Part shown: positions 1-64,000 of the stretch, in pieces
Layout of the letters: each line of letters starts with the position of its first letter
Numbering within the stretch: the first letter of the stretch is position 1
Source of the DNA: an uncultured bacterium
GTDB lineage: Bacteria > Verrucomicrobiota > Lentisphaeria > Victivallales > UBA1829
Assembly: GCA_902780135.1 (NCBI GenBank)
Contig: CACZEK010000003.1
Coordinates: 65,560 to 129,559 of the forward strand
Direction of reading: 5' to 3'
Length of the DNA stretch: 64,000 nt
Made by a program: the position numbers and the translations under genes
The notes under the pieces: generated by a model
Database searches by the model: none
What the model was told of the DNA's origin: nothing
Seen by the model: only the letters and a program-made list of their open reading frames with translations

Positions 1-198
1 GGAGACGCCCAGGAACGCCATGCACCCGGCGACGCCCCAGCTGGAAATGGCGGACGTCTGCGCGGCGGTGAACCCGAGCGATTCGCGGATCTGGTCGTAC
101 ACCATGCCCGGCACTCCGGCGCGCGTGGCGGCTCCGATGGCGTAGACCACGGCGGCGAAGAAGAAGATCAGAATCGTCGGGAGCGGGATCTTTTTCAT
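1..198 (-). CDS. Membrane transporter, probably MFS (N-terminal part; runs off window start)
   Basis: Manual translation from ATG at 198: MKKIPLPTILIFFFAAVVYAIGATRAGVPGMVYDQIRESLGFTAAQTSAISSWGVAGCMAFLGVS. It resembles MFS TM1-loop-TM2 and lies directly downstream of the HAD gene. Confidence 0.5.
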   Translation of the reverse strand, partial: MKKIPLPTILIFFFAAVVYAIGAATRAGVPGMVYDQIRESLGFTAAQTSAISSWGVAGCMAFLGVS

Positions 199-228
199 GG
201 GCGTTTTTCCGGGGGGAAATAAAAGAAG

Positions 229-1044
229 TCAGGGGAGGGCGTCGGGGAACGTTTCGCGCAGCACGCGCATCACGCCGTCGTCCTCGTTGGACGGCGCGCG
301 GAACCGTGCAGCGGCGAGCAGATCGGGGTGCCCGTTCGCCATGGCGTAGCTCAGCCCGACCTGCCGGATCATTTCGAGGTCGTTCGGGTAGTCGCCGAAC
401 GCCATGCACTGGCGGGGCGCGACGCCGAGGCGTTTCTGGAGAAATTCGATCGCGATGCCCTTGTTCACGTCGGCGCGCATGATGTCGATCCAGTTCTGAC
501 CCGCCAGCGTGACTTTCAGGCGGTCGCGGAACGGCGCGAAATGCGGCTCGCAGCGGTCGGCGGCGCTCACGGGATCGAACACCGCCACCTTCACCACGGA
601 GTCGCCCGCTTCGGCGACCGCGGCAAGCGGATCGTCCGCGAACGTGCGCCGTCTGTAGTAGATCGCGGTGTTTTCGCGTCCGGCGGGATCGCACGCGCTG
701 CCGATGTACGCCGACTGCACGCCGCAGAGGACCGTGGTCGCGGGGATCGCGGAGCCGGTATGGTAAAGCGCGGGCAGGATGTCAGCGGGGAGCGGGCGGC
801 TGAAGATGTTTTCCGCGCCGTCGAACACGAGTCCGCCGTTCTCGGAGAAGAAGAACAGCTTGTCCGCGATGCGTTCGAACATGGCGGCGAGGTTGAAATA
901 CTGGCGTCCGCTGGCGATGACGAACCGCACGCCGCGCGGATACAGCGCCTCCACCATGGGGACGAAATCCGGCGGGATCTCCTTGCGGTCGTTGAGCAGC
1001 GTGCCGTCCAGGTCGACGGCGATCAGTCTGACGTCGGGGCGCAT
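229..1044 (-). CDS. Cof-type HAD-IIB family hydrolase
   Basis: Motif I IAVDLDGTLL, motif II IASGR, motif III/IV VNKG...AFGDYPNDLEM. Confidence 0.93.
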   Translation of the reverse strand: MRPDVRLIAVDLDGTLLNDRKEIPPDFVPMVEALYPRGVRFVIASGRQYFNLAAMFERIADKLFFFSENGGLVFDGAENIFSRPLPADILPALYHTGSAIPATTVLCGVQSAYIGSACDPAGRENTAIYYRRRTFADDPLAAVAEAGDSVVKVAVFDPVSAADRCEPHFAPFRDRLKVTLAGQNWIDIMRADVNKGIAIEFLQKRLGVAPRQCMAFGDYPNDLEMIRQVGLSYAMANGHPDLLAAARFRAPSNEDDGVMRVLRETFPDALP

Positions 1045-1063
1045 GCGGTCGGGCTTGAGCTTG

Positions 1064-1333
1064 TTACGGTTCGATCATGTCGTCCAAGCGGAACGGCAGG
1101 GGGAGCATGTCCTGGCTCTGCACCCACGCCTTCACCGTGGGGGCCAGCAGAAAGTCCTCCAGCGCCTGGTCCTTCGCGAACTTGTGGTCGCAGTACGGGC
1201 AGCGGGAAAAAGCCTCGACGTCCGGCTGCGCGAGCATTTCGCCGCAGACGGGGCACACGAGGTAACGCTGTTCGCCGCCGTCTTCGACCGGGGGGACCGG
1301 GACGGTCGGAACGTGGATTGCGGGTCTGATCAT
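1064..1333 (-). CDS. Small zinc-ribbon protein (89 aa)
   Basis: CPVC...CPYC pairs; co-oriented with and 20 nt upstream of the HAD gene; host-like codon usage. Confidence 0.6.
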   Translation of the reverse strand: MIRPAIHVPTVPVPPVEDGGEQRYLVCPVCGEMLAQPDVEAFSRCPYCDHKFAKDQALEDFLLAPTVKAWVQSQDMLPLPFRLDDMIEP

Positions 1334-1401
1334 TTGAATCTTTCATCCTTTCTTTTTGCCATCTTTTTTTCCGGGAGCGCACCCCAGCGGGGTGTCGGGC
1401 A

Positions 1402-1423
1402 GTGTCCGGCTTCGCCCGGACAC
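1402..1423. repeat. REP-like palindrome, module A
   Basis: GTGTCCGGCTTCGCCCGGACAC; its reverse complement matches 35838-35859 with one mismatch. Confidence 0.7.
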
Positions 1424-1614
1424 GGGCATCCGTTGAAAACACCGCGCTCCTATAATCAATATAGCGCGCGCACCGTTTTTTTCAACCCGCGCCCGCCGGA
1501 ATTTCCGAAAAAACCCGGTGCGGACGCCGGAAAAAACGCATCCGCGGCTTGCATTTCCCGCGTGGGTGGTGTATGGTATCGAATCATCCATTTTGCTTTA
1601 CAGGGGGATCGGTC

Positions 1615-2058
1615 ATGAACAGCGGACGGGATCAGTTGAACCGGATTGTGCGGCGGCGGGGCTTTTGCGCGGCCGCACTGCTTGCCGTCTGGCTGCTCCT
1701 GAACAGTCTCCTGACCGCTGCCGCCGCCGGAAACGGCGGTCCGGTGTCCGCCGGGATCCTCTCCGAACCGTCGTCCTCGCCGCGCGGCATCCGTTCCGAG
1801 GCGGAACGCGCCGGGCATCTCGCGGTCATGCGGACCGGCGGAGGCGCGGGGCTTCAGGTCGGCGGACGCAACAGCCGTCCCGGCCTCAGCCCCGTTCAGA
1901 AACTCCAGTCGGACGCTGCCCGTCCCGAGCCGCCGCATCTGCGCGAACCCGCCCCGAACTGCCCGTTCCGCATCGAATCCTCCGGCCAGTCGTGCCTTTT
2001 CCAGCTTTTTCCCCGTTCCTATCTGCCCGTGAGGGCGGGACCGGTTTCCCCCTGTTGA
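1615..2058 (+). CDS. Putative leader/arrest-peptide-like protein: N-terminal hydrophobic segment, C-terminal RAGP
   Basis: ATG 1615 after a GGGGG RBS; RRRGFCAAALLAVWLLLNSLL signal/TM; low-complexity linker; ends YLPVRAGPVSPC. Confidence 0.55.
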   Translation: MNSGRDQLNRIVRRRGFCAAALLAVWLLLNSLLTAAAAGNGGPVSAGILSEPSSSPRGIRSEAERAGHLAVMRTGGGAGLQVGGRNSRPGLSPVQKLQSDAARPEPPHLREPAPNCPFRIESSGQSCLFQLFPRSYLPVRAGPVSPC

Positions 2059-2072
2059 GTTGAAAATCGCCC

Positions 2073-2110
2073 GGACGGCACACTTTTTTTGAGGCTGGCG
2101 TGTGCCGTCC
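2073..2110 (+). promoter_or_regulatory. 11-bp perfect inverted repeat between the RAGP ORF and the small membrane ORF
   Basis: GGACGGCACAC (2073-2083) / GTGTGCCGTCC (2100-2110). Confidence 0.55.
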
Positions 2111-2145
2111 GCACCATCATCTCCGCGACAGAAAGGGAAAACACT

Positions 2146-2256
2146 ATGAAACGCTATCTTGCGGAACACTGGGACACCGTTCTCTGCATCGGTCTCAGCA
2201 TCCTTCTCGCCGTCGGCGGCATCCTCGCCTTTTTCTGGATGTTCCCCTCCGAATAA
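2146..2256 (+). CDS. Small single-pass membrane protein (36 aa), absent from the ORF track
   Basis: GAAAGGG RBS then ATG 2146; MKRYLAEHWDTVLCIGLSILLAVGGILAFFWMFPSE*; host-like codons. Confidence 0.6.
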   Translation: MKRYLAEHWDTVLCIGLSILLAVGGILAFFWMFPSE

Positions 2257-2343
2257 CGGCGTAACGCCCCGAAAAAACACCGCCGCCGTCCGTGACTTGA
2301 ATCCGGGCGGCGGCGATTTGCGTTTGCGGAAGGACGAGCCGAA

Positions 2344-5300
2344 TCAATCCTTCCCCGGGCGGTTGCCGTAGGGGAAGAAGAAGATCCTGCCGCCGGTTTT
2401 CCCGTCCTCCACGGAGCGTTCGAAGAGGCCGCCGAGGAAGGACCACTCGTGGAAACCGGGGGCGTCCTTCGTGGTGATGAACGGGAAGATGAACTTGCGG
2501 GTGTTGATGCCGTCGGTGTCCATGTTGTAGAGGTATCCGAGGATGCTCCGGTGTTCCTTCGCGCCGAGCTTCTGGCTGTTCGCGCCGAGCCCGAAGAGGA
2601 CCTTGGTCTGGTAGTCGCCGGTCTCTTCGCAGCTGAAGGACGAGGACAGGATGCCGCTGGCGGTGTTGAATCCGGAGATCGTGCGTGTCACGAGGCGGTC
2701 GGCGGCGATCCCGCTGAGGCATGTCTCAAGGGCTTCCGTCAGGAGCGCGTTCGGTGCGGGCGGCTTCATGCCGTTCTTTTCCATGGCGACGATGACGTTG
2801 TTCAGGAGTCTCTGATACTCCGTCAGCCCCGTTTCGAACTTGTCCGGCGTGAGACTCAATGCCTCGGCGACGGTCATCCGGCCGAGTTCGGCGGCGTTGA
2901 ATCCCGAAACACAGTCCATCTTGTACAGACGGTACAGGTCGAGGTAGATGCTGCGGACCGCGTCCTTCGTGTCGGGCTTCCACTGGAGGAACGTCTCGTC
3001 GGAGGAGTTGAACAGGAAGAGCGCGTAGTGGTCGGTGCTGCCGCGGACCGGGAATCCGGTGTGCGACGCCTGAAGCGGGTTCACGCCCGGCTGGAGGATC
3101 CGCCTCGGATCGGGGATCGCCTCGTCGTGCCGCTGCGTCGCGCCGAAGTAGAGCAGGGGGCAGAGGATTCCGAGGGAGGAGCCTTCGTCGGAGGAGGTCC
3201 CGCCGGAGAGGAGCGGGAGCACGAACCAGGATTTCGAGATGTTGGAGAGGTCGCCGTCGCGGTCGAGGCAGTCCTTGCTCCAGAAGAAGAACGGGTAGAA
3301 CCCGCTGGAGGTGGAGCGTTCGTCGCCGTTCCAGAAAATCTCGTTCTCCCAGCGGACGATATTGTCCGCCATCGCCTGCGTGTCGGCGGCGGTGCGCGCG
3401 CCGTCGCGGTAGGCGGTCACGGCGGAAACGATGTCCTTGAAGCGCGCGTACTTCTTCAGCGCGGTGTTGCATGCCGCCGTGACCCGGAGGCCCCAGAAGT
3501 CCGCGAGGATGGGATCTTCGTCCGCGGCGGGCTGTTCCTTCAGAAGCTTCGCGAAGCTGTTGAGCGTCTCCGCGTCCAGGGTCCGGGGGCGGATCTCCGT
3601 GCTGGAACGGATGAGTCCGAGCGTGGAGAAGCTGTCGTCCGTGCATGCGTGCCCGTTGGCGAGGGTGTAGTACGTCTCGCTGGATTTGCTGCCGAGGATG
3701 CCGAGCAGCACGTCGGTCGAGGATGCCCTTTCCGTGATCTCGGTGTAGGTCAGCGGGGTCAGGACCTCGGTGGAAACGGCCTTCGTTTCGCCGTCCTTTT
3801 CGTTCACGGTGCGGTCGACGCCGAAGAGCGGGAAGAATCCGTAGCGGGTTTCGACGTTCCTGCCGCCGGACGCATGGATCTTCAGCCCGGCGTCCATGAG
3901 GCGTTTCACCGTGTCCTCCGCCTCCTTCGCGGTCATTTCGCCGGAGAGCGCGCGGTCCATGCCGCAGACGCGGAAGACTTCCTCGTTCGGGACGCCGGGG
4001 ATGATCTGCCTGACGCCGGACGGGTTGACGACGGTCACGGATTTGATCTCCCCGCCACTGGAGGACATGAGCGGGCCGCCGGGCGCCGGGGGCTGCGGGA
4101 CCGGGGTCCTGCCCGGAATATACTGCTTTCCGGCGTAGTCGGTATTGAGGTCGCGGCTCCACTGTTCGCTCTCCTCGGAGCCGTCCTCCATGAGGGCGCG
4201 CCGCAGGAGGTGTTCGATGCTCTCCTCCAGGTAAGCCTGCGGCGTGTAGTCGATCCGGGAGGAATACGGGACCTCGGTGTCGCGGAACCAGTACGGGAAG
4301 ACGCCGAGGATGTTGGTGTAGCTGGACGTCCGGTCGAATCCGTAGCTGTCGCGGCTCCGGTCGGAGCCGGACGTGAACAGGATGTGCCAGAGCAGCCAGT
4401 TCGAGCTGGAGTCCTTGTCGCGGTCGAATCCGAAGAGGTAGAAGAGCAGCCGCAGGTCGCGTTCGCCCTCGTTCGACGCGGTCCATTCGAAGAACGGATG
4501 CAGCGCGGTCGTGCGGACTTCCCACTTCGACGCGATCTCGTCGTCCACCTTGGTCCGCGCCTCCTCGCTCGTGAGGTCGTCCTCCTTCATGCGCGCCTTC
4601 ACGTCGTCCATGTAGGACGGCGAGTAGCCCCAGCGCGGGACGTAGTCGTCGCGTTCGTGCGCCGCCTTGAACCGGTTGCCCTTCTTCTCGTGGTCGGCGT
4701 AGATGAGGTAGCGGCGGCCGTGGACGGACGTGGTCGCGCGGTATTCGGGGTAGTCGTAGTCCTCGCGGAAGTACGGGATGGACGTGAATTCGGAGCCGAA
4801 GCGGTCCTTCTCCCAGCTGTACACGGGGAAGAGGTAGCTCCTGTTCGCCTCGCCCCGGCTGCGCTCGACGCGGAAGAACGGGAAGAAGCCGTACTCGCGC
4901 TCGTCATCGTCGTACGCCCACCACAGCGGGCCGACGTACTTCATGTCGTCCTCGGACGACGAGCCGCGGAAGAACGGGAAGACGCCCCACGCCGTGTGCC
5001 CCCAGTAGCCGAGCAGCAGCACGTTGCCCTCCGTCCAGGTCTCCTCCTCGCCGTCCTTGTGCGTGGCGGAATGGTTTTTCCACTTGCAGACGGGGAGGAT
5101 GAGCCCGCCGTCCTTGTCGAACCACGCGAACGGGAAGAGTCCGCGGTCCTCGGTGTTGTGGTCCCACCACCAGAGCAGGATGTTGTTGAAATGTTCGTCG
5201 CGCTTGTCGATGGCGTAGAACGGGAAGAAGCCGTGGCGCTCCCAGTCGTTCCGCCAGTAGCCGAGGAACAGGTATTGCCCCTTGATCCATTTGTCTTTCT

Positions 5301-6015
5301 GTTCGTCATATCCCGTTGCCATCCAGAGCAGCGGCGAGAGGAAAAAGTCGTTTTTGTCGTACAGATAGAGGGGAAACAGAGAGGAACTTTCCCCGACCCA
5401 GTGCCAGTAGAGCGGGAAGAGCCCGAACGCTTCCGTTTTTCCTCTGCCACCCCACCAGACCGGCCCGACGAATTCAAGCTCTTTCCCGAAGTAGCAGACG
5501 GGGAAAAGCCCGACGCGTCCTTCGTTGCCGAAGAGCGGTCCGGCGAACCAGAAATCGTCTTCCTCCTTCCCGATATGCATCAGCGGGAAGATGCCGAAGT
5601 GGTTTTTGTTCCAGTAGGCGTTCAGCGCCCAGCCGTCGCCGTTGACCGGATTCCACGCGCAGAGCGGGAAGAGGATGGAGTATTCGTTGCCCTCCTGGTT
5701 GAAGAACGGGCGGACCGCCATGCCGAAGTCGTCCCAGTCGATGAACGGCCACAGCACGCTGACATAGCGGCTGTTCACGGTGCAGAACGGCCAGATGTTG
5801 ACCTGGCGGTCCTTCAGCCCGACGGGGGCGCGGAGATTGACGACGGCGTCGTCGAACCTGCCGCCGGAGATGCGGCTCGCCTTCGGCGCGGAGTAGGAAT
5901 CGGAATCGTAGCTGATGCGGTTCATGCGTTCGCTGGAGGCGCAGGAGGAGACAAGCAGTGCCGCGAGAAGCGCGAGAGCGGAGAGGAAGGATGCTTTCAG
6001 GTGGCGCGGATTCAT
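2344..6015 (-). CDS. Large (1223 aa) putative lipoprotein with many aromatic xFPxF/W beta-repeat motifs
   Basis: Lipobox-like LLVSSC; recurring GLFPLYW/GFFPFF/VGPLWW-type motifs; strong host codon bias on this strand. Confidence 0.75.
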   Translation of the reverse strand: MNPRHLKASFLSALALLAALLVSSCASSERMNRISYDSDSYSAPKASRISGGRFDDAVVNLRAPVGLKDRQVNIWPFCTVNSRYVSVLWPFIDWDDFGMAVRPFFNQEGNEYSILFPLCAWNPVNGDGWALNAYWNKNHFGIFPLMHIGKEEDDFWFAGPLFGNEGRVGLFPVCYFGKELEFVGPVWWGGRGKTEAFGLFPLYWHWVGESSSLFPLYLYDKNDFFLSPLLWMATGYDEQKDKWIKGQYLFLGYWRNDWERHGFFPFYAIDKRDEHFNNILLWWWDHNTEDRGLFPFAWFDKDGGLILPVCKWKNHSATHKDGEEETWTEGNVLLLGYWGHTAWGVFPFFRGSSSEDDMKYVGPLWWAYDDDEREYGFFPFFRVERSRGEANRSYLFPVYSWEKDRFGSEFTSIPYFREDYDYPEYRATTSVHGRRYLIYADHEKKGNRFKAAHERDDYVPRWGYSPSYMDDVKARMKEDDLTSEEARTKVDDEIASKWEVRTTALHPFFEWTASNEGERDLRLLFYLFGFDRDKDSSSNWLLWHILFTSGSDRSRDSYGFDRTSSYTNILGVFPYWFRDTEVPYSSRIDYTPQAYLEESIEHLLRRALMEDGSEESEQWSRDLNTDYAGKQYIPGRTPVPQPPAPGGPLMSSSGGEIKSVTVVNPSGVRQIIPGVPNEEVFRVCGMDRALSGEMTAKEAEDTVKRLMDAGLKIHASGGRNVETRYGFFPLFGVDRTVNEKDGETKAVSTEVLTPLTYTEITERASSTDVLLGILGSKSSETYYTLANGHACTDDSFSTLGLIRSSTEIRPRTLDAETLNSFAKLLKEQPAADEDPILADFWGLRVTAACNTALKKYARFKDIVSAVTAYRDGARTAADTQAMADNIVRWENEIFWNGDERSTSSGFYPFFFWSKDCLDRDGDLSNISKSWFVLPLLSGGTSSDEGSSLGILCPLLYFGATQRHDEAIPDPRRILQPGVNPLQASHTGFPVRGSTDHYALFLFNSSDETFLQWKPDTKDAVRSIYLDLYRLYKMDCVSGFNAAELGRMTVAEALSLTPDKFETGLTEYQRLLNNVIVAMEKNGMKPPAPNALLTEALETCLSGIAADRLVTRTISGFNTASGILSSSFSCEETGDYQTKVLFGLGANSQKLGAKEHRSILGYLYNMDTDGINTRKFIFPFITTKDAPGFHEWSFLGGLFERSVEDGKTGGRIFFFPYGNRPGKD

Positions 6016-6069
6016 GGGAATGCTTTCTGTTGAGTTTATATGAGTTTGATTGATATGCGGTCGGTCGGT

Positions 6070-8217
6070 TCAGAATGGCGGACCGTCGAGGTCCTTCGAG
6101 AGGGAGCGGATGCGGTCGCGGAGCTGTGCGGCGCGTTCGAATTCGAGCGCCTCCGCCGCCTCGAGCATCTGGGATTCGAGTTCGAGCACGAGTTCGTCGA
6201 TGCTGGCGGCTCCGGTCTGCTTCAGGATCTCCTCGGTCTCGCTCAGCGTGATCGTGTTGCCCTTCATGCCGCGTCCCTTCTTCGCTTTCGCGGGGCGCGT
6301 CTTCATGCCGGTGTGGTAGGGCGCGCCGGGTTCGTGGAAGGTGTAGGCGCGTCCGGAGTTCGAGGCGGCGGGCGCGGAGGCGGTTTCGGGCTGTGTCGCG
6401 CCGATGATCTCGGCGATGGTCTCGCGCGGCGGCTTGATGATGGTGTGCGGCACGATGCCGTGCTCGGCGTTGTAGGCGTTCTGCTTGGCGCGGCGCGCCT
6501 CGGTGGTCTCGATGAGCGCCTTCATGCTGTCGGTCATGTTGTCGGCGTAGAGGATGACCTTGCCGTCGGCGTTTCGGGCGGCGCGTCCGGCGACCTGGAT
6601 GAGGGACCGGCGCGACCTCAGGAAACCTTCCTTGTCGGCGTCGAGGATGGCGACGAGGCGGATCTCCGGGAGGTCGATGCCCTCGCGGATGAGGTTGATG
6701 CCGACGATGCAGTCGAAGTCGCCGCGCCGGAGTTCGTTCAGGATCTTCACGCGTTCGATGGCGTCGATCTCGGAGTGCAGGTATTTCACGCGGATCCCGA
6801 CGTCGGACAGGTAGTCGGCGAGGCGTTCGGAGCTTTTCTTGGTGAGCGTGACGACGAGCGAACGCGCCCCGTCCGCCGCGGCCGCCTTGATCTCCGCGAT
6901 CACGTCGTCGATCTGCGTGGCGAGCGGGCGCACCTCGACCGGCGGATCGAGCAGTCCGGTCGGGCGCACGACCAGCTCGACCACGGCGTCGCCGCACATC
7001 TGCATCTCGTAGTCGCCGGGCGTGGCGGAGACGTAGACGGTGTCGCCGGTGAGCCCGAGGAATTCGTCGAAGGTGAGCGGGCGGTTGTCGAGGGCGGAGG
7101 GGAGCCGGAACCCGTAGTCGACGAGCGTCTGCTTGCGGCTGCGGTCCGCCTTGTACATCGCCTGGAGCTGGGGGAGCGTCACGTGGGATTCGTCGATGAA
7201 GAGCAGGTAGTCCTTCGGCATGAAGTCGACGAGGCAGAACGGGCGGGAGCCGGGCGCGCGGCCGGAGAGGTGGCGCGAATAGTTTTCGATGCCGGGGCAG
7301 TAGCCGATCTCCTTCATCATCTCGACATCGTAGTTCACGCGCTGGAAGAGGCGCTGCGCCTCGACGAGCTTGCCCTGTTCTTCGAAGTTATGCACGCAGG
7401 TCCGCATCTCCTCCAGAATGCCGTTCATGGCGGCGTCGATCTTCTCCTGCGGCAGCACGAAATGGCGCGCCGGGAAGATGAGCGCCTTGCGGCACTGGGC
7501 GATCACGTGTCCGGTCACGAGGTCGCGCCGGGAGAGCGATTCGATGGTGTCGCCCCAGAACTCCACGCGCAGGAACTCCTCCTTCTGCGACAGGAAGACG
7601 TCCACGCAGTCGCCGCGCACGCGGAACTGGCCGCGTTCGGGCGCCATGTCGTTGCGTTCGTACTGGATGGCGACGAGCATGTGGAGGAACTGGTCGCGGT
7701 CGAGCTCGTCCCCGGCGGCGAGGCGGAGGCTCATGGAGTCGTAGTCCTCGGGCGAGGTCAGGCCGTAGATGCAGGAGACGCTGGCGACGACGAGCGTGTC
7801 GCGGCGTTCGAGCAGGGACGCGGTCGCGCTGAGGCGGAGGCGCTCGATGTTGTCGTTGATGCTGGCATCCTTCGCGATGTAGGTGTCGGTCTGCGGGATG
7901 TAGGATTCGGGCAGGTAGTAGTCGTAGTAGCTGATGAAGTATTCGACGGCGTTCGCGGGGAAGAACGCCTTGAACTCGCTGTAGAGCTGGGCGGCGAGCG
8001 TCTTGTTGTGGGAGAGCACGAGCGCGGGGCGGTTCAGCTCGGATTCGAGCAGCTTCGCGAGCGTGAACGTCTTGCCGCTGCCCGTGACGCCGAGGAGCGT
8101 CTGGTGGCGGATGCCGCGGTCGAGGTTCTCCTTCAGCTGCCGGATGGCGTCCGCCTGGTCGCCCGCGGGTTCGTAGTCGGAGACCACGCGGAATATTTCG
8201 CCGGAGTCCTGGATCAT
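6070..8217 (-). CDS. uvrB: Excinuclease ABC subunit B
   Basis: LGVTGSGKT Walker A, HNKTLAAQLY, YDYYLPE beta-hairpin, IDESH, DADKEGFLRS, C-terminal UVR domain (LEFERAAQLRD). Confidence 0.98.
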   Translation of the reverse strand: MIQDSGEIFRVVSDYEPAGDQADAIRQLKENLDRGIRHQTLLGVTGSGKTFTLAKLLESELNRPALVLSHNKTLAAQLYSEFKAFFPANAVEYFISYYDYYLPESYIPQTDTYIAKDASINDNIERLRLSATASLLERRDTLVVASVSCIYGLTSPEDYDSMSLRLAAGDELDRDQFLHMLVAIQYERNDMAPERGQFRVRGDCVDVFLSQKEEFLRVEFWGDTIESLSRRDLVTGHVIAQCRKALIFPARHFVLPQEKIDAAMNGILEEMRTCVHNFEEQGKLVEAQRLFQRVNYDVEMMKEIGYCPGIENYSRHLSGRAPGSRPFCLVDFMPKDYLLFIDESHVTLPQLQAMYKADRSRKQTLVDYGFRLPSALDNRPLTFDEFLGLTGDTVYVSATPGDYEMQMCGDAVVELVVRPTGLLDPPVEVRPLATQIDDVIAEIKAAAADGARSLVVTLTKKSSERLADYLSDVGIRVKYLHSEIDAIERVKILNELRRGDFDCIVGINLIREGIDLPEIRLVAILDADKEGFLRSRRSLIQVAGRAARNADGKVILYADNMTDSMKALIETTEARRAKQNAYNAEHGIVPHTIIKPPRETIAEIIGATQPETASAPAASNSGRAYTFHEPGAPYHTGMKTRPAKAKKGRGMKGNTITLSETEEILKQTGAASIDELVLELESQMLEAAEALEFERAAQLRDRIRSLSKDLDGPPF

Positions 8218-8226
8218 GGTTTCGCC

Positions 8227-9231
8227 TCAGACCTGTTTGCCCTGCATGGCGCTTTCGAGCAGGCGGCACGCGGACTGGTAGCGGCACTTGCGGCACGCCT
8301 CGCGGTTTTCGCAGGGCGGGAAGTCCTCCGGGTGCGCGAGGCCGTCCTTGTCGATGAGCGCGAGCATCTCCGCGCTGCTCCGGTCGATCATGGATTCGAT
8401 GTCCGGCTCGAAGAGGTTGTAGACCACGCTGGAGAGCTCCTGCGAGAAGGTGAACGTGGTGATGTTGACGGGGAATCTTGGGTAGCGCCGGGCGCAGTAG
8501 AGGGCGAAGAGCGAGTTCAGGCGTCCGATGCGGGCGAAGAAATCGGTGTCGCTTTCGCGGTTCGTGAGGCGGACTTCGGCGTTGATGGCGGACGCCGCGC
8601 CGTCGCGGAAATAGATGAGTCCGGGCACGAGCCAGACGGGGAACCCCTTGTAGTCGATGCTGATGAAGACGTCGTCGGTGCGGAGGTCGACGAAGCTGAT
8701 GTTCGCGAGGTCGGCGATGATGTCGGAGCGCGAGAGCATGGCGTAGGCGTCGCCGAGGATGTTGACCGCCATTGCCGTGAGCTTGTCGACGTCGGCGAAA
8801 TCGCCGATCCCGAGGTGGTATTCCAGGATCGCGGGGCGTTTCGCGTCGTAGAGGTATTCGCGATTTTTCAGGCTCATCTGCAGGTCCGCCGTCGCCTTGC
8901 CGATCTGCCGCAGCAGGTAGAACCCGAATCCGCGGCGCTTGTGGCCGGGCGAACCCGCGCTCATCTTGGCGAACGCTTCGCGGATGGAGTCGCGGAGCGT
9001 GTGGGAGAGCCAGGTGTCGAACGGCATCAGGTACTTGCTGAAATACGCCTCGCGGGCGAGCGTGTGGGAATAGGCGTCCCACCCGCCCTGCGCGAGGTAG
9101 TACCGGATGAAATACGCCCGGCGGCAGAACCGGAAGAGGTAGTGCCTGGCGAGGGACCAGGAGAATTCCTCCGTCCGGATCGGCGGGAGCGGCCCGGCGG
9201 CGTTTCTGACTTCCTGTTCGAAATCTCTCAT
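8227..9231 (-). CDS. PD-(D/E)XK (RecB/AddB/Cas4-like) fold protein with Fe-S cysteines, catalytic motifs degenerate
   Basis: N-terminal FSWS..R...F..CRRAYF..Y...GGW; C-terminal CRKCRYQSAC; central VPGLIY...INAEV where xxD...DxK is expected. Confidence 0.6.
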   Translation of the reverse strand: MRDFEQEVRNAAGPLPPIRTEEFSWSLARHYLFRFCRRAYFIRYYLAQGGWDAYSHTLAREAYFSKYLMPFDTWLSHTLRDSIREAFAKMSAGSPGHKRRGFGFYLLRQIGKATADLQMSLKNREYLYDAKRPAILEYHLGIGDFADVDKLTAMAVNILGDAYAMLSRSDIIADLANISFVDLRTDDVFISIDYKGFPVWLVPGLIYFRDGAASAINAEVRLTNRESDTDFFARIGRLNSLFALYCARRYPRFPVNITTFTFSQELSSVVYNLFEPDIESMIDRSSAEMLALIDKDGLAHPEDFPPCENREACRKCRYQSACRLLESAMQGKQV

Positions 9232-9259
9232 GGCGCACCCGAAGAGCGAACGGCGGGGA

Positions 9260-10291
9260 TCAGAACCCCGTGGCGAGGTAGTAGGGGCAGCCCGCCTTCG
9301 GGAGAACGACGTTCGTGCCGGAGAGGAGCGAGTTGAACGTGACGGGCTGCGCCTTCACGCCGAAGAGGCCGAGGAGGTCGGCGAGGGAGGAATTGTTCGT
9401 GAAGCGTTCGATGCGGCAGTTGTCGCGGGTGAGCCCGGCGAGTTCGAGCGCGGCGTCCTCGGCGGTCGTGAAGTAGCCGATCTGGTCCACGAGGCCGTTC
9501 GCGAGCGCCTGTTCGCCGTCGAACACGCGGCCGTCGCCGAGTTCGCCCTGCGTGATCTTCTCAAGCGGGATGTTTCTGGCTTCGGCGACGATGCCCGCGA
9601 ATTCCTTGTAGGCGTCCATGACGAGCGTCTGGACGACCTTCGCTTCCTCTTCGGTGGTGGGCAGCGCCGGGTTGAGCATGGCTTTCATCTTGCCGGAGGT
9701 GTAGAACTCGGGCTTGACCTTCGCCCAGTCGAGGAGCTGGGAGACGTCCACGGTGGAGATGATGACGCCGATGCTGCCGGTCATCGTGAACTTGTTCGCG
9801 ACGATCTTGTTCGCGCCGCAGGCGACGTAGTAGCCGCCGCTCGCCGCCAGCGTGTTCATCATGGCGACGACGGGCTTGCCGCAGAGCTTGAGCTCGTGGT
9901 AGATCTCGTCGGACGCGGTGACTTCGCCGCCGGGAGTGTCGAGGTCGATGATGATCGCCTTCACGCTGTCGTCGTCCTTCGCGGCGCGGATGAGCTTGAC
10001 GATCTGCTTGGAGTTCGCGATGAGGGAGCCGAAGGAGTCGGAGTCGCTCGTGATCGTGCCCTTCACGTCGATGACGGCGATGCGGTTCTCGGCGTCCTCG
10101 TTTCCGCTGATGAACTCGGCGGTGTAGTCGGCCGAGGCGCCCTTGAGCGCGGTGCCGCTTTCGCCGATCATGCCGATGATGACGCCCGAGACCGTGAAGA
10201 GGGCGATGAAGCCGAGGAAGCAGACGAGGATGAAGATGGCGAACGCGATCAGGCAGCCGCGGAGAAATCCGCCGGAGGAGTTGGAGCTCAT
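9260..10291 (-). CDS. sppA: Signal peptide peptidase SppA (S49), 36K type
   Basis: IDLDTPGGEVTASDEIY, AASGGYYVA, TGSIGVI, GKMK, DGRVFDGEQA...GLVD. Confidence 0.93.
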   Translation of the reverse strand: MSSNSSGGFLRGCLIAFAIFILVCFLGFIALFTVSGVIIGMIGESGTALKGASADYTAEFISGNEDAENRIAVIDVKGTITSDSDSFGSLIANSKQIVKLIRAAKDDDSVKAIIIDLDTPGGEVTASDEIYHELKLCGKPVVAMMNTLAASGGYYVACGANKIVANKFTMTGSIGVIISTVDVSQLLDWAKVKPEFYTSGKMKAMLNPALPTTEEEAKVVQTLVMDAYKEFAGIVAEARNIPLEKITQGELGDGRVFDGEQALANGLVDQIGYFTTAEDAALELAGLTRDNCRIERFTNNSSLADLLGLFGVKAQPVTFNSLLSGTNVVLPKAGCPYYLATGF

Positions 10292-10345
10292 GGTAAGTGT
10301 TCCTTTCTGGTGTTTTTTGATATGGTCAAACTGTTGCGGTTTTCG

Positions 10346-11314
10346 TTACGAGTTGCGGGGTGCGGCTTTTTCGATCCGCATCGCGTCCCGGATGCGGAGC
10401 GCTTCCTCTCGGCCGAAGTCCGCGGCGTACTGCTTCAGGCAGCTCGCGCACGCGGCGGCGATCCCGGTCGTGAAGGCTTTCAGCGGATCGGCGCCCGCGA
10501 GGAGCTCGGAGAGCATGACGCCGGAGCAGACGTCGCCCGCGCCGATGGGATTGCACACGCCGTCGAGCGGCGGGATGAAGATGCGGTGAAGCGCATTGTC
10601 CCAGGCGATAAACGCACGGTCCGGTCCGTCCGTGATGGCGGCGCACCGGAGCGGATACCGGTTAAGCAGGGCGAGCGCGGCGGCCTCGGGATCGGACGCT
10701 CCGGTCATGGACAGGAGTTCGCCGCTGTTGATCTTCAGATACTGCACTCCGGCGGCGAGCGTTTCGCCGAAATGCTCCACGGAATCCATCAGGACGGGCT
10801 TGTTCTGGCGGACGGCCTCCTTCGCGAGCGCGGCGTAGAAACCGTCCAGCGGGCCTTCCGGGAGCGTGCCGCAGAGCGCGAGCGCGTCGGCTCCGGGGAG
10901 CGCGGACAGGATGCTGTTTTTCAGGAACTCCGCGTCGTCCGGCGTGACGGACGGCGGCGGTTCGATCAGTTCGGTCATGCAGGCGGTTTTCCTGCCCAGG
11001 ACCGTGGTGCAGCAGCGCGTTTCGCCCCGGATTTCCCGGCTGACGAATCCGATGCCCTCCTGTTGAAGCCATTCTTCAAGGTCGTGTCCGTTTCTGCCTC
11101 CAGCGAACTGGTAGACGACGGGTTCGGCTGTCCCCCAGGTGCGGACGGCGCGGGCGAAGTTCACGCCTTTGCCGGACGCCCGGCAGTCGCGCTCCTTCGC
11201 GCGGTTGACTTCGCACGGACGGAATTCGTCGAAGACAAGCGTTTTCTGCCAGGACGGATTCGGGCCGCAGACGAGGATCGCGGGGAGGTTTTTCGGGGAG
11301 GATGCCGGCGTCAT
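10346..11314 (-). CDS. PfkB-family carbohydrate kinase (1-phosphofructokinase/tagatose-6-phosphate kinase-like)
   Basis: NPSWQKT, SGKGVNFARA, LKINSGEL, NPIGAGDVCSG PfkB signature. Confidence 0.88.
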   Translation of the reverse strand: MTPASSPKNLPAILVCGPNPSWQKTLVFDEFRPCEVNRAKERDCRASGKGVNFARAVRTWGTAEPVVYQFAGGRNGHDLEEWLQQEGIGFVSREIRGETRCCTTVLGRKTACMTELIEPPPSVTPDDAEFLKNSILSALPGADALALCGTLPEGPLDGFYAALAKEAVRQNKPVLMDSVEHFGETLAAGVQYLKINSGELLSMTGASDPEAAALALLNRYPLRCAAITDGPDRAFIAWDNALHRIFIPPLDGVCNPIGAGDVCSGVMLSELLAGADPLKAFTTGIAAACASCLKQYAADFGREEALRIRDAMRIEKAAPRNS

Positions 11315-13038
11315 GGCAGGGTGCCCTCCGTCCGGGCGGAGCCGTCCGGACCGGACGCCGTCCCGGGACGCGCCTGTTCAATTTCCATGATCTTCCGTTC
11401 GCGGGCGTTTTTTGATTCCGGCGCCAGCGGTCCGATGTCGGTGCTGTAGACGTTGAGCGCGCCGTCGTAATTGCCCTCTTCCATGAGGCGGGCGGCTTTT
11501 GCGTTCAGGGATTCCATGAGCTTCTCCACGGCCGCGTCGGATGCCTTCTTGAGTTCCGACATGATCTCCATCGCTTCCCTTTGATACGCCTCGGACGACG
11601 TGAAGGTGTCCAGGTCCTCAATGGCTTTTTTGAATCCGAATCCGTCCTTCAACGCCTGCGCGGCCGCCTTCTTCGCCTCTTCGAAGAGGACGGATGCCTG
11701 CGAGTCGATGCTCTCGCCGCCGATCGTGATCTCCGCCTGGAGCGCCTTCGTGGACGGACGCGGGTTCTGGAGGGACGCGGTCCCGCCGGGATCGGGTTCG
11801 ATGCCGGGCACGGCGTCCTGCATGGACGCCGGTGCGGGCCGAGGCGTTTTCGCGCGCTTTTCCGCCCTGTCGCGTTCCATCAGGACCAGCAGCCCTGCGC
11901 CCGCCAGGATCAGCAGTGCGAGCACGGCGGCGATGACGGGGAGGATCGCGGGGCGGCGCCCCGCGCCGGTATTGGCGCACAGGACCGGCGTCCTGACAAA
12001 CGGGACCGCGCCGCAAGTGGTCGAGGGAAGCGGTTTGTCCGCGAGGAACGCCTCCAGGTCCGCGAGCAGTTCTTCCGGGGTGCTGTAGCGTTCGTCCGGG
12101 CGTTTCTGGATGCAGTGCATGACGATGTAGTCGAAGTCGATCGGGATGCCGTGCACGTATGTGCTGGGGACGAGCGGTTCGACGGAGATGTGCATGTGGC
12201 GGAGCTCGGAGCGGGTCTGCGTTTCGAACGGCAGGCGTCCGGCGGCGAGCTGGTACAGGGTCACGCCGAGCGAATAGATGTCCGAACGGACGTCGCAGGA
12301 TTCCGTGTCGATGTACTGTTCCGGGGACATGTATTCGAGCGTGCCGAAGCTCGTTTTGCGCGCCGTTTTCACGGGGTCGTTTTCATCCAGGACGCATGCC
12401 CCGTTTTCGGCGGCGGACGACGCGTCGAGTTTGGCGAGGCCGAGGTCCGTGAGCTTGTACTTCCCGTCGGCGGAGAGCATGATGTTGTCCGGCTTGATGT
12501 CCCGGTGCACGATGCCGAGCCCGGCGGTCACGGCCAGTGCGCGGCAGACTTCGGCTCCGATCTCCGCCGCTTCCTTCGCGCCGAGGAATCCGTCCTTCAG
12601 CATGCGGTCCGCCAGCGAGCCGCCGGAGAGGAACTCCATGGCGAGGAACGGAACGCCGTTTGCGTCACGCCCGGTCTCGTAGACCTTCACGATGTTCGGA
12701 TGGACCGCTTTCGCATAGATCTTCGCCGCGTGGAGGAAGCGTTCGCGGGACGGCCTGTCCGCGGCGTATTCCGGGAGCAGGGTCTTGACCGCCACGGGGA
12801 TGCCGAGTTCGGGGTGGATCGCCTCGTAGACGCAGTTCATCGCGCCGCGCCCGATATAGCGCACGACGGAATACCGTCCGATGGATTCCGGCGGCGGGAG
12901 GTCCGGCAGGGAAAACTCCTCCACGACGGTCGAGTCGTCGATGCGGAACGTGGCCTGGCAGGCGCAGACGGCGATCCTCCCATGTTCGACATGGGGGATC
13001 TCGCTGATTCTCATGCACTGCGGACAACGTATCTTCAT
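11311..13038 (-). CDS. Hanks-type Ser/Thr protein kinase with N-terminal Cys cluster, one TM and an extracytoplasmic helical tail
   Basis: IGRGAM, VAVK, HRDIKPDN, TDLGLA, GTLEYMSPEQ, SDIYSLG; TM ILPVIAAVLALLILAGAGLLVLM; N-terminal CPQC...CAC. Confidence 0.92.
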   Translation of the reverse strand: MKIRCPQCMRISEIPHVEHGRIAVCACQATFRIDDSTVVEEFSLPDLPPPESIGRYSVVRYIGRGAMNCVYEAIHPELGIPVAVKTLLPEYAADRPSRERFLHAAKIYAKAVHPNIVKVYETGRDANGVPFLAMEFLSGGSLADRMLKDGFLGAKEAAEIGAEVCRALAVTAGLGIVHRDIKPDNIMLSADGKYKLTDLGLAKLDASSAAENGACVLDENDPVKTARKTSFGTLEYMSPEQYIDTESCDVRSDIYSLGVTLYQLAAGRLPFETQTRSELRHMHISVEPLVPSTYVHGIPIDFDYIVMHCIQKRPDERYSTPEELLADLEAFLADKPLPSTTCGAVPFVRTPVLCANTGAGRRPAILPVIAAVLALLILAGAGLLVLMERDRAEKRAKTPRPAPASMQDAVPGIEPDPGGTASLQNPRPSTKALQAEITIGGESIDSQASVLFEEAKKAAAQALKDGFGFKKAIEDLDTFTSSEAYQREAMEIMSELKKASDAAVEKLMESLNAKAARLMEEGNYDGALNVYSTDIGPLAPESKNARERKIMEIEQARPGTASGPDGSARTEGTLP

Positions 13039-13065
13039 GGCGCGGAACGGTGAATGCGGTTTCGG

Positions 13066-14208
13066 TTATGCCCCTGTGGAGCGGGCGGTTTTCAGGGAGG
13101 ATTCGATGAATTCGATGACGTTTGCCGCGGCTTTCGGCTGCGCCATGGCGAGCGCGCCTTTCCCCGCTTCGCGGAATTTCTCCGGGTCGTCCAGGAATTC
13201 CGCCAGGATGCCGCGGAAGAGCGAAGGGGAGCAGTCGGCGTTCGGGACGATGCGGGCGGCTCCGGTCTGCGCCAGCAGGCGCGCGTTGTCGTCCTGGTGG
13301 CCTTCGGCGGCGTACGGATACGGGATCAAAACGGCGTAGCGTCCGAAGATGGCGAGCTCGGAGACGGTGCTGCCTCCGGCGCGGCACACCACGAGGTCCG
13401 CCGCCATGTAGAGGTTCTGCATGTCCGAGGCGGATTCGAGCGTGAGCGCGTTGACGCCGCAGGCGGAATACTTGTCGTGGATGGCGTCGTATTTGCCGGG
13501 GCCGGACAGATGGATGACCTGAAGCGATTTCGCCCCGGGATGGTCGATCGGGATCGTGAAGTTCTCGTTGATCGCCGCCGCGCCCAGCGAGCCGCCGAAC
13601 ACGAGGACGACCGGACGGTCCGGCGCGAACGCCGTTCCGCGCGTGGCGTTGATGCGGGCGATGGCATCGGCTTTGGACGCGGGGACGTCCTCCAGCAGCG
13701 CCTTGCGGAGCGGAAGCCCGGTCACCGCCGAGGGGCAGTGAAGCTTGTTCGCGTTGACGGCGGGGAAGGAGAGCGCGATGCCGGACGCGATGCGGCTGAA
13801 GACGCGGTTGGACTTGCCGATGCGGGCGTTGCCGTCGTGCAGGAAGAGCGGGATGCCGCTGCGCCAGGCGGCGACGGAGGCGGGGATGGACGGAAACGCG
13901 CCCATGGACAGGACGGCGTCCGGCTTGAACTCGCGGAAGATAGCGCGCGCCTCGCGGACGCCTTTTCTCTGTTCCGACAGGAACCGGAACGCGCCGGAGG
14001 GGCTTTTGGAGAGCGGGGCGCAGGAGACGCGCTGGTATTCGATGCCGTTCTTTTCGGCGGTCTTCGACTGTTCCTCGAAATGCTTCCCGCCGAGGATGAG
14101 CAGGGGCTTGCCCCCCGCGTCGCGGAACGCGCAGGCCGTGCTCAGGCCGGGGTTGAAGTGGCCGCCGGTGCCGCCGCAGCTGATGACGAGTCGGTTCAGT
14201 TCCTGCAT
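13066..14208 (-). CDS. murG: Lipid II GlcNAc transferase MurG
   Basis: CGGTGGHFNPG, HDGN...GKSNR, TGLPLR, VFGGSLGA, CRAGGSTVSE, PYPYAAEGHQDDNA; start placed at ATG 14208. Confidence 0.96.
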   Translation of the reverse strand: MQELNRLVISCGGTGGHFNPGLSTACAFRDAGGKPLLILGGKHFEEQSKTAEKNGIEYQRVSCAPLSKSPSGAFRFLSEQRKGVREARAIFREFKPDAVLSMGAFPSIPASVAAWRSGIPLFLHDGNARIGKSNRVFSRIASGIALSFPAVNANKLHCPSAVTGLPLRKALLEDVPASKADAIARINATRGTAFAPDRPVVLVFGGSLGAAAINENFTIPIDHPGAKSLQVIHLSGPGKYDAIHDKYSACGVNALTLESASDMQNLYMAADLVVCRAGGSTVSELAIFGRYAVLIPYPYAAEGHQDDNARLLAQTGAARIVPNADCSPSLFRGILAEFLDDPEKFREAGKGALAMAQPKAAANVIEFIESSLKTARSTGA

Positions 14209-14227
14209 GGTTTGTTCTTCTCCTGCT

Positions 14228-15454
14228 TCAAGATGAACGTTCCGCTTCTCCGGAACCGGAGGCGCGGCCGATATGAAGGCGTTTTCCTGCCCAGGCAAGC
14301 AGCTTGTCCGGGTAGTCCGGGATGGCGGAATCGACCGCCACGCCGGCGACGCATGCCGCCGCGATGAGGCACGCGAGCAGATTGCTGCCGCCGTAGCTTA
14401 TCATGGGGGCGGGCATGCCCTTGGTCGGGAACGCCGCCGTGATGACGCCGATGTTGATCAGCGCCTGCATGCCGATGAATATGCTCATGCCGAACGCGAT
14501 CAGCATGCCCTGGCGGGTGCGCGCCTTCACGCTGATGCGGAGCCCGACGTACACGAGGATCAGGTACGCCACGATCACGGTCAGCAGCGTGATGAACCCG
14601 AGCTCCTCCCCCACGATGGAGAGGATGAAGTCGGTGTGGTTTTCGGGGAGGTACAGCAGCTTCAGGCGGCTCTCCGTGAAGCCGACCCCGGTCCAGCCGC
14701 CCGACCCGAGCGCCAGCAGCGAATTCCACAGCTGGTAGCCCGAGGTCATTTTGTAGGTCTCGGCGTCCAGAAACACCGTCAGGCGCTTCCAGCGCATCGC
14801 GTCGAACTCGCGGATGATCAGGAACGCCGTCGGGGGCAGGATCAGCGCGAACGGCAGGATGTACCGCAGGCGCATGCCCGCCACGAAAAGCATCAGCAGG
14901 TACAGGGAGCCCAGCAGTACGGTCGTGCCGAGGTCCTCGCCCGCCAGCACGAGCAGGATGGTCGGGCCGACCCAGAGCCCCGTCGGGACCAGGACCTTCC
15001 AGAACGGCTCGCTTTCGAGTGCGCGCGTGCGCGAAGAAAGAAACTTCGCCAGGAAGAGCGTGATGACGACCTTGCCCAGCTCGGACGGCTGAAGCGTAAG
15101 CCCGGCGACCTGGATCCACCGCCGGGCCCCGTTGATCGGCTTGCAGAAGAGCGCCCATACCAGGAGCAGGTCCAGCACGAGGATCATGAGCGGGCTCCAG
15201 TCGGAAAGCCGTTTGCTGCCGATCATGACCGTGCCCGCTCCCGCGAACAGGCCGATGAACATCCACATCAGCTGTTTTTTGAAGTACGCGCTGCCCTGCG
15301 TGACGAACGAGGTGGAATACAGCATGATGAGGCCGAAAAGCGTGATCATGAAAGCGAAGAGGATGAAAACGGCGAGTTCCGGCAGAGCCGGTTTTTTCGG
15401 CGGCTCGATGGCCTGTACGTCGGGCTGCTGCTTGATGGGCTGACGGATTTTCAT
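14228..15454 (-). CDS. ftsW: SEDS family peptidoglycan polymerase FtsW
   Basis: NGARRWI, QPSELGK, PENHTDFILSIVGEELG, PTKGMPAPMISYGGS; immediately upstream of murG. Confidence 0.95.
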   Translation of the reverse strand: MKIRQPIKQQPDVQAIEPPKKPALPELAVFILFAFMITLFGLIMLYSTSFVTQGSAYFKKQLMWMFIGLFAGAGTVMIGSKRLSDWSPLMILVLDLLLVWALFCKPINGARRWIQVAGLTLQPSELGKVVITLFLAKFLSSRTRALESEPFWKVLVPTGLWVGPTILLVLAGEDLGTTVLLGSLYLLMLFVAGMRLRYILPFALILPPTAFLIIREFDAMRWKRLTVFLDAETYKMTSGYQLWNSLLALGSGGWTGVGFTESRLKLLYLPENHTDFILSIVGEELGFITLLTVIVAYLILVYVGLRISVKARTRQGMLIAFGMSIFIGMQALINIGVITAAFPTKGMPAPMISYGGSNLLACLIAAACVAGVAVDSAIPDYPDKLLAWAGKRLHIGRASGSGEAERSS

Positions 15455-15706
15455 GTGCTATCTAAATACTGCGCGTGAGAAGGTCGAAAAAAAGCGGATA
15501 TGATAACCTAATCCAAAAATGCCGCAGTACAACCCGAAAACCGACTTTTTTTATAAAAAAATAATAAAAAGCTTAAAAATCTTTCCCGGGGGATGCTTTC
15601 AAGCTTGAAATCCGGCGTCCGGCACGCCATATTATTTAGTCCGCCGTCCGGTTTCCCCGGCATCCCGTTCTTCACGAAAAAACGCTTTGCTCCGCATGTT
15701 CCGCCC

Positions 15707-16366
15707 ATGAGATCAAACATCCTCCTGCAAGTCCTCTGCCTGATGCTCTGCCTCGCTTTCGCGGCGTGCCGGTCCGCGGCGGATCCCGCCGAGTCCGGCG
15801 TCATGTCGGAAGTCCTGGAGATCGAAGGCTGCATGCTGCCCGTGCCGTGCCTGCAGGTGACGGCGGAAGTGTTCGGCACGCTCCCGGAACCGGTCCGCGC
15901 CGAGGCGAAAAAGTATTGCGGCAGGCGCGGGACCGCCGTGGTCGTTTCGAGCCTGCGCCCGCGCTATTTCCGCCTGATCCGCAGCCAGGAACGCCTCCTG
16001 CTCGGCAGCGCCGAGGCGAAGCCGGGACGGAATGTCGTCTATCTGAGCGTGATCGACGGACTCGGCGAGGCGGCGGATTCCATCCGGAGCATCAAGATCG
16101 AAAACCCCGACTCGCCCGATCCGTGGGACCTGGGCATTTTCATCAAACGCTATCCCTCGCTCGCCGGCCGGATCGCCGAACTCCCGCCCGACGATGAACG
16201 TCTCTCTGCCCTGAGGCCGGCTGCGCGGGAACTCCTGAGCCGCGGCTCGACGAAAGTCATGCTGGAACGCCATTCGCGGACGAAGGATCCCGCCGCCCTG
16301 GAGGCCGCGGCGCATGCCGAACAGGAGCAGATCGGTGTGCTGGAAGAGCTCCTGAGCTCGAACTGA
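15707..16366 (+). CDS. Hypothetical lipoprotein
   Basis: MRSNILLQVLCLMLCLAFAAC lipobox-like; host codon usage; start placed at ATG 15707. Confidence 0.6.
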   Translation: MRSNILLQVLCLMLCLAFAACRSAADPAESGVMSEVLEIEGCMLPVPCLQVTAEVFGTLPEPVRAEAKKYCGRRGTAVVVSSLRPRYFRLIRSQERLLLGSAEAKPGRNVVYLSVIDGLGEAADSIRSIKIENPDSPDPWDLGIFIKRYPSLAGRIAELPPDDERLSALRPAARELLSRGSTKVMLERHSRTKDPAALEAAAHAEQEQIGVLEELLSSN

Positions 16367-16387
16367 GCCTGTCCGCGGGCATAAAAA

Positions 16388-16424
16388 AACGCACGGCTGT
16401 TTGAAGGTCAAACAACTGTGCGTT
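16388..16424. terminator. Hairpin between convergent genes, likely terminator of the Mu-like mini-operon
   Basis: AACGCACGGCTGTTTGA / TCAAACAACTGTGCGTT arms, preceded by an A-run (U-run on the minus strand). Confidence 0.6.
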
Positions 16425-16446
16425 GCGTTTTGAGGCGATCTCGTGC

Positions 16447-16929
16447 TCAGGCGGGTGCCGTGTTCGATTCCGCCGATGCCGTTGAACCGGCGACGGAAAC
16501 GGCCTCCGTTGTCCGCGACGGGGAAAGCGCGGCGACCGTCAGGCACGCCGCCGCGCGGGAGTCAGGGCAGTCCAGCAGGCGGAACGACTCCGGGATGAAC
16601 ACGACGTCGCCGGACTGAAGTCCGTCCGGCGGAAACAGTTCCTGCAGGGCGTCGAATCTGCCGAGCGCGGCCGCCGTGCGGGCGTCGTCGGATCCCGCCA
16701 GCAGGTCGATGAGGATCAGGTGGAACTGCTGGCGCCGCGTGAGCGTGCTGTCCGTGTAGATCCCGTCGCCCGCGAGGACGAGCACGCACGGCGGCCTGAG
16801 CCCGGCGGGCATGGATTTGCCCTGGACCGCCAGTTCCGGCGTGCTCGCCGAGGCGAGTCCGACGGCGGGAAACGAGGTCGCGACGAGCGTTTTCAGCGTG
16901 TTCGCGATAGTGAGCGTGGCTTCGGTCAT
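16447..16929 (-). CDS. Phage-like protein, possibly Mu gp37/tail-terminator fold
   Basis: 160 aa; ATGA overlap with the portal stop; pattern of N-helix, PCVLV strand, F.L.LID strand and helix, compatible with tail-completion proteins. Weak recognition. Confidence 0.4.
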   Translation of the reverse strand: MTEATLTIANTLKTLVATSFPAVGLASASTPELAVQGKSMPAGLRPPCVLVLAGDGIYTDSTLTRRQQFHLILIDLLAGSDDARTAAALGRFDALQELFPPDGLQSGDVVFIPESFRLLDCPDSRAAACLTVAALSPSRTTEAVSVAGSTASAESNTAPA

Positions 16930-18164
16930 GGACGCACCTCCGGGGCGGGATCGGTTTCGGCGCGCGTGAGCGAAAGCCCGAACCGGGCGGAAAGCTCCGC
17001 GGGATCGGCGTCGAGGCCCGCGCGATGGAGCGTTTCGACGATGCCCGCGAAGACGGCGCGGTCTTCCTGCGCGGAGTTGCGGAATTTCAGGACCGGCGCG
17101 GCCGCCGCGTCGCCGAAATTGAACTTGGTCCACGGGACGGCGAGCTGGGTGCGGATGGTCGATTCGATCGCGCGGGCGTCGGCTTCCAGCAGGTCGCCGC
17201 GGACGCGGGACTGCGCGTCGCCGCCGGAAAGCCCGCCCGATTCGGACGAGCTGGCGAGCTGGCCGAGGATGACTTTCGTGATCGCTTTCGAGGTGTATTC
17301 CAGAAGCTTGAAATACACCTCGCCGCCCGAGTTCGACGCCTGCAGGAGTTCCAGCTCGGTCGACTTCGTGAACACGCCGCCGCCGTTCGGCCCGAAGCTG
17401 CGGATCAGGTTCCGCATCACCCCGCGTTCATTTTCCCACGCGCTGCGGTCGACTTTCGCCACCACGAACGGCATCCCGTAGCGTTCGACGAACGACACGA
17501 GGTCCTTCACCGGATAGTTCTGGAACACGTGCAGCCAGATCAGCGTCCGGATCAGCCCGGCGCGCGCCGGGTCGCCCGCGCTGCCGTGCGTGTGGACGAT
17601 GAACTTCGCCGGGGGCAGGGGGACGCCCGCGCGGTCGTCGTCCGTCACGAGGAGCGGCGTCTCCGAGTTGCGGAACGTGAAATGCCAGGCGCCCACGGGA
17701 CGGAATCCCGCCAGGTCGCCGCCCGCGCCCCAGATGATCTCGGCGGCGGACAGCGGCGCGATGACGGCGTCCATCAGGTGGTCGGCGAGTTCGTGGAACG
17801 ACGCCAGGCCCGGCTCGGAACCGGATGCTTTCAGCGCGGCTTCGAACGCCTGCGCGGCGTCTTTCGATGCCGGACGTCCGTCGCCGGGTTCCACGCCCCA
17901 GTCGAGCCCGGTCAGCGCGCTTTTCCGCACCTGCATCGCCAGGATGACTTCCCAGTTGCGTTCCTGGATCTCCCGGGCGGCGACGGCGAGTTCCGCGATG
18001 TCGCCCTCGTTCGCGGCCTCCAGAATCCGCGAGACGTTCGCCGGCGTGTATTCGGAGCTTTGGAGCCAGCGGCTGCGTTCTCCGGGGGCGGCTGCGGTCC
18101 AGCGCCCCGGGGCGGGGATGCCGTCGTTTCGGGCGGCGGTTCGGACGGAATGGTTCAGTTTCAT
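16926..18164 (-). CDS. Mu-like phage portal protein (gp29/DUF935 family)
   Basis: YTPANVSRILEAANEGD...MQVRKSALTGLDWGVEP, GLIRTLIW, FVERYGMPFVVAK, ITKVILGQ; 412 aa from ATG 18164. Confidence 0.85.
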   Translation of the reverse strand: MKLNHSVRTAARNDGIPAPGRWTAAAPGERSRWLQSSEYTPANVSRILEAANEGDIAELAVAAREIQERNWEVILAMQVRKSALTGLDWGVEPGDGRPASKDAAQAFEAALKASGSEPGLASFHELADHLMDAVIAPLSAAEIIWGAGGDLAGFRPVGAWHFTFRNSETPLLVTDDDRAGVPLPPAKFIVHTHGSAGDPARAGLIRTLIWLHVFQNYPVKDLVSFVERYGMPFVVAKVDRSAWENERGVMRNLIRSFGPNGGGVFTKSTELELLQASNSGGEVYFKLLEYTSKAITKVILGQLASSSESGGLSGGDAQSRVRGDLLEADARAIESTIRTQLAVPWTKFNFGDAAAAPVLKFRNSAQEDRAVFAGIVETLHRAGLDADPAELSARFGLSLTRAETDPAPEVRP

Positions 18165-18198
18165 GATCGGAATCCTTATGGTTTGAGGTTGAAGAGCA

Positions 18199-18834
18199 TT
18201 ACTGCGGTTTGACGCCGAGGAGCGAGGACAGACGGTCGGCGACCTCGGCTCCGTCCACGCGGGACCATTCGTCCCGGCGGCGGTCCAGCAGTTCATTGTA
18301 CTGCATCCGGGCGCGTTCGAGCGCCTCGCGCAGGCGGACGTTTTCTTCGGACAGCGCGGCGACGCGTTTCCGCAGGACGGTGTTCTGTCCGTCCGAAACG
18401 GATTTCGACAGCGTGACGGCCGAGCGGACGAGGCGTTCGATCGTCTTCGGGTCGTCGGTCGTGGCGTCGGTGCATTCCCGGACGAGCTTCAGCAGGTCGA
18501 TCTTGAGTTCCTCCGCGATGGCGCTCGTCGCCTCGCAGTCGCGGAGCAGTGCGGCGGACAGCCGAACCTCCTCGTACGCCCGGTGTACCTTTTCCCGTTC
18601 TTCGGCGATGGTCTTGAACTCGCGTGTGGCCCTGAACCGCGTGACGGCACCCGCCGTCAGCGTCATGCCGAGCGAACTCAGCGTTCCCGCCACTTCGGGA
18701 TTGCCGAGCACCGCCTGGCTCGTCGCGCCTTCGAGGAGCAGGCATGCGATCCGGTAGCGGAGCCGGAACGGGAGGCGTCCGAACTGGGAAGGCGGTTTTG
18801 TTTTCTGTTTCTTTTGCTTTTCGGGCAAGCCCAT
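18199..18834 (-). CDS. Mu gp27/DUF3486-like protein (putative small terminase)
   Basis: N-terminal SQFGRLPFRLRYRIACLLLEG resembles the S-K-I-x-x-L-P-x-x-x-R start of DUF3486; helical with a coiled-coil C-terminus; AGGAGG RBS; upstream of the portal. Confidence 0.55.
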   Translation of the reverse strand: MGLPEKQKKQKTKPPSQFGRLPFRLRYRIACLLLEGATSQAVLGNPEVAGTLSSLGMTLTAGAVTRFRATREFKTIAEEREKVHRAYEEVRLSAALLRDCEATSAIAEELKIDLLKLVRECTDATTDDPKTIERLVRSAVTLSKSVSDGQNTVLRKRVAALSEENVRLREALERARMQYNELLDRRRDEWSRVDGAEVADRLSSLLGVKPQ

Positions 18835-18911
18835 GGTCCCTCCTTTTTTTGATCCATTCTCTCAAGAAAAGCTCCGAACCCGGAAAAACGGACGCGCGTT
18901 TTTCGCAACGT

Positions 18912-18925
18912 ACTGAAATTTCAGT
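18912..18925. promoter_or_regulatory. Perfect 14-bp palindrome, candidate operator of the Mu-like mini-operon
   Basis: ACTGAAATTTCAGT, about 80 nt upstream of ATG 18834. Confidence 0.4.
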
Positions 18926-18983
18926 TGGTTGTGGATGACACGTCCGGCTCCGACGTTTTCCCCGTCCGCGCCGGTCGGGGCAC

Positions 18984-19018
18984 AAAAAAACCGGGCAGAC
19001 CCGTGCGGGCCTGTCCGG
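18984..19018 (-). terminator. Rho-independent terminator after the 19046-20989 gene
   Basis: CCGGGCAGACCCG-TG-CGGGCCTGTCCGG hairpin with an adjacent A-run (U-tract on the minus strand). Confidence 0.65.
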
Positions 19019-19045
19019 ATGGATTCTGCCGGAATAAGCGGAGGA

Positions 19046-20989
19046 TTACTTCCTGTATTCCTTGGCGAAGACGAGGTTGGTGACTTTGTCCCTTGCCTTG
19101 TCATAGTAGAAAACGAGCGTGCCGGAGACGTTCTGTCCCTTCCAGTTGAACGTGTAGGGGAGGATCGTCTGCCCTTCGTCGTCCTTCGCGAGCTTGATGC
19201 GGGAGTAGACGTAGGGGAGGTTCTCGGAGGAGACGGCATTTTCGAAGGACTCCGCCTTTGCGATGGCTTCCTGCAGTTCGGATGCCGCATTGTCGCGGGC
19301 TTCCTGCAGCTCGTCGCGGTTGTCGTCGTCCGCATTTTTCAGTTCGGCGACCGCCGAATTGAACGCCTTTTCGGCGTCTTTCACGGCAGCTTGCGCGGCT
19401 TCGATCTCGTCGGCGTCGGCGATCTGCTGCGGCTTGGTCTTGCCGGAGAAGATGTTGGTGAACGCGGCGGAGTTCACGCCCTTGTCCTCGGCCGCATGGC
19501 CGTACTGCTCGGTGAGGGAGTCCTTGAAGCGGAGGAAATCCTGTCTGGAGCAGTCCTTCATGATGAGGACGACCTTGGACAGGCTGTTGGACACGTAGAC
19601 GAGGTCAATGGCGGCGGGTTCGCCCGCGATGCCCACGTCCATGCCTTCCGGCGGGAAGTTGATGACGTCGCGTCCGAGGGCGGGCTCGATGTGCGGGAAC
19701 TCGGGTTCCTGCCAGAGTGCGTAGCGGGCGTCGGCGATGGAGAATCCCCAACAGGCTTTCTTGTAGCCGCAGTCGGTGTCGATGCCCGAGTAGTTGTCGT
19801 ACGCGTTCTTCTGCTGCTTTTCCGCCTTGGCGATGACGGATTTGTACTTCGCCTGGGATTCCGCGTTGTCTTCCATCTTGATGGAGTCGTTGACCTGGAC
19901 TGTGCCGGCCTGGACGAACGCGCCGCCGCCCTGGCTGACGGACTCGACGGGTTCCGTCTTGTCCGCGATTTCGATGTCGTCCGGTTCTCCGTCGTCGGCG
20001 GGTTCAGCCTGCTTCACCTGGGTGGAGGGCTTCGGACGCGCCGACTTGCTCTTGTCCTTGACGATGCGGTCGATGTAGTTCTTGGCGATCTCCTGCGCCG
20101 TGCCCCAGTGGTCGGTGGTCGGATCGTAGATGTAGCCCGCGGTCTCGTTGCGCTTGAAGATCTCGCCCTTGAACTTTTCGTAGTAGTCGTTGATCTTTTC
20201 GATCTTGATGCGGTTGATCAGGTGGATATGCGTCTCCTTGTAGCGTTCGCGCATATACTTGTTCTTCTGCGGATCGAATCTGGAACGGGTCTCGTCGTTC
20301 AGGTCGACGAGGTTGATGATCTTGTCCTCGACGGTAATGGAGTTTTCCGTGACGCGGTAGAGCTTGCCCTTCACGGAGTAATGCTTCGGCCCCATGTTGT
20401 AGTTCACGACGACCGTGTCGCCGATCTTGTAGAGGGGAAACTCCGCCGCCGCTTCCGCTTCCACGACCTTCAGGGTCGTCGCGTCGTCGGAACCGTATTC
20501 CTGGTCGACCAGCGCTTTCGCGCGTTCGGTCAACGCCTTCAGGTCGACTTTCTCGAAGGGAACGGACGGGATGATCGGCATGTTCTTGCCGATGTCCTCC
20601 ATGATCTCGCCGACGATGTTCTTGTCGGAGAGGTCTTCCGTGGAGGCATAGCCGTCGATCGTGCTCTTGATGAGGTCGGTGCGGTGGTTGGAAAGCTGGT
20701 ATTTCGCGGCTTCGAGGGCGGCCTTGTCGCTCTTCGCCGTATTGCCTTTCGCGGCCGCGGTGTTCGCCTTGCCGGCGTTCGCCGCGGATTTCGCTCCGGC
20801 CGGATTCGCCTTCCCAGGCGCGCCCGCCTGCGGGAACCCGGCGGGGGCGCGTCCCGGTCCGCCCTGCATGCCCGGCATACCCTGCGGCATGCCCTGCGGG
20901 GAGAAATTGCCCTGGGCGGTCGCGGGGACGGACAACAGCATGCAGCCTGCGGCAAGCATGCTTCCAAAAACCCAAGTCGTGTTCTTCAT
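19046..20989 (-). CDS. Hypothetical exported protein (647 aa)
   Basis: Signal peptide MKNTTWVFGSMLAAGCMLLSVPATA; P/Q/G/M and A/K low-complexity N-terminus; strong host codon bias. Confidence 0.75.
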   Translation of the reverse strand: MKNTTWVFGSMLAAGCMLLSVPATAQGNFSPQGMPQGMPGMQGGPGRAPAGFPQAGAPGKANPAGAKSAANAGKANTAAAKGNTAKSDKAALEAAKYQLSNHRTDLIKSTIDGYASTEDLSDKNIVGEIMEDIGKNMPIIPSVPFEKVDLKALTERAKALVDQEYGSDDATTLKVVEAEAAAEFPLYKIGDTVVVNYNMGPKHYSVKGKLYRVTENSITVEDKIINLVDLNDETRSRFDPQKNKYMRERYKETHIHLINRIKIEKINDYYEKFKGEIFKRNETAGYIYDPTTDHWGTAQEIAKNYIDRIVKDKSKSARPKPSTQVKQAEPADDGEPDDIEIADKTEPVESVSQGGGAFVQAGTVQVNDSIKMEDNAESQAKYKSVIAKAEKQQKNAYDNYSGIDTDCGYKKACWGFSIADARYALWQEPEFPHIEPALGRDVINFPPEGMDVGIAGEPAAIDLVYVSNSLSKVVLIMKDCSRQDFLRFKDSLTEQYGHAAEDKGVNSAAFTNIFSGKTKPQQIADADEIEAAQAAVKDAEKAFNSAVAELKNADDDNRDELQEARDNAASELQEAIAKAESFENAVSSENLPYVYSRIKLAKDDEGQTILPYTFNWKGQNVSGTLVFYYDKARDKVTNLVFAKEYRK

Positions 20990-21085
20990 CTTCTGCTATT
21001 CCTTATATCGAGGTTTATGGATCGTATGAATGGAGCATTCCCCGTCGATTTCGGGAAAAAATCTCGGGAAACATCATACATTAAC

Positions 21086-21114
21086 TTGATTCTTGCAAGT
21101 TTTCAAGCTATAAT
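21086..21114 (+). promoter_or_regulatory. Sigma70-type promoter of rnhC
   Basis: TTGATT-17 nt-TATAAT. Confidence 0.6.
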
Positions 21115-21196
21115 AGAAAAGTTTTGGTATTTTTTTTGAAAAAAATCCTGTTCCGGTTGTTCTTTCCGTCCAAACCCCAAGATAGGAACCGCCATC

Positions 21197-22126
21197 GTGA
21201 GTGGTAAAACTTGTTTCGTCGCGACCCTGACCCCCGACCAGATGAACGCCCTCCGGGCAAACCTTGAGACGATCTCCGCGTGGGAGTTTTCGTCCGGACC
21301 GTACATGCTCTTCAAAGCCGCGCGCGAAAAAACGCAGGTGGCGGCGTACCGGTCCGGCAAGCTCGTCGTGCAGGGCGCGGGAACGCAGGACTTCGTTGAG
21401 TTCGTGCTGGAGCCCCTGATCGGGCTGACGCGGGACGAATCGGAGCCGCCGCCGCTGCTGGAGTTCAGGGACCCCCATGCGGGCATCGACGAAAGCGGCA
21501 AAGGGGATTTCTTCGGACCGCTGGTCGTGGCGTGCGTGTTCGTGGCGGACCGCGGGACCGCCGACGCGCTGGCGCAGGCCGGCGTGCGGGATTCCAAGGC
21601 GATCAAGGACGATTCGAAGATCGCCGCACTGGCGGAGACGGTCAAGACGGCGGTCGAAGGGAAGTTCGGCGTCGTGGTCATCGGCCCGGAGGCGTACAAC
21701 CGCACCTACGAGTCCATCGGCAACCTCAACCGTTTCCTCGCCTGGGGTCATGCCCGCGCCCTTGAGAATATGCTCAAGTTCGCCCCCGAATGCCGCCATG
21801 TGATCTCCGACCAGTTCGGAGACAAGCGCCTCGTGGAAAATGCCCTGCTCAAAAACGGCCGCGCGGTGCGCCTGGAACAGTTCCCGCGCGGCGAACGCGA
21901 CGTCGCCGTGGCCGCCGCCTCCATCCTGGCGCGCGCGGAATTCGTGCGGCGTCTCGCGAAGCTCGAAGAGGAGGCCGGCTGCCCCCTGCCGAAGGGCGCC
22001 GGAACGCAGGTCGACAAGACCGCGAAACAGCTTTTCCTGTCCGGCGGCGAACCCCTCCTGCGGAAGTTCGCGAAGATGCACTTCCGCACCGCGCGCAAGG
22101 CGATGGGGCTGCCCCTGGACGACTGA
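21197..22126 (+). CDS. rnhC: Ribonuclease HIII
   Basis: N-terminal TBP-like domain (YRSGKLVVQG), GIDESGKGDFFGPLV, GVRDSK, ISDQF, VAAASILAR. Confidence 0.95.
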   Translation: MSGKTCFVATLTPDQMNALRANLETISAWEFSSGPYMLFKAAREKTQVAAYRSGKLVVQGAGTQDFVEFVLEPLIGLTRDESEPPPLLEFRDPHAGIDESGKGDFFGPLVVACVFVADRGTADALAQAGVRDSKAIKDDSKIAALAETVKTAVEGKFGVVVIGPEAYNRTYESIGNLNRFLAWGHARALENMLKFAPECRHVISDQFGDKRLVENALLKNGRAVRLEQFPRGERDVAVAAASILARAEFVRRLAKLEEEAGCPLPKGAGTQVDKTAKQLFLSGGEPLLRKFAKMHFRTARKAMGLPLDD

Positions 22127-22234
22127 ATTGCCTCCGAGGGGGGGCGATCCGGTGCAGACACGGACATTTTGCGGAAAACCCTTCCCGCCGGGAAAAAGAA
22201 TCGGGCGCAAAACGTTTTTTTCTCGAAAAAAGGA

Positions 22235-22263
22235 TTGCTTTTTCTCCCGCGCGATGCTATATT
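22235..22263 (+). promoter_or_regulatory. Sigma70-type promoter of fba
   Basis: TTGCTT-17 nt-TATATT with TG extended -10. Confidence 0.5.
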
Positions 22264-22310
22264 AATATGATGGATTTCTTTCAACCCTAATCATAGGAAA
22301 GGACAACCGT

Positions 22311-23285
22311 ATGGTCAACTACAAAGATCTCGGACTGGTCAACACCCGCGACATGTTCAAAAAGGCGATGGCCGGCCACTATGCGATCCCCGCGTTCAAC
22401 TTCAACAACATGGAACAGCTCCAGGCGATCATCGCCGCCTGCTCCGAAGAAGAATCCCCCGTGATCCTTCAGGTCTCCAAGGGCGCCCGCAACTACGCCA
22501 ACCAGACCCTCCTCCGCTACCTCGCGCAGGGCGCTGTCGAATACGCCCGTGAAATCGGCGGCGGCAAGGTGATCCCGATCGCCCTCCACCTCGACCACGG
22601 CGATTCCTTCGAACTCTGCCAGAGCTGCATCGAGTTCGGTTTCTCCTCCGTCATGATCGACGGCTCCTCCAAGTCCTTTGACGACAACGTCGCCCTGACC
22701 AAGAAGGTCGTCGAATACGCCCACCAGTTCGACGTCACGGTCGAAGGCGAACTCGGCGTCCTCGCTGGCGTCGAAGACGAAGTCAAGGCCGAGCAGCACA
22801 CCTACACCCGTCCGGAAGAAGTCCAGGCGTTCCTGAACGGCACCGGCGTCGACTCCCTCGCCATTTCCATCGGCACCAGCCACGGCGCCTACAAGTTCAA
22901 ACCCGGCACGGATCCCCGCATCCGCCTCGACATCCTCAAGCAGATCGAAGAGCGCATCCCCGGATTCCCGATCGTCCTCCACGGTTCCTCCTCCGTCCCG
23001 CAGGAATACGTCCAGATGATCAACCAGTACGGCGGCCAGCTCAAGGACGCCATCGGCATCGGCGAAGACCAGCTCCGCGAAGCTTCCAAGTCCGCCGTCT
23101 GCAAGATCAACATCGACTCCGACGGCCGTCTCGCCATGACCGCCGGCGTCCGCAAGGTCCTCATGGAAAAGCCCGCGGAATTCGACCCCCGCAAGTATCT
23201 CGGCCCCGCCCGCGATATGCTCAAGGAACTCTACAAGCACAAAGTCATCAACGTGCTCGGTTCCGCCCACCACGCCTTCGATTGA
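22311..23285 (+). CDS. fba: Class II fructose-1,6-bisphosphate aldolase
   Basis: HLDHG, SVMIDGS, VEGELG, SIGTSHGAYK, VLHGSS, KINIDSD. Confidence 0.97.
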   Translation: MVNYKDLGLVNTRDMFKKAMAGHYAIPAFNFNNMEQLQAIIAACSEEESPVILQVSKGARNYANQTLLRYLAQGAVEYAREIGGGKVIPIALHLDHGDSFELCQSCIEFGFSSVMIDGSSKSFDDNVALTKKVVEYAHQFDVTVEGELGVLAGVEDEVKAEQHTYTRPEEVQAFLNGTGVDSLAISIGTSHGAYKFKPGTDPRIRLDILKQIEERIPGFPIVLHGSSSVPQEYVQMINQYGGQLKDAIGIGEDQLREASKSAVCKINIDSDGRLAMTAGVRKVLMEKPAEFDPRKYLGPARDMLKELYKHKVINVLGSAHHAFD

Positions 23286-23314
23286 TCCTTCGATCATCCT
23301 CAGCGTCATTCGCG

Positions 23315-23426
23315 CCGCTCTCTCTTCACCGGGGGAGCGGCTTTTTTGCGGACCGTTCCCTCTTTGCCGGGGGAGCGGCTTTTTTGCGGACCGTTCCCTC
23401 TTTGCCGGGGGAGCGGTTTTTCTTTT
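23315..23426 (+). terminator. Three tandem Rho-independent terminators generated by a 38-nt tandem repeat
   Basis: Unit CCGGGGGAGCGGCTTTTTTGCGGACCGTTCCCTCTTTG at 23329 and 23367, partial at 23405; each junction forms a CCGYTCYC/GGGAGCGG hairpin plus T-run. Confidence 0.75.
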
Positions 23427-23456
23427 ATTAATTTGCGCCTGCGTATATGATTTTGC

Positions 23457-23484
23457 TTGATTTTTTCAGTTTTTATGCTAAAAT
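23457..23484 (+). promoter_or_regulatory. Sigma70-type promoter of the TRAP operon
   Basis: TTGATT-16 nt-TAAAAT with TG extended -10. Confidence 0.45.
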
Positions 23485-23551
23485 ATAACAATTCGCATCA
23501 GTCTTTTTTTCTCATTCCATATTTTACCGCGAAAGGACGAGTATCCGCATC

Positions 23552-24589
23552 ATGTCTCAATCTCAATCGACCCGCAAGACGTTCTCGAATCCCGTTTCCT
23601 GGTGGATTCTCAACATTCTGACGACGTGTTTCATCGCCACCGCCATTGCCGCGTTCGCGGTCCGGTCCGTCAGATCATCCGGAGGTTCCGGCAGTGTCCG
23701 CGTGCTCCGCCTGGGGCACGGCCTCTCCGCCGACCATCCGGTCCACCAGGCGATGCTCCACATGTCCGAACGGCTGCGCGAGCTTTCCGCCGGCACGATG
23801 GACCTCCAGATTTACCCGAGCGGCATGATCGGCTCCGAGGACGAATGTTTCAAGCAGGCGCAGAACGCGCAGATCGAGTTCGCGAAATGCTCCGCCGCCG
23901 TGCTTGACGGCTCCGTGCCGGAGTTCCAGGTGGTCGGCGCGCCGTTCCTGTTCCGCGATTCCGACCATTTCTGGGCGGTGATGAACGGCGAGATCGGCAA
24001 GTCCCTCCTGCGGAAGCTCGACGGTCTGATGGGCATCTGCTATTTCGACGCGGGCGCGCGCAGCCTGTACACCACGAAGAAGCCGGTGCGTTCCGCCGCC
24101 GACATGAAGGGCCTGAAGATCCGCACGCAGAAGAGCTCCATCGCCATGCAGTCGATGGAGGCGCTGGGCGCATCTCCGACCCCGATTTCCTGGGGCGAGC
24201 TCTACACTGCCCTTTCGCAGGGCACCGTGGACGCCGCCGAGAACAACATCCCGAGCTTCGTGACCGGACGCCATTTCGAGGTGTGCAAATACTTCATATT
24301 CACGGAGCACCAGCGCGTCCCCGACGTGCTCGTGATGAGCAGGAAGATATGGGACGAGCTCACCGCCGAGCAGAAGAGCTGGATCGAACAGGCCGCCGCG
24401 GATGCGAACGTGTTCCAGCGTCAGGCATGGCGCGAGTCCGAGGTCGTCAACGAGCAGATCGCGCGCGAAGCGGGCGTTGAGTTCATCACCGTCGACCGCG
24501 CGCCGTTCATCGAACTTTCCAAACCGATTTACGATGCGTTCCCCGCTGAACTGCAGGACCTCGCGAAGCGCATCCGGGAGGTCAAGTGA
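23552..24589 (+). CDS. dctP: TRAP transporter substrate-binding protein
   Basis: LRLGHG...HP, IYPSGMIG, MKGLKIR, PTPISWGELYTALSQGTVDAAENN. Confidence 0.95.
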   Translation: MSQSQSTRKTFSNPVSWWILNILTTCFIATAIAAFAVRSVRSSGGSGSVRVLRLGHGLSADHPVHQAMLHMSERLRELSAGTMDLQIYPSGMIGSEDECFKQAQNAQIEFAKCSAAVLDGSVPEFQVVGAPFLFRDSDHFWAVMNGEIGKSLLRKLDGLMGICYFDAGARSLYTTKKPVRSAADMKGLKIRTQKSSIAMQSMEALGASPTPISWGELYTALSQGTVDAAENNIPSFVTGRHFEVCKYFIFTEHQRVPDVLVMSRKIWDELTAEQKSWIEQAAADANVFQRQAWRESEVVNEQIAREAGVEFITVDRAPFIELSKPIYDAFPAELQDLAKRIREVK

Positions 24590-25080
24590 TGCAAAAAGTC
24601 CATACCGTTATGGTCAGAATCCTGAGTTTCCTGCTGGAAACCAGCATGGCGGTCCTGGTGCTTGACGTGCTCCTCGGCGTCGTTTCACGCTACGTTGTGG
24701 GCAAGCAGGTGTCCTGGACCGAGGAGCTCGCCTGCCTGCTGCTCGTCTGGTCCTCCTTCTTCGGCATCGCCCTCGCGTTCAACAGCCGTTCCCACCTCGG
24801 CATCGACCTCATCGTGAACATGATGACCGACGCCCCGCGCAAGACCGCGGCGACGATCGCCCACCTCGTGACGATTGCGTTCACCGTCACCGCCTTCCTT
24901 TACGGCGGCTGCTTCCTGCTGCACAAGGCGATGTTCGTCACCCGGAACGTGATGCCCGCGCTCCAGATCCCGGACGCCGTGATGTACCTGCCGATCCCGG
25001 TCTGCGGCATCTTCATCCTTTATTTCGAAATCCGCAGTTTTGCCGCCGATCTCCGCGGCGCGGACGAAAAGGAGGCGTGA
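24589..25080 (+). CDS. dctQ: TRAP transporter small permease
   Basis: 4 TM; SWTEELA, SHLGID; between dctP and dctM. Confidence 0.93.
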   Translation: MQKVHTVMVRILSFLLETSMAVLVLDVLLGVVSRYVVGKQVSWTEELACLLLVWSSFFGIALAFNSRSHLGIDLIVNMMTDAPRKTAATIAHLVTIAFTVTAFLYGGCFLLHKAMFVTRNVMPALQIPDAVMYLPIPVCGIFILYFEIRSFAADLRGADEKEA

Positions 25081-25082
25081 AC

Positions 25083-26378
25083 ATGGAATGCGTGGGCTTC
25101 ATCCTTGCGCTGATCTTCTTCTCGCTGCTCTTCCTGAACGTCCCGGTCGCCGTGGCGATCGGATCCGCCACCATGCTCGGCGTGGCGGTCGCGGGCGGCA
25201 CGTTCCGTCCCGAGATCATCGTTCCGGAACGCATGATGTTCGGCATCAACTCGTTCCCGCTGCTCGCCATCCCGTTCTTCGTGCTGTCGGGCATCCTGAT
25301 GGGGCGCGGCGGCATGGCGCGCCGCCTGATCGACTTCGCCTCTGCGCTGGTCGGGCATCTGCCCGGCGGCCTGGCGTATGCCAACACGATCACCTGCATG
25401 CTGTTCGGCTCGATCTCCGGTTCCGCGGGCGCGGCGGTCGCCAGCGTGGGCGGCTTCATGATCCCGGAAATGGTCGAAAAGGGCTATGACCGGAACTTCT
25501 CGACGGCGCTGACCACGACGTCCGCCACGACCGGCCTCGTGATCCCGCCGTCCAACATCATGATCGTGTACGCGGTGGCATGCGGCTCCGTGTCGATCGC
25601 GGCGATGTTCCTCGCCGGCGTCGTGCCGGGCATCGTGATGGGCCTCTGCATCATCGCGGCGTGCGTGATCCATGCGGTCCGCTCCGGCGCGAAGTTCGAG
25701 AAACGCGTGCCGTTCTCCGTCCTGTGGACCACGTTCCGCCGCGCGTTCCTGAGCCTCTTCCTGATGGTCGTCATCATCGGCGGCATCCTGAAGGGCATCT
25801 TCACCGCCACGGAGGCCGCCGCCGTCGCCGTCGCATACGCGTTCATCCTGAGCGTGTTCCTGTACCGCGAAGTCAAGTTCGGGGACCTTCCCGGCATCCT
25901 GAAGGAGACCGGCATCACCACCGCCGTCGTGATGTTCCTGATCGGCGTCAGCTCCTCCATGAGCTGGATCATGACCGTGGCGAACATCCCCGGCACCGTG
26001 AGCGCGTGGATGATGTCGCTCTCGTCCAGCCCGGTCGTCATCCTGATCTTCATCAACATCCTCCTGCTGGTCGTCGGCGCGTTCATGGACATGACGCCCG
26101 CCGTCCTGATCTTCACCCCGATCTTCCTCCCGATCGTGCGCGAATTCGGCATGACGGACATCCAGTTCGGCATCATGATGATCGCGAACCTCTGCATCGG
26201 CCTCTGCACGCCGCCCGTCGGCACCTGCCTCTTCATCGGCTGCGGCATCGGCAAGACCTCGATCGCGAAGGTCACCCCCGCCATGATCCCGTTCTGGATC
26301 GCGATGGTCGTTTCGGTGGCGCTGATCACGTACGTCCCGTGGCTTTCCACCTGGCTGCCCTCGCTGCTGGGCAAGTAA
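25083..26378 (+). CDS. dctM: TRAP transporter large permease
   Basis: SFPLLAIPFF, FGSISGSAGA, IPPSNIMIVY, MDMTPAVLI, GLCTPPVG. Confidence 0.96.
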   Translation: MECVGFILALIFFSLLFLNVPVAVAIGSATMLGVAVAGGTFRPEIIVPERMMFGINSFPLLAIPFFVLSGILMGRGGMARRLIDFASALVGHLPGGLAYANTITCMLFGSISGSAGAAVASVGGFMIPEMVEKGYDRNFSTALTTTSATTGLVIPPSNIMIVYAVACGSVSIAAMFLAGVVPGIVMGLCIIAACVIHAVRSGAKFEKRVPFSVLWTTFRRAFLSLFLMVVIIGGILKGIFTATEAAAVAVAYAFILSVFLYREVKFGDLPGILKETGITTAVVMFLIGVSSSMSWIMTVANIPGTVSAWMMSLSSSPVVILIFINILLLVVGAFMDMTPAVLIFTPIFLPIVREFGMTDIQFGIMMIANLCIGLCTPPVGTCLFIGCGIGKTSIAKVTPAMIPFWIAMVVSVALITYVPWLSTWLPSLLGK

Positions 26379-26407
26379 TGCCGCGGACTTCAATCATCCG
26401 ACAAAAA

Positions 26408-26439
26408 AACGGCTGCCGTTTTCACGAACGGCGGCCGTT
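26408..26439. terminator. Bidirectional terminator between convergent dctM and the metF-like gene
   Basis: AACGGCTGCCGTT-6 nt-AACGGCGGCCGTT flanked by an A-run and a T-rich tail. Confidence 0.65.
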
Positions 26440-26465
26440 GATTTTATGTGGGGAAAAGGGGAAAC

Positions 26466-27905
26466 TCAGGGGCGTTCCTCGACGGGCGGGACGACGCCTT
26501 CCTCAAGCGAGGAATAGTCGATGCGGCTGTCGGCGATCCTGAGGCGTTTTGCGAAGACGCATTCCGCGTCCATGAGCTCGCAGTCGCCGTTTGCCTTGCC
26601 GCAGCCGCAGGACCCGTTCGCGAGTCCTTTCGGGCACGTTTCCGGGCAGACGTAGTCGGTCTGCGGCAGCCTGCACCGGCTGCATCCCCGGCAGGAGACG
26701 AGCATCTTCTTGGTCAGGCGGCGTTCCCGCGCCGGCAGCTTGTCCGCGTTCGCGAAAAGCGAAGCCGCGAGGTTATGGCGGAACCGTTCCGATTTTGTCA
26801 GCGGGCGGATCCCCGCCGCGAGCGCCAGCTGGTCGGCGGGCAGGTCGGACTCCAGCAGTTTGCCGAAGAGATAGAATTCGTTCGGGTAGGGCGCCATGTC
26901 GAGGCGGTCGTAGTATTCCTCGTAGGCGGTGCGCCAGTCCTCGAATGTCCGGAATTCCTGGAACGCCTCGCGTATCTTCTGGAAGATGGTTTCGAGGAGG
27001 GCGACGTTCGTGACGCCCGCGATCTGGACCGCGCTGAACCCGAGCAGGCGCGCCCCGGCGGCATGGATCTGGATGCGGCGGAGCTGGGCGGCCTCGAACT
27101 GCGCGAACGAGTGGCTGCGTTCGTTCTTCAGGAGCACCTCGAAATCGGGCGAGATGTGGACCCCGTGGAATGCGCCCGCGCAGAGCTGTTCGGCGTTGTC
27201 GGGCGTCAGGAACATCAGCCGCGCCACGGTCGGGATGTTGATCTCGCGGCGGAAGAGGTTCCAGATCAGCTCCTGGAGCTTCATCATGTCCCAGCCGTAC
27301 TGCGCCACCAGATAGTCCGCCCCGTTGGCGAGCTTGCGGAACATCTTGAACGACTGGGCGTAGGCGGATTCCGGCGTGTACTGGTATGGATTGACCGCCG
27401 CCCCGACTGATATCGAGGGAAGCTCCGCGTCCCGGATCGCGCCGAGCATGTTGACGCTCTCCAGAAACACGTGTTTTGCCGTCTGTGCCGCGGTTTCGCC
27501 GGGGACCGCCGCCCCGGTCACGGCGCAGAAGTTCTTGAATCCCTCGGAATGCGCGCAGCGCACCGTTTCCAGGATGTCCTTGACCGTGTGGTCGCGTCCG
27601 TGCAGATAGAGCACGTGGCGGTCGCGGGAGTATTTGCAGAGTTCCGATGCGAACTGCACCATGTCGAGCGCATCGCCCGCGGGGGATTCGTCGATGAACG
27701 CGATGGACGCCTTCGGGTGTTCCTGCGAGTGGACCAGGTACTCGAAATCGGCGGCCCGGCGCACGGCGTCGGTCATCGGCGTGTCGGCGGAGGGGACGGG
27801 GAGCTCGGCGACGAGCTGAAATTCGCCGAGGTCGAACCTCTGCTTGAAACGGTTTTCGTTGGTGCCGTCGAAATTCATTTCCAGCTGGATGGATTCCCGG
27901 GTCAT
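26466..27905 (-). CDS. Methylenetetrahydrofolate reductase-like protein: MetF-type barrel fused to a C-terminal Cys-rich MetV/MTHFR_C domain
   Basis: AVNP, KxxRKLANGADYLVAQ; C-terminal CRGCSRC...CPETCPKGLANGSCG...DCE...CVF. Confidence 0.75.
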   Translation of the reverse strand: MTRESIQLEMNFDGTNENRFKQRFDLGEFQLVAELPVPSADTPMTDAVRRAADFEYLVHSQEHPKASIAFIDESPAGDALDMVQFASELCKYSRDRHVLYLHGRDHTVKDILETVRCAHSEGFKNFCAVTGAAVPGETAAQTAKHVFLESVNMLGAIRDAELPSISVGAAVNPYQYTPESAYAQSFKMFRKLANGADYLVAQYGWDMMKLQELIWNLFRREINIPTVARLMFLTPDNAEQLCAGAFHGVHISPDFEVLLKNERSHSFAQFEAAQLRRIQIHAAGARLLGFSAVQIAGVTNVALLETIFQKIREAFQEFRTFEDWRTAYEEYYDRLDMAPYPNEFYLFGKLLESDLPADQLALAAGIRPLTKSERFRHNLAASLFANADKLPARERRLTKKMLVSCRGCSRCRLPQTDYVCPETCPKGLANGSCGCGKANGDCELMDAECVFAKRLRIADSRIDYSSLEEGVVPPVEERP

Positions 27906-28783
27906 GGACGAGTCTTTCCTTCTTCAAAAAATTCCCTGACGTTGGTGATGAACTCCGCCGGATCGTCCTCCATGAGGAACCGCCCGGCGAGAGGCAGTAT
28001 GACGACTTTCGCGGACGGGAAATACTCCGTCCATTTCCGCAGGGCGCGCTTCGTGTAGAGCCAGTCCTTTCCGCCCCACAGGATCAGCGCGCGCTTCCCC
28101 CGGAGCGACCAGATCGCCGTTTCGATCTCGATCATGGACTGCGCCGACTTGTCCTCCGGCGCGCACGGCAGCGAGTTGATGAACTCCATGAGGGCGCAGC
28201 GGTCCTCCATCCGCGGGAACGGCAGCAGATAGGCGTCGCGGACGATCTTCGGGTAGCGCCAGGACGGACGCAGGAAGAAATTGAACTTGTTGACGAGGAT
28301 GTTGCCGAGGATCGGGAGCTTGCAGATGCGGAGGCGGAGCGGCAGCGAGAAATCGGAGAACGACATGGCGTTCATGACGATGAAGGATTCCACGCTTTCC
28401 GGGTGGCGCGCCGCGTAGCCCATGCCGATTGCCGCGCCCCGTCCGTGCATGACGAGCGTGATGCGGTCGCTGATGCCCAGATGGTTCAGCAGGCGTTCCA
28501 GGTGCTCGATGTGGTTCTCGATGCGGTAGTCGAAGTTCAGCGGCTTGTCCGAACGCCCGAAGCCGAGCTGGTCGTACGCGACGACACGCATGGTCGTGCG
28601 GAATTCGCGGATCACGCTGCGGAACGCGAACGCCGACATCGGGCAGGAATGGATCAGGACCAGCGCGGGGCCGGTCCCTTCATCGAAATAGCACAGGTTC
28701 TGGCCGTCGACTTCGAGGAAATGCGCCTCGAACGGAAAGATTTCCCGGAATCTTTCCCGGTCCTGTGCACCTGGGTCAGACAT
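27902..28783 (-). CDS. Alpha/beta-fold hydrolase of the haloalkane dehalogenase/OleB type, catalytic residues substituted
   Basis: YFDEGTG, DQLGFGRSDKP, WGGKDW; nucleophile elbow HGRGAAIG (normally HDWGG) and AGRF (normally AGHY/F). Confidence 0.8.
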   Translation of the reverse strand: MSDPGAQDRERFREIFPFEAHFLEVDGQNLCYFDEGTGPALVLIHSCPMSAFAFRSVIREFRTTMRVVAYDQLGFGRSDKPLNFDYRIENHIEHLERLLNHLGISDRITLVMHGRGAAIGMGYAARHPESVESFIVMNAMSFSDFSLPLRLRICKLPILGNILVNKFNFFLRPSWRYPKIVRDAYLLPFPRMEDRCALMEFINSLPCAPEDKSAQSMIEIETAIWSLRGKRALILWGGKDWLYTKRALRKWTEYFPSAKVVILPLAGRFLMEDDPAEFITNVREFFEEGKTRP

Positions 28784-28813
28784 GGCGAGCCGACGGCCTT
28801 TATGAAAACGGAT

Positions 28814-29992
28814 TTACCAGCGGTTGTTGCGGGAGCTTCTGCTGCTGCGGTTGTTGCGGGAGTTGTAGTTGTTGTTCTCGCGGTCGCGGCGGCGGTCCTC
28901 GCGTTCCTGTCTCCTGCGCTCGTTCTCCTCGCGGATCTGGCGTTCCCGCTCCTCCTTCTCCTGCTGCTTGCGCGCCCTTTCCTCCTCCTGCTTGCGCTTG
29001 CGCTCCTCGGCTTCCTGTTTCTTCTTCTCGTTGTACTCCTCGATCTTGCGCTTGCGTTCCTCTTCCTGCTCTTTCTTGAGCGCGGCGGCCTCTTCGGCTT
29101 TGCGCTTCTTCTCCTCGGCTTTCGCCCTGGCGGCTTCTCTGGCCTCCGCATTGTCGGCAACGGCGACGGAACCGCCCTTCAGGGCGGCAGCGGCGGTCGC
29201 GCCGGACGGCGCGTTGGAAGACGCCGGCGGCGTGTACGAGCTGGTCGGGCCGCCCTTCGCGAAATCCACGGTCATGCCTTCGGGGGAGAACTCGACGCTC
29301 TTCGCACGGGCGAAGAAGCTCGTCATCGCCTCGTTCTGGATCAGCGGGGTGAACCCGTTGAGGAACGGCTGGGTGTTCAGGAAGATCGGGAGACGGCCGA
29401 TGTCGAGGCGTCCGACGTCGAGCGTGATCGGCTCCAGCTGGGGATCCTTCGCATTTTCCGGCGGGACGTTGTAGACGACGTCGCCGTGGATGGTGTAGGT
29501 GACCGGGACTTTATCCTTGATGGAGACCCACAGATATACGACGGGCTGGTTCTTCGCTTCGTCGTATGCGACTTCGACGGCCGTGGCCTTGGCGAAGGAC
29601 TTGGTTTCGGAAAGCGGGTCCACGATCATGGTCTTGAGCATCTTGTTCACTTCGGCATAGGTGTATTTCACCTTGCCGACCGCGGTCCCGTTGGTCGCGT
29701 TGTTGAATTTCTGCCTGACGGCCGCGTCGTTGGCTGCCGGTTCCTCGTATTTGCGGAGCCCGCCGTTGTAGAAGACCGTGCCGATGAACGCGGCGACCAG
29801 GAGAAGCCCGACCCCGGTGGAGATCGCTTCCTTGATGCGTTTCTTGGCGCGCTTGATGTTTTTCTCTTTGTTGACGTCTTTCTGAAGCTTGTTCGGATCG
29901 ATCGCATCCATATCCAGCTTTTCGCCGCATTCACGGCAGAAAATGCTGCCCATCTGGTTCTCGAAGCCGCACTTCTGGCATTTGATCATCAT
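28814..29992 (-). CDS. Zinc-ribbon membrane protein with a long charged coiled-coil C-terminus
   Basis: CQKCG...FCRECG; one TM; E/K/R-rich helix; N/R/S-rich tail; start placed at ATG 29992. Confidence 0.75.
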   Translation of the reverse strand: MMIKCQKCGFENQMGSIFCRECGEKLDMDAIDPNKLQKDVNKEKNIKRAKKRIKEAISTGVGLLLVAAFIGTVFYNGGLRKYEEPAANDAAVRQKFNNATNGTAVGKVKYTYAEVNKMLKTMIVDPLSETKSFAKATAVEVAYDEAKNQPVVYLWVSIKDKVPVTYTIHGDVVYNVPPENAKDPQLEPITLDVGRLDIGRLPIFLNTQPFLNGFTPLIQNEAMTSFFARAKSVEFSPEGMTVDFAKGGPTSSYTPPASSNAPSGATAAAALKGGSVAVADNAEAREAARAKAEEKKRKAEEAAALKKEQEEERKRKIEEYNEKKKQEAEERKRKQEEERARKQQEKEERERQIREENERRRQEREDRRRDRENNNYNSRNNRSSRSSRNNRW

Positions 29993-30134
29993 GGTAGGGG
30001 GTGCCTTTCTTGTAAATAGTAATGGGTCGCGGAATATATTCCGATAATATAGCATCGGGACGCTTTTTATCAAGTTGAGTTTTTCATCTTTTCCCTTTTT
30101 TCGGAAAAAAAAACGTCTTTCCTTCCCTTTTTAT

Positions 30135-30162
30135 TTGACTATCCGGTTTTCGGATGTATAAT
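30135..30162 (+). promoter_or_regulatory. Sigma70-type promoter of xseB-mutS
   Basis: TTGACT-16 nt-TATAAT. Confidence 0.55.
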
Positions 30163-30211
30163 TCTTGATACGCTTTTTTGTTCAGAATCGTTTCCACGGG
30201 AGACTTACCGT

Positions 30212-30565
30212 ATGCCGCAGGCCGAAAAGGAATCCGCACCCGCCCAGGACATGTCGTTTGAAGAGGCGATGGCAAAGCTTGAATCGCTCGTCCGGTCCAT
30301 GGAGAACGGCAACACGCGCCTGGAGGACGTGATCGCGTCGTTCGAGGAGGCGAAACGCCTCTCCGCGTACTGCCAGCAGAAGCTCGAAACGCTCAAGCGA
30401 AAGATCGAGATCCTCACGAAGGACGGCCCCGAGGGCCAGAGCTGGGCGCCCTTCCAGCCCGAAGCCGAAGGCGGCGACTCCTTCATCCCGCCCGCCCGGA
30501 ACAATGCGCCCGCCCGCGCCCCGGAGCCGGAAGTCGGCGATGACCCGGACAACGTTCCGTTCTGA
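30212..30565 (+). CDS. xseB: Exodeoxyribonuclease VII small subunit
   Basis: SFEEAMAKLESLVRSMENGNTRLEDVIASFEEA...LETLKRKIEIL. Confidence 0.92.
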   Translation: MPQAEKESAPAQDMSFEEAMAKLESLVRSMENGNTRLEDVIASFEEAKRLSAYCQQKLETLKRKIEILTKDGPEGQSWAPFQPEAEGGDSFIPPARNNAPARAPEPEVGDDPDNVPF

Positions 30566-30588
30566 GGCGGCACAGGCGCACGTCGACC

Positions 30589-33180
30589 ATGAGCAGACCC
30601 CCGAAACAGCGTTCCCCCGAGGACTTCGGCGAGAAGAACATCACGCCGATGATGAAGCAGTATCTGCAGGCGAAGGCGGAATCCCCCGCCGACTCCATCC
30701 TGCTCTTCCGCGCCGGCGATTTCTACGAGATGTTCTTCGAGGACGCCCTCCGCGCCGCCCCGATCCTCGACCTCGTCCTGACCCACCGCGCCAACAACCC
30801 CATGTGCGGCGTGCCGTACCGCGCCGTCGACGCCTACATCCCGAAACTGCTCGACGCCGGGCTGAAAGTCGCCGTGGCGGAGCAGATGGAGGACCCCGCG
30901 CTCGCAAAGGGCCTGGTCCAGCGCGCCATCACCCGCATCATCACGCCCGGCACCATCCTCGACGCGTCGTTCCTGAAGCCCGGCGACAACAACTTCCTCT
31001 GCGCCGTCGTGGCGGAGGACAAGGACGTCTACGGGCTCGCCTGGCTCGACATCAGTACCGCCGAGTTCCAGACCGAACGCCTCGACTCCCGCGAAGCCTT
31101 CGAAAGCGAACTCCAGCGCCTCCAGCCCCGCGAATGCCTCATCCCGCGTTCCCTCTGCGACCAGTGGGAGCAGACCGGCGGACGCCCCGTGCTGATCCGC
31201 CCCATCCTCTGGACCCCGCTCGACGACTGGATCTTCTCCTTCGAACACACCTCCGAACTCCTGAAACGACAGTTCTCCGTCGCCGTGCTCGACGGCTTCG
31301 GGCTGAAAGACTGCGCGTGCGGCGTCCGCGCCGCCGGAGCCGTGCTGCACTACGCCGCCGAAAACCTCCGCCGCAGCACCGGCCACATCGTCTCCATCCG
31401 CCGCAACTACAGCGAAAAATACCTCGGGCTCGACCCCGTCTGCCAGCGCAACCTGGAGCTCGTCGACGCGCTCCACGGCGGCGGCCGCGAGGGCACGCTC
31501 CTGCAGGTCCTCGACCGCACCGCCACCGCCATGGGCTCCCGCCTCATGCGCAGCTGGCTCCTGAAGCCGCTCCGCGACGTCGACGCGATCGTGGAGCGCC
31601 AGGACGTCGTCGGGCTGATGAAGGACGAGGTCCTGACCCGGCAGGAGATCCGCGAGACGCTCCTCTCCATCCGCGACATGGAACGCCTCACCGCCAAGCT
31701 CAACGCCGGCGCGCTCACCCCGCGCGACCTGCTCGCGCTCGGACACAGCCTCTCCGTCCTGCCCGGCCTCAAGATGATCCTGAACGCCTACGACCTGCCG
31801 CTCGTCGAACGCATCCGCGACGGCCTCGGCGACTTCCCGGAGCTCACCTCGCGCATCTTCGCCGCCATCGCCGACGATCCCCCGGCGGACATGGCGGAGG
31901 GCGGATTCATCCGCGAGGGCTTCAACCACGACCTTGACGTCTTCCGGTCCGCCATCACCGACGGCAAATCCTGGATCGCCCAGCTTCAGGCGAAGGAGCA
32001 GGAGCGCACCGGCATCAAGAGCCTGAAGGTGCATTTCAACGGCGTCTTCGGCTACTACATCGAGATCTCGAAAAGCAACCTCGCGCGCGTCCCCGACGAC
32101 TACGTCCGCAAGCAGACGCTCGTCAACGCCGAACGCTTCATCACGCCCGAGCTCAAGGAGATGGAAAGCAAGATCCTCGGCGCGTCCGACAAGGCGGTCT
32201 CCCTCGAAAAACAGCTTTTCGACGAACTCCGCACCTACGCCCGCACCTTCACCGGAGAGATCCAGAAGGCCGCGTTCTCCGTCGCCCGCCTCGACGTCCT
32301 CGCCGCCCTCGGCGAATGCGCCTCCAAATACCGTTACTGCCGCCCGCACGTCGCGGACGACGACGTCCTCCACATCGTCGCCGGACGCCACCCCGTGCTC
32401 GACGCCCGCATGGAGTCCGAACGCTTCGTGCCGAACGACACGCTGCTCGACGGCGCGGACAACCGCATGATGATCATTACCGGCCCGAACATGGCGGGCA
32501 AATCCACCTACATCCGCCAGACCGCCCTCCTCGTCATCATGGCGCAGATGGGCTCCTTCATCCCCGCCGACGAGGCGCACGTCGGGCTCGTGGACCGCGT
32601 CTTCACCCGCGTCGGCGCCATGGACGACCTCGCGCGCGGCCAGAGCACGTTCATGGTCGAGATGATTGAGACCGCGAACATCCTGAACCACGCCACCAGC
32701 AAGAGCCTCGTGATCCTCGACGAGATCGGACGCGGCACCAGCACGTTCGACGGACTTTCCATCGCTCTCTCCGTCGCCGAATATCTCCTCGACCATCCGT
32801 CCTCGCGCGCACGCACCCAGTTCGCCACCCATTACCACGAGATGACCGAGCTCGCCCTCACGCGCAAGGGCGTGAAAAACTACAACGTCGCCGTCCGCGA
32901 ATACGGCGATCAGATCATCTTCCTGCGCCAGATCGTCCCCGGAGCCGCCGACAAGAGCTACGGCATCCACGTCGCGAAGCTCGCCGGGCTCCCCAACGAC
33001 GTGATCGTCCGCGCCCGCGAAATCCTCGAAAACCTCGAGGAAAACGCCATCGCCGATGCCGGGATGCCGTCCTACACGCGCCCCATCCTCCGCGAACGCC
33101 ACGCGAAATTCCACACGAAAAAGACGCGCAGGACCGCGCCGGACGAGGACGACGAGCCCGAACAGCCCACGCTCTTTTGA
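30589..33180 (+). CDS. mutS: DNA mismatch repair protein MutS
   Basis: TPMMKQY, GDFYEMFF, ITGPNMAGKSTY, STFMVEM, DEIGRGTST, SYGIHVA. Confidence 0.98.
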   Translation: MSRPPKQRSPEDFGEKNITPMMKQYLQAKAESPADSILLFRAGDFYEMFFEDALRAAPILDLVLTHRANNPMCGVPYRAVDAYIPKLLDAGLKVAVAEQMEDPALAKGLVQRAITRIITPGTILDASFLKPGDNNFLCAVVAEDKDVYGLAWLDISTAEFQTERLDSREAFESELQRLQPRECLIPRSLCDQWEQTGGRPVLIRPILWTPLDDWIFSFEHTSELLKRQFSVAVLDGFGLKDCACGVRAAGAVLHYAAENLRRSTGHIVSIRRNYSEKYLGLDPVCQRNLELVDALHGGGREGTLLQVLDRTATAMGSRLMRSWLLKPLRDVDAIVERQDVVGLMKDEVLTRQEIRETLLSIRDMERLTAKLNAGALTPRDLLALGHSLSVLPGLKMILNAYDLPLVERIRDGLGDFPELTSRIFAAIADDPPADMAEGGFIREGFNHDLDVFRSAITDGKSWIAQLQAKEQERTGIKSLKVHFNGVFGYYIEISKSNLARVPDDYVRKQTLVNAERFITPELKEMESKILGASDKAVSLEKQLFDELRTYARTFTGEIQKAAFSVARLDVLAALGECASKYRYCRPHVADDDVLHIVAGRHPVLDARMESERFVPNDTLLDGADNRMMIITGPNMAGKSTYIRQTALLVIMAQMGSFIPADEAHVGLVDRVFTRVGAMDDLARGQSTFMVEMIETANILNHATSKSLVILDEIGRGTSTFDGLSIALSVAEYLLDHPSSRARTQFATHYHEMTELALTRKGVKNYNVAVREYGDQIIFLRQIVPGAADKSYGIHVAKLAGLPNDVIVRAREILENLEENAIADAGMPSYTRPILRERHAKFHTKKTRRTAPDEDDEPEQPTLF

Positions 33181-33292
33181 TGTTTGCATCCTTTTTGGGT
33201 GAAATGTTTCATCCTTTTCTTGATTTTGCGCCGTTTTTGTGGTATGTTTACATGCCCCTGACGAATCGGAAATATCTGAAAAACGGTGTATT

Positions 33293-34318
33293 ATGAACGA
33301 AAATCCCGGCAAGGAAACTAGTCCTGCAAAGAAGAAGCGCGGCGGCAACCGCGTGATAATCATTGTCCTTGCGGCTTGCCTTTTTTGCTGGCTTGCAGGC
33401 GTTTTTTTTCTGTTTAACTGTTTCCGCACCAGCTACAGACGCGTGCAGGAGTATGCCGACACCTATCAGCTGATCGTGCTTCTTGATGACGCGGTCCGGC
33501 AGTACAAACTTGATGTCGGGACATGCCCGTCCTCACTCCAGGGACTGCTGGAGAATATCGACCACGCCGAAAAATGGGACGGCCCCTACCTCAAACCGGC
33601 GCTTCCGCGTGACCCGTGGGGCAACGAATTTCATTATGTCTTCCCGGGAGAGCACGGCGAATTCGATATTTTCTCGCTCGGCTCCGACGGAAAGGAAGGC
33701 GGCGGGAGAAAAGGCGAAAGAATGGAACCCCGGAATCTGGCGGGCGATCTCGGCAACTGGGATATTGTGGAATGGAGGAAAGAAACGACCCCGTCCTTTT
33801 ATGATTTCGAGCTTGTCACGTGGGACGGTCAGGTCATCCGGACTGCCGACCTCAAGGGCAAGGTCGTGCTCGTGGTGAACACGTCCATGACCGACGTTTT
33901 TACGCCTCAGTATGCCCGTCTTGAGGAGATTTACAGGAAATACCGCGACAAGGGCTTCGAAATCCTGGATTTCCCCGGCATCCAGTTCACTTCGAGGCGG
34001 CCCGGGACGCAGTTTTCTCCCCGCAATGCGGATGTCCATTCGTTCCGCACGTCCCGTTACGGCGTGACGTTCCCGCAGATGGCGAACTCGGGTTCGGAGT
34101 TTCCCCCGCTTTATTCGTCGTTCCTCGGCCTGCCCCAATGGTACTTCACGAAATATCTCGTCGGCCGTGACGGCAAAGTCGTTCGGTGTTTCGCGCCGGA
34201 CCCGATCTACAATCCCGCCGACACCATGGACGAACTCGAACGCTGCATCCAGTCCCTGCTGGACGCCCCGCCCCCCGCCGCGGAGGATGCGGAACCGCCC
34301 GGACCCGAGGCGAATTGA
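33293..34318 (+). CDS. Fusion of a GspG-like pseudopilin domain and a glutathione-peroxidase-like domain lacking catalytic Cys
   Basis: WDGPYL...PRDPWGNEFHYVFPGEHGEFDIFSLGSDG...GNW (GspG) followed by LKGKVVLVVNT....FTPQY...YRDKGFEILDFP..QF...WYFTKYLVGRDGKVV (GPx). Confidence 0.85.
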   Translation: MNENPGKETSPAKKKRGGNRVIIIVLAACLFCWLAGVFFLFNCFRTSYRRVQEYADTYQLIVLLDDAVRQYKLDVGTCPSSLQGLLENIDHAEKWDGPYLKPALPRDPWGNEFHYVFPGEHGEFDIFSLGSDGKEGGGRKGERMEPRNLAGDLGNWDIVEWRKETTPSFYDFELVTWDGQVIRTADLKGKVVLVVNTSMTDVFTPQYARLEEIYRKYRDKGFEILDFPGIQFTSRRPGTQFSPRNADVHSFRTSRYGVTFPQMANSGSEFPPLYSSFLGLPQWYFTKYLVGRDGKVVRCFAPDPIYNPADTMDELERCIQSLLDAPPPAAEDAEPPGPEAN

Positions 34319-34527
34319 CCGTCCGCGCCGATCATTGGCGAGCCGGACAACCCGTCCAGTCCCGATTATTCTTTTTTTCGAAAAAAACGGTTTTCCCTCT
34401 TCTTTTTTTTCCGGTTTTGCGGTATAATATAGCCTGCCGGAGACGATCCGGCATGTTTCCGCCATTGATCCGGCGTCCTCCCGCCCCCCGCCGGAGAAAT
34501 CGGAAACGCAACGCGAGGAGAAAAACG

Positions 34528-35817
34528 ATGAAACGCCGGTCCGCCCTGATTCCGTTCCTGTTCTGCTTCGCGCTTTGCCTGACGGCGGCAAATCCCCTTT
34601 TTGCGGAATCCCTGCTGGACGTCGTCGAGGCGGCGCAGGCCACCATCCTGAAAAAGTACCCAAGCAAGGATTCCCTTGCCCGGAAGATTGCGCTGGAGGA
34701 GCTCGAAAAGATCGCACGGAGCGGCGAAACGGACGAGCAGATCATGGAAGCCCTGCTGGAAAAGTTCCCGGAGACTTCCGCCGAACTTTTCGCCAGATCC
34801 GACCGGAATTCCAACGGCGTCCCGGACGAGTGGGAGAAGAAGTTCAAAGTCTCGCCCGGTTTCACTGCCCCCGAATCCGACGAGGATTCCGACGGATTCA
34901 ATCTGCTGGAGGAATACAAGGCGGGCACCGATCCGGTCGATCCGCTCAGCCATCCGAAGTATGTCACGCGGATTTGCGTTTCCAACGTCATTCACCGGCG
35001 CATCGACGGCCTGAAATTGGCTTTCGTCGACATGATGGGGAAGACAGGCCCGTTACCCGACAAACGCGACTGGACCGTCTCGTTCAATGTGATCCGAAAC
35101 GGAAGAAAGAGAACCGAATTCGCGGGCATCGGAAGAGGTGCGTTTAAGAGCAGCGATATCGCCTTTGCCGTCACTGACATTGAGATTGACGACAAGACGC
35201 AGGAACCGGTCGTCTATCTTCAGCGCGTCGGGAAAAACGAACGCATCCCATGCCGCCCCAAACGTCCGGTGTATGAACCTGTTCCGCAAGTGAGGTTTCT
35301 TGATTCCCTCAACGGCCGCACGATCCTTTCCCCGATTGGTGGCAAGTTCAAACTCGGTTCGAAAAAGACAGGGGAAGAGGTGTATAAAGTCGTCTCCATG
35401 GATTCCGGCACGAAGACCGCCGTCGTCGAATCCGTCGGAGAAGCCCCGGAAACGTTCAGGATCCAGCCTGTCCCGAACAGGCTCCCCGCGGCAAAGGCCC
35501 CCGCCCCTGCGAAACCTGTCGCAAAAACTCCGGCGAAACCCGCTGCGAAGTCCGCTGAAAAGGGGCCGGTGAACCTTTCCGTATATGCGAAGCAGGCTGA
35601 GGTGAATATTCTGACAAGACAACCCGTGTTTGCGGGATTCGCCGCGCCGTTCAAGGCGCCGGAGAAACCCGCCGCTCAGCCTGCCGCAAAAAATGCCGCT
35701 CGACCCTCTGCGAAGACCGTCACGAAATCTTCGCCCTTGAAAAACCTCACGTCTTCCAGGATCAAGGCTCCGGCGAAATCTTCACGAGTTTCCGGGAAAG
35801 GATCCGGGAAGAAATAA
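34528..35817 (+). CDS. Exported Amuc_1099-like pilus-system protein with P/A/K-rich tail
   Basis: Signal peptide; NSNGVPDEWEKKF...DEDSDGFNLLEEYKAGTDPVDPLSHP, a Ca-binding-like motif I recall from Verrucomicrobia Amuc_1099-type proteins. Confidence 0.6.
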   Translation: MKRRSALIPFLFCFALCLTAANPLFAESLLDVVEAAQATILKKYPSKDSLARKIALEELEKIARSGETDEQIMEALLEKFPETSAELFARSDRNSNGVPDEWEKKFKVSPGFTAPESDEDSDGFNLLEEYKAGTDPVDPLSHPKYVTRICVSNVIHRRIDGLKLAFVDMMGKTGPLPDKRDWTVSFNVIRNGRKRTEFAGIGRGAFKSSDIAFAVTDIEIDDKTQEPVVYLQRVGKNERIPCRPKRPVYEPVPQVRFLDSLNGRTILSPIGGKFKLGSKKTGEEVYKVVSMDSGTKTAVVESVGEAPETFRIQPVPNRLPAAKAPAPAKPVAKTPAKPAAKSAEKGPVNLSVYAKQAEVNILTRQPVFAGFAAPFKAPEKPAAQPAAKNAARPSAKTVTKSSPLKNLTSSRIKAPAKSSRVSGKGSGKK

Positions 35818-35834
35818 GCGGTCTGTTCATCCCT

Positions 35835-35952
35835 CCCGTGTCCGGGCGCAGCCGGACACTGCTCCGTCCAGGACTTGTCCTGGGCCGTCGCGGAGCACGG
35901 CATTACCCAAGTGGAGGACTTGTCCTCCCGGGCGCAGCCGGACACTACCGCA
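35835..35952. repeat. Composite REP/BIME-like element (modules A and C, TACCCAAGTG linker)
   Basis: GTGTCCGGGCGCAGCCGGACAC 35838-59 and partial copy 35928-45; CCAGGACTTGTCCTGG 35868-83; GGAGGACTTGTCCTCC 35913-28. Confidence 0.75.
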
Positions 35953-36586
35953 GTACAGGTTTTACTCTGTTCCAGTCGGGCTGGTACAGCCAGATCGACC
36001 AGGGCAGGGGCTTTTCCGGGGGATTGCGCCAGGCGTCTTTCAGCAGACGGTTCCAGTTGCGGCGGCCTTCCAGCGCGAATGCCCGGTAGTCGCAGTAATA
36101 CATCACGTATGCCTTCGTCTCGCGGCCGGATTCGAGCCGGGAGAGGAAGGCGTCGAGCACGCAGACGTCGAACGGGTTGTAGAGCCAGAAGACGGTGCCG
36201 TCGCGCGGCAGCACGTCGAGGATGTTCCCGTTCAAAATGGAAACCTGCGGATAGCCCTCGAAGCGTTTTGCCGTAATCGCGGCGACGTCCGGGTCAAGCT
36301 CGACGCCGTAAAACTTTCTGCACGGCGACTTTTTGAGCAGGAGCCAGCTGATCACGCGCCCGAATCCGCATCCGACGTCCACGAAAACGTCGTTCGCGTC
36401 CAGCGGGAACTCGCGGAACATCATCTCGATCGCGCCGTACTCCGCGCTCATGGTCGGGTACGCGCCGAGGTCCTGAAACCGCGATTCGCGCACTTCGGAG
36501 AGCGAGATGCCGCCGATCTTCCGGTCGAGACGGTCCTCGCGCCAGGCGCGCAACTTCGTCCGCAAGCTCGAAAACGGGGCTGCCAT
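35945..36586 (-). CDS. Class I SAM-dependent methyltransferase
   Basis: VFVDVGCGFGRV, YGVELD, NGNIL, WLYNPF; start placed at ATG 36586. Confidence 0.85.
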   Translation of the reverse strand: MAAPFSSLRTKLRAWREDRLDRKIGGISLSEVRESRFQDLGAYPTMSAEYGAIEMMFREFPLDANDVFVDVGCGFGRVISWLLLKKSPCRKFYGVELDPDVAAITAKRFEGYPQVSILNGNILDVLPRDGTVFWLYNPFDVCVLDAFLSRLESGRETKAYVMYYCDYRAFALEGRRNWNRLLKDAWRNPPEKPLPWSIWLYQPDWNRVKPVLR

Positions 36587-36596
36587 CGTCGGTCTT

Positions 36597-37235
36597 TCAG
36601 CGGGGGGCGGGCAGCAGGACCGCCAGCATCTCTTTCGCGATGGCGTCCTTGCTCTGCAGCGGGAGGTCGAACCTGCGGCCGTCGGCGGCGAAGAGCGTGA
36701 CGGCGTTGGTCTCGGCGGCGAATCCGCGGTCGGGACGCGACACGTCGTTCGCGGCGATCCAGTCGAGGTTCTTCGCGGCGAGCTTGGCGCGGGCATACTG
36801 TTCGAGATCATCGGTCTCCGCGGCGAATCCGACCAGGATCTGTCCGGGCTTTTTCTGCTGCCCGAGCGTCTTCAGAATATCCTCGGTCCGCTTCAGCTCG
36901 AGGAAGAGATTGCCGTCCGCCTTCTTCAGTTTGCGGTCGACCGGATGCGCCGGGGTGTAGTCCGCCACGGCCGCGCACATTACGACCATGCCGCAGTCCG
37001 CCGCGCGGGATTTGACCGCTTGTGCCATGTCGGCGGCGGAGACGACCGGGACGAATTCCAGCACGCCGTCCGGCGGCGTGAGCGCGACCGGGCCGGAGAC
37101 CAGGATCACGTCGTGACCCGCCTCGACGGCTGCCTTTGCGAGGGCGTAGCCCATCTTGCCGGAGGACTTGTTGCTGAGGAACCGGACGGCGTCGACCGCC
37201 TCGCGCGTCGGGCCCGCGGTGACGAGGATCCGCAT
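36597..37235 (-). CDS. coaB: Phosphopantothenate-cysteine ligase (CoaB domain, stand-alone)
   Basis: LVTAGPTRE.VD.VRFLSNKSSGKMG, AAVADY, VGFAAET, IAANDV. Confidence 0.93.
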   Translation of the reverse strand: MRILVTAGPTREAVDAVRFLSNKSSGKMGYALAKAAVEAGHDVILVSGPVALTPPDGVLEFVPVVSAADMAQAVKSRAADCGMVVMCAAVADYTPAHPVDRKLKKADGNLFLELKRTEDILKTLGQQKKPGQILVGFAAETDDLEQYARAKLAAKNLDWIAANDVSRPDRGFAAETNAVTLFAADGRRFDLPLQSKDAIAKEMLAVLLPAPR

Positions 37236-37237
37236 GG

Positions 37238-38029
37238 TCAGCGGCCTCCCTCGCCGCCGCCGATGAAGCGCGTGGAGTCGCGGAGCGTGTGGCGCAGGCG
37301 GCGGCATTCGGAGCACATGAAGAGGTCGAGTCCGAGGATGTCGGTGAACTTGTCGGACATGGAGAGTTCGGCGAATCCGCCGACTTCGACGAGCACGGTC
37401 TCCTCGGAGTTGTCGGCGACCATGACGGCGGGCCCGCGGAGGATGTCGATGCGGACCAGGGAGTTTTCGGGCAGGACCAGGTGGTTGACGAGCTCGGTGC
37501 TGTTGCTGAACGCCAGCCCGATTCCGGTGCGGAAGATGCTGTGGGTGATGCTGCGGTAGTACGCGGTGGAGCCGTGGATGGTGGCGGCGCCGACCGCGTC
37601 GCCGACGACCTCGCGGGCGTACATGGCGCCGTCGATGGAGACGCTGTAGCGGAGCGCGGTCACGGGCATTTGGTTGTGCAGGAAGATGTCGTTGATGGCG
37701 AAGAGCTCGCGCCCGTTCGCGCGCCCGGAGAGCTTCGGCAGCCGGGTCGTCTTCAGTTCGCCCGCGAAGAACGCGTCGAGCTGGGTGTCGAGTCCGTGCG
37801 CCGGGCAGCGCGGCGCGGTGGCGGCGTCGCGCACCGGGTATTTCAGGCGGCCGGGCCAGCGGAGCTCGGCGGTGAAGAGCGTGCCGTCGCCGCCGCAGGG
37901 CATGATGAGGTCGGCCTCGCCGGGGTCGTCCGTGAGGTGCGCGCCGCGGCGTTTCAGGTCGTCGCGCAGCGCTTCGGTGTGCTGTCCGAAGAGGAAGAAC
38001 TTCCAGTCTTTGCCGGGTTGAACGTTCAT
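37238..38029 (-). CDS. nadK: NAD(+) kinase family protein
   Basis: GGDGT motif, AINDI, GD....T.HGSTAY. Confidence 0.8.
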   Translation of the reverse strand: MNVQPGKDWKFFLFGQHTEALRDDLKRRGAHLTDDPGEADLIMPCGGDGTLFTAELRWPGRLKYPVRDAATAPRCPAHGLDTQLDAFFAGELKTTRLPKLSGRANGRELFAINDIFLHNQMPVTALRYSVSIDGAMYAREVVGDAVGAATIHGSTAYYRSITHSIFRTGIGLAFSNSTELVNHLVLPENSLVRIDILRGPAVMVADNSEETVLVEVGGFAELSMSDKFTDILGLDLFMCSECRRLRHTLRDSTRFIGGGEGGR

Positions 38030-38033
38030 GGCG

Positions 38034-38540
38034 TCATCTCCTTGGATGGTCTTCGAGGAATTTCGCGGCCGCGGCGTACAGGACGACCGCCGCGCAGTTG
38101 CCCACGTTGATCGACGCCTTCTCGCCGAACATCGGCAGGCCGACCGTCGCGTCGGCGGCTTCCAGCGCCTCGGGCGAGATCCCGAGCGCCTCGTTGCCGA
38201 AGATCAGCGCGACCGGGAAACGGTACGGATACCGCCACGCGTCGACGGATTCCGGGAGCGGTTCAACCGCGAGGACCTCGATGCCGGGCGTCTCCTCGCG
38301 GAGCGCGCGGATGGCGTCGAGCGCGGTCGGGAACGACCTGCTCGGGACCATCGTGTCCGCGCCCATGGCGGTCTTCGCGAGCTTCGGGTGGGGAGGGCAG
38401 GGCGTGTAGCCGCAGCAGATCACCTCTTTCGCGCCGAGCGCCTCCGCCAGACGGAAGATGTTGCCGGTGTTGTGCGCGCTGCGGAGACGGTCCAGGACGA
38501 CCGTGATTTGGGGCGCGTCCGTCTTTGCCGCCGGAATCAT
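38034..38540 (-). CDS. TrmH/SpoU family RNA 2'-O-methyltransferase
   Basis: VVLDRLRSAHNTGNIFR, IFGNEALGI, LPMFGEKASINVG; ATGA overlap with the helicase stop. Confidence 0.92.
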   Translation of the reverse strand: MIPAAKTDAPQITVVLDRLRSAHNTGNIFRLAEALGAKEVICCGYTPCPPHPKLAKTAMGADTMVPSRSFPTALDAIRALREETPGIEVLAVEPLPESVDAWRYPYRFPVALIFGNEALGISPEALEAADATVGLPMFGEKASINVGNCAAVVLYAAAAKFLEDHPRR

Positions 38541-40204
38541 CTGCGTCTGCCCCGTCCGCCGCCGCGATGGGGGCGTCCGCCGCCGGATCCGCCGTGGCGG
38601 CGGTTCATGCGGGCGCGTTCCTCGGGCGGGAGTTCGCGTGTCTTTTCGGGGAGCTCCAGCCATTCCTGCGGCGGCTGGACGGTCTTGATCTCGCACTTGG
38701 TGTACTGTTCCAGCTGGGGCAGCACGAACGAGCCGAACTCGTCGGCGAAGCTGATGCTGATGCCGTGTTCGCCGGCGCGCCCGGTGCGGCCGATGCGGTG
38801 CACGTAGTCGTCCGCCTGTTCGGGCAGGTCGTAGTTCACGACGTGGCTGATGCCGTCCACGTGGATGCCGCGCGCGGCGACGTCGGTGGCGACGAGGATG
38901 CGCGTTTTGCCCTCGCGGAAGCGGTCGAGGATCTTCAGGCGTTTTTCCTGCGGCACGTCGCCGGACAGGAGCTCGGCGTCCTCGCCGTATTCGAAGAGGC
39001 GCGCGGCGACCGCCATGTTCTTGTCCTTGCGGTTGCCGAAGATGATCATGCGTTCAGGCTTCTCCTCGTGGATGACGTGCAGGAGCACCGCCATCTTCTG
39101 TTCGTCCAGCACGGCGTAGAACCGCTGGTCGATGAGGTCGGTCACGATGTGCTGCGGCTCGGACTCCACGAATTCCGGGTCCTTCATCCAGGAGTCGACC
39201 AGGCGCAGCACGGCGGGTTCGAGCGTGGCGCTGAAGAGCATGGTCTGGCGGACGCCGGGGCGCGGCAGGTGGTAGACGATGCGGCGGACGTCCGGGATGA
39301 ACCCCATGTCGAGCATGCGGTCCGCCTCGTCGATCACGAGGACTTCCGCCTTGGAGAGGTCCAGGTCGCCGCTCTGCGAATAGTCGATGATGCGGCCCGG
39401 CGTGCCGACGAGGATGTCGACGGGCGCGTCGAGTTCGCGGCGCTGTTTTTCGTGGTCCATGCCGCCGAAGATGACGACGCAGTTCAGGTCCGTGAACCGG
39501 GCGAGCGCCTCGGCGTCGTCGTGGATCTGGATCGCGAGTTCGCGGGTCGGGGCGAGGACCAGGGCGCGCGGCGCGCCGTGCTTGCGTTCGCCTTCGACCG
39601 GACGGCGGCAGAACCGCGTGATGAGCGTGGAGAGGAACGCGGCGGTCTTGCCGGTCCCGGTCTGCGCCTTCGCGGCGAGGTCGCGTCCGGCGAGCGCGTA
39701 GGGCAGGCAGAGCTTCTGGATCTCGGTGCAGTAGAGGAATCCGAGGACCTGGACGGCGGCGAGCACTTCCTGCGAGAGTTCGAGGTCGCAGAACCGCATC
39801 TTGCCGGGTTCCTCCGGCGGCGGCACGATGGCGGGCATCGGCGGGATCTGCCGGGGCTGTTTCTGCTTCTGCGCGGGCTGCTGCGCCTGTTTCGGCTGTT
39901 TCGGCTGCTTCGCCTGTTTCGCCTGGTCCTGCGGCTGTTTTGCCTGCTTCGGCTGTTTCTGCTTGCGGGACTGCTGTTTCGCCTGGGGGGCGTCGTTTTT
40001 TTCGCCGCGGACGGGAGCCGGACGGCTGTCGGCGCGCCGGATGTACGCGGCGTCCTCGGGATGCCGCTGGCGGCGGCGTTTCTTGTCATGCTTGCGGACG
40101 GGTGACGCCGCCTGCGCCTGCTCCTGTTGTTTCGGGGAGCCGGAGATGGCGGTTTTCAGGTTTCTGATGAGGTTGCCGACGGATTTGGAGAGATGATTGA
40201 ACAC
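38537..40204 (-). CDS. rhlB: DEAD-box RNA helicase, RhlB-like
   Basis: AQTGTGKT, PTRELA, TPGR, IDEADRM, SAT, ATDVAARG, YVHRIGRTGR; long Q/K/P-rich N-terminal extension. Confidence 0.88.
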   Translation of the reverse strand: MFNHLSKSVGNLIRNLKTAISGSPKQQEQAQAASPVRKHDKKRRRQRHPEDAAYIRRADSRPAPVRGEKNDAPQAKQQSRKQKQPKQAKQPQDQAKQAKQPKQPKQAQQPAQKQKQPRQIPPMPAIVPPPEEPGKMRFCDLELSQEVLAAVQVLGFLYCTEIQKLCLPYALAGRDLAAKAQTGTGKTAAFLSTLITRFCRRPVEGERKHGAPRALVLAPTRELAIQIHDDAEALARFTDLNCVVIFGGMDHEKQRRELDAPVDILVGTPGRIIDYSQSGDLDLSKAEVLVIDEADRMLDMGFIPDVRRIVYHLPRPGVRQTMLFSATLEPAVLRLVDSWMKDPEFVESEPQHIVTDLIDQRFYAVLDEQKMAVLLHVIHEEKPERMIIFGNRKDKNMAVAARLFEYGEDAELLSGDVPQEKRLKILDRFREGKTRILVATDVAARGIHVDGISHVVNYDLPEQADDYVHRIGRTGRAGEHGISISFADEFGSFVLPQLEQYTKCEIKTVQPPQEWLELPEKTRELPPEERARMNRRHGGSGGGRPHRGGGRGRRR

Positions 40205-40270
40205 GGGAATAGAATGCGGGCGGGGGACTGCCCGGCCGGGGCGCCCCGCTGGAATGGTTTGAGGTTGGGA

Positions 40271-42214
40271 TTATTTCTGGCCGGTCAGGAGATTGATGTC
40301 GGTGTTGAGCAGGTCGAGGGAAGGTTTCTCTTCGAGGTTCAGGACCAGGTTGCGGACGTCGATCTCGTTCGATATGATGTACTTGCGGATGTCGCTGCAG
40401 TCGTTTTCGAGGAAGTCCAGGTAGGTGCGGAGCTTGAACATGCCGGGGAGGTGGCGGTAGGATTCGAGCTGGCTTTCGAACCGAGATGCGTCCGCGAGCG
40501 CGACGCTTGCGGTGTCGTATTTGTACGCCTCGGCCGCGCCGAGGATGCGGGTGGACTCGACCTTGGCGGATTCGACCGTGGTGATGCTGTATTCGTTCGC
40601 CCTGGAGATCATTTCCACGGCGTCCTCCTGCGCGCAGACGACGTCCTGGAACGCCCCAGCGACGTCGACGCTGCCGTTTTCGCCGTTCCCGATGGGCGGA
40701 TGCGCGTCGTGCATGTTGATGCCGACGAGCCTGATGCCGAGCCCGATGCGGTCGCACGCCTTCTGGATGCGGTCGTACAGGTTCACGGCGACCTGTTCGC
40801 GCCCGGAGGAGATGTCGGTGATGAAGTCGGTGCTGGCGAAATAGCGCGTTGCCTCCGCCTGGCCGACCGCGAGGAGCGTTTCCTTCACGTTGTCGAAGTT
40901 GAACGCGTAGTCGAACGGGTGTTCGGGGTCGGCGGTGTAGAAGACGGGGAGCGAGACTTCGAGGATGGACGCGAGCTGCGCGCCGGTCTTGCCCTGCTGC
41001 TTCACCGCCACGAGGAACTTGTTTTCATGCTGGTAGTTGTCGCCGGTCCAGAGGATGACCTTGGCGTTGCGGCCCGGATTCAGCACGGATCCGAGCGTGG
41101 CCTCCTGCACGTTTTTCACCGGGATGCGGAGGATCTTCTCGCACGGCCACGGCAATTTGAAGTGGATTCCGGCGTCGAGCGGCTGAGATTCGCGGTTCAC
41201 CGCGCCGAAGACCTCGCGGATGCCGATCTCGCCCGGAATGACCTCGGCGATGCACGTGAAGAGCCACAGGACCGCCGCCCAGACCATCAGCGCCGGGACG
41301 ATCGCCTTCCGCAGGACCAGGTAGATGCCGGTCCGCGAGATCTGGAACCCGAACTGGTAGTCCAGCGAATCCGAGATGTTCCGCACCACGCCGCCCGGCT
41401 CCGTGAAGATGGCGAGCAGACGGCTTTCGTACACCGGGCGGACTTCCTCCAGCGTGCGGGGGCGGTAGAACTCGATGATGAAGCTCACGAGGAGTTCGGC
41501 GGCGAGGATCGCGAGGACCCAGAAGACGATCTTCGTGAGCGGCGCGGCCCAGCCGGTCCTGCCGTAGTTGATGAAGAGCGCCGAGACCGCGCTCACGAAG
41601 AGCACGATGGCGAAGCAGATCAGCCAGCTGCCGACCGGACGCAGGCAGCGGAACTCGCGGATGCGGGACTGCCCGACCAGGAACACGCCCGTGAAGTAGG
41701 CGAAAAGCGCCGAGATCGCGCTCAGGAACGCCAGGTTGATCGGGTTCTTCGGCGTCAGCACGAGCGTGGCGGGATCCGCCGCGCCGAGCGTGGAGTGCCG
41801 CCAGAAATACCAGAACGCCGGGATGGAGAGCAGGAAGACGAGGAGCGAGACGGCGGACGGGATGTACTTGTTGAAGTTTTCGAGGGTGCGTTTGGCTGTG
41901 AACCGGACGTCCTCGCTCACATCAAGGATGGAGTTCACGTTGGATTTGCGCTGCTCCAGGATGAGCTTTTCCTGTTCCTCCTCCGCCATTTTTCGCAGAA
42001 ACGCGGAATGCACGAGGGCGCAGACCGAGAAGATGAAAGCCAGCGTGACCGGGTACAGCGCGAGCGTGAATGTCTCCATGCCCGCCCATTTCGTCGCCGG
42101 GCCCGCCACGATCACGACGAGCGCGAGGATGAAGGACAATCCGAGGGAGATGATGGCGATGCGCCCTGCGAGTCTGGCGCGTTCGATGGTGCCGCTGAGA
42201 TCGCCGTTTTTCAT
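40271..42214 (-). CDS. SPFH/band-7 (HflK-like) protein with a polytopic N-terminal membrane domain
   Basis: About 7 TM, then PGEIGIRE.FG...GIHFKLPWP, HPP...VAGAFQDVVCA, AEAY...F. Confidence 0.8.
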   Translation of the reverse strand: MKNGDLSGTIERARLAGRIAIISLGLSFILALVVIVAGPATKWAGMETFTLALYPVTLAFIFSVCALVHSAFLRKMAEEEQEKLILEQRKSNVNSILDVSEDVRFTAKRTLENFNKYIPSAVSLLVFLLSIPAFWYFWRHSTLGAADPATLVLTPKNPINLAFLSAISALFAYFTGVFLVGQSRIREFRCLRPVGSWLICFAIVLFVSAVSALFINYGRTGWAAPLTKIVFWVLAILAAELLVSFIIEFYRPRTLEEVRPVYESRLLAIFTEPGGVVRNISDSLDYQFGFQISRTGIYLVLRKAIVPALMVWAAVLWLFTCIAEVIPGEIGIREVFGAVNRESQPLDAGIHFKLPWPCEKILRIPVKNVQEATLGSVLNPGRNAKVILWTGDNYQHENKFLVAVKQQGKTGAQLASILEVSLPVFYTADPEHPFDYAFNFDNVKETLLAVGQAEATRYFASTDFITDISSGREQVAVNLYDRIQKACDRIGLGIRLVGINMHDAHPPIGNGENGSVDVAGAFQDVVCAQEDAVEMISRANEYSITTVESAKVESTRILGAAEAYKYDTASVALADASRFESQLESYRHLPGMFKLRTYLDFLENDCSDIRKYIISNEIDVRNLVLNLEEKPSLDLLNTDINLLTGQK

Positions 42215-42439
42215 AGTATTAGAACTCCATAATGCGGGGTGAAAAAACAAAAGGTATCTTTGAACTATACCTTAATTTTGAAAAAACTCAAGCGTGAAAC
42301 GTCTTTTTTTCGTCTTTTTTCCGTTTTCCGGTGGTTTTTTCCGGTTTCCGGGCTATATTGTGAAAGTCAATGCGGCTTTTGTTTTCCGTTTCCCGATCCG
42401 CCGCACGCATCCCGTTTCTTTCTTGCCGGAGTCCGCCCC

Positions 42440-43066
42440 ATGGAAAAAAACATCTCTGTCATGAACGATCTGCACAAGATCAATATCTCCAACGTCCTGA
42501 ATCCGTCCGCGCCGATGGAAAGCAACCTGGTGCAGGATATTCCGCAGACGCCGCCTCCGCCGCCCCCCGTTTCCAAACAGCTCTCCGAGGCGATGCAGCG
42601 GCGCGTGTCCGATTTCCGCCTCTCCCGGCGCGACCTGGCGGTGCGGATCGCGGAGTCCCTGGCGGGGATCGACTGCGAGATCGCGGAATCCGAGCGCAGG
42701 CTCCGGGAGCTCCGTCCGCGCAGGGACCACCTCGCGGCCATCGCCGCCGAACTGAACAAGGAGTCTCCGCTCGACGTCGACGGCGCCGCGACGCAGTCCC
42801 AGATCGCCGCGGAATCCCGCCGTCTTGACGAGCACCGGCTGAACGCCTGCCGCATGATCGCGGAGTCCGGCGCGACGACGCAGAGCATCCCGCTCCCGGC
42901 GCAAACCTCTTCGTTCGAAGGGATCGACTGGGGATCGGTCACGTTCGGCCAGCTCTGCCGCATCGGCTGGGGCGTGTTTTTCCCGGTCATCGTCACGGTC
43001 CTCCTGTCGTCGCTTCTGATCGGCGCCGCCGTCATCGCGGCTTTCAACGGGACCATCCGATGGTAA
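42440..43066 (+). CDS. Hypothetical coiled-coil protein with a C-terminal membrane anchor
   Basis: Pro-rich linker, heptad-rich middle, hydrophobic C-terminus; start uncertain (42440 or 42461). Confidence 0.65.
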   Translation: MEKNISVMNDLHKINISNVLNPSAPMESNLVQDIPQTPPPPPPVSKQLSEAMQRRVSDFRLSRRDLAVRIAESLAGIDCEIAESERRLRELRPRRDHLAAIAAELNKESPLDVDGAATQSQIAAESRRLDEHRLNACRMIAESGATTQSIPLPAQTSSFEGIDWGSVTFGQLCRIGWGVFFPVIVTVLLSSLLIGAAVIAAFNGTIRW

Positions 43067-43272
43067 AGCAGGCGGGACGGAAACGGAGCGGAGGCGGGAC
43101 CGGCCGCCGGAAACGCTCCGACTGCGTGGAGAATCCCGGCCTGAAACGGGACCAGGATTTCACCAGCTACGCGAAGCGCGCGCTGGCGTTCCGCAGGTTC
43201 TGGCTGTTTCTTCTGACCGCCGCGCTCGTGCTGATCGGGCTTGCGTCGGTCGTCCGCGCACGGTTCTTCTGA
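43060..43272 (+). CDS. Small basic membrane protein (70 aa)
   Basis: Overlaps the preceding stop; K/R-rich N-terminus and one TM. Confidence 0.5.
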   Translation: MVKQAGRKRSGGGTGRRKRSDCVENPGLKRDQDFTSYAKRALAFRRFWLFLLTAALVLIGLASVVRARFF

Positions 43273-43285
43273 CCGTTTCCCGTGC

Positions 43286-43690
43286 TCACGGAAGCGGGAT
43301 CGGCGCCAGGTACGTGAACGGCGCGAACGGGAGATTCCGCAGGACCGCGAATCCGATCACGATCGCGGCGACCGCGACCGCCACGGGGCGTTTCAGGGAG
43401 ATCCCCGGCTTCACGATCAGGACCGCCAGCATCGCGCACCCCGGGACCAGCAGCAGGTTGTTGTGCAGGCTCGCCTTCAGGTCGCCGTGCAGAAGGGCGG
43501 AAAGCGCGCGCGTCGCGCCGCATCCGGGGCAGTACAGCCCGGTCCACCGGTGAAACATGCACTTCGGCAGCCATTTCGCGCGGGGACTGCCCGGCGGCGC
43601 CAGCAGCAGGACGATGCACGCCGCCGCGCCCAGCGCGAGAAGCAGCCCGAGCGTGATCCATTCCTGTTTTGTGAAGGGCTTTTTGTTCAT
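43286..43690 (-). CDS. DUF2752 domain membrane protein
   Basis: CMFHRWTGLYCPGCGATRALSALLHGD...HN. Confidence 0.9.
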   Translation of the reverse strand: MNKKPFTKQEWITLGLLLALGAAACIVLLLAPPGSPRAKWLPKCMFHRWTGLYCPGCGATRALSALLHGDLKASLHNNLLLVPGCAMLAVLIVKPGISLKRPVAVAVAAIVIGFAVLRNLPFAPFTYLAPIPLP

Positions 43691-43706
43691 GGCGGGGGGG
43701 ACAGGT

Positions 43707-44186
43707 TCAGCTTAAAAGCTCCCTCAGGCCGGGCAGGATCAGCTCCAGAAAATGTGACAGGATGCCGCCTGAAGGCTCCGGCTGCTGATCGTAGAACACC
43801 AGCTGTATGATTCCCGGCAGGATGAGGATGCCGAGGAAGAGTCCGATCGCCGAAAGGATGATGGCGGTCCAGCTCCAGACTTTCCCGATGTGAGCCAGAC
43901 GCCGTGCGCCCTCGTAGTCGCCGCTGTGAAGCGTGTTGCTCGCAAGCACGGAGAAGACCAGCCCGATGAGGCCGAGCATCTGCGACAGGACGACCGCGAC
44001 GATGGCGAGCCCGAGCCCGCAGTCGAGCTTCGGCGGCGGGGCGGGGGATTCCGCGGGCGTTTCCGGTTCGGGCTGCGCGGGCGTTCCGGCGGGCGCGTTT
44101 CCCGGAGCCGTTTCCACCTTTTTCCCGCAGTTCGGGCAGAAAAAGGCGTCGGGCGGGAGCGGTTTGCCGCAGTGCATGCAGAACAT
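43707..44186 (-). CDS. Zinc-ribbon plus CD225/dispanin-like membrane protein
   Basis: FCMHCG...FCPNCG; LGLAIVAVV...GLIGLVFS......GDYEGARR. Confidence 0.8.
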   Translation of the reverse strand: MFCMHCGKPLPPDAFFCPNCGKKVETAPGNAPAGTPAQPEPETPAESPAPPPKLDCGLGLAIVAVVLSQMLGLIGLVFSVLASNTLHSGDYEGARRLAHIGKVWSWTAIILSAIGLFLGILILPGIIQLVFYDQQPEPSGGILSHFLELILPGLRELLS

Positions 44187-44216
44187 GGCGTTTTTCCTGT
44201 ATCTCCGCCGCCGGAC

Positions 44217-45122
44217 TTACGGCTGCAGGATTTCGGACAGGGCGCTGAAAATGGACGACCCGACGTTGCAGAGGAGCCCGATCCCGATGGAGATCCAGCA
44301 GAAGAGCTGGGCGTTGTCCGCGCTTTTCTTCGCCGCCTCGTAATCGCCGTTCTGGATGTGCTTGGAGACCTGCGACGCGAACACGATCGCCACGATGCCG
44401 GTCGGGAGGCAGCAGCAGAGCGTCGAGAAGATCGCGAATCCCATGTGGGAGTCGATGTCGGCGGGGTCGCCGGCGAATCCGCTTTCCTTCGTTTCGTTGC
44501 GGTCGCCGTCGCTGCCCCAGTGGATCTCCTGGCCGGAGCCCTTGAGCGGGTTCACGAATCCCGTGCCTTCGCCGGATTCGGGCGGGACCGGACCGTCTTC
44601 GACGACTGCCTCCACCGGCTCGGCACGCTGTTCGGATGCGGGGGCCTGTGCGGCGGGCTGCGCCGGTGCGGCCGCACTGCCGTCCTCTTTTTTCACCTCG
44701 GGTTCGTCATGGAAGACGGTCTTGCCGGAGTCCTTCAGCGGGTTCACGAATCCGGTCGGCGCGGCGGAGGGCGCGGCGGGTTCGCGGCTTGCGCTGATGC
44801 GGACGATGCCGCCGTCGTCCTTGCCGGAGAGGCTGAACTTCTTCTGCCCGGAATCGGAGAGGCTGAACTTCTTCTGCCCCGCGTCGGAGAGGCTGAACTT
44901 CTTCTGGCCGGAGCCGCCGGACAGGCTGAACTTGTCCCGGTCCGTGCCGACCGCGCTTTCCGAACGGTTCAGGTCGTTTTCCTTCGCGTAGTTCGGGAGA
45001 TTCTTGATGTCGCGCCCGGACCGTTCGTCGCCGTATGATTCGCCGCCGGACCGTTTCGTGCCGCAGGCGGGGCAGAACGCCGCGTCGTCCGGGATTTGTC
45101 TGCCGCAGTTTTTACAGAACAT
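44217..45122 (-). CDS. Zinc-ribbon plus CD225/dispanin protein with a repeat-bearing disordered linker
   Basis: FCKNCG...FCPACG; HMGFAIFSTLCCCLPTGIVAIVFASQV...GDYEAAKKSADNA. Confidence 0.9.
   Translation of the reverse strand: MFCKNCGRQIPDDAAFCPACGTKRSGGESYGDERSGRDIKNLPNYAKENDLNRSESAVGTDRDKFSLSGGSGQKKFSLSDAGQKKFSLSDSGQKKFSLSGKDDGGIVRISASREPAAPSAAPTGFVNPLKDSGKTVFHDEPEVKKEDGSAAAPAQPAAQAPASEQRAEPVEAVVEDGPVPPESGEGTGFVNPLKGSGQEIHWGSDGDRNETKESGFAGDPADIDSHMGFAIFSTLCCCLPTGIVAIVFASQVSKHIQNGDYEAAKKSADNAQLFCWISIGIGLLCNVGSSIFSALSEILQP
44825..44937 (-). repeat. Intragenic 30-nt tandem repeat encoding (K)KFSLS x4
   Basis: CGGAGAGGCTGAACTTCTTCTG at 44825, 44855 and 44885; variant at 44918. Confidence 0.85.
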
Positions 45123-45417
45123 TCCGATGCTCCTTCTCGTTTGATGCCAAAACAGTTTTTATACGCAGTATCATACCATGAAAACGGGAAAAATCAACCG
45201 GAAAACGGAAAAAAATGAAAAAAAGACGATGCGGCGGTTTCCGGCGCGCCCTTTTTCCGGCATGATGCGCCGCCGGACCGGGAAAAAACGGGAAACGCGG
45301 ATAAAATGCCCGCTTTTTTCAGTTTTGGAATTGCTTTTTCCGAAAAACGTGGTATCTTTTGCGATGACCTTTTTTCTTTTTAACAAAACATACTCTCCAC
45401 AAACGAAAGGAAATGAG

Positions 45418-47403
45418 ATGGACGCAACCACCCTGCGCAAAGCCGCCGACACGATCCGCATTTTATCCGCCGAAGCGATTCAGAAGGCAAAATCCGGGCA
45501 TCCCGGCATGCCCATGGGCAACGCCGATTTCGCCATGGTCCTCTGGGCGAAGTATCTCCGCCACAATCCCGCCGACCCGACCTGGATCGGACGCGACCGC
45601 TTCGTGCTGTCCGCCGGACACGGCTCCATGCTGATCTATTCCCTCCTGCACCTCTTCAACTACGGCCTCTCCATGGACGAGCTGAAGAACTTCCGCCAGT
45701 GGGGCAGCCTGACTCCGGGCCATCCCGAGTTCGGCCACACCAAGGGCGTCGACATCACGACCGGCCCGCTGGGAAGCGGTTTCGGCTCCGCGGTCGGCAT
45801 GGCGATCGCCGCCAAGCAGTTCGCGGCGAGAATCGGCCTTGACAAGACGGACATCCAGCAGAGCCGCATCTTCGTGATCAGCGGCGACGGCTGCATGATG
45901 GAAGGCAACACCTCCGAAGCCGCCAGCCTCGCCGGCCACCTCAAGCTCGACAACCTCGTCGTGTTCTACGACGACAACAACATCACCATCGAAGGCAGCA
46001 CCGGCCTCGCGTTCACCGAAAACGTCGCCGCCCGCTACGCCGCCTACGACTGGCGCGTCCTCCGCTGCGACGACGCCAACGACATCGCCAAGGTCGACGC
46101 CGTCCTGGCGGAAGCCGTCAAGTCCGACGGCCGTCCGACCCTCATCATCGGCAAGACCAAGATCGGTTACGGCGCGCCGAACAAGGCGGGCACGCACGGC
46201 TGCCACGGCGAACCCCTCGGAGACGAGGAACTCGCCGCCACGAAGGCGAACCTCGGCTGGACCGAAGAGCCCTTCACCGTTCCGCAGGCAGTCAAGGACA
46301 TGCTCGCGGGCCGCGTGAAAGAGCTCGCCGCCGAAGCCGCCGCCTGGAATGAAAAGTTCGCCGCCTTCGTGAAGTCCGCCGACCAGGCGCTGATCGACAG
46401 CCTCGTCAACCGCACCGTCCCGGAAAACATCCTCGACGAACTCCTCGCCGCCGCTCCGGTCGACAAGCCGGTCGCCTCCCGCGCCTCCAGCGGCACCATC
46501 CTCCAGAAGGCTTCCGCGCTCGTTCCGGCGCTCGTCGGCGGCGCCGCCGACCTGGCTCCCTCCACCAAGACCGCGGTCAAGGGCGCGGGCGACTTCAGCG
46601 CGGAAGACCGCGCGGGCCGCAACCTGCACTTCGGCATCCGCGAGCTCGAAATGGGCATGGCGGGCAACGGCATGGCTCTGTTCGGCACCGCCATTCCGTA
46701 CACCTCCACCTTCGCGGTGTTCTCCGACTACATGAAGCCCGCGATCCGCCTCGCCGCGATCCAGAAGCTCCACGAGCTCTACATCTTCACGCACGATTCC
46801 TTCTACGTCGGCGAAGACGGCCCCACGCACGAGCCGATCGAACAGCTCGCCATGCTCCGCAGCATCCCCGACATGACCGTGTTCCGTCCGGCGGAAGCAC
46901 ACGAAGTCGCGCACTGCTGGGCCGCCGCCCTGAAGAAGCAGGGACCCGTCGCCATGATGATGACCCGTCAGGACCTCCGTCCGTTCGACGCCGCCCTCGC
47001 CGCGAAGATCGACGTGACCCGCGGCGCCTACATCCTCTCCGAGGACGAAGGCTTCGAGGCCGTCATCCTCGCCTCCGGCAGCGAAGTCAACCTGGCGCTC
47101 GACGCCGCCGCGATCCTCCGCTCCGAAGGCCGCAAGGTCCGCATCGTGTCCGTCCCGTCCCTCGAGACCTTCCTCCGTCAGGACGCCGCCTTCCGCGAAA
47201 GCATCCTCCCGAACGCCTGCCGCAAGCGCATCTCCATCGAAGCCGGCACGACCCCGATGTGGTACGCGCTCGTCGGCCTCGACGGCCTCGCGATCGGCCT
47301 GGACCACTTCGGCGCGTCCGCTCCCTACAAGAAGCTGGCGCAGGAATTCGGCTTCACGCCGGAAGCCGTCGCCGACAAGGTCCGCGCCTATCTCCAGGCG
47401 TAA
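45418..47403 (+). CDS. tkt: Transketolase
   Basis: SGHPGMPMG, RDRFVLSAGHGSM, TTGPLG, GDGCMMEG, GIRE, THDS..VGEDGPTHEP. Confidence 0.98.
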   Translation: MDATTLRKAADTIRILSAEAIQKAKSGHPGMPMGNADFAMVLWAKYLRHNPADPTWIGRDRFVLSAGHGSMLIYSLLHLFNYGLSMDELKNFRQWGSLTPGHPEFGHTKGVDITTGPLGSGFGSAVGMAIAAKQFAARIGLDKTDIQQSRIFVISGDGCMMEGNTSEAASLAGHLKLDNLVVFYDDNNITIEGSTGLAFTENVAARYAAYDWRVLRCDDANDIAKVDAVLAEAVKSDGRPTLIIGKTKIGYGAPNKAGTHGCHGEPLGDEELAATKANLGWTEEPFTVPQAVKDMLAGRVKELAAEAAAWNEKFAAFVKSADQALIDSLVNRTVPENILDELLAAAPVDKPVASRASSGTILQKASALVPALVGGAADLAPSTKTAVKGAGDFSAEDRAGRNLHFGIRELEMGMAGNGMALFGTAIPYTSTFAVFSDYMKPAIRLAAIQKLHELYIFTHDSFYVGEDGPTHEPIEQLAMLRSIPDMTVFRPAEAHEVAHCWAAALKKQGPVAMMMTRQDLRPFDAALAAKIDVTRGAYILSEDEGFEAVILASGSEVNLALDAAAILRSEGRKVRIVSVPSLETFLRQDAAFRESILPNACRKRISIEAGTTPMWYALVGLDGLAIGLDHFGASAPYKKLAQEFGFTPEAVADKVRAYLQA

Positions 47404-47612
47404 GCCGTTCCTGTTCGATTTGAACTCATTCCGTGTGCGGGCGCGTCCCGCGCACGGATGTAACACCGCCTGCGGTGCGCGGACGCAATTCGCGCCCCGT
47501 ATCAGCGCCGCTTGCGGTGTCCGCGTAACACTTTGAGCCGTTTCCCCGGCTCTTTTCGCGCGCGGGCGCAGTCCGCACGCGGGACCAAACACATCCATCC
47601 GGGAGTCCGCCT

Positions 47613-48488
47613 GTGGCGACGTTCAAGAAAAAGGTCAATGTTTCGAGGATCGTCCTCTTCGCGGCGATCCCGGTGGTCCTTGCCGCCCTCGTCCTGACCG
47701 GGTTCTTCACGTTCCGCCGCCCGCTGGCGCGCTTCTCCATGGATTTCTATTACCCGTTCTACCAGGCGGCGAAACACGTCGAGCTGGCGGGCGCGCGCCA
47801 GGCGCTCGCGATGCAGCCCCGGCAGAAGCTCGCCTCCGCGGTCGAACAGCTCCAGCGCCAGAACGCCATGCTGGCGGCCCAGGTCCAGCTGCTCCGCGAG
47901 ATGGAGGCGGACAATGAACGCCTCCGCCAGGAGCTCCGCATGCCCCGCTGGTCCGGCTATCATGAGGTCTATGCCGAAGTGATCCTGCGCGACCCCGCCA
48001 CCTGGAGCGAACAGTTCGTGATCTCCAAGGGGCTGGGCGACGGCATCGAGACCGGCGACCTGGTCCTGACGTTCGAGTTCGCGCCCCGCGGCGGCACGCC
48101 GAGCTGCGTGCTTGCCGGACGCATCATCGAGACGTCCGCCCGGACTTCGGTCGTGGCGACCGTCGTCAATCCCGCCTGCCAGCTGAGCGTTTCGCTGGCG
48201 GAATCCGGCGCGAACGGCACGCTGACGGGCAACGGCGCGTCCTCCATGACCGCGCTGGTGTCGCGCCTGCCGCTGAAGAGCAAGTACGGCATCGGCGAAA
48301 TGGTCCTGACGAGCGGGTTCTCCGAACGCACCCCGCGCGGCATCTGCGTCGGATACCTGACCGACGCCCCGGTCGGCGTCAACCGTGCGGCCGTGGTGCA
48401 CGACGGCGGGCTGTACGCCGAGGCGTGGATGAAGCCGGCTGTCTCGCCGGACTCGATCCGTTTCGTGGTGGTCCTGACCGGGAAATGA
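47613..48488 (+). CDS. mreC: Rod shape-determining protein MreC
   Basis: N-terminal TM, coiled coil ENERLRQEL, VILRDP...ISKG...GD, VLTSG......PRGI.VG. Confidence 0.9.
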   Translation: MATFKKKVNVSRIVLFAAIPVVLAALVLTGFFTFRRPLARFSMDFYYPFYQAAKHVELAGARQALAMQPRQKLASAVEQLQRQNAMLAAQVQLLREMEADNERLRQELRMPRWSGYHEVYAEVILRDPATWSEQFVISKGLGDGIETGDLVLTFEFAPRGGTPSCVLAGRIIETSARTSVVATVVNPACQLSVSLAESGANGTLTGNGASSMTALVSRLPLKSKYGIGEMVLTSGFSERTPRGICVGYLTDAPVGVNRAAVVHDGGLYAEAWMKPAVSPDSIRFVVVLTGK

Positions 48489-48504
48489 TCGCGGGGAGGG
48501 GACG

Positions 48505-48987
48505 ATGTACGCTTTCTTCTACTTCACATCCTGCTCCATCCTGCTGCTCGTCGCGGAGACCCTTCTGCGGTCCGCCGGCCTGACGCTTCCCCTGCTCGGG
48601 TTTTTCTTCCCCGCGGCGGCGTTCATCGTCTCGCCCCGGATGGCGCTCGGATTCGCCCTGGTGTTCGGGATCGCCATGGATTTCGTGCTGGGGTACATGA
48701 TGCCGTGGGACGGCATTCTGCTTCCGCTTCTGACGCTTCCGGCGCTCTTCCTGCACGGGAAACGCCCGGCGTCCGACGTGCTTGAGTTCCTGGCCGGGGC
48801 GATGATCCCGCCCGTGCTGGCGCTCCCCCATGTCTGGACCTCGCTCACGACGCCGGACGCGTTCGCCTCCCTGATGATGTCCTGCCTGTGCGGCGCGATC
48901 CTCTTCCCGCTCATGGCCGCCCTGATCTCGCGCTCTGCCGTCCGGCTGAAGATCGGCATTGAGGGCGAAGAAAACGGAGGCGCATGA
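48505..48987 (+). CDS. mreD: MreD-like membrane protein
   Basis: Hydrophobic 160 aa between mreC and mrdA; FGIAMD motif. Confidence 0.7.
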   Translation: MYAFFYFTSCSILLLVAETLLRSAGLTLPLLGFFFPAAAFIVSPRMALGFALVFGIAMDFVLGYMMPWDGILLPLLTLPALFLHGKRPASDVLEFLAGAMIPPVLALPHVWTSLTTPDAFASLMMSCLCGAILFPLMAALISRSAVRLKIGIEGEENGGA

Positions 48988-50795
48988 TGCCGGACGGCGA
49001 CAACCCGCGTTTCGTGATCGATTCCTTCGTGATCCGCGTCTGCATGCTCGCGGTGGTCGCGTTCCTGCTCTTCTCCGTGCTGGTGATCCGCCTCTGGAAC
49101 ATGCAGGTGATCCGTTCGTCCGAGTACGAATACAAGGACCGCAAGCAGAGCGCGCGCCGCATCCGCATCCCCGCCATGCGCGGCGAGATCTTCGGGCGCG
49201 ACGGCACCGCGATCGTGCGGAACCGCCCCTCGTTCAACGTCCTGTTCCACCCCGGCGAAATGACGACGGAGCGTTCGCGCGACCAGGCGAAATACATCAT
49301 GGACAAGGCGGACCAGGTCGCCGCCGTGCTCGGACGATACAATCCCCTCACGCTCGAAAACGTCCGCCGCCACCTCAACTACCAGCCCGGGCTTCCGCTC
49401 ACCGCCTTCAAGGACCTCTCCGACGAGGAACGCGGCCGTCTGGACGAGCTTTTCCCGCCGGTCCGCGGCCTGGAAGTGACCGCCGAGCCGATGCGCGAAT
49501 ATCCGTTCGGCAGCCTCGCCGCCCAGCTGATCGGATACGTCGGCAACGAGGACCCCGGCGCCGCGGACGACCGCCGCGAGTATTTCTATTATCTGCCGAG
49601 CCTGGAGGGGCGCTCCGGGCTGGAGTACCAGTTCAACGACAAGCTGTCCGGCAAGGCGGGCAGCCAGTTCGTGATGGTGAACAGCAACGGATTCGTGCAT
49701 GAACAGCTGGAGGAGCCGACGCCGCCCGAAAATGGCTACGACCTGCGCCTGACCCTGGACATCGACGGCCAGCTCGCCGCCGAACGCGCCCTGCAGGGGC
49801 ACCTCGGCGCGATCGTGGTCCTGAGCGCCAATTCCGGAGCGGTCCGCGTCATGGCGTCCTCGCCGACCTTCCCGCCCGGCGACTTCGTCCCGTCCATTTC
49901 CCGCACCCGCTTCAAGGCGCTGAACGAAGACCCCGGCAAGCCATTCCTGAACCGCGCCGTGCAGGGGTCCTACATGCCCGGCTCCACCATCAAGCCGCTG
50001 ACCGCGCTCGCCGCACTCGAAAACGGCATCCCAGCCTCGAAGACCTACGACTGCGAAGGGCGCACGCCGCACGGATACGGGGAAGGCATCCGCTGCACCG
50101 GCATCCACCGCGACCTGGACATGCGCCGCGCGATCATGAAGTCGTGCAACGTGTATTTCGTGGAGCTCGGCGTGGACACCGGCATCGACGCGCTCAGCCG
50201 CATGTTCGAGTCCGCCGGGATCGGACGCAAGACCGGGATCGAGATCGGCGAACGCGCCGGATACCTGCCGAAGGACGGCCCCCGCTGGAACGAAAACGAG
50301 ACCGCGTACGTCAGCATCGGGCAGGGCAAGGTCGAGGTCACGCCCCTTCAGGCGGCCGTGATCTACGCCGCCATCGCCAACGGCGGGACCCTGTACAGGC
50401 CGTACCTGATCGACCATATCTACGACCACGACCGCCTCTCCGGCACGCGCCTGAGCGTGTTCGACGCCGTCCCCCTCAAGGCCGGCAGGCTCGCCGCCTC
50501 GAAGGAATCCCTGGACGTGATCCGCGAGGGCATGTATCTGGTCGTGCACGATCCCGGCGGGTCCGGCAGGCGCGGCGACATCAAGTCCGCCGAGATTTAC
50601 GCGAAAACCGGCACAGCCAACGTCGGGACCGGCGCGAACGCCACGAAGAACACCTGGTTCAACGGCTTCGTGAAGCATCCGCGCACGGGCGAACTCCTGA
50701 GCTTCGCGGCGGTCGTCGAACACGGCGATTCCGGCGGCGGCACCACCGCGCCCATTGTCGCCGAGATGTTCACGGAATGGTTCTCCCGCGACTGA
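48984..50795 (+). CDS. mrdA: Penicillin-binding protein 2
   Basis: PAMRGEIFGRDG, REYPFG, GRSGLE, PGSTIK (SxxK), SCN (SxN), KTGT. Confidence 0.94.
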   Translation: MMPDGDNPRFVIDSFVIRVCMLAVVAFLLFSVLVIRLWNMQVIRSSEYEYKDRKQSARRIRIPAMRGEIFGRDGTAIVRNRPSFNVLFHPGEMTTERSRDQAKYIMDKADQVAAVLGRYNPLTLENVRRHLNYQPGLPLTAFKDLSDEERGRLDELFPPVRGLEVTAEPMREYPFGSLAAQLIGYVGNEDPGAADDRREYFYYLPSLEGRSGLEYQFNDKLSGKAGSQFVMVNSNGFVHEQLEEPTPPENGYDLRLTLDIDGQLAAERALQGHLGAIVVLSANSGAVRVMASSPTFPPGDFVPSISRTRFKALNEDPGKPFLNRAVQGSYMPGSTIKPLTALAALENGIPASKTYDCEGRTPHGYGEGIRCTGIHRDLDMRRAIMKSCNVYFVELGVDTGIDALSRMFESAGIGRKTGIEIGERAGYLPKDGPRWNENETAYVSIGQGKVEVTPLQAAVIYAAIANGGTLYRPYLIDHIYDHDRLSGTRLSVFDAVPLKAGRLAASKESLDVIREGMYLVVHDPGGSGRRGDIKSAEIYAKTGTANVGTGANATKNTWFNGFVKHPRTGELLSFAAVVEHGDSGGGTTAPIVAEMFTEWFSRD

Positions 50796-50914
50796 TCCCC
50801 GCCGCCATCCGCCAAAAACCGGCCGCCCGATTCGTGTTTTTTCCTTGTTTTTCGCGGGTTCGGGGTGTATATTATTAGAAAGATTTTTTAACCCGACCCG
50901 AGGAGGTGCCGACT

Positions 50915-52042
50915 ATGCTGCCGTTCATTGACCTGAAATACCAATACAGCCTGATCCGCGACGAGATCCACGCGGGAATCGATCGCGTGCTGGAGAGCGG
51001 ACACTACATCCTCGGCGCCGAGATCGCGGAGCTCGAAAAACAGCTCGCCGAGTACGCCGGAGTCAAGCACGCGCTGGCGTGTTCCAGCGGCACGGACGCC
51101 CTGCTGATGGCGCTCATGGCGCTCGGCATCGGGCCCGGCGACGCCGTCTTCACCACCCCGTTCACGTTCTTCGCCACGGTCGAGACGATCGCTCTCGTCG
51201 GCGCGACTCCGGTCTTCGCCGACATCGACGAAGCCACGTACAACATCGACCCGGCGAAGCTCGAGGAGGCCATCCTGAAGGTCGAACGCGAGGGCAAGCT
51301 CAAACCGAAAGCGATCATCCCCGTCGACCTCTTCGGCCTCACCGCCGACTACAAGGCGATCAAGCCGCTCGCCGACGCGCACGGGCTCGCCATCATCGAG
51401 GACGCCTGCCAGGCGTTCGGCGCAGTCGACCCCAGCGGCAAACGCGCCCCCTCGCTCGGCACCATCGGCTGCACGAGCTTCTTCCCCGCCAAGCCGCTCG
51501 GCTGCTACGGCGACGGCGGCGCGGTCTTCACGGACGACGACGACCTGTACGACAAGCTGTACTCCATCCTCGTCCACGGCCGCAGCGCCGAGGACCGTTA
51601 CAACAACGTCCGCCTGGGCCTGAACGCCCGCTGCGACACGATCCAGGCCGCAGTCCTCCTCGCCAAGCTCAAACTCTTCCCCGGCGAAGTCGAAATGCGC
51701 CAGGCCGTCGCCGACCGCTACCGCGCCGGTCTGAAGGACCTCGTCTCCGTCCAGGCAATCCCAGAAGGCTGCGTCTCCGTCTACGCGCAGTTCTGCCCGC
51801 GTTCCCCGAAGTTCGCCGAGATCCAGGCCGCTCTGAAGGCCGCCGACGTCCCGACCGCGCGTTACTACCCGATCCCGATGCACCTGCTCGGCGCGACCGA
51901 ATACCTCGGCTACAAAAAAGGCGACATGCCCGTCTCCGAGGCGTGCGCCGCCGACATCTTCGCCCTGCCGATGCACCCCTACCTCAAGAACGAGGACATC
52001 GACCGCATCTGCGGCGTCATCGCCGACACGGTGAAGGCGTAA
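50915..52042 (+). CDS. DegT/DnrJ/EryC1/StrS family PLP aminotransferase (WbpE-like)
   Basis: SSGTDALL, IEDACQAFG, SFFPAKPLGCYGDGG, GLNARCDTIQAA; AGGAGG RBS. Confidence 0.93.
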   Translation: MLPFIDLKYQYSLIRDEIHAGIDRVLESGHYILGAEIAELEKQLAEYAGVKHALACSSGTDALLMALMALGIGPGDAVFTTPFTFFATVETIALVGATPVFADIDEATYNIDPAKLEEAILKVEREGKLKPKAIIPVDLFGLTADYKAIKPLADAHGLAIIEDACQAFGAVDPSGKRAPSLGTIGCTSFFPAKPLGCYGDGGAVFTDDDDLYDKLYSILVHGRSAEDRYNNVRLGLNARCDTIQAAVLLAKLKLFPGEVEMRQAVADRYRAGLKDLVSVQAIPEGCVSVYAQFCPRSPKFAEIQAALKAADVPTARYYPIPMHLLGATEYLGYKKGDMPVSEACAADIFALPMHPYLKNEDIDRICGVIADTVKA

Positions 52043-52048
52043 GCCGGG

Positions 52049-52363
52049 ATGAAGAAAGTCCGCATCACGGTCAAGAAGATCGTCCGTCACGACGACCTGA
52101 TCGCGCAGTACGAAAACCCGATCGAGCACGCCTGCGACATGAAGCTGGGACAGGTCTTCGTCTGCAACGGCTGGGCGCGCCCGGACGGCTTCTGCGACAG
52201 CGCCTGGGACACCGTTTCCCCGTTCGTCCTCGCGCTCGCGCACGGCGGCGAAAATTTCTACGACGGCTGGATGAAAAACCCGAAATCCGCCATGATCTCC
52301 TGCAACGACGGATTCCGACCCGTCAGCTTCCTCCTCGAAGCCCTGGACGAACCGGCAGACTGA
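52049..52363 (+). CDS. TIGR04076-family protein
   Basis: MKKVRITV...YENPIEHAC...PDGFC.SAW...WMKNPKSAMISCNDGFRPVSFLLE. Confidence 0.85.
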   Translation: MKKVRITVKKIVRHDDLIAQYENPIEHACDMKLGQVFVCNGWARPDGFCDSAWDTVSPFVLALAHGGENFYDGWMKNPKSAMISCNDGFRPVSFLLEALDEPAD

Positions 52364-52369
52364 CCTCTG

Positions 52370-52567
52370 CACTTGGGTAGTGTGCGGCTCCGCTCGCACA
52401 CAGAGTGTGCCGGGTAGTGCTCTGCTACGCGAGAGTACAAGGACAAGTCCTTGACTGCGGCAATGTGCGGCTCCGCTCGCACACAGAGTGTGCCGGGTAG
52501 TGCTCTGCTACGCGAGAGCACAAGGACAAGTCCTTGACTGCGGCAATGTGCGGCTCCGCTCGCACAC
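52370..52567. repeat. 83-nt tandem repeat (about 2.25 copies) built of REP-like hairpin modules A, B and C
   Basis: Unit starts at 52381, 52464 and 52547 (TGTGCGGCTCCGCTCGCACAC...); copies differ at one base. Confidence 0.9.
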
Positions 52568-52724
52568 ACACGAAGTGTGCAGAATAGCGCCGCGCAAACT
52601 CAAAAAAAACGAAAAGTAAGGATTTTATCCGTTTGCCGCTTGCATTTTCCTTTTCGTGGTGTATCTTTCCTAATAATTTGACGAATCCTTCCAACCTTCA
52701 GCAATACACGAAAGGACTAAAATA

Positions 52725-53681
52725 ATGTCGTCACGAATTGTCAGCAGAATGTTCGTTTTTCTCGCCGCGCTCGTCCTGACCGGCGCAATCTTCACCGGGT
52801 GCGGCAAACAGGATGCCGCCGACGCACAAGGCAAGTCCGCTCAAATCGGGAGCAAAACGGAACAGGTGAAAGGCATCGAGGAACTCGAAGCCGGTTACGC
52901 CGCCATAGATGCGGGCATAGACGCCATATACGGGCATGCTCAATACAGGACCGCCATGGATCCTCCGGAGAATGTTCAACCTGAGACCATAGCGGCGGCC
53001 ATAGCGAACGGCGCCTATGGGGAGAACCAATACAAGATCGCCGTGGAGCATTTCAGAAAAAGCGCGGACGAGGGCAACACGGACGCCATGCTGATGCTCT
53101 ATCTCTGCTGCAGGAGAGGCATCGGCGTCAAAAGACAGGAGGAAGGTGAAATTGCGGATCAATATCTGATACCGGCCGCGGAAGCCGGAAACGAGATCGC
53201 AAAGGCGTTCTACGGCCAATATCTGATCCTGAAAATGCAGGAAAAGGAAAAAGGGCTCGAAATGATCAGGGAAGTCGCGGACAGCGGATGCGTGTTTGCG
53301 CAGTATATGCTTGTGATGGCACGGGAGACCTTCCGGAACAGACTTGACAAAAAGGATGTGGAAGGGCTCATGGAACAGTATCTTGAAAAACTGGCATCCC
53401 TCCCCATGACCGACAAAAAGATCGTCCTTGACCATGTACCCGGCTTTATCTATCGGAACGAGGAGTTTTTCGACATTGATCCCAGGACAATCAATATAAA
53501 AGTCCCCACGATTGAGAATAAGATCGTCGTCTGTTCGCAGATATTGCTCGCCTCATACCTTTTTGAAGGGAGAAACGGTTTCCCGCGCGACAGAGAAAAA
53601 GCGAAGAAGTGGATCAGGAAAGCGGGCGAAAACGGGTTCGCCAAGGCGGATGACATCCTGAAAAATATGGAACCTGAATGA
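52725..53681 (+). CDS. Sel1-like repeat lipoprotein
   Basis: Lipobox IFTGC; AVEHFRKSADEGNTDAMLML.....G.GV, F.GRNGFPRDREKAKKWIRKAGENG; more A/T-rich codons than neighbours. Confidence 0.8.
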   Translation: MSSRIVSRMFVFLAALVLTGAIFTGCGKQDAADAQGKSAQIGSKTEQVKGIEELEAGYAAIDAGIDAIYGHAQYRTAMDPPENVQPETIAAAIANGAYGENQYKIAVEHFRKSADEGNTDAMLMLYLCCRRGIGVKRQEEGEIADQYLIPAAEAGNEIAKAFYGQYLILKMQEKEKGLEMIREVADSGCVFAQYMLVMARETFRNRLDKKDVEGLMEQYLEKLASLPMTDKKIVLDHVPGFIYRNEEFFDIDPRTINIKVPTIENKIVVCSQILLASYLFEGRNGFPRDREKAKKWIRKAGENGFAKADDILKNMEPE

Positions 53682-53782
53682 GCTTTGTTTTCAACGGGGA
53701 CTATCCCGTTCGGCGCAATCTGAGGTAAAGGACAAGACCGAAACAGCGTTCAGGCCGTTCCGAGGCGTTTTTTCTTTTCCCT

Positions 53783-53920
53783 TGTCCGGGCGCAGCCGGA
53801 CACACCGCAAGCTGTGCTGAAGCAGTGTTCTGCTACGCGAGAACACGTGGCGTTGCGAAGCAAGCCACAACGTAGTGGAGGCTGTACCTCCCCGGTTGCG
53901 GCATGGCGTCGCGTCATGCG
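53783..53920. repeat. Composite REP-like/multi-hairpin element (modules A and B plus additional hairpins)
   Basis: TGTCCGGGCGCAGCCGGACAC 53783-803; GTGTTCTGCTACGCGAGAACAC 53825-46; GTGGC..GCCAC, GGAGG/CCTCC and GCATGGCG/CGTCATGC stems. Confidence 0.7.
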
Positions 53921-54049
53921 TTTTTAACGTGAAAATAACGTTCAAAAGACGTTTTGTCCTGTTGAAAAACCGTCTTTTTGTGCTATGTTTACAGTGTTTA
54001 CGGATCATCCGTCCTCAATCATCACCATTCATCCATAGGAACCCAGACC

Positions 54050-56098
54050 ATGAAGTTTTCCCTCTCCATGAAAACGGCGCTCTCCTGCGCCGCGGTCTTT
54101 TTCGCCGCCGGACTCTGCTCCGCCGCCGATCCCGTTCTGACCTCGCCGGACGCGGACAAGACGATCCGCGTGTACCTCGACGAAGGCAACGTGCTCCGCG
54201 TGGAGCGCAACGCCTCGGAAGTCTTCCGGGTCCGCCTCGGCCTGAAGTCGAATAAAGCCGACTACGATTTCTCCCGGCTGAAACTGCAGGGGAAGCTCCC
54301 CGCCGGCAGCAGCGCCATACTCGTTTCCGAGAAATACACGTCCGTCAACGGCAAGCGTTCCGAGCGCAGTTTCCGCATGAACGAAAAGACGCTCGTCTTC
54401 GGCGAAGGCGCCGAACAGATCGGCGTCGTGCTTCGCGCGGGCGACAATTCCTTCGCGTTCCGCTACACCGTCGGCGGCTCCGGCAACGTCGAATTCCAGG
54501 GCGAATCCACCTCGTTCGTGTTCCCGCTGACCGACGGCTTCCGCATGCAGCGCCGCGTGACCAGCTACGAGGACCGCTACAACGCCTACACCGCCGACCA
54601 GCTCAAAGGGTCTCCGGCTCCCCAGGGCGGACAGGGCGGCCCCGGCGGCTTCGGCGGTTTCGGCGGCGGCCGCAGAGGCGGCGCGAACCGGAACTGGAAC
54701 TATCCGCTGCTCTTCAACTCCGCCGACAAGTCCACGTGGGGTCTCCTCTCCGAGACGTGGTTCGACGGCACCTACTGCGGCACCTATCTGGTGTCTTCCG
54801 TCGACGACAAGGGCGTCTCGTTCACCACGCATTATCCCGACCAGGGCGAAGGCGCGAACCAGGGCGCGGTGAATCCGGCGACCTCGCTCCCCTGGGAATC
54901 CCCGTGGCGCTGCGTCGTGATCGGCACGCTCGCCGACGTCGTGGAGTCCACGCTCGTCGACGACCTCGCGCCCGAATGCGCGGTGGACGACGTCTCCTGG
55001 ATCACGCCCGGCGTGGCGTCCTGGGTCTACTGGGCGTACAACCACGGCAGCAAGGACTTCCAGATCGTGAAGGACTACATCCTGCTCGCCTCCGAGATGA
55101 AGTGGCCGAACGTCCTGATCGACTGGGAATGGGACGTGATGGGCAACGGCGGCAACATCGACGACGCCATCGCGCTCGCAAAGGAGAAAAACGTCGGCGT
55201 CTGGCTCTGGTACAATTCCGGCGGCAAGCACAACTACGTCCAGGGCGGCCCGCGCGACCGTTTCAACACCCACGAGACGCGCGAAAAGGAATTCGCCTGG
55301 CTGAAGGACAAGAACGTCAAGGGCGTGAAGATCGACTTCTTCGAGAGCGACAAGCAGAGCATGATGCAGTACTACGTCGACATCCTGAAGGACGCCGCCC
55401 CGCACAAGATCATGGTCAACTTCCACGGCTCCACCCTCCCGCGCGGCTGGTCCCGCACGTATCCCAACCTCATGTCCATGGAGGGCGTCTGGGGCGCGGA
55501 ACAGTACAACAACCACCCGATGATGACCGAGCCCGCCGCCGAACACAACACCACGCTGCCCTTCACGCGCAACGCCGTCGGCCCGATGGACTACACCCCC
55601 ACCGCGTTCACCAACTCCCAGCACAAGCACCTCACCTCCCACGCGCACGAGCTCGCGCTCCCGGTCGTCTTCGAATCCGCCGCGCAGCACATGGCGGACC
55701 GCCCGTCCGCGTTCCGCGCGCTCCCGGAATCCGTGAAGGACTTCATCGCCGGGCTTCCGACCACGTGGGACGACACGAAGTTCCTCGGCGGCGAACCTGC
55801 CGACTACGTGATCCTCGGCCGCCGCAAAGGCGACGTCTGGTACGTCGGCGCTATCAACGGCAAGAACGAGACGCGCGAAGTCACGTTCACCGTCCCCGGC
55901 AAGGCGGGCGAGACTTTCTCCTACCGCAAGATCGCGGACGGCAGGGACGTTGATTCCGGCTATTTCGCCAACGGCGACGTGAAGCCCGACGATCCGCGCG
56001 CCTGGGACATCTCCGAAGGCACGGCGAAAGCCGGCGACGTGATCACCGTCCGCATGGTCGGACGCGGCGGCTTCTCCTTCCGCTTCACCAAGAAATAA
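54050..56098 (+). CDS. Glycoside hydrolase family 97, exported
   Basis: Signal peptide; PWESPWR, PGVASWVYW, LIDWEW, GVKIDFF, NFHG...PRGWSRTYPN..SMEGV.GAE, GPMDYTP. Confidence 0.93.
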   Translation: MKFSLSMKTALSCAAVFFAAGLCSAADPVLTSPDADKTIRVYLDEGNVLRVERNASEVFRVRLGLKSNKADYDFSRLKLQGKLPAGSSAILVSEKYTSVNGKRSERSFRMNEKTLVFGEGAEQIGVVLRAGDNSFAFRYTVGGSGNVEFQGESTSFVFPLTDGFRMQRRVTSYEDRYNAYTADQLKGSPAPQGGQGGPGGFGGFGGGRRGGANRNWNYPLLFNSADKSTWGLLSETWFDGTYCGTYLVSSVDDKGVSFTTHYPDQGEGANQGAVNPATSLPWESPWRCVVIGTLADVVESTLVDDLAPECAVDDVSWITPGVASWVYWAYNHGSKDFQIVKDYILLASEMKWPNVLIDWEWDVMGNGGNIDDAIALAKEKNVGVWLWYNSGGKHNYVQGGPRDRFNTHETREKEFAWLKDKNVKGVKIDFFESDKQSMMQYYVDILKDAAPHKIMVNFHGSTLPRGWSRTYPNLMSMEGVWGAEQYNNHPMMTEPAAEHNTTLPFTRNAVGPMDYTPTAFTNSQHKHLTSHAHELALPVVFESAAQHMADRPSAFRALPESVKDFIAGLPTTWDDTKFLGGEPADYVILGRRKGDVWYVGAINGKNETREVTFTVPGKAGETFSYRKIADGRDVDSGYFANGDVKPDDPRAWDISEGTAKAGDVITVRMVGRGGFSFRFTKK

Positions 56099-56142
56099 GC
56101 CCTGCGGCAAAAGCCGGACAGGCAGTCCGAATCACAAACAAT

Positions 56143-56190
56143 GCGTCCGTTTCCTCCGGGACAGCCCCGCCGGAAGCGGACGCTTCTTTT
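56143..56190 (+). terminator. Terminator after GH97
   Basis: GCGTCCGTTTCC / GGAAGCGGACGC stem followed by TTCTTTT. Confidence 0.55.
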
Positions 56191-56199
56191 CCTCCAAAA

Positions 56200-56236
56200 A
56201 ACAAAACCGCCGGAATCGTTTTGCGGATTCCGGCGG
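56200..56236 (-). terminator. Terminator after the flavodoxin-family gene
   Basis: CCGCCGGAATC-8 nt-GATTCCGGCGG perfect stem with an adjacent A-run. Confidence 0.65.
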
Positions 56237-56267
56237 GAGGATAAAACTGAAAAAACGGGGGCGGAGG

Positions 56268-56816
56268 TCAGAGCTTTTCCGCGGCGGCCTTGAGCTGGGC
56301 GAGGCGGGCGGCGTCCTTCGCGAGGTCGTCGGCAGCGGCGGCGCAGACGGATTCGTCGAGGACGACTTCCCAGCCGAGGAATTCCGCGATGCAGCGGAAC
56401 TGGTCGGAGATGAGCTTGTATTCGGGGTTGCTGAGGGAATCCGCGCCGCAGGCCACGATGCCGATCTTCTTCTTCGTGCGGAGCGTGGGCTTCGCGGAGG
56501 CGTCGTCGCGGGAATAGAACTTGTCGACGACGTCCTTCAGCTGGGCGGAGATGCCCCACCAGTAGACCGGCGAGCCGAAGATCACGAGGTCGGCGTCGGC
56601 GACTTTGCTGATGATCTTGACCGTGTCGTCCGACTGGATGCAGTTGCCGCCGTTGCGCTTGCAGGCGTCGCAGTTGCGGCAGGGGCGGAACGTGAAGTCG
56701 TAGACGTTCAGGGATTCGACCGTGTGGCGCGCCTTCATGCCGTCTTCGATGGCGCGCAGGGCGTGCGAGGTGTTGCCGTTTTTGCGGGGGCTTCCGTTCA
56801 GGATCAGGACGTTCAT
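56268..56816 (-). CDS. Flavodoxin-family protein (NADPH-dependent FMN reductase/iron-sulfur flavoprotein)
   Basis: LNGSPRKNGNT, CRNCDAC...C, FGSPVYW. Confidence 0.9.
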   Translation of the reverse strand: MNVLILNGSPRKNGNTSHALRAIEDGMKARHTVESLNVYDFTFRPCRNCDACKRNGGNCIQSDDTVKIISKVADADLVIFGSPVYWWGISAQLKDVVDKFYSRDDASAKPTLRTKKKIGIVACGADSLSNPEYKLISDQFRCIAEFLGWEVVLDESVCAAAADDLAKDAARLAQLKAAAEKL

Positions 56817-56880
56817 GGTGATACTCCGTTATGAAAAAGAATGTGAAAGGCGGTTCGAGGGAGCCTGATGCGGCACGGCG

Positions 56881-57897
56881 TTACTTTCCGTCGCCGCCCT
56901 GTGCGGCATCGGCGGGACTCGACTTTTTCTTGCCCTGGATGAGCGCGGCGGGATCGCTGTCGATGTACTGGATGAATTCGATCAGGGCATCGACGCCGCC
57001 GTTGACGTTGAAGAGCGTTTCGTCGAGGGTCTTGCTGGTGCGGATGGCGGTGGAGAGGAAAGCGCGGAAGTTTTCGGCGATCTTTCCGAATTCGATGGAC
57101 TTGATCTCCACTTCGACGGACTTCGTGAGGGATTCGACCGCGCTCACGGCTTCGCCGACGTTCTGCGCGATGGCGTCGACCTTGTCGCGGAGATCGGATC
57201 CGGTGAGCTTTTCGAGGTTTTCGATGCTCTTGCGCGCCTCGCTGACCATGGCGTTCACGTTGTCGATCGTCTCGTCGAATTTCGGCGAGTTGACGCGCTC
57301 GTTGATGGAGTCCAGCACGGCGTTCGTGCGGTCGCTGATGCCCTTGTAGTCGATGCTTTCGAGCTTGGCGAGGATGGTGGTCACGCTGCCGCGGAGGTCG
57401 CTGATGAGCGAGGGCTGGCTGGGGACGTAGGCGTATTCGAGCCCGAATTCCTTCACGTCGAACGTCGACGGCGCGGCGTCCTTGTCCGGCTGGAGTTCGA
57501 TGTACTTGCCGCCGGTGATGCCTTCCAGCTCCATGCGGCAGCGGAGGCCCTTCTGCACCGCCTTTTCGACTTCCTCGTTGAACTCATCGAGCGAGATCGT
57601 GACCGGGGCGTGGCCGGGCTGCTGGACTTTGAACTTGGAAATGTTGATCTCCATGTCGATGCGGATCACGTTGTCGTTGGGGTAGATCATGATCTCGCGG
57701 ACGCTGCCGATGGGCACGCCCTGATACTTCACGGAGGACCCGACCGAGAGCCCCTGCACGGATTCCGAGACGAGCGTGGAGATGTACGCTTTTTCCTTGA
57801 ACCTGTCCATGGTGCCGAGGATGAAGAGTGCGGCGAAGAATATGACGGCGCCCAGGATGATGAACAGTCCGAGTTTGAATTTGCTGTTGTCGTTCAT
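56881..57897 (-). CDS. mlaD: MCE/MlaD family protein
   Basis: N-terminal TM, SVQGLSVGSSVKYQGVPIGSV, GITGGKYIEL, long helical tail. Confidence 0.92.
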   Translation of the reverse strand: MNDNSKFKLGLFIILGAVIFFAALFILGTMDRFKEKAYISTLVSESVQGLSVGSSVKYQGVPIGSVREIMIYPNDNVIRIDMEINISKFKVQQPGHAPVTISLDEFNEEVEKAVQKGLRCRMELEGITGGKYIELQPDKDAAPSTFDVKEFGLEYAYVPSQPSLISDLRGSVTTILAKLESIDYKGISDRTNAVLDSINERVNSPKFDETIDNVNAMVSEARKSIENLEKLTGSDLRDKVDAIAQNVGEAVSAVESLTKSVEVEIKSIEFGKIAENFRAFLSTAIRTSKTLDETLFNVNGGVDALIEFIQYIDSDPAALIQGKKKSSPADAAQGGDGK

Positions 57898-57948
57898 GAT
57901 GCGGGATTCCTTCCTGAAACTGAAAATGACATGAAAACGGCCGGCGTG

Positions 57949-58773
57949 TCAGGCATGGTCCGGCTCCGTGCTGTTGCTTTTATAGGTGCCGCCGCGCGAG
58001 AGGAACGTGCGGACGTACTCGTCGGCGCTGTGGTCGCGGAGGTACGCGGGCGGCCCGTCGTCCACGATGCCCTTCTTTTCCGCGGAGAGCATGATCACGC
58101 GGTCGGAGACGCGGAAGATGCTGGGGAGCTCGTGCGTGACCATCATGATCGTGGCGTGGGTCTTCTCGCGGATCTCCAGGATCACGTTGTCGAGCATGTC
58201 GGAGGTCAGCGGGTCAAGCCCGGCGGACGGTTCGTCGAAGAAGAGCAGTTTCGGGTCGAGTGCGAGGGCGCGCGCGAAGGCGGCGCGTTTGATCATGCCG
58301 CCGGAGAGGTCCGAGGGCATGTAGTCTTCAAATCCGTTCAGATGGACGAGCGCGAGTTTTTCGGAGACGCGTTTCCGGATCTCGTCGCGCTTCCAGTTCG
58401 TCAGCTCCTCCATGGGGAGCGCGATGTTTTCGGCGACGCTCAGGGAACGGAACAGCGCGCCGCCCTGGTACGCCACGCCGAATTCGGACACGATGGAACG
58501 TTTTTCCTGCGCGTCCGCGCTCACGATGCTGCGTCCGTTGATGAGGATGTCGCCGCGGATCGGCTTGTGAAGGCCGATGATATGCTTGAGCAGGGTGCTC
58601 TTGCCGCAGCCGGATCCGCCGAGGATGGTCACGATCTGGCCCGGCTCGATGCGGAAGTTCAGGTTCTCGAGCACGACGCGCGAACCGTACCCGATGACGA
58701 GGTCGCGGACCTCGATCGCGGGCGTGCCTTTTGCGGCGGGAGCGGCCGCTGCGTTGTCGTTGCGGTCCGTCAT
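57949..58773 (-). CDS. mlaF: ABC transporter ATP-binding protein (MlaF/Mkl type)
   Basis: GGSGCGKST, QGGALF, LSGGMIKR, FFDEPSAGLDP, VTH. Confidence 0.93.
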   Translation of the reverse strand: MTDRNDNAAAAPAAKGTPAIEVRDLVIGYGSRVVLENLNFRIEPGQIVTILGGSGCGKSTLLKHIIGLHKPIRGDILINGRSIVSADAQEKRSIVSEFGVAYQGGALFRSLSVAENIALPMEELTNWKRDEIRKRVSEKLALVHLNGFEDYMPSDLSGGMIKRAAFARALALDPKLLFFDEPSAGLDPLTSDMLDNVILEIREKTHATIMMVTHELPSIFRVSDRVIMLSAEKKGIVDDGPPAYLRDHSADEYVRTFLSRGGTYKSNSTEPDHA

Positions 58774-58776
58774 GGC

Positions 58777-59592
58777 TCATGTCCCCCAGGCGTAGAACAC
58801 GGTGAAAAGTTTCGCGAGGAAGGTGTCCGCCAGCACGATGAAGAGGATGCTGGTGACGACCGCCGAGGTCGTGGACCGCCCGACCGCGATCGCGTCGTTT
58901 CCGGTGCGGAATCCGCGCCAGCAGCCGGTCATCGTGATGATGTACGCGAAGACGAAGCTCTTCAGGATGCCCTCGAAGAAATACTTCACCGCCACGCCCT
59001 GCCGGGTCAGCTGCAGGAAGACGTCCATGGGCATGCCCAGCTCGCTCTTCATCACCAGGTAGCCGCCCGCGCAGCCGACGAAATCGCCGACGACGGTCAG
59101 GAGCGGCAGCATGACCAGCATCGCCCACATTTTCGGGACCACCAGGAACCGCGTGGGGCGGATGCCCATCGTCTGGAGGGCGTTGAGTTCCTCCGAGATC
59201 TTCATGGTGCCGATCTCGGCGGCGAAGGCGGATCCGCTGCGGCCCGTCGCCACGATGGCGACCATCAGCGGGCCGAGTTCGCGCAGGATGGTGCATCCGA
59301 TGACCATGGGCAGGAAATTGTCCGCGCCGTATTTGTGCGACTGCACTTCCGCCTGGTACGCCAGCACCACGCCCATCAGCGTGCTGATCATGATCGTGAT
59401 CGGCAGCCCGTCCGGGCCGCAGGTGTTCATGTAGAAAAGAAAATCCTTCCAGCGGAGGCGTTTCGGGTGGCGGAACCCTTCCCACAATGCGGCGGTGACG
59501 TCGCCCAGAAACGTGACCATGGACACGGCCTCGTCTTTGAGCTGGAATGCCATTTCTCCGAACTGGCTGATCTTTTCCGCTGTCGTTTTCAT
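58777..59592 (-). CDS. mlaE: MlaE family ABC permease
   Basis: RELGPLMVAIVATGRSGSAFAAEIGTMKISEE..AL.TMG. Confidence 0.94.
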   Translation of the reverse strand: MKTTAEKISQFGEMAFQLKDEAVSMVTFLGDVTAALWEGFRHPKRLRWKDFLFYMNTCGPDGLPITIMISTLMGVVLAYQAEVQSHKYGADNFLPMVIGCTILRELGPLMVAIVATGRSGSAFAAEIGTMKISEELNALQTMGIRPTRFLVVPKMWAMLVMLPLLTVVGDFVGCAGGYLVMKSELGMPMDVFLQLTRQGVAVKYFFEGILKSFVFAYIITMTGCWRGFRTGNDAIAVGRSTTSAVVTSILFIVLADTFLAKLFTVFYAWGT

Positions 59593-59661
59593 GGATTCTT
59601 CATCTGCCGTTTTTATCCCGGCGAACCGGACCCGGATGCGGCGAAGGAAGACGGTCCCCGC

Positions 59662-60666
59662 TTAAAAGGACTGTCCGTTTCCGTCTTCCGGTTTCTCCTC
59701 GGTTTCCGCGCCGGAACTGTAGGGATTCCCGTCGGGATCCAGCAGCACGACTTTGCGGGCGCATTCGCCGCGGTCGTTGGTGCCGACTTCGAATTCCACT
59801 TTGTCGTTGATGGCGAGCTCGTCGAACGCGCAGTTCTCGAGGTCTTCCCACAGGAAGAAGAAATCGTGGTCGCCGCGGTCCGGCGTGATGAACCCGTATC
59901 CGCTCTTCAGCTGGACCACGGTGCCGCGGCGGCGTTCGGGCGGGAGGCTTTCGTCGTAGTCGTCCTCCTCCTCGTAGCCGTCGTCCTGTTCGACGTTCTC
60001 GGATGCGGAATAGGCGTTTCCGCCGCCGGAGACGAAGAGCGCGTCGATCTTGTCCTGCGGATAAAGCTGTTTTTCGATGATGTCCTGCATCCAGATGCCG
60101 TAGGTGGCTTCCGCCATCAGGCGGCCGGACGTCATGGTCTGGCGGTGCCCGCCGTTGTCGTCCTCGTAGGAATATTCCCAGCCGATCACCATGACGCGCG
60201 CGCCGAGGGAGTTGAGCTTGCGGACGAGCGGGACATAGTCGCCGTCGCAGGCGACCAGGACCACGACGTCGAATCCGATGTGGACCATCTGCTCGTAGGC
60301 TTCCAGCGCGAGCGAGATGTTCGCGCCCTTTTCGGAGCCGTGGCTGACGGGGAGGAAATGCGCCACGACGCCTTCGCGCGTCAGGACGTCGTCGAAATTG
60401 CGTTCGGAGAAGAGCAGATGCCGCAGGTTCGCCTCGGACGCGGTCAGGCGGCCGCGGAAATAATGGCTGTCGACGATCCGGCAGAGGTTTTCGCTGACAT
60501 GTTCGCGTTCCGCCACCATGGTGCGGATGAGGCTGTGAAGTCCGGGGACGCTGATGCGGCTTCTGCGCGGATGGCCGTGGTAGTAGTAGTTGCTGACGTG
60601 ATAGAAATAGTTCCCGTCGTAGAAAATGCCGATCCGGATCAGTCCGGAATCCTTTTTCGCGTCCAT
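59662..60666 (-). CDS. NYN (LabA/DUF88) domain plus cold-shock domain protein
   Basis: IFYDGNY, EKG.N, ACDGDYVPL; C-terminal GYGFI......FFF...L CSD; start placed at ATG 60666. Confidence 0.9.
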   Translation of the reverse strand: MDAKKDSGLIRIGIFYDGNYFYHVSNYYYHGHPRRSRISVPGLHSLIRTMVAEREHVSENLCRIVDSHYFRGRLTASEANLRHLLFSERNFDDVLTREGVVAHFLPVSHGSEKGANISLALEAYEQMVHIGFDVVVLVACDGDYVPLVRKLNSLGARVMVIGWEYSYEDDNGGHRQTMTSGRLMAEATYGIWMQDIIEKQLYPQDKIDALFVSGGGNAYSASENVEQDDGYEEEDDYDESLPPERRRGTVVQLKSGYGFITPDRGDHDFFFLWEDLENCAFDELAINDKVEFEVGTNDRGECARKVVLLDPDGNPYSSGAETEEKPEDGNGQSF

Positions 60667-60930
60667 AAGACGTCTTCCTTTCCTGTTTTTGTTCTGTTCC
60701 GTTATTGCGGGATGATACTGAAATCGTTTCACACTCGAAACATTTCAAGTCTTAACATAGCACGTTTTTTTCAAAAATCCAGTGCCGTTGAGAAAAAACG
60801 CCCAAACAATTAGATTTTTTCCGGTTTTGTTCCTTTTTCTCAAGTCGTTCTGTTCGATTCGCTAACACTTTTTTTGCGGTTCGGTCCGTCTGGACGGCAA
60901 CCGCCGCGAAAAGAGGCTCACAATCTTTTT

Positions 60931-61848
60931 TCACCATCTCCCGGACGCGCCGCCTCCGCCGAAACCGCCGCCACCGCCGCCGCTCCGGCTGCTGCCGCCG
61001 CTGCTTCTTCCGCCTCGACCGCCACCGCCGCGCGCCATTCCCTTCAGGACCTCCAGCAGAATCCGCAGGATGATGATCATGACGATCAGCCCGATGGACT
61101 TTTTGACGTCCGGGTGGATCATGATGCGGGCAGTGATCGTTCCGATGAGCTGGAGGACGATCAATATGGCGATGACGCAGAACAACGTCTCTTCGGGGCC
61201 GTTCCGGGGAGAGGCATAGCTGCCGCAGTCGGCATCTTCGTCATCCGTTTCTCCGGGGGCTTCCGGACCGTTTTCGTGCAGGACGAACGCCGAGACGGCG
61301 GAGACGGCATAGGAGATCGCCTGCGCGTATTGTCCCCGGCGCAGATACGGCATCATGTCGCGGAGGATGTCGCCGGCGCGGGCGTCGTTGATGACGCCCT
61401 CCAGTCCGTAGCCGATCTCCAGACGGTCTTCATGGTCGTCGACTGCCAGGAGCAGCAGGACGCCGTTGTCCTCGCCGCGCCAGCCGATCTTCCACTTCTC
61501 GGCGACGGCGAGGGAGAAATCCTCGACCGCGTCGCCGTGCAGCGAGGGAACGATGTAGACCGCCATCTGCCCTTTCGAAGCCGCCTCGTAGGCGTCGATC
61601 TGCGCAGTCAGGGCGTTGATCTCGGACTGCGTCAGGACTCCCGCCTCGTCGACCACGCGTCGCGTGCCGAGAGCGGGGATGCGCTCGTCCATGGACTTGA
61701 AATCGTCCGGATCGAAAACGTTCCGCCCGAATCCCGCGTGCAGGACAAACAGCGCAAGCCCGGCCAGAAAGAGGACAAGGCACAGGTTTCCCAGCTGGTT
61801 CGGGAATGTCGAACGCCAAAAGCCGATGTCGGACCTTTTCGCTTTCAT
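60931..61848 (-). CDS. TPM domain membrane protein
   Basis: VVDEAGVL, WKIG...DNGVLLLLA..D...RLEIGYGLEG; Gly-rich GGGFGGGGASGRW tail. Confidence 0.93.
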   Translation of the reverse strand: MKAKRSDIGFWRSTFPNQLGNLCLVLFLAGLALFVLHAGFGRNVFDPDDFKSMDERIPALGTRRVVDEAGVLTQSEINALTAQIDAYEAASKGQMAVYIVPSLHGDAVEDFSLAVAEKWKIGWRGEDNGVLLLLAVDDHEDRLEIGYGLEGVINDARAGDILRDMMPYLRRGQYAQAISYAVSAVSAFVLHENGPEAPGETDDEDADCGSYASPRNGPEETLFCVIAILIVLQLIGTITARIMIHPDVKKSIGLIVMIIILRILLEVLKGMARGGGGRGGRSSGGSSRSGGGGGGFGGGGASGRW

Positions 61849-61953
61849 GGTTCCTGTTTTCTTCCGATGCTCTTCCGTTTGCGGTGCGTTTGCGCACCTG
61901 AAAGAAATCCCGGGCAGACTGCCGAGCGTCTGTCCGGGAGAGATGAACTCAAA

Positions 61954-62526
61954 TCAGAATTCGACTTTCGGCGCTTTGACCACCGCGTCATGGCCCTGCG
62001 GGGGCTCGAAGTATTCGCGGGTGCTCAGGCCGAGGCTGCCGGCGAAGAGGGAGCCGGGGAACTGGCGGATCGCCATGTTGTACCGTTTCACGATCTCGTT
62101 GTATCTCTTGCGGGCGACGGCGATGCGGTTTTCGGTGCCGGCGAGTTCGTCCTGAAGGCGGATGAAGTTTTCGTTGGCTTTCAGTTCGGGATAGTTTTCC
62201 GCGATGGCGAGCAGGCGGCCGAGTCCGGCGGTCAGGGCGGCGTCGGCTTCGGCTTTCGCCGCGGGCGTCGTGGCTCCGGCGAGCTTGCTGCGGGCTTCCG
62301 CGATGCCGTTGAAGACGCTGTCTTCGTGCGCGGCGTAGCCCTTCACGGTGGAGACCAGGTTCGGGATCAGGTCGTTGCGGCGCTGCAGCTGCGTGTCGAC
62401 GTCCGACCAGGCTTTGTTCACGTCTTCGTCCAGGGCGATCAGGCCGTTGCGCTGGGAGATGAACCATCCGAATGCGATGGCGGCGATTGCGGCTATGACG
62501 CCGACTCCGACCAGAAATGATTTCAT
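61954..62526 (-). CDS. lemA: LemA family protein
   Basis: LQRRNDLIPNLV, YPELKANENF..LQDEL.GTENRIAVAR..YN. Confidence 0.96.
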   Translation of the reverse strand: MKSFLVGVGVIAAIAAIAFGWFISQRNGLIALDEDVNKAWSDVDTQLQRRNDLIPNLVSTVKGYAAHEDSVFNGIAEARSKLAGATTPAAKAEADAALTAGLGRLLAIAENYPELKANENFIRLQDELAGTENRIAVARKRYNEIVKRYNMAIRQFPGSLFAGSLGLSTREYFEPPQGHDAVVKAPKVEF

Positions 62527-62772
62527 GCTGTGTTATCCTTTCCTGATGTAAAGTTTGGATAGAGAAAACCTGTGTGCGCGGCATCCGCGTTCGAGGTAAA
62601 ACGCCTTGATGCCGGTTCTATCTATATAAAATACAATCTTTTCAGGGAAAAGCAAGCCCGTTTGCGCAAAAAAGGAGTTTTTTCTTCCGCAGGTTCCGTC
62701 CGGAGCGGACTGCTCCCGCGCGCATTTTTCGCGGAGGACTTGCTTTTTGTGCGGAGAGCGAGGCTGGAGAAC

Positions 62773-62801
62773 TTGACAAAGAGCGGCGAATGGGGTATAT
62801 T
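62773..62801 (+). promoter_or_regulatory. Sigma70-type promoter of the esterase gene
   Basis: TTGACA-17 nt-TATATT. Confidence 0.6.
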
Positions 62802-62855
62802 AGTCGGAAAAACACGTGTTTCATCCTTTATCTATTTTTCCAAGGAGTATTTCCC

Positions 62856-63755
62856 ATGCGCCGTTCGTTCGAACTCATCGGTTCCGCCGTCTGCCTCTCC
62901 GCCTCCGCCATGCTCGCCTCCTGCTGCTGCGACGGCGGCGCCTGCGCGGATCAGTACAACAAGCCTGTCAACGCCTATGCCCCCGGACAGGAACAGCCCC
63001 TCTTCCCGCTTCTGCCGAACGGCGCGACCCAGCAGCAGAAGGACGACGCCATCGTCAGGAATACGGGAGTGGCGCAGAAGACGTTCGACGCCGACGGCAT
63101 TAAGATCAATTACTGCGAGGGCACGTACAACATGGACGCCCCCGGCAGGCCGTCCGTGCTGGTCTTCCTGCACGGCGTGGGCGAACGCGGCAGCGACAAC
63201 AAATCGCATCTCCGCTACGGATTCGAGCAGATCGTCTCCTACATCCTCGCCCACCCGGACACCAAGGTCGTCCTGCTCGCGCCGCAGTGCCCCGCCAACG
63301 AGGGCTGGGGCAACAACGTCCAGCGCGGCGGCGACGGCATCATCCGTCCGGAAAGCGTGTTCGCCAACCTGCCGAAGCTGGTCCGCGCGAAGATGAAGGA
63401 ATTCGACGCCGATCCCGCGCGCATCTACGTGACCGGGTTCTCCATGGGCGGACACGGCACGGTCGAACTCGCGGGGCGCAACACCGACCTTTTCGCCGCC
63501 TGCGTGGCGATCTGCTGCGGCGGCACGCGCGAGGAGGCGGAACGCCTGAAGGACATGCCGGTCGCGCTGTATCAGGGCGACTACGACGAGACGGTCCGCA
63601 CCGAACTCACGCGCGACTTCTTCAAGTTCCTGTGGGAGGCGGGCAACACGCAGTGCAGCTACCGCGAATACCCGCTGATCGCGCACAACGCGTGGGACGT
63701 CTGCTACAACGACTACTCCACGCTCGACTGGCTCTTCGCCCAGAGAAAGAAATAA
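62856..63755 (+). CDS. Exported alpha/beta-hydrolase (esterase/peptidase-like), probable lipoprotein
   Basis: FLHGVGERG.DN, APQCP, TGFSMGG nucleophile, GDYDETV, AHNAW. Confidence 0.88.
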   Translation: MRRSFELIGSAVCLSASAMLASCCCDGGACADQYNKPVNAYAPGQEQPLFPLLPNGATQQQKDDAIVRNTGVAQKTFDADGIKINYCEGTYNMDAPGRPSVLVFLHGVGERGSDNKSHLRYGFEQIVSYILAHPDTKVVLLAPQCPANEGWGNNVQRGGDGIIRPESVFANLPKLVRAKMKEFDADPARIYVTGFSMGGHGTVELAGRNTDLFAACVAICCGGTREEAERLKDMPVALYQGDYDETVRTELTRDFFKFLWEAGNTQCSYREYPLIAHNAWDVCYNDYSTLDWLFAQRKK

Positions 63756-63797
63756 GCGCGGTTTCCCGCCGGAACCTCAGCGCAGATTAAAACGATG

Positions 63798-63833
63798 CTC
63801 CCGCCCGGACGAACGATCCCGGCGGGAGTTTTT
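63798..63833 (+). terminator. Rho-independent terminator between convergent genes
   Basis: CTCCCGCC / GGCGGGAG stem followed by TTTTT. Confidence 0.7.
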
Positions 63834-63853
63834 GATCGCGGAAAAAGGTGCTG

Positions 63854-64000
63854 TCAGTCGTCGTAGGCGACCGCGTCGTCATACAGCTTCATGACCGCCT
63901 CGGACGGCGTCCCGGCGAGCTTCGCGGCGGCGAACGCGGCGACGGCTCCGGCTGCGAATCCCGGCAGGATCTCGTACACGCCGGTCTGCTTCAGGAAGAC
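63854..64000 (-). CDS. putP: Sodium/proline symporter-like, C-terminal part (runs off window end)
   Basis: Manual translation VFLKQTGVYEILPGFAAGAVAAFAAAKLAGTPSEAVMKLYDDAVAYDD*; YEILPGF is typical of the PutP last TM. Confidence 0.6.
   Translation of the reverse strand, partial: VFLKQTGVYEILPGFAAGAVAAFAAAKLAGTPSEAVMKLYDDAVAYDD

What the first reader, a model, noticed from the sequence alone, without database searches (positions are those of the whole stretch)
16388..18930. Minimal three-gene Mu-like assembly operon (TerS-like, portal, tail-terminator-like) with no large terminase, capsid or transposase
Seen: three intact co-oriented ORFs with host-like codon usage, bounded by a terminator upstream (18984-19018) and a hairpin downstream (16388-16424). 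There is an AGGAGG RBS. Only 34 nt separate the gp27-like gene from the portal, and the portal overlaps the third gene by ATGA. Known: in Mu-like phages the order is gp27 (TerS), gp28 (TerL), gp29 (portal), then head genes, then gp37, so TerL and all head genes would have been removed cleanly with no remnant DNA. The portal (412 aa) also looks C-terminally short. Inference: this looks more like a retained, domesticated module than a decaying prophage. It could be a dominant-negative decoy that poisons packaging or tail assembly of Mu-like phages, a satellite-type interference module, or a portal ring reused for a host function.
Basis: partly seen in the sequence, partly recalled or inferred. 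Interest (0 to 1): 0.8.

Follow-up and report, generated by a model that had tools for sequence, protein, structure and literature searches.

The report
Split-off operon of a domesticated phage
Three phage assembly genes (a DNA-recognition subunit, a portal and a tail cap) are kept intact in the chromosome of rumen Lentisphaeria bacteria, and they are the exact pieces missing from a second conserved phage head-and-tail gene cluster in the same genomes, so the two loci probably build a phage-like, DNA-packaging particle for the host.

Summary
Three co-oriented minus-strand genes (18834-16447) sit between two terminators. There is an AGGAGG ribosome-binding site, a 34-nt gap between the first two genes and an ATGA overlap between the last two. 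The genes are a gp27/TerS-like protein, a full-length Mu-type portal and a protein with a tail-terminator fold.

The operon is not decaying. It sits between the same housekeeping genes in 13 further GTDB species, is intact in all of them, and has dN/dS of 0.08-0.24, similar to FtsW and MurG. It also occurs in two more divergent lineages in other chromosomal contexts, and all copies trace to a single origin.

The reading "no terminase or capsid" is true only for this locus. The same genomes carry a second chromosomal cluster next to uvrA, linked by locus tags in two MAGs and by accession blocks in three more. This cluster runs TerL, protease, scaffold-like protein, capsid, gp36 adaptor and about ten further genes. 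Relative to related intact phages it lacks exactly the gp27-like gene, the portal and the terminator. It is also under purifying selection (capsid dN/dS 0.05), has no integration or replication genes, and carries an upstream sequence element resembling the one upstream of this operon.

Best reading: this operon is one part of a multi-locus, domesticated Mu-like particle system that resembles a gene transfer agent. A stand-alone decoy role is now less likely. Particle production and DNA transfer are untested.

The parts
18996..19013 (-). Terminator-like hairpin plus T-run that ends the upstream 647-aa host gene. It marks the upstream boundary of the operon.
   Evidence: 7-pair stem, 5 GC pairs, T-run
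18861..18940 (-). Conserved upstream regulatory region: TGTCAT (18940-18935), then 31 nt to GTTGCG (18909-18904), GCGTCCGTTTTT (18895-18884) and CTTTTCTTGAGAGA (18871-18858). The part around 18904-18933 is palindromic. A colinear version of these blocks lies 270-300 nt upstream of TerL in locus 2.
   Evidence: conserved across 15 loci; PWM top hit in each locus-2 locus lies upstream of TerL; alignment A7; palindrome I3
18839..18844 (-). AGGAGG ribosome-binding site of ORF1
   Evidence: conserved in all 16 loci
18199..18834 (-). ORF1, 211 aa. A gp27/small-terminase-like protein with a Lys-rich disordered N-terminus, an HTH-like helical domain (about residues 17-67), two long coiled-coil helices (71-123 and 129-192) and a conserved C-terminal helix.
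   Evidence: It is homologous to the gene directly upstream of TerL in three Lentisphaeria Mu-like phages (E=1e-15 to 1e-16). AF2 model. Of 41 family members, 2 hit Pfam Phage_Mu_Gp27 at 6e-4. dN/dS is 0.079.
16926..18164 (-). ORF2, 412 aa. A Mu-type portal protein (PF06074/DUF935).
   Evidence: Pfam 2.3e-70 over the full model and phrog_113 at 4.5e-68. PDB portals 8rka at 1.8e-34 and the Mu portal 9khx at 1.7e-27. dN/dS is 0.13.
16447..16929 (-). ORF3, 160 aa. A protein with a tail-terminator fold, in the position of Mu gp37. Its start overlaps the portal stop (ATGA), which suggests translational coupling. The C-terminal ~22 residues are variable and disordered.
   Evidence: AF2 model with pLDDT 74.6 and pTM 0.69. 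Foldseek against PDB: 2gjv 1.6e-5, the Mu terminator 9khy 2.5e-5, lambda gpU, T4 gp15. It is homologous to the gene directly after Gp36 in phage L010 (E=1e-10). dN/dS is 0.24.
16388..16416 (-). Terminator-like hairpin plus T-run that ends the operon
   Evidence: (9-pair stem)

Best explanation
The three genes form one operon of a domesticated Mu-like virion-assembly gene set. That set is split over at least two fixed chromosomal loci in rumen Victivallales (class Lentisphaeria).

This locus encodes the three low-copy, ring-forming parts: a gp27/TerS-like DNA-binding subunit, the portal and a tail terminator. A second locus next to uvrA encodes TerL, the head protease, a scaffold-like protein, the gpT capsid protein, the gp36 head-tail adaptor and about ten further genes. 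Some of those further genes look tail-related or lysis-related.

The proposed working is as follows, and every step in it is inferred. Both operons are switched on through a shared upstream element. The portal nucleates procapsids built from the locus-2 capsid, scaffold and protease. The ORF1 oligomer binds DNA and recruits the locus-2 TerL through its conserved C-terminal helix, and TerL packages DNA through the portal. The gp36 adaptor and the ORF3 terminator then join head and tail.

Neither locus carries integration, replication or lysogeny genes, so the product would be a host-controlled particle resembling a gene transfer agent (a viriform), not a virus.

What is shown: the gene identities, the complementarity of the two loci, their presence in the same genomes, their fixed chromosomal positions, purifying selection on both, and co-divergence of this locus with host genes. 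What is inferred: physical cooperation between the two loci, co-regulation, particle formation and DNA transfer.
For: (1) Gene identities are established.

(2) The operon lies at the same locus (RNase HII, a 647-aa gene, the three genes, a 257-aa gene, FtsW, MurG) in 13 further GTDB species and in large metagenome contigs of up to 532 kb. All three genes are uninterrupted in every case.

(3) dN/dS is 0.079, 0.13 and 0.24 for ORF1-3, against 0.16 for FtsW and 0.13 for MurG. A Mantel test between module distances and host-gene distances gives r=0.92, p<=2e-4.

(4) The same three-gene unit occurs in two further lineages in different chromosomal contexts. For all three genes, module copies are closer to each other than to any phage copy, which indicates a single origin.

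(5) Intact relatives have the order gp27-like, TerL, portal, protease, scaffold, gpT, Gp36, gp37-like.

(6) Locus 2 has TerL followed after 92-108 nt by the protease, and gp36 followed after 2 nt by the next gene. No gp27-like gene precedes TerL. So exactly the three window genes are missing.

(7) Locus 2 is bounded by host genes on both sides: uvrA on one side, desulfoferrodoxin and rubredoxin on the other. No integrase, transposase or repressor was found in it.

(8) Locus 2 is under purifying selection: capsid 0.049, TerL 0.095, the others 0.10-0.18.

(9) The two loci are in the same genomes. MAG J6Y92 has J6Y92_02130 and _02140 (module) and J6Y92_01280 (locus 2). MAG IKQ16 has IKQ16_08650 (module) and IKQ16_00390 (locus-2 TerL). 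Three more MAGs are linked by adjacent GenBank accession blocks. GC content is 0.60-0.61 at both loci.

(10) A position weight matrix built from the module's upstream block gives its best hit in each locus-2 locus on the + strand, 271-298 nt upstream of TerL. Scores are 11.7-15.5 bits, against 11.4 for the best non-self hit in the 64-kb window. The conserved blocks are colinear.

(11) The ORF1 C-terminal helix is conserved with its phage homologues. This region binds TerL in small terminases (my own knowledge).
Against: No experiment shows particles, packaging or transfer. No expression data were available.

Co-occurrence of the two loci was seen in only five MAGs. It was not tabulated for all 15 species, and it is unknown for the two divergent lineages (UBA1732 and SRP141132_co3_47).

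The tail is unresolved. Locus-2 genes downstream of gp36 have no family hits. Homologues of two phage genes that follow the terminator in intact phages (about 240 aa and 550-660 aa) were not found in either locus. Either a third locus exists or the particle differs from the phage.

One locus-2 variant (L079) has lost the stretch from the scaffold-like gene p136 through the capsid gene to p869 to an IS200-like insertion. The system is therefore dispensable in at least one lineage.

The shared upstream element rests on effectively one independent comparison between AT-rich intergenic regions.

ORF1 itself has no direct Pfam Gp27 hit, and its fold search gave nothing significant.
Confidence: 0.65

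Rival explanations
1. Stand-alone anti-phage interference module. The host expresses decoy ring subunits (TerS-like, portal, terminator). These co-assemble with, or sequester, the matching parts of infecting Mu-like phages and poison packaging and head-tail joining.
For: Related Mu-like phages, with portals 52-57% identical, are common in Lentisphaeria and occur in the same rumen samples. All three proteins are low-copy homo-oligomeric rings, where one bad subunit could be dominant-negative (inference). The module also occurs as a self-contained unit in three different chromosomal contexts.
Against: The same genomes hold a conserved, selected locus that needs exactly these three parts. The module evolves as slowly as FtsW and MurG at a fixed locus, unlike typical defence genes. 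There are no PADLOC hits. ORF1 and ORF3 are only 17-33% identical to the sampled phage counterparts, which is low for co-assembly.
Confidence: 0.12
2. A host function unrelated to virions. For example, the portal ring, its cap and a DNA-binding partner could be reused as a cellular DNA-handling device, or ORF1 could act as a transcription regulator. The complementarity with locus 2 would then be historical only.
For: Conservation is at housekeeping level, and the operon neighbours cell-division genes in lineage A. ORF1 has an HTH-like domain, and in lineage B a histone-like Lys-rich tail.
Against: The neighbourhood is not conserved in lineages B and C. Locus 2 is itself under strong selection and would be non-functional without a portal. 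No cellular role for a portal is known (my own knowledge).
Confidence: 0.08
3. A phage-satellite remnant. The three genes would once have redirected a helper phage's capsids, packaging and tails, and are now fixed in the chromosome.
For: Satellites such as capsid-forming PICIs carry their own TerS, portal and connector genes (my own knowledge). The unit is found in three genomic contexts.
Against: There is no integrase, primase/replication gene, att-like flanking repeat or tRNA. The flanks are conserved housekeeping genes. No ORF1 relative was found in IMG/VR viral contigs. The missing partners are encoded in the chromosome, not by a helper.
Confidence: 0.03
4. A neutral prophage remnant with no function.
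For: The phage ancestry is clear.
Against: The operon is intact in 16 of 16 lineage-A loci with dS of about 0.4-0.6 and dN/dS of 0.08-0.24. Translational coupling and the RBS are conserved. The unit is retained at 51-66% (ORF1, portal) and 31-40% (ORF3) protein identity between lineages.
Confidence: 0.02

Closest known systems
RcGTA of Rhodobacter capsulatus and its multilocus 'genome' (Hynes et al. 2016, PMC5026251; GTA/viriform definition in PMC9662315)
   Same: Caudovirus-derived head-tail genes are endogenised in the chromosome and spread over more than one locus. There are no replication or integration genes. Inheritance is vertical, selection is purifying, and the system includes its own TerS-like, TerL, portal, protease, capsid, adaptor and terminator-type parts.
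   Different: The ancestry is different (Mu-type portal, gpT capsid and Gp36, not the RcGTA lineage) and so is the phylum (Lentisphaerota, not Alphaproteobacteria). In RcGTA, TerS, TerL and portal sit together in the main cluster. Here TerS-like, portal and terminator have been moved into a separate operon. Particle production and DNA transfer are shown for RcGTA and untested here.
Intact Mu-like phages and prophages of Lentisphaeria (loci L008, L010, L030)
   Same: All three window proteins are homologous to them: portal 52-57% identity, gp27-like 22-33%, terminator 17-27%. The portal length is the same (402 aa).
   Different: In the phages the three genes are not adjacent. They are separated by TerL and by the whole head module, and they lie in viral contexts. 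Here they are fused into one operon between housekeeping genes.
Capsid-forming phage satellites (cf-PICIs) and other satellites carrying TerS, portal or connector genes
   Same: A small set of packaging and connector genes sits apart from the rest of a virion gene set.
   Different: There is no integrase, att site, replication module or helper dependence. The missing genes are chromosomal and co-inherited.
Domesticated defective prophages under purifying selection (general phenomenon; my own knowledge, Bobay et al. 2014, not read here)
   Same: Phage-derived genes are retained under selection in bacterial chromosomes.
   Different: Here the retained genes form a complementary, apparently complete head-assembly set split over two loci, not isolated tail or lysis genes.

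Membership tests
Mu-type portal (Pfam PF06074 Portal_Mu / DUF935) | Significant full-length match to the family profile | tested here: met
   E=2.3e-70 at 238 bits against a cut-off of 23.9, covering model positions 5-336 of 336. phrog_113 at 4.5e-68. Mu portal 9khx at 1.7e-27.
Mu gp27 / small-terminase-like (Pfam PF11985 Phage_Mu_Gp27) | Match to the family profile | tested here: not met
   ORF1 and its three phage counterparts give no PF11985 hit. Only 2 of 41 distant family members hit it, at 6e-4.
Mu gp27 / small-terminase-like (Pfam PF11985 Phage_Mu_Gp27) | Gene directly upstream of TerL; N-terminal HTH, coiled-coil oligomerisation region and C-terminal tail | tested here: met
   Homologues sit directly before TerL in L008, L010 and L030. 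The AF2 architecture agrees. The fold search was not significant: the best hit, the G20C small terminase, had E=0.75.
Tail terminator (lambda gpU / Mu gp37 / T4 gp15 fold) | Terminator fold | tested here: met
   Foldseek against PDB: 2gjv 1.6e-5, the Mu terminator 9khy_1 2.5e-5, lambda gpU 8iyd_K 8e-5, all with probability 1.0 and TM-scores of about 0.5. The model pLDDT is 74.6.
Tail terminator (lambda gpU / Mu gp37 / T4 gp15 fold) | Position after the head-tail adaptor in related phages | tested here: met
   Its homologue follows Gp36 (PF07030) in L010, and the positional equivalent does so in L030. No sequence-family hit was found.
Gene transfer agent / viriform (criteria of PMC9662315) | Uses caudovirus-derived proteins | tested here: met
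Gene transfer agent / viriform (criteria of PMC9662315) | Genome fully endogenised in the host genome, often across multiple loci | tested here: met
   Two loci, each bounded by housekeeping genes, with no integration or replication genes. They are in the same MAGs.
Gene transfer agent / viriform (criteria of PMC9662315) | Mostly vertical inheritance and co-diversification with the host | tested here: met
   Same locus in 14 species (the window genome and 13 further GTDB species). Mantel r=0.92 against linked host genes. Only linked genes were compared and only 3 of 13 NJ splits were shared, so this counts as moderate support.
Gene transfer agent / viriform (criteria of PMC9662315) | Forms caudovirion-like particles | not testable with these tools
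   Requires EM or proteomics.
Gene transfer agent / viriform (criteria of PMC9662315) | Packages mostly random host DNA; its own loci cannot be fully packaged | not testable with these tools
   Requires sequencing of particle DNA. The split over distant loci (170 to about 1650 genes apart by locus tag) means one headful could not carry both.
Gene transfer agent / viriform (criteria of PMC9662315) | Delivers DNA to other cells | not testable with these tools
   Experimental.
Phage satellites (PICI / cf-PICI / P4-like) | Integrase and att sites, replication module, mobility | tested here: not met
   None are present in the locus or its flanks, and there are no flanking repeats. The flanks are fixed across species.
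Known anti-phage defence systems (PADLOC-DB v2) | Match to a defence-system protein model | tested here: not met
   No hit for any of the three proteins.

The most novel reading that the evidence does not exclude
Rumen Victivallales (Lentisphaerota, PVC superphylum) carry a previously undescribed, independently evolved gene transfer agent derived from a Mu-like (transposable-phage-type) ancestor. Its genome is partitioned so that the three low-copy ring components (TerS-like, portal, tail terminator) form a separate operon under the same promoter architecture as the main head-tail cluster. This arrangement might act as a stoichiometry or licensing control for particle production.
Probability: 0.4. 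Interest if true: 0.8.

Novelty: new variant of a known kind. Interest (0 to 1): 0.68.

Why it matters
The ICTV viriform scheme recognises three GTA families (PMC9662315), and a few further experimentally described GTAs remain unclassified (my own knowledge). GTA-like elements are hard to tell from dead prophages (PMC9662315, PMC12946183). My searches found no paper on a GTA in this group.

This locus pair would add a candidate from a new phylum and a new phage ancestry, in an abundant group of uncultured rumen bacteria. The signature is clean and sequence-only: two complementary loci, each useless alone, and both under housekeeping-level selection.

It also shows that an 'orphan' portal gene can mark a split system and need not be a decoy or a relic. 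That matters for prophage and defence-island annotation.

If particles are made, they would be a route of gene exchange in the rumen microbiome. The unusual separation of the ring-forming parts would offer a handle on how hosts control production of such particles.

Tried and rejected
- **Family hits for ORF1 and ORF3.** Direct Pfam and PHROG searches found nothing. I used positional homology and structure instead.
- **ORF1 fold and sequence against PDB.** The fold search and a PDB profile search gave only non-significant coiled-coil or HTH matches.
- **Defence models.** PADLOC gave no hits.
- **Mobile-element signs.** A search for att-like direct repeats or other signs of a mobile element around the operon found only short chance repeats.
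- **ORF1 relatives in viral contigs.** None were found in IMG/VR.
- **Sigma-70 promoter scan.** No hits. This is uninformative for this phylum.
- **Flanking genes as part of the unit.** The 647-aa and 257-aa flanking genes were rejected as members. They are absent from the other two contexts and evolve faster.
- **Large genes next to the module in lineage C.** I considered that the 537-, 725- and 530-aa genes might be TerL-like. There is no similarity.
- **Truncated portal.** Rejected.
- **Assembly artefact.** Rejected, because the same junctions appear in contigs of up to 532 kb from independent samples.
- **Annotation of locus-2 genes after gp36.** Pfam and PHROGs gave nothing. Only p260 has phage homologues.
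- **Other TerL hits.** TerL-only hits in high-GC contigs (L065, L071, L072) turned out to be unrelated phage types and were dropped.
- **Literature.** Searches found no report of a Lentisphaerae GTA or of an orphan TerS-portal-terminator operon.
Full report
**1. The observation**

The minus strand of 16388-19018 carries three co-oriented ORFs: ORF1 at 18834-18199 (211 aa), ORF2 at 18164-16926 (412 aa) and ORF3 at 16929-16447 (160 aa).
- An AGGAGG site lies 4 nt before the ORF1 ATG.
- 34 nt separate ORF1 and ORF2.
- The ORF2 stop and the ORF3 start overlap as ATGA.
- Hairpin-plus-T-run terminators lie at 19013-18996 and 16416-16396.
- Third-position GC is host-like.

The longer 456-aa reading of ORF2 is not the gene. 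All relatives are called at 406-418 aa.

**2. What the genes are**

ORF2 is a full-length Mu-type portal. It matches Pfam Portal_Mu at 2e-70 over the whole model and phrog_113 at 4.5e-68. It matches the solved portals 8rka and Mu 9khx at 1.8e-34 and 1.7e-27. It is not truncated, because intact related phages have 402-aa portals.

ORF1 and ORF3 have no family hits. Three intact Mu-like phages of Lentisphaeria (L008, L010, L030) share the gene order gp27-position gene, TerL, portal, (MuF), protease, scaffold-like, gpT capsid, Gp36, gp37-position gene.
- ORF1 is homologous to the gene directly before TerL (E=1e-15 to 1e-16).
- ORF3 is homologous to the gene directly after Gp36 (E=1e-10).

An AlphaFold model of ORF3 (pLDDT 74.6) matches tail terminators. 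Its top PDB hits are a Salmonella prophage protein (2gjv), the phage Mu terminator (9khy), lambda gpU and T4 gp15.

The ORF1 model shows an HTH-like N-domain, two long coiled-coil helices and a C-terminal helix that is conserved with the phage homologues. This is a small-terminase-like architecture, but the fold search was not significant. A profile search of 1.84 billion representative proteins found only 60 related clusters, and 2 of 41 aligned members hit Pfam Phage_Mu_Gp27.

The evidence is firm for the portal and the terminator and moderate for TerS-like.

**3. Is it decaying or kept?**

The host is a Lentisphaeria/Victivallales bacterium, and most relatives come from rumen MAGs. The same three genes lie in the same place in 13 further GTDB species and in metagenome contigs of up to 532 kb. 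The order there is RNase HII, a 647-aa gene, the three genes, a 257-aa gene, FtsW, MurG, a Ser/Thr kinase. All three genes are uninterrupted in every locus.

| Gene | Median dN/dS (120 pairs) |
|---|---|
| ORF1 | 0.079 |
| Portal (ORF2) | 0.13 |
| ORF3 | 0.24 |
| FtsW | 0.16 |
| MurG | 0.13 |
| RNase HII | 0.06 |
| Flanking unknown genes | 0.27 and 0.36 |

Module distances track those of the adjacent housekeeping genes (Mantel r=0.92, p<=2e-4).

Two more divergent lineages carry the same three-gene unit, with the ATGA-type coupling mostly kept, in entirely different chromosomal neighbourhoods. For all three genes the module copies are closer to each other than to any phage copy:
- TerS-like: 51-64% identity between module copies, against 22-33% to phage copies.
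- Portal: 59-66% against 45-54%.
- Terminator: 31-40% against 17-27%.

This indicates one origin of the fused operon. A neutral remnant is excluded.

**4. The missing genes exist elsewhere**

Nothing else phage-like is in the 64-kb window or in the roughly 20-kb neighbourhoods of the relatives. A metagenome scan with the Lentisphaeria TerL found ordinary phages. It also found a second kind of locus, in the same rumen samples and with the same GC content (0.60-0.61): L063, L068, L074-L077 and L079.

In that locus TerL is followed after about 100 nt by the protease, with no portal. Gp36 is followed after 2 nt by the next gene, with no terminator. Nothing gp27-like precedes TerL. The full locus (L112/L115, a 262-kb scaffold) is bounded by uvrA on one side and by desulfoferrodoxin and rubredoxin genes on the other. 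It reads: TerL 462 aa, protease 355, p136, gpT capsid 300, Gp36 139, p110, p48, p260, p190, p370, p869, p128, p129, p76, p136b. No integrase, transposase, repressor or replication gene was found in it.

Its genes are under purifying selection: capsid 0.049, TerL 0.095, the others 0.10-0.18. The capsid is 95-99% identical across lineages.

The two loci are in the same genomes.
- MAG J6Y92 has the module at J6Y92_02130 and _02140 and a locus-2 protein at J6Y92_01280.
- MAG IKQ16 has IKQ16_08650 (module) and IKQ16_00390 (locus-2 TerL).
- Three further MAGs are linked by neighbouring GenBank accession blocks.

The window operon therefore holds exactly the three parts that an otherwise coherent, conserved head-tail cluster lacks.

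**5. A possible shared control element**

The region upstream of ORF1 has conserved blocks: TGTCAT, then 31 nt to GTTGCG, then GCGTCCG, then TTTTnTTGAGAGA. A weight matrix built from the first block finds its best match in each locus-2 sequence at the same place, 271-298 nt upstream of TerL on the coding strand. Scores are up to 15.5 bits, against 11.4 for the best non-self match in the window. The blocks are colinear in a joint alignment.

This is suggestive of co-regulation. Perhaps it is an inherited phage late promoter. The evidence rests on essentially one independent comparison.

**6. Mechanism**

The best-supported reading (confidence about 0.65) is that the operon supplies the three low-copy ring components of a split, host-controlled particle system derived from a Mu-like phage. 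In this reading the portal nucleates procapsids, the TerS-like protein brings DNA to the locus-2 TerL, and the terminator completes the tail and allows joining through Gp36.

The sequence-level GTA criteria of PMC9662315 are met: caudovirus-derived proteins, endogenised at multiple loci, and vertical inheritance. The experimental criteria (particles, random host DNA, delivery) are untested. The closest precedent is the multilocus RcGTA (PMC5026251). Here the ancestry, the phylum and the partition are different.

Why these three genes were separated is unknown. All three are needed at about 6-12 copies per particle, so a separate operon might set stoichiometry or act as a licensing switch. This is inference.

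**7. Rivals and open points**

The decoy or interference idea is still possible (about 0.12), because related Mu-like phages circulate in the same habitat. It is weakened by the complementary locus, by the slow housekeeping-like evolution and by the absence of defence-model hits. Satellite and neutral-remnant readings fail their tests.

Three points remain open.
- The tail genes of locus 2 are unannotated, and two phage genes that follow the terminator have no homologue in either locus. A third locus may exist.
- One locus-2 variant has an IS200-like insertion replacing the stretch from p136 and the capsid gene through p869.
- It is unknown whether lineages B and C have a locus 2.

**8. Verdict**

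The 'domesticated module' inference is supported. The 'no terminase or capsid, hence decoy' reading is not supported, because the partners are encoded elsewhere in the same genome. This is a new variant of a known kind: a candidate multilocus GTA-like viriform of Mu-like ancestry in Lentisphaerota. No published description was found.

Noticed in passing
L079:4904-5362 (metagenome contig Ga0265298_10011642): One locus-2 variant has an IS200-like Y1 transposase (PF01797, 7e-35) in place of the genes from p136 and the capsid gene through p869. TerL, the protease and the last four genes remain, next to the same desulfoferrodoxin/ODP flank. This is a decayed copy of the partner locus in one lineage.
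   Followed up: partly
L006:9076-9900 (Lentisphaeria UBA1732, DCIG01000045.1): The ORF1 homologue of lineage B carries an extra N-terminal extension of about 70 aa that is very rich in Lys and Ala and looks histone-H1-like. This suggests non-specific DNA binding.
   Followed up: no
window 18895-18942: The conserved element upstream of ORF1 is partly palindromic in this genome (CAACCAACTGAAAT / ATTTCAGTACGTTG). In locus 2 of L075 the same core (CAACTGATAG) occurs as a direct repeat.
   Followed up: partly
L115:10387-11051: The last two genes of locus 2 look membrane-associated. p76 has a C-terminal hydrophobic helix. p136b has a lipoprotein-type signal (…VFAGC). They could be holin-like and spanin-like lysis genes. 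No family hits.
   Followed up: no
window 57610-60813 (+): A 1067-aa ORF has an unusual codon-position GC pattern (0.84 / 0.39 / 0.58, where neighbours have about 0.6 / 0.45 / 0.88) and no Pfam hit. It may be a repeat-rich protein or may not be a real gene.
   Followed up: partly
window 52725-53681 and 33239-34318: Two lower-GC patches (0.51 and 0.55). The first encodes a Sel1-repeat protein. The second ORF combines a T2SS pseudopilin G domain with a glutathione-peroxidase domain in one 359-aa reading frame. This may be two genes, or a fusion worth checking.
   Followed up: no
L016:10001-10003; L022/L023 ORF1 starts: In one species (L016) the ORF1 start codon position reads ATA instead of ATG. 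Two others use TTG with a 2-codon shorter N-terminus. The start may vary, or ATA may be tolerated.
   Followed up: no
L059 (ERZ1034087 contig) versus locus 2: The locus-2 TerL is closest (65%) to the TerL of a phage whose capsid is only 35% identical to the locus-2 capsid. The locus-2 capsid is 51-58% identical to the capsids of L008, L010 and L030, whose TerL is only 41-48% identical. This points to mosaic ancestry of the head module.
   Followed up: no

Follow-up and report, generated by a model that had tools for sequence, protein, structure and literature searches.

A GspG-type pseudopilin head fused to a putative pseudo-glutathione peroxidase: a selectively maintained, strain-variable gene of a rumen Victivallales bacterium

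What may be the role of a protein that joins the head of a major pseudopilin (GspG) to the fold of a glutathione peroxidase (GPx)? This question is raised by a gene of a rumen Victivallales bacterium, located in a stretch of 64 kb which was analyzed as a whole and is referred to below as the window. From its N-terminus, the encoded protein has a basic tail and a single TM helix, followed by the entire head of a GspG and, finally, an entire GPx fold (Table 1). A first-pass annotation, made from the sequence of the window, had described one continuous ORF with a TM anchor followed by a GspG and a GPx domain, and this is borne out by Pfam, structure matches, and hydropathy. The same annotation had considered the architecture to be undescribed. 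Our literature search (pseudopilin and glutathione peroxidase; GPx pseudoenzymes; Victivallales T2SS) found no description of a T2SSG+GSHPx protein either, and the architecture is thus undescribed so far in the literature found.

Table 1. Position of the fusion gene, its parts, and the adjoining gene in the window (cytoplasmic and periplasmic locations are predicted)
Feature	Positions	Strand	Basis and remarks
Possible own promoter of the fusion gene	33220..33248	+	TTGATT, 17 nt, TGG-TATGTT (extended -10-like); weak
Complete CDS of the fusion protein	33293..34318	+	Single unbroken ORF, 341 aa and stop; 98% identical protein P0001; same gene calls in other assemblies
Basic cytoplasmic tail, residues 1-20 (MNENPGKETSPAKKKRGGNR)	33293..33352	+	Alignment with canonical Lentisphaeria GspG; charge count +6/-2
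Single TM helix, residues 21-41 (VIIIVLAACLFCWLAGVFFLF)	33353..33415	+	Kyte-Doolittle; AF2 helix
Periplasmic helical stalk, residues 42-75	33416..33517	+	Equivalent of pseudopilin alpha1C; fast-evolving
GspG globular head, residues 76-156, complete through terminal ...GDLGNW	33518..33760	+	Pfam T2SSG; alignments to GspG and EpsG
9-residue insertion in calcium-binding loop, residues 139-147 (RKGERMEPR)	33707..33733	+	Gap versus EpsG and Lentisphaeria GspG
Inter-domain linker (fusion junction), residues 157-167 (DIVEWRKETTP)	33761..33793	+	P0034 head end; start of GPx homology
GPx-fold (thioredoxin-fold) pseudo-peroxidase domain, residues 168-325	33794..34267	+	Pfam GSHPx; Foldseek
Asp201 codon (GAC), peroxidatic Cys/Sec position	33893..33895	+	Asp in 30/30 family members
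Variable GPx segment, residues 229-282	33977..34138	+	Ex-catalytic loop, Cys-block region, helix alpha2; discrete allelic types
Gln231 codon (CAG), catalytic-tetrad Gln	33983..33985	+	Kept in the window's allele clade only
Trp283 and Tyr284 codons (TGG TAC)	34139..34144	+	Tetrad Trp kept; tetrad Asn replaced by Tyr
Pro/Ala/Glu-rich C-terminal tail, residues 326-341	34268..34315	+	Variable, predicted disordered
Amuc_1099-family paralog (429-aa secreted protein, pilus-like system)	34528..35817	+	Neighbor, separate from the fusion protein; functional tie unproven

Translation is unlikely to start at a GTG at position 33239. All homologs, as well as the gene calls in other assemblies, begin at the ATG (MNE[NP]P...), and the GTG is also disfavored by its position inside a promoter-like stretch. 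The promoter-like box agrees with the consensus at 8 of 12 positions, which is below the threshold of the promoter scan (9 of 12), and was seen by direct reading of the sequence. Upstream of it, the scan listed a hairpin with a T-run (33197-33214), 3' of mutS. Boxes of a similar kind (GGTATAATATAGC) are found ahead of the downstream gene and of that for P0121, which is a stand-alone, unfused version of the anchored GspG head. P0121 was considered as an allele of the fusion locus but this was rejected because the upstream gene differs.

The N-terminal half was assigned by several comparisons. Pfam T2SSG (PF08334) matches residues 58-139 (E 2.3e-24, 85.9 bits against a cut-off of 21), and the head matches a solved structure by sequence, that of Vibrio EpsG (3gn9/4lw9/3fu1, E about 5e-17). 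The stretch PRDPWGN...PGEHGEFDIFSLGSDG...GNW corresponds to the GspG head, and its alignment extends to the final residues of EpsG. The head is about 65% identical to the 140-aa GspG of Lentisphaeria. According to an alignment with Ca-bound Vibrio EpsG, the fusion protein has kept Asp132 and Asp152 of the predicted calcium loop. The insertion in this loop (Table 1), which true GspG does not have, is modeled with low pLDDT (residues 140-150) and exists in two allelic versions, that of the window being shared by L007, the other being found in L001, L008, and L009. The score for TIGR01710 is 66.9 bits, under the cut-off of 88.85, the match being limited to profile positions 41-126 of 134, that is, to the head. 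These alignments show that the N-terminal half is paralogous to GspG, the major pseudopilin, of the same lineage. The head of P0034 ends with NWDITDWE, and GPx homology begins at Ser167/Phe169. The first-pass annotation had placed the junction near 33770-33800; the exact linker is given in Table 1.

Compared with GspG, the fusion protein has, besides the calcium-loop insertion, a C-terminal extension of 175 residues, and it also differs at its N-terminus. Residues 1-20 occupy the position of the prepilin leader, but a G|FTLIE site does not come next. The sequence KKKRGG-NRVIIIV is colinear with RRRVT[PL]-FTLIEVVVV from the lineage's true GspG, where position -1 is Pro or Leu rather than Gly; compared with 78 Lentisphaeria GspGs, both Phe1 and Glu5 are missing. 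Hydropathy peaks at 2.9 for residues 21-39 (Kyte-Doolittle, 19-residue mean), with charges of +6/-2 N-terminal of the peak, and the AF2 model has residues 18-75 as one continuous, alpha1-like helix of 58 residues. The TM helix is predicted to be a signal anchor with N-in/C-out topology, in place of the alpha1N assembly segment of pseudopilins. Its omega (dN/dS) values are 0.56-1.7, and few parts of the gene are conserved less. Column identity in the fusion is 0.84 for the TM helix, 0.75 for the stalk, and 0.98 for the head, while alpha1N is invariant (1.0) among the 78 true GspGs. The stalk has a nucleotide identity of 0.67-0.80 versus 0.93-0.99 for its flanks, and omega values of 0.36-0.96. 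Instead of adaptive diversification, the high omega in TM helix, stalk, and loop regions may indicate that constraint is relaxed there. Because FTLIE/alpha1N, which is needed for pseudopilus assembly, has been replaced by a fast-evolving generic TM helix, the GspG half would not be a filament subunit, and its loss probably also removes processing by prepilin peptidase. The fusion protein is most likely an unprocessed membrane anchor devoid of a prepilin motif, processing being judged from sequence alone. The same had been proposed in the first-pass annotation and is supported by the GspG alignment, the hydropathy profile, and the comparison with the 78 GspGs.

The C-terminal half has the fold of a Cys-type GPx (yeast Gpx3/Hyr1, poplar GPx5, bacterial BtuE-type). 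Pfam GSHPx (PF00255) matches residues 169-264 (E 2.7e-17, 62.7 bits against a cut-off of 27), and the solved-structure match by sequence is yeast Hyr1/Gpx3 (3cmi, E 2e-20). Foldseek returned poplar GPx5 and human GPX7 and GPX8 with E about 1e-14 and TM-scores of 0.76-0.85 (normalized to target length). Cys-type GPx proteins share the fold (TM-score about 0.8), have 30-47% sequence identity, and have the motifs VVLVVNT, GFEILDFP, YGVTFP, and W-x-FTK which are recognizable in the window protein. However, VNVASKCGFTPQY is changed to VNTSMTDVFTPQY, so that the peroxidatic Cys is Asp201 and a Gly is Val; FPCNQF reads FPGIQF, with Gln231 retained; and WNFTKF reads WYFTKY, with Tyr284 for the tetrad Asn. 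These motif changes had all been read correctly in the first-pass annotation. The block with the resolving Cys is not conserved, and the 17-sequence family alignment has no conserved cysteine column, the best being Cys318 in the C-terminal helix (15 of 17). The score for the NCBIfam GPx equivalog is 87.7, far under its cut-off of 270. Judged from these residues, the domain cannot be a thiol peroxidase, since Asp stands in place of Cys and Tyr in place of Asn, and a family-wide conserved cysteine is missing; the initial description as catalytically dead thus appears justified for thiol peroxidase activity. The best structural matches include human GPX7 and GPX8 (3cyn, 3kij, 2p31), which are ER-resident PDI peroxidases. 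GPX8, too, is a GPx fold with a type II membrane anchor and faces an oxidizing compartment. Both are, however, enzymes which keep the peroxidatic Cys and do not have a pilin-like domain, and their kinship with the window protein is one of fold only.

Part of the GPx domain is highly variable. Residues 229-282 have an amino acid identity of 43-46% between clades, with omega of about 1.0-1.2, and nucleotide identity drops to 0.3-0.6; within clade B, this segment is constrained (omega 0.16-0.43). The pLDDT is about 60 for residues 230-240. At the tetrad Gln, clade B has the aligned motif FPDLRA and clade C has FPCEPF, so that the Gln is lost in both.

The pseudo-GPx domain belongs, as far as can be judged from database comparisons, to a tiny family which is restricted to Victivallales (about 30 sequences with three architectures). 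All 30 family members have the Asp and Tyr signature, which is found in none of 215 other GPx homologs. Among the latter, the peroxidatic position is Cys in 209, and WNF is present in all 215, versus WYF in 30 of 30 family members. The hallmarks of the family (Asp for Cys, WYFTK for WNFTK, FYDFELxTWDGQ, GFEILDFP, and a C-terminal PADxxDxLE helix) are all found in the window protein. In a search of 1.84 billion representatives, family members scored at least 293 bits and canonical GPx proteins at most 190 bits, the triple-domain protein P0232 being an exception. At least two TM-anchored N-terminal modules, unrelated to each other and each also found alone, carry the pseudo-GPx domain, and P0032 consists only of a signal sequence and this domain. 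The clade C proteins (P0010-P0031), which are unannotated or annotated as 'redoxin domain-containing protein', share about 57-60% domain identity with the window protein, the same Asp and Tyr, an N-terminal TM anchor, and the C-terminal helix motif (PADxMDxLE). They differ in their N-terminal module, which is unrelated to GspG as far as testable, and in their locus, where a stand-alone copy of that module precedes in tandem. A cryptic GspG head in clade C would make the pairing of GspG with pseudo-GPx ancestral, but this was unsupported (no Pfam match, hhalign probability 13%), and the AF2 model of a clade C protein (pLDDT 56) is too poor for use. Conserved in over 20 clade C proteins, the pseudo-GPx family is older than the fusion. 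That the dead GPx is a conserved, lineage-specific family, which also occurs on a different N-terminal module, had been missed in the initial analysis.

Nine or more independent assemblies, obtained in different studies (L001-L003, L007-L009, L087-L089), have the identical fusion junction, and two allele clades are represented among them. For the GspG core, omega values are 0-0.16; for the GPx cores they are, in most comparisons, 0.03-0.33 (0.03-0.16 for residues 168-228), the background for mutS being 0.06-0.09. Omega does not exceed 0.33 in either core in most comparisons, and dS reaches 1.0, which means that the gene has survived for long under constraint. It is confirmed that the fusion gene is real and selectively maintained, yet strain-variable. 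The initial suspicion of a recent chimera, a strain-unique degenerating fusion, or a misassembly is excluded by the nine or more assemblies, the two allele clades, and the low omega of the cores.

The fusion locus is flanked by mutS and a methyltransferase gene. MutS is 96-98% identical between loci but the fusion protein only 71-74%. Identity is patchy along the fusion gene, and some patches are common to otherwise different alleles. In relatives, whose comparison the first-pass annotation had proposed, the junction recurs in the assemblies listed above, but the gene is missing from the equally close relatives L091 and L095, and it is dispensable because such closely related strains lack it. 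A 344-aa islet gene of L091 was considered as a diverged fusion gene but shows no similarity. Two of about 11 alleles seen are broken (P0008 by an in-frame deletion, P0009 by a frameshift). These data show that the fusion gene is a mosaic accessory gene which recombines and lies behind mutS in a hypervariable islet, and not a housekeeping gene. The mosaic accessory status in such an islet had likewise escaped the initial analysis. When the fusion gene, its neighbor, the clade C genes, and a set of islet genes were compared to PADLOC, no match to anti-phage defense was obtained. A phage origin was rejected, as PHROGs gave a generic GPx family only and IMG/VR two weak generic GPx matches only.

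An association with a pilus or T2SS had also been suggested but is not directly supported by the genomic context. The 64-kb window contains no T2SS or pilus machinery (judged on the large ORFs), no other pseudopilin or GspG-like ORF, no prepilin motif, and no second GPx gene, and no T2SS or pilus machinery was found within 10 kb of the fusion gene in relatives (L001). The only link is the adjoining paralog of the Amuc_1099 family, which is confined to the window's allele clade. This neighbor matches NCBIfam Amuc_1099_fam with E 2e-11 and 44 bits, under the cut-off of 50. It is found downstream of the fusion gene in L087, L088 (where the contig end cuts the gene), and L089; clade A alleles are always followed by this 429-aa gene, which is missing from clade B loci. 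P0458, a homolog of the neighbor, is encoded between the genes for PilM and a secretin. The gap between the fusion gene and its neighbor is 209 nt, and each gene appears to have its own promoter-like box. Homologs of the neighbor also occur in the same islet without the fusion gene. An obligate pair was rejected, as each gene is found without the other.

With a confidence somewhat above even, we consider the fusion protein to be a periplasmic, non-catalytic binding or adaptor protein which is tethered to the inner membrane, is composed of a GspG-derived anchored head and a pseudo-GPx domain, and is encoded by an accessory gene. According to its predicted topology, it would be a bitopic inner-membrane protein with a short basic cytoplasmic tail, a TM helix, a helical stalk, and two periplasmic domains. 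It would act by binding and not by thiol-peroxidase catalysis, as argued by exclusion. The remodeled former active-site pocket (Asp201, Trp283, Tyr284, and, in the window's clade, Gln231) and the allelic loops would hold a periplasmic ligand or partner, while the TM helix and the GspG head would keep the pseudo-GPx module at the inner membrane. GspG-interacting parts of a T2SS or of an Amuc_1098-1102-type pilus-like machine may serve as docking sites for the head. Of the earlier proposal that a thioredoxin fold was reused as a binding or adhesin module, binding is still the most reasonable reading, but an adhesin role is unlikely because the protein would be tethered to the inner membrane. The Asp/Tyr pair could equally be the mark of a new catalytic site. 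In a variant which we regard as rather unlikely, Asp201/Trp283/Tyr284 would form a new functional site, catalytic or binding, on a portable periplasmic module which Victivallales would join to various membrane-anchored heads, and the GspG head would target it to a T2SS or Amuc_1098-1102-type machine, making the protein a strain-variable accessory regulator or adaptor of envelope secretion. A similarly small probability is given to a protein that is still an enzyme, with non-thiol chemistry at Asp201/Tyr284/Trp283 on a periplasmic or membrane substrate and the GspG head as a mere spacer. The strict invariance of Asp and Tyr in three clades with differing surrounding loops is consistent with it, as is the strong purifying selection on the core (residues 168-228), and one would not expect the same pair of residues to become fixed by a plain loss of function. 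However, our literature search found no precedent of Asp-based catalysis in a GPx fold, the tetrad Gln and the adjoining loop differ between clades, and close relatives do without the gene.

Membrane-bound T2SS chaperones have an N-terminal TM segment and are otherwise largely periplasmic, and their genes adjoin those of their secreted clients (PMC4713064). The predicted topology is that of this class, and clade A alleles always stand ahead of the same secreted 429-aa protein. A LipB/Lif/CpaB-like chaperone or adaptor, anchored in the membrane and dedicated to one substrate, can be envisaged, which would keep the Amuc_1099-like protein or another exoprotein in the periplasm and pass it to a T2SS or pilus-like machine via the GspG head. 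Thioredoxin folds are often used as chaperone scaffolds. Nevertheless, we consider this quite improbable: the adjacency is restricted to one allele clade, neighbor homologs occur in the same islet without the fusion gene, the two genes are separated by 209 nt and apparently have separate promoter-like boxes, and there is no kinship in sequence or fold with Lif (helical) or CpaB (SRPBCC). It is very unlikely that the protein is a true (minor) pseudopilin or pilin which is processed and inserted into a T2SS pseudopilus or pilus-like fiber with the GPx fold as cargo or tip module, even though pilins bearing additional C-terminal domains exist. Colinearity with GspG, a basic leader, Gly-Gly ahead of the hydrophobic helix, the modeled 58-residue helix, the retained calcium-loop Asp residues, and the unusual -1 residue already present in the lineage's GspG would agree with such a subunit. 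But the class III signal peptide is lacking, Phe1 and Glu5 are missing and Arg is found at +2, the helix is among the fastest-evolving parts while alpha1N is invariant in real GspG, the TIGR01710 match stays under its cut-off and covers the head only, and the gene is outside any gsp or pil operon. Least probable is an evolutionary leftover, either a functionless chimera from islet recombination which is tolerated and being lost, or an assembly artefact. A narrow distribution (at least 3 of about 185,000 species representatives, a figure that counts full-length fusions only, so that clade C genomes are outside it), presence or absence among close relatives, the broken alleles P0008 and P0009, and an omega near 1 in several segments would fit. 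This is largely refuted by dN/dS and by the multi-assembly data, both cores being constrained over considerable dS and the junction recurring in independent studies; in addition, the pseudo-GPx family predates the fusion.

The immediate impact of the preferred reading, a tethered binding or adaptor protein, is limited by the narrow distribution and the dispensability of the fusion gene. If this model is true, a swap of the assembly helix alone turns a major pseudopilin into a stationary membrane anchor, and a peroxidase fold can become a conserved module which is devoid of thiol chemistry and marked by a fixed Asp/Tyr signature. With about 30 sequences in three architectures, the family is small and tractable for studying the origin of a pseudoenzyme in the GPx fold. 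It would also follow from the model that gut bacteria of the PVC group shuffle pilus-related heads (T2SSG, Amuc_1099-like, and SEL1 fusions) in hypervariable islets, and the fusion may give access to the secretion and pilus-like systems of Lentisphaerota, about which little is understood.

The first-pass annotation had described one continuous ORF carrying a GspG and a GPx domain, and this is borne out by our ORF reading and by Pfam: T2SSG matches residues 58-139 (E 2.3e-24, 85.9 bits, cut-off 21) and GSHPx residues 169-264 (E 2.7e-17, 62.7 bits, cut-off 27). Among solved structures, yeast Hyr1/Gpx3 (E 2e-20) and Vibrio EpsG (E ~5e-17) match the sequence best. A basic tail (residues 1-20, charges +6/-2) precedes a strongly hydrophobic segment (residues 21-41; Kyte-Doolittle 19-residue mean 2.9). 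In the AlphaFold2 model of this fusion protein (84-sequence alignment; mean pLDDT 84.5, pTM 0.63), residues 18-75 form one unbroken helix, the stalk of a pilin-like 'lollipop', which is followed by the GspG beta-sheet head and a confidently modelled GPx domain (168-324); low confidence is confined to 140-150 (calcium-loop insertion), 230-240 and the tail. Foldseek relates the C-terminal domain to poplar GPx5, human GPX8/GPX7 and other GPx structures (E ~1e-14; TM-score 0.76-0.85, normalised by target length). The head can be aligned to Ca-bound EpsG through the final residues of the latter (...DIGNW), with Asp132 and Asp152 kept and R139-R147 representing a 9-residue insertion. Because Pfam, the model, Foldseek and the EpsG alignment place both domains, with residues 157-167 as linker, the fusion consists of two complete domains, the end of one joined exactly to the start of the other.

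Features of the window and of two related loci (L004, L007)
Feature	Location	Strand	Remarks
Three very large ORFs	window 2344-6033, 6040-9336, 9230-11449		739-1223 aa; strand of the first ambiguous; no Pfam family at E <= 1e-5
Mu-type portal protein	window 16926-18296	-	strong match (PF06074, E 3e-70)
mutS	window 30589-33180		stop 112 nt upstream of fusion
Hypervariable islet	window 33181-35944		mutS-to-methyltransferase interval
Hairpin with T-run	window 33197-33214		3' of mutS; motif scan
Weak promoter-like TTGATT-N17-TGGTATGTT	window 33220-33248		read by eye; under scan-tool threshold
Fusion ORF	window 33293 (ATG) to 34316-34318 (stop)	+	single ORF, 341 aa
Secreted protein	window 34528-35817	+	429 aa; 209 nt downstream of fusion
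Tandem paralogous membrane proteins	L007 7356-9525		three, ~216-275 aa
Clade C N-module gene	L004 9477-10004		175 aa
Clade C pseudo-GPx gene	L004 10001-11119		

A search with the head alone retrieved genuine 140-aa Lentisphaeria major pseudopilins at ~65% identity, some of them called GspG by NCBI, and the N-terminal half of the fusion is colinear with Lentisphaeria GspG along its whole length. Where 78 true GspGs read RRRVT[P/L]-FTLIEVVVVIVIL... (column identity 1.0), the fusion reads KKKRGG-NRVIIIVLAACLF... All 78 canonical GspGs (P0122-P0201) have Pro (69) or Leu (9) just before FTLIE, where Gly is usual; either the site rules of the prepilin peptidase may differ in this lineage or cleavage may occur elsewhere. 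Among fusion alleles, column identity is highest in the head (0.98), with TM (0.84) and stalk (0.75) among the lowest, which is the opposite of the pattern of a filament subunit. TIGR01710 matched the head alone, with a score under its cut-off. A stand-alone relative (P0121, 159 aa), encoded at a different locus, is anchored, is devoid of FTLIE and carries the same loop insertion, and a SEL1-repeat protein with a lipoprotein-type signal (P0034, 333 aa) bears the same T2SSG head at its C-terminus; the head therefore serves as a module outside pseudopili in this lineage. Another SEL1-repeat protein (P0473, 664 aa) is joined to an Amuc_1099-like region. Modular shuffling of pilus-related heads seems to take place in this lineage.

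The motif readings proposed for the GPx half proved correct throughout: VNVASKCGFTPQY has become VNTSMTDVFTPQY (Cys to Asp201), FPCNQF has become FPGIQF (Gln231 retained) and WNFTKF has become WYFTKY (Asn to Tyr284). Homologs form three groups: clade A (the window protein, P0001, P0002 and the frameshifted P0009; NTSMTD[VL]F, FPG[ITF]QF), clade B (P0003-P0007, L001, L007-L009; NTATDDLF, FPDLRA; longer loop) and clade C (P0010-P0031, ~375 aa; NTSTDDLF, FPCEPF). All share WYFTK and Asp at the peroxidatic position, and the tetrad Gln is kept in clade A only. A profile of the pseudo-GPx domain, run against 1.84 billion representative proteins, found only three family clusters (P0029, P0032, P0002; 293-333 bits), with canonical Cys-GPx proteins coming next (<=190 bits); P0232 (531 aa) reached 299.5 bits only because it contains three canonical GPx repeats. 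These lie in tandem behind a lipoprotein signal, and P0235 (1038 aa) has two GPx domains, the second without Cys (VASRDPEA). Of 245 tabulated GPx-like domains, all 30 family members combine Asp with Tyr; no other domain does so, and 209 of those others have Cys and Asn. No conserved cysteine was found across the family alignment and, as far as sequence can tell, the domain cannot act as a thiol peroxidase; that Asp and Tyr are strictly fixed speaks for a continuing importance of the former active site.

The N-module of clade C differs from that of the fusion, has no Pfam match and reaches 13% probability against GspG in hhalign. Upstream, with a 4-nt overlap, lies a stand-alone copy of this module. 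Because clade C carries a different N-module, also found stand-alone, the pseudo-GPx domain appears to be a portable unit, attached C-terminally to different periplasmic proteins with a TM anchor. In L004, the upstream gene is a copy of the TM and N-domain of its partner; the pair is a tandem duplication and probably translationally coupled.

Among the matches listed, the full fusion occurs in 3 of ~185,000 species-representative genomes (rumen MAGs RUG12414, RUG11954 and Victivallales Tb.RUG.336), and also on several metagenome contigs; carriers belong to Lentisphaerota, Victivallales. The gene order xseB-mutS-fusion is constant in all fusion-bearing loci. Across loci, MutS is 96-98% and the downstream methyltransferase ~93% identical, compared to just 71-74% for the fusion. 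The islet gene sets differ among relatives whose MutS identity is 96% or more: fusion only (L001, L008), fusion with three tandem membrane paralogs (L007) or with a sulfatase-family membrane protein (L009), an Amuc_1099-like gene with HicAB (L095), and a 344-aa protein with a SUKH/SMI1_KNR4-family protein and an Amuc_1099-like gene (L091). The fusion gene is wholly absent from L091 and L095, which are equally close (MutS 96.3-96.5% identical). The L007 paralogs matched no significant Pfam family; their C-terminal region includes Y-x-EEHG-x-YP...LLETL, which recalls the alpha1C/YP motif of pseudopilins.

Substitution rates between the window and clade B (NG86 estimates)
Region	dS	omega
mutS (background)	0.19-0.22	0.06-0.09
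Fusion N-terminus and TM	0.15-0.25	0.56-0.88
GspG part, 46-163	0.22-0.34	0.42-0.48
GPx core, 168-228	0.68-1.0	0.11-0.16
GPx segment, 229-282	0.43-0.51	0.97-1.23
GPx core, 283-325	0.34-0.58	0.15-0.28

Within clade B, omega is 0-0.09 for the GspG core and 0.03-0.16 for the GPx cores (a single value of 0.57 rests on six substitutions). An omega of 0.16-0.43 for segment 229-282 in this clade shows that the segment is under constraint inside an allele type. A sliding nucleotide comparison gave identities of 0.96-1.0 for the head core, 0.67-0.80 for TM/stalk and 0.3-0.6 for the region of the GPx loop, with a calcium-loop patch common to the window and L007 only. This mosaic points to recombination among long-standing allelic types and to rapid change in anchor, loops and tail. 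The gene is accessory and recombining, and selection preserves both cores.

The same 429-aa neighbour always follows a clade A fusion (window, L087, L089; partial in L088). It has a sub-threshold match to the NCBIfam 'Amuc_1099 family pilus-like system protein' (E 2e-11, 44 bits, cut-off 50) and >100 homologs in Lentisphaeria, one of which (P0458) is encoded in a cluster Amuc_1102-like / PilM / 541 aa / P0458 / 879 aa / secretin (L093, L094). A thrombospondin-type-3-like acidic motif and a tail rich in Ala/Pro/Lys were also seen in the neighbour. It is the sole genomic tie of the fusion to a pilus-type machine, a hint at an association that is not obligate; the rest of the window was found to contain neither secretion machinery nor a pseudopilin or prepilin motif. 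The Mu-type portal protein match suggests a prophage or prophage remnant ~15 kb upstream of the fusion.

The fusion has two extracytoplasmic domains carried by one N-terminal hydrophobic anchor, and is neither a standard pseudopilus subunit nor a thiol peroxidase. It keeps the GPx fold but lacks the Cys, the Asn, the resolving Cys and a GPx equivalog score. We consider it moderately likely that it is an inner-membrane-held periplasmic binding protein. It would be oriented N-in/C-out with both domains facing the periplasm, would stay in the inner membrane and would bind via its altered Asp/Trp/Tyr pocket together with the allelic loops, and its head may attach to those components of a T2SS or pilus-like apparatus that interact with GspG. 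New non-thiol enzymatic chemistry in the GPx-fold domain is unlikely. A dedicated chaperone for the 429-aa neighbour, of the LipB/CpaB-like class (described in PMC4713064), would suit the constant place of that neighbour behind clade A fusions, but clade B loci lack the neighbour; we regard this role as quite improbable.

That the fusion is a genuine pilin, processed and carrying a domain as cargo, is very doubtful: it retains the GspG fold but lacks the signal, alpha1N (the segment needed for pseudopilus assembly), an equivalog-level score and the operon setting of GspG. Least probable is a non-functional leftover or artefact. Two broken copies are known, P0008, in which an in-frame deletion has removed the N-terminal half of the GPx domain, and P0009, whose frameshifted C-terminus equals the +1-frame ORF 33912-34067 of the window; these breaks could be real decay or assembly errors.

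Our literature search for a T2SSG+GPx architecture or a Cys-to-Asp GPx family found no description, and proteins of this family are already present, unannotated, in public metagenome data. We regard the domain architecture and the pseudo-enzyme subfamily as new; both folds are of known kinds. Narrowly distributed and dispensable, the fusion is a clear and well-supported oddity that holds lessons about evolution.
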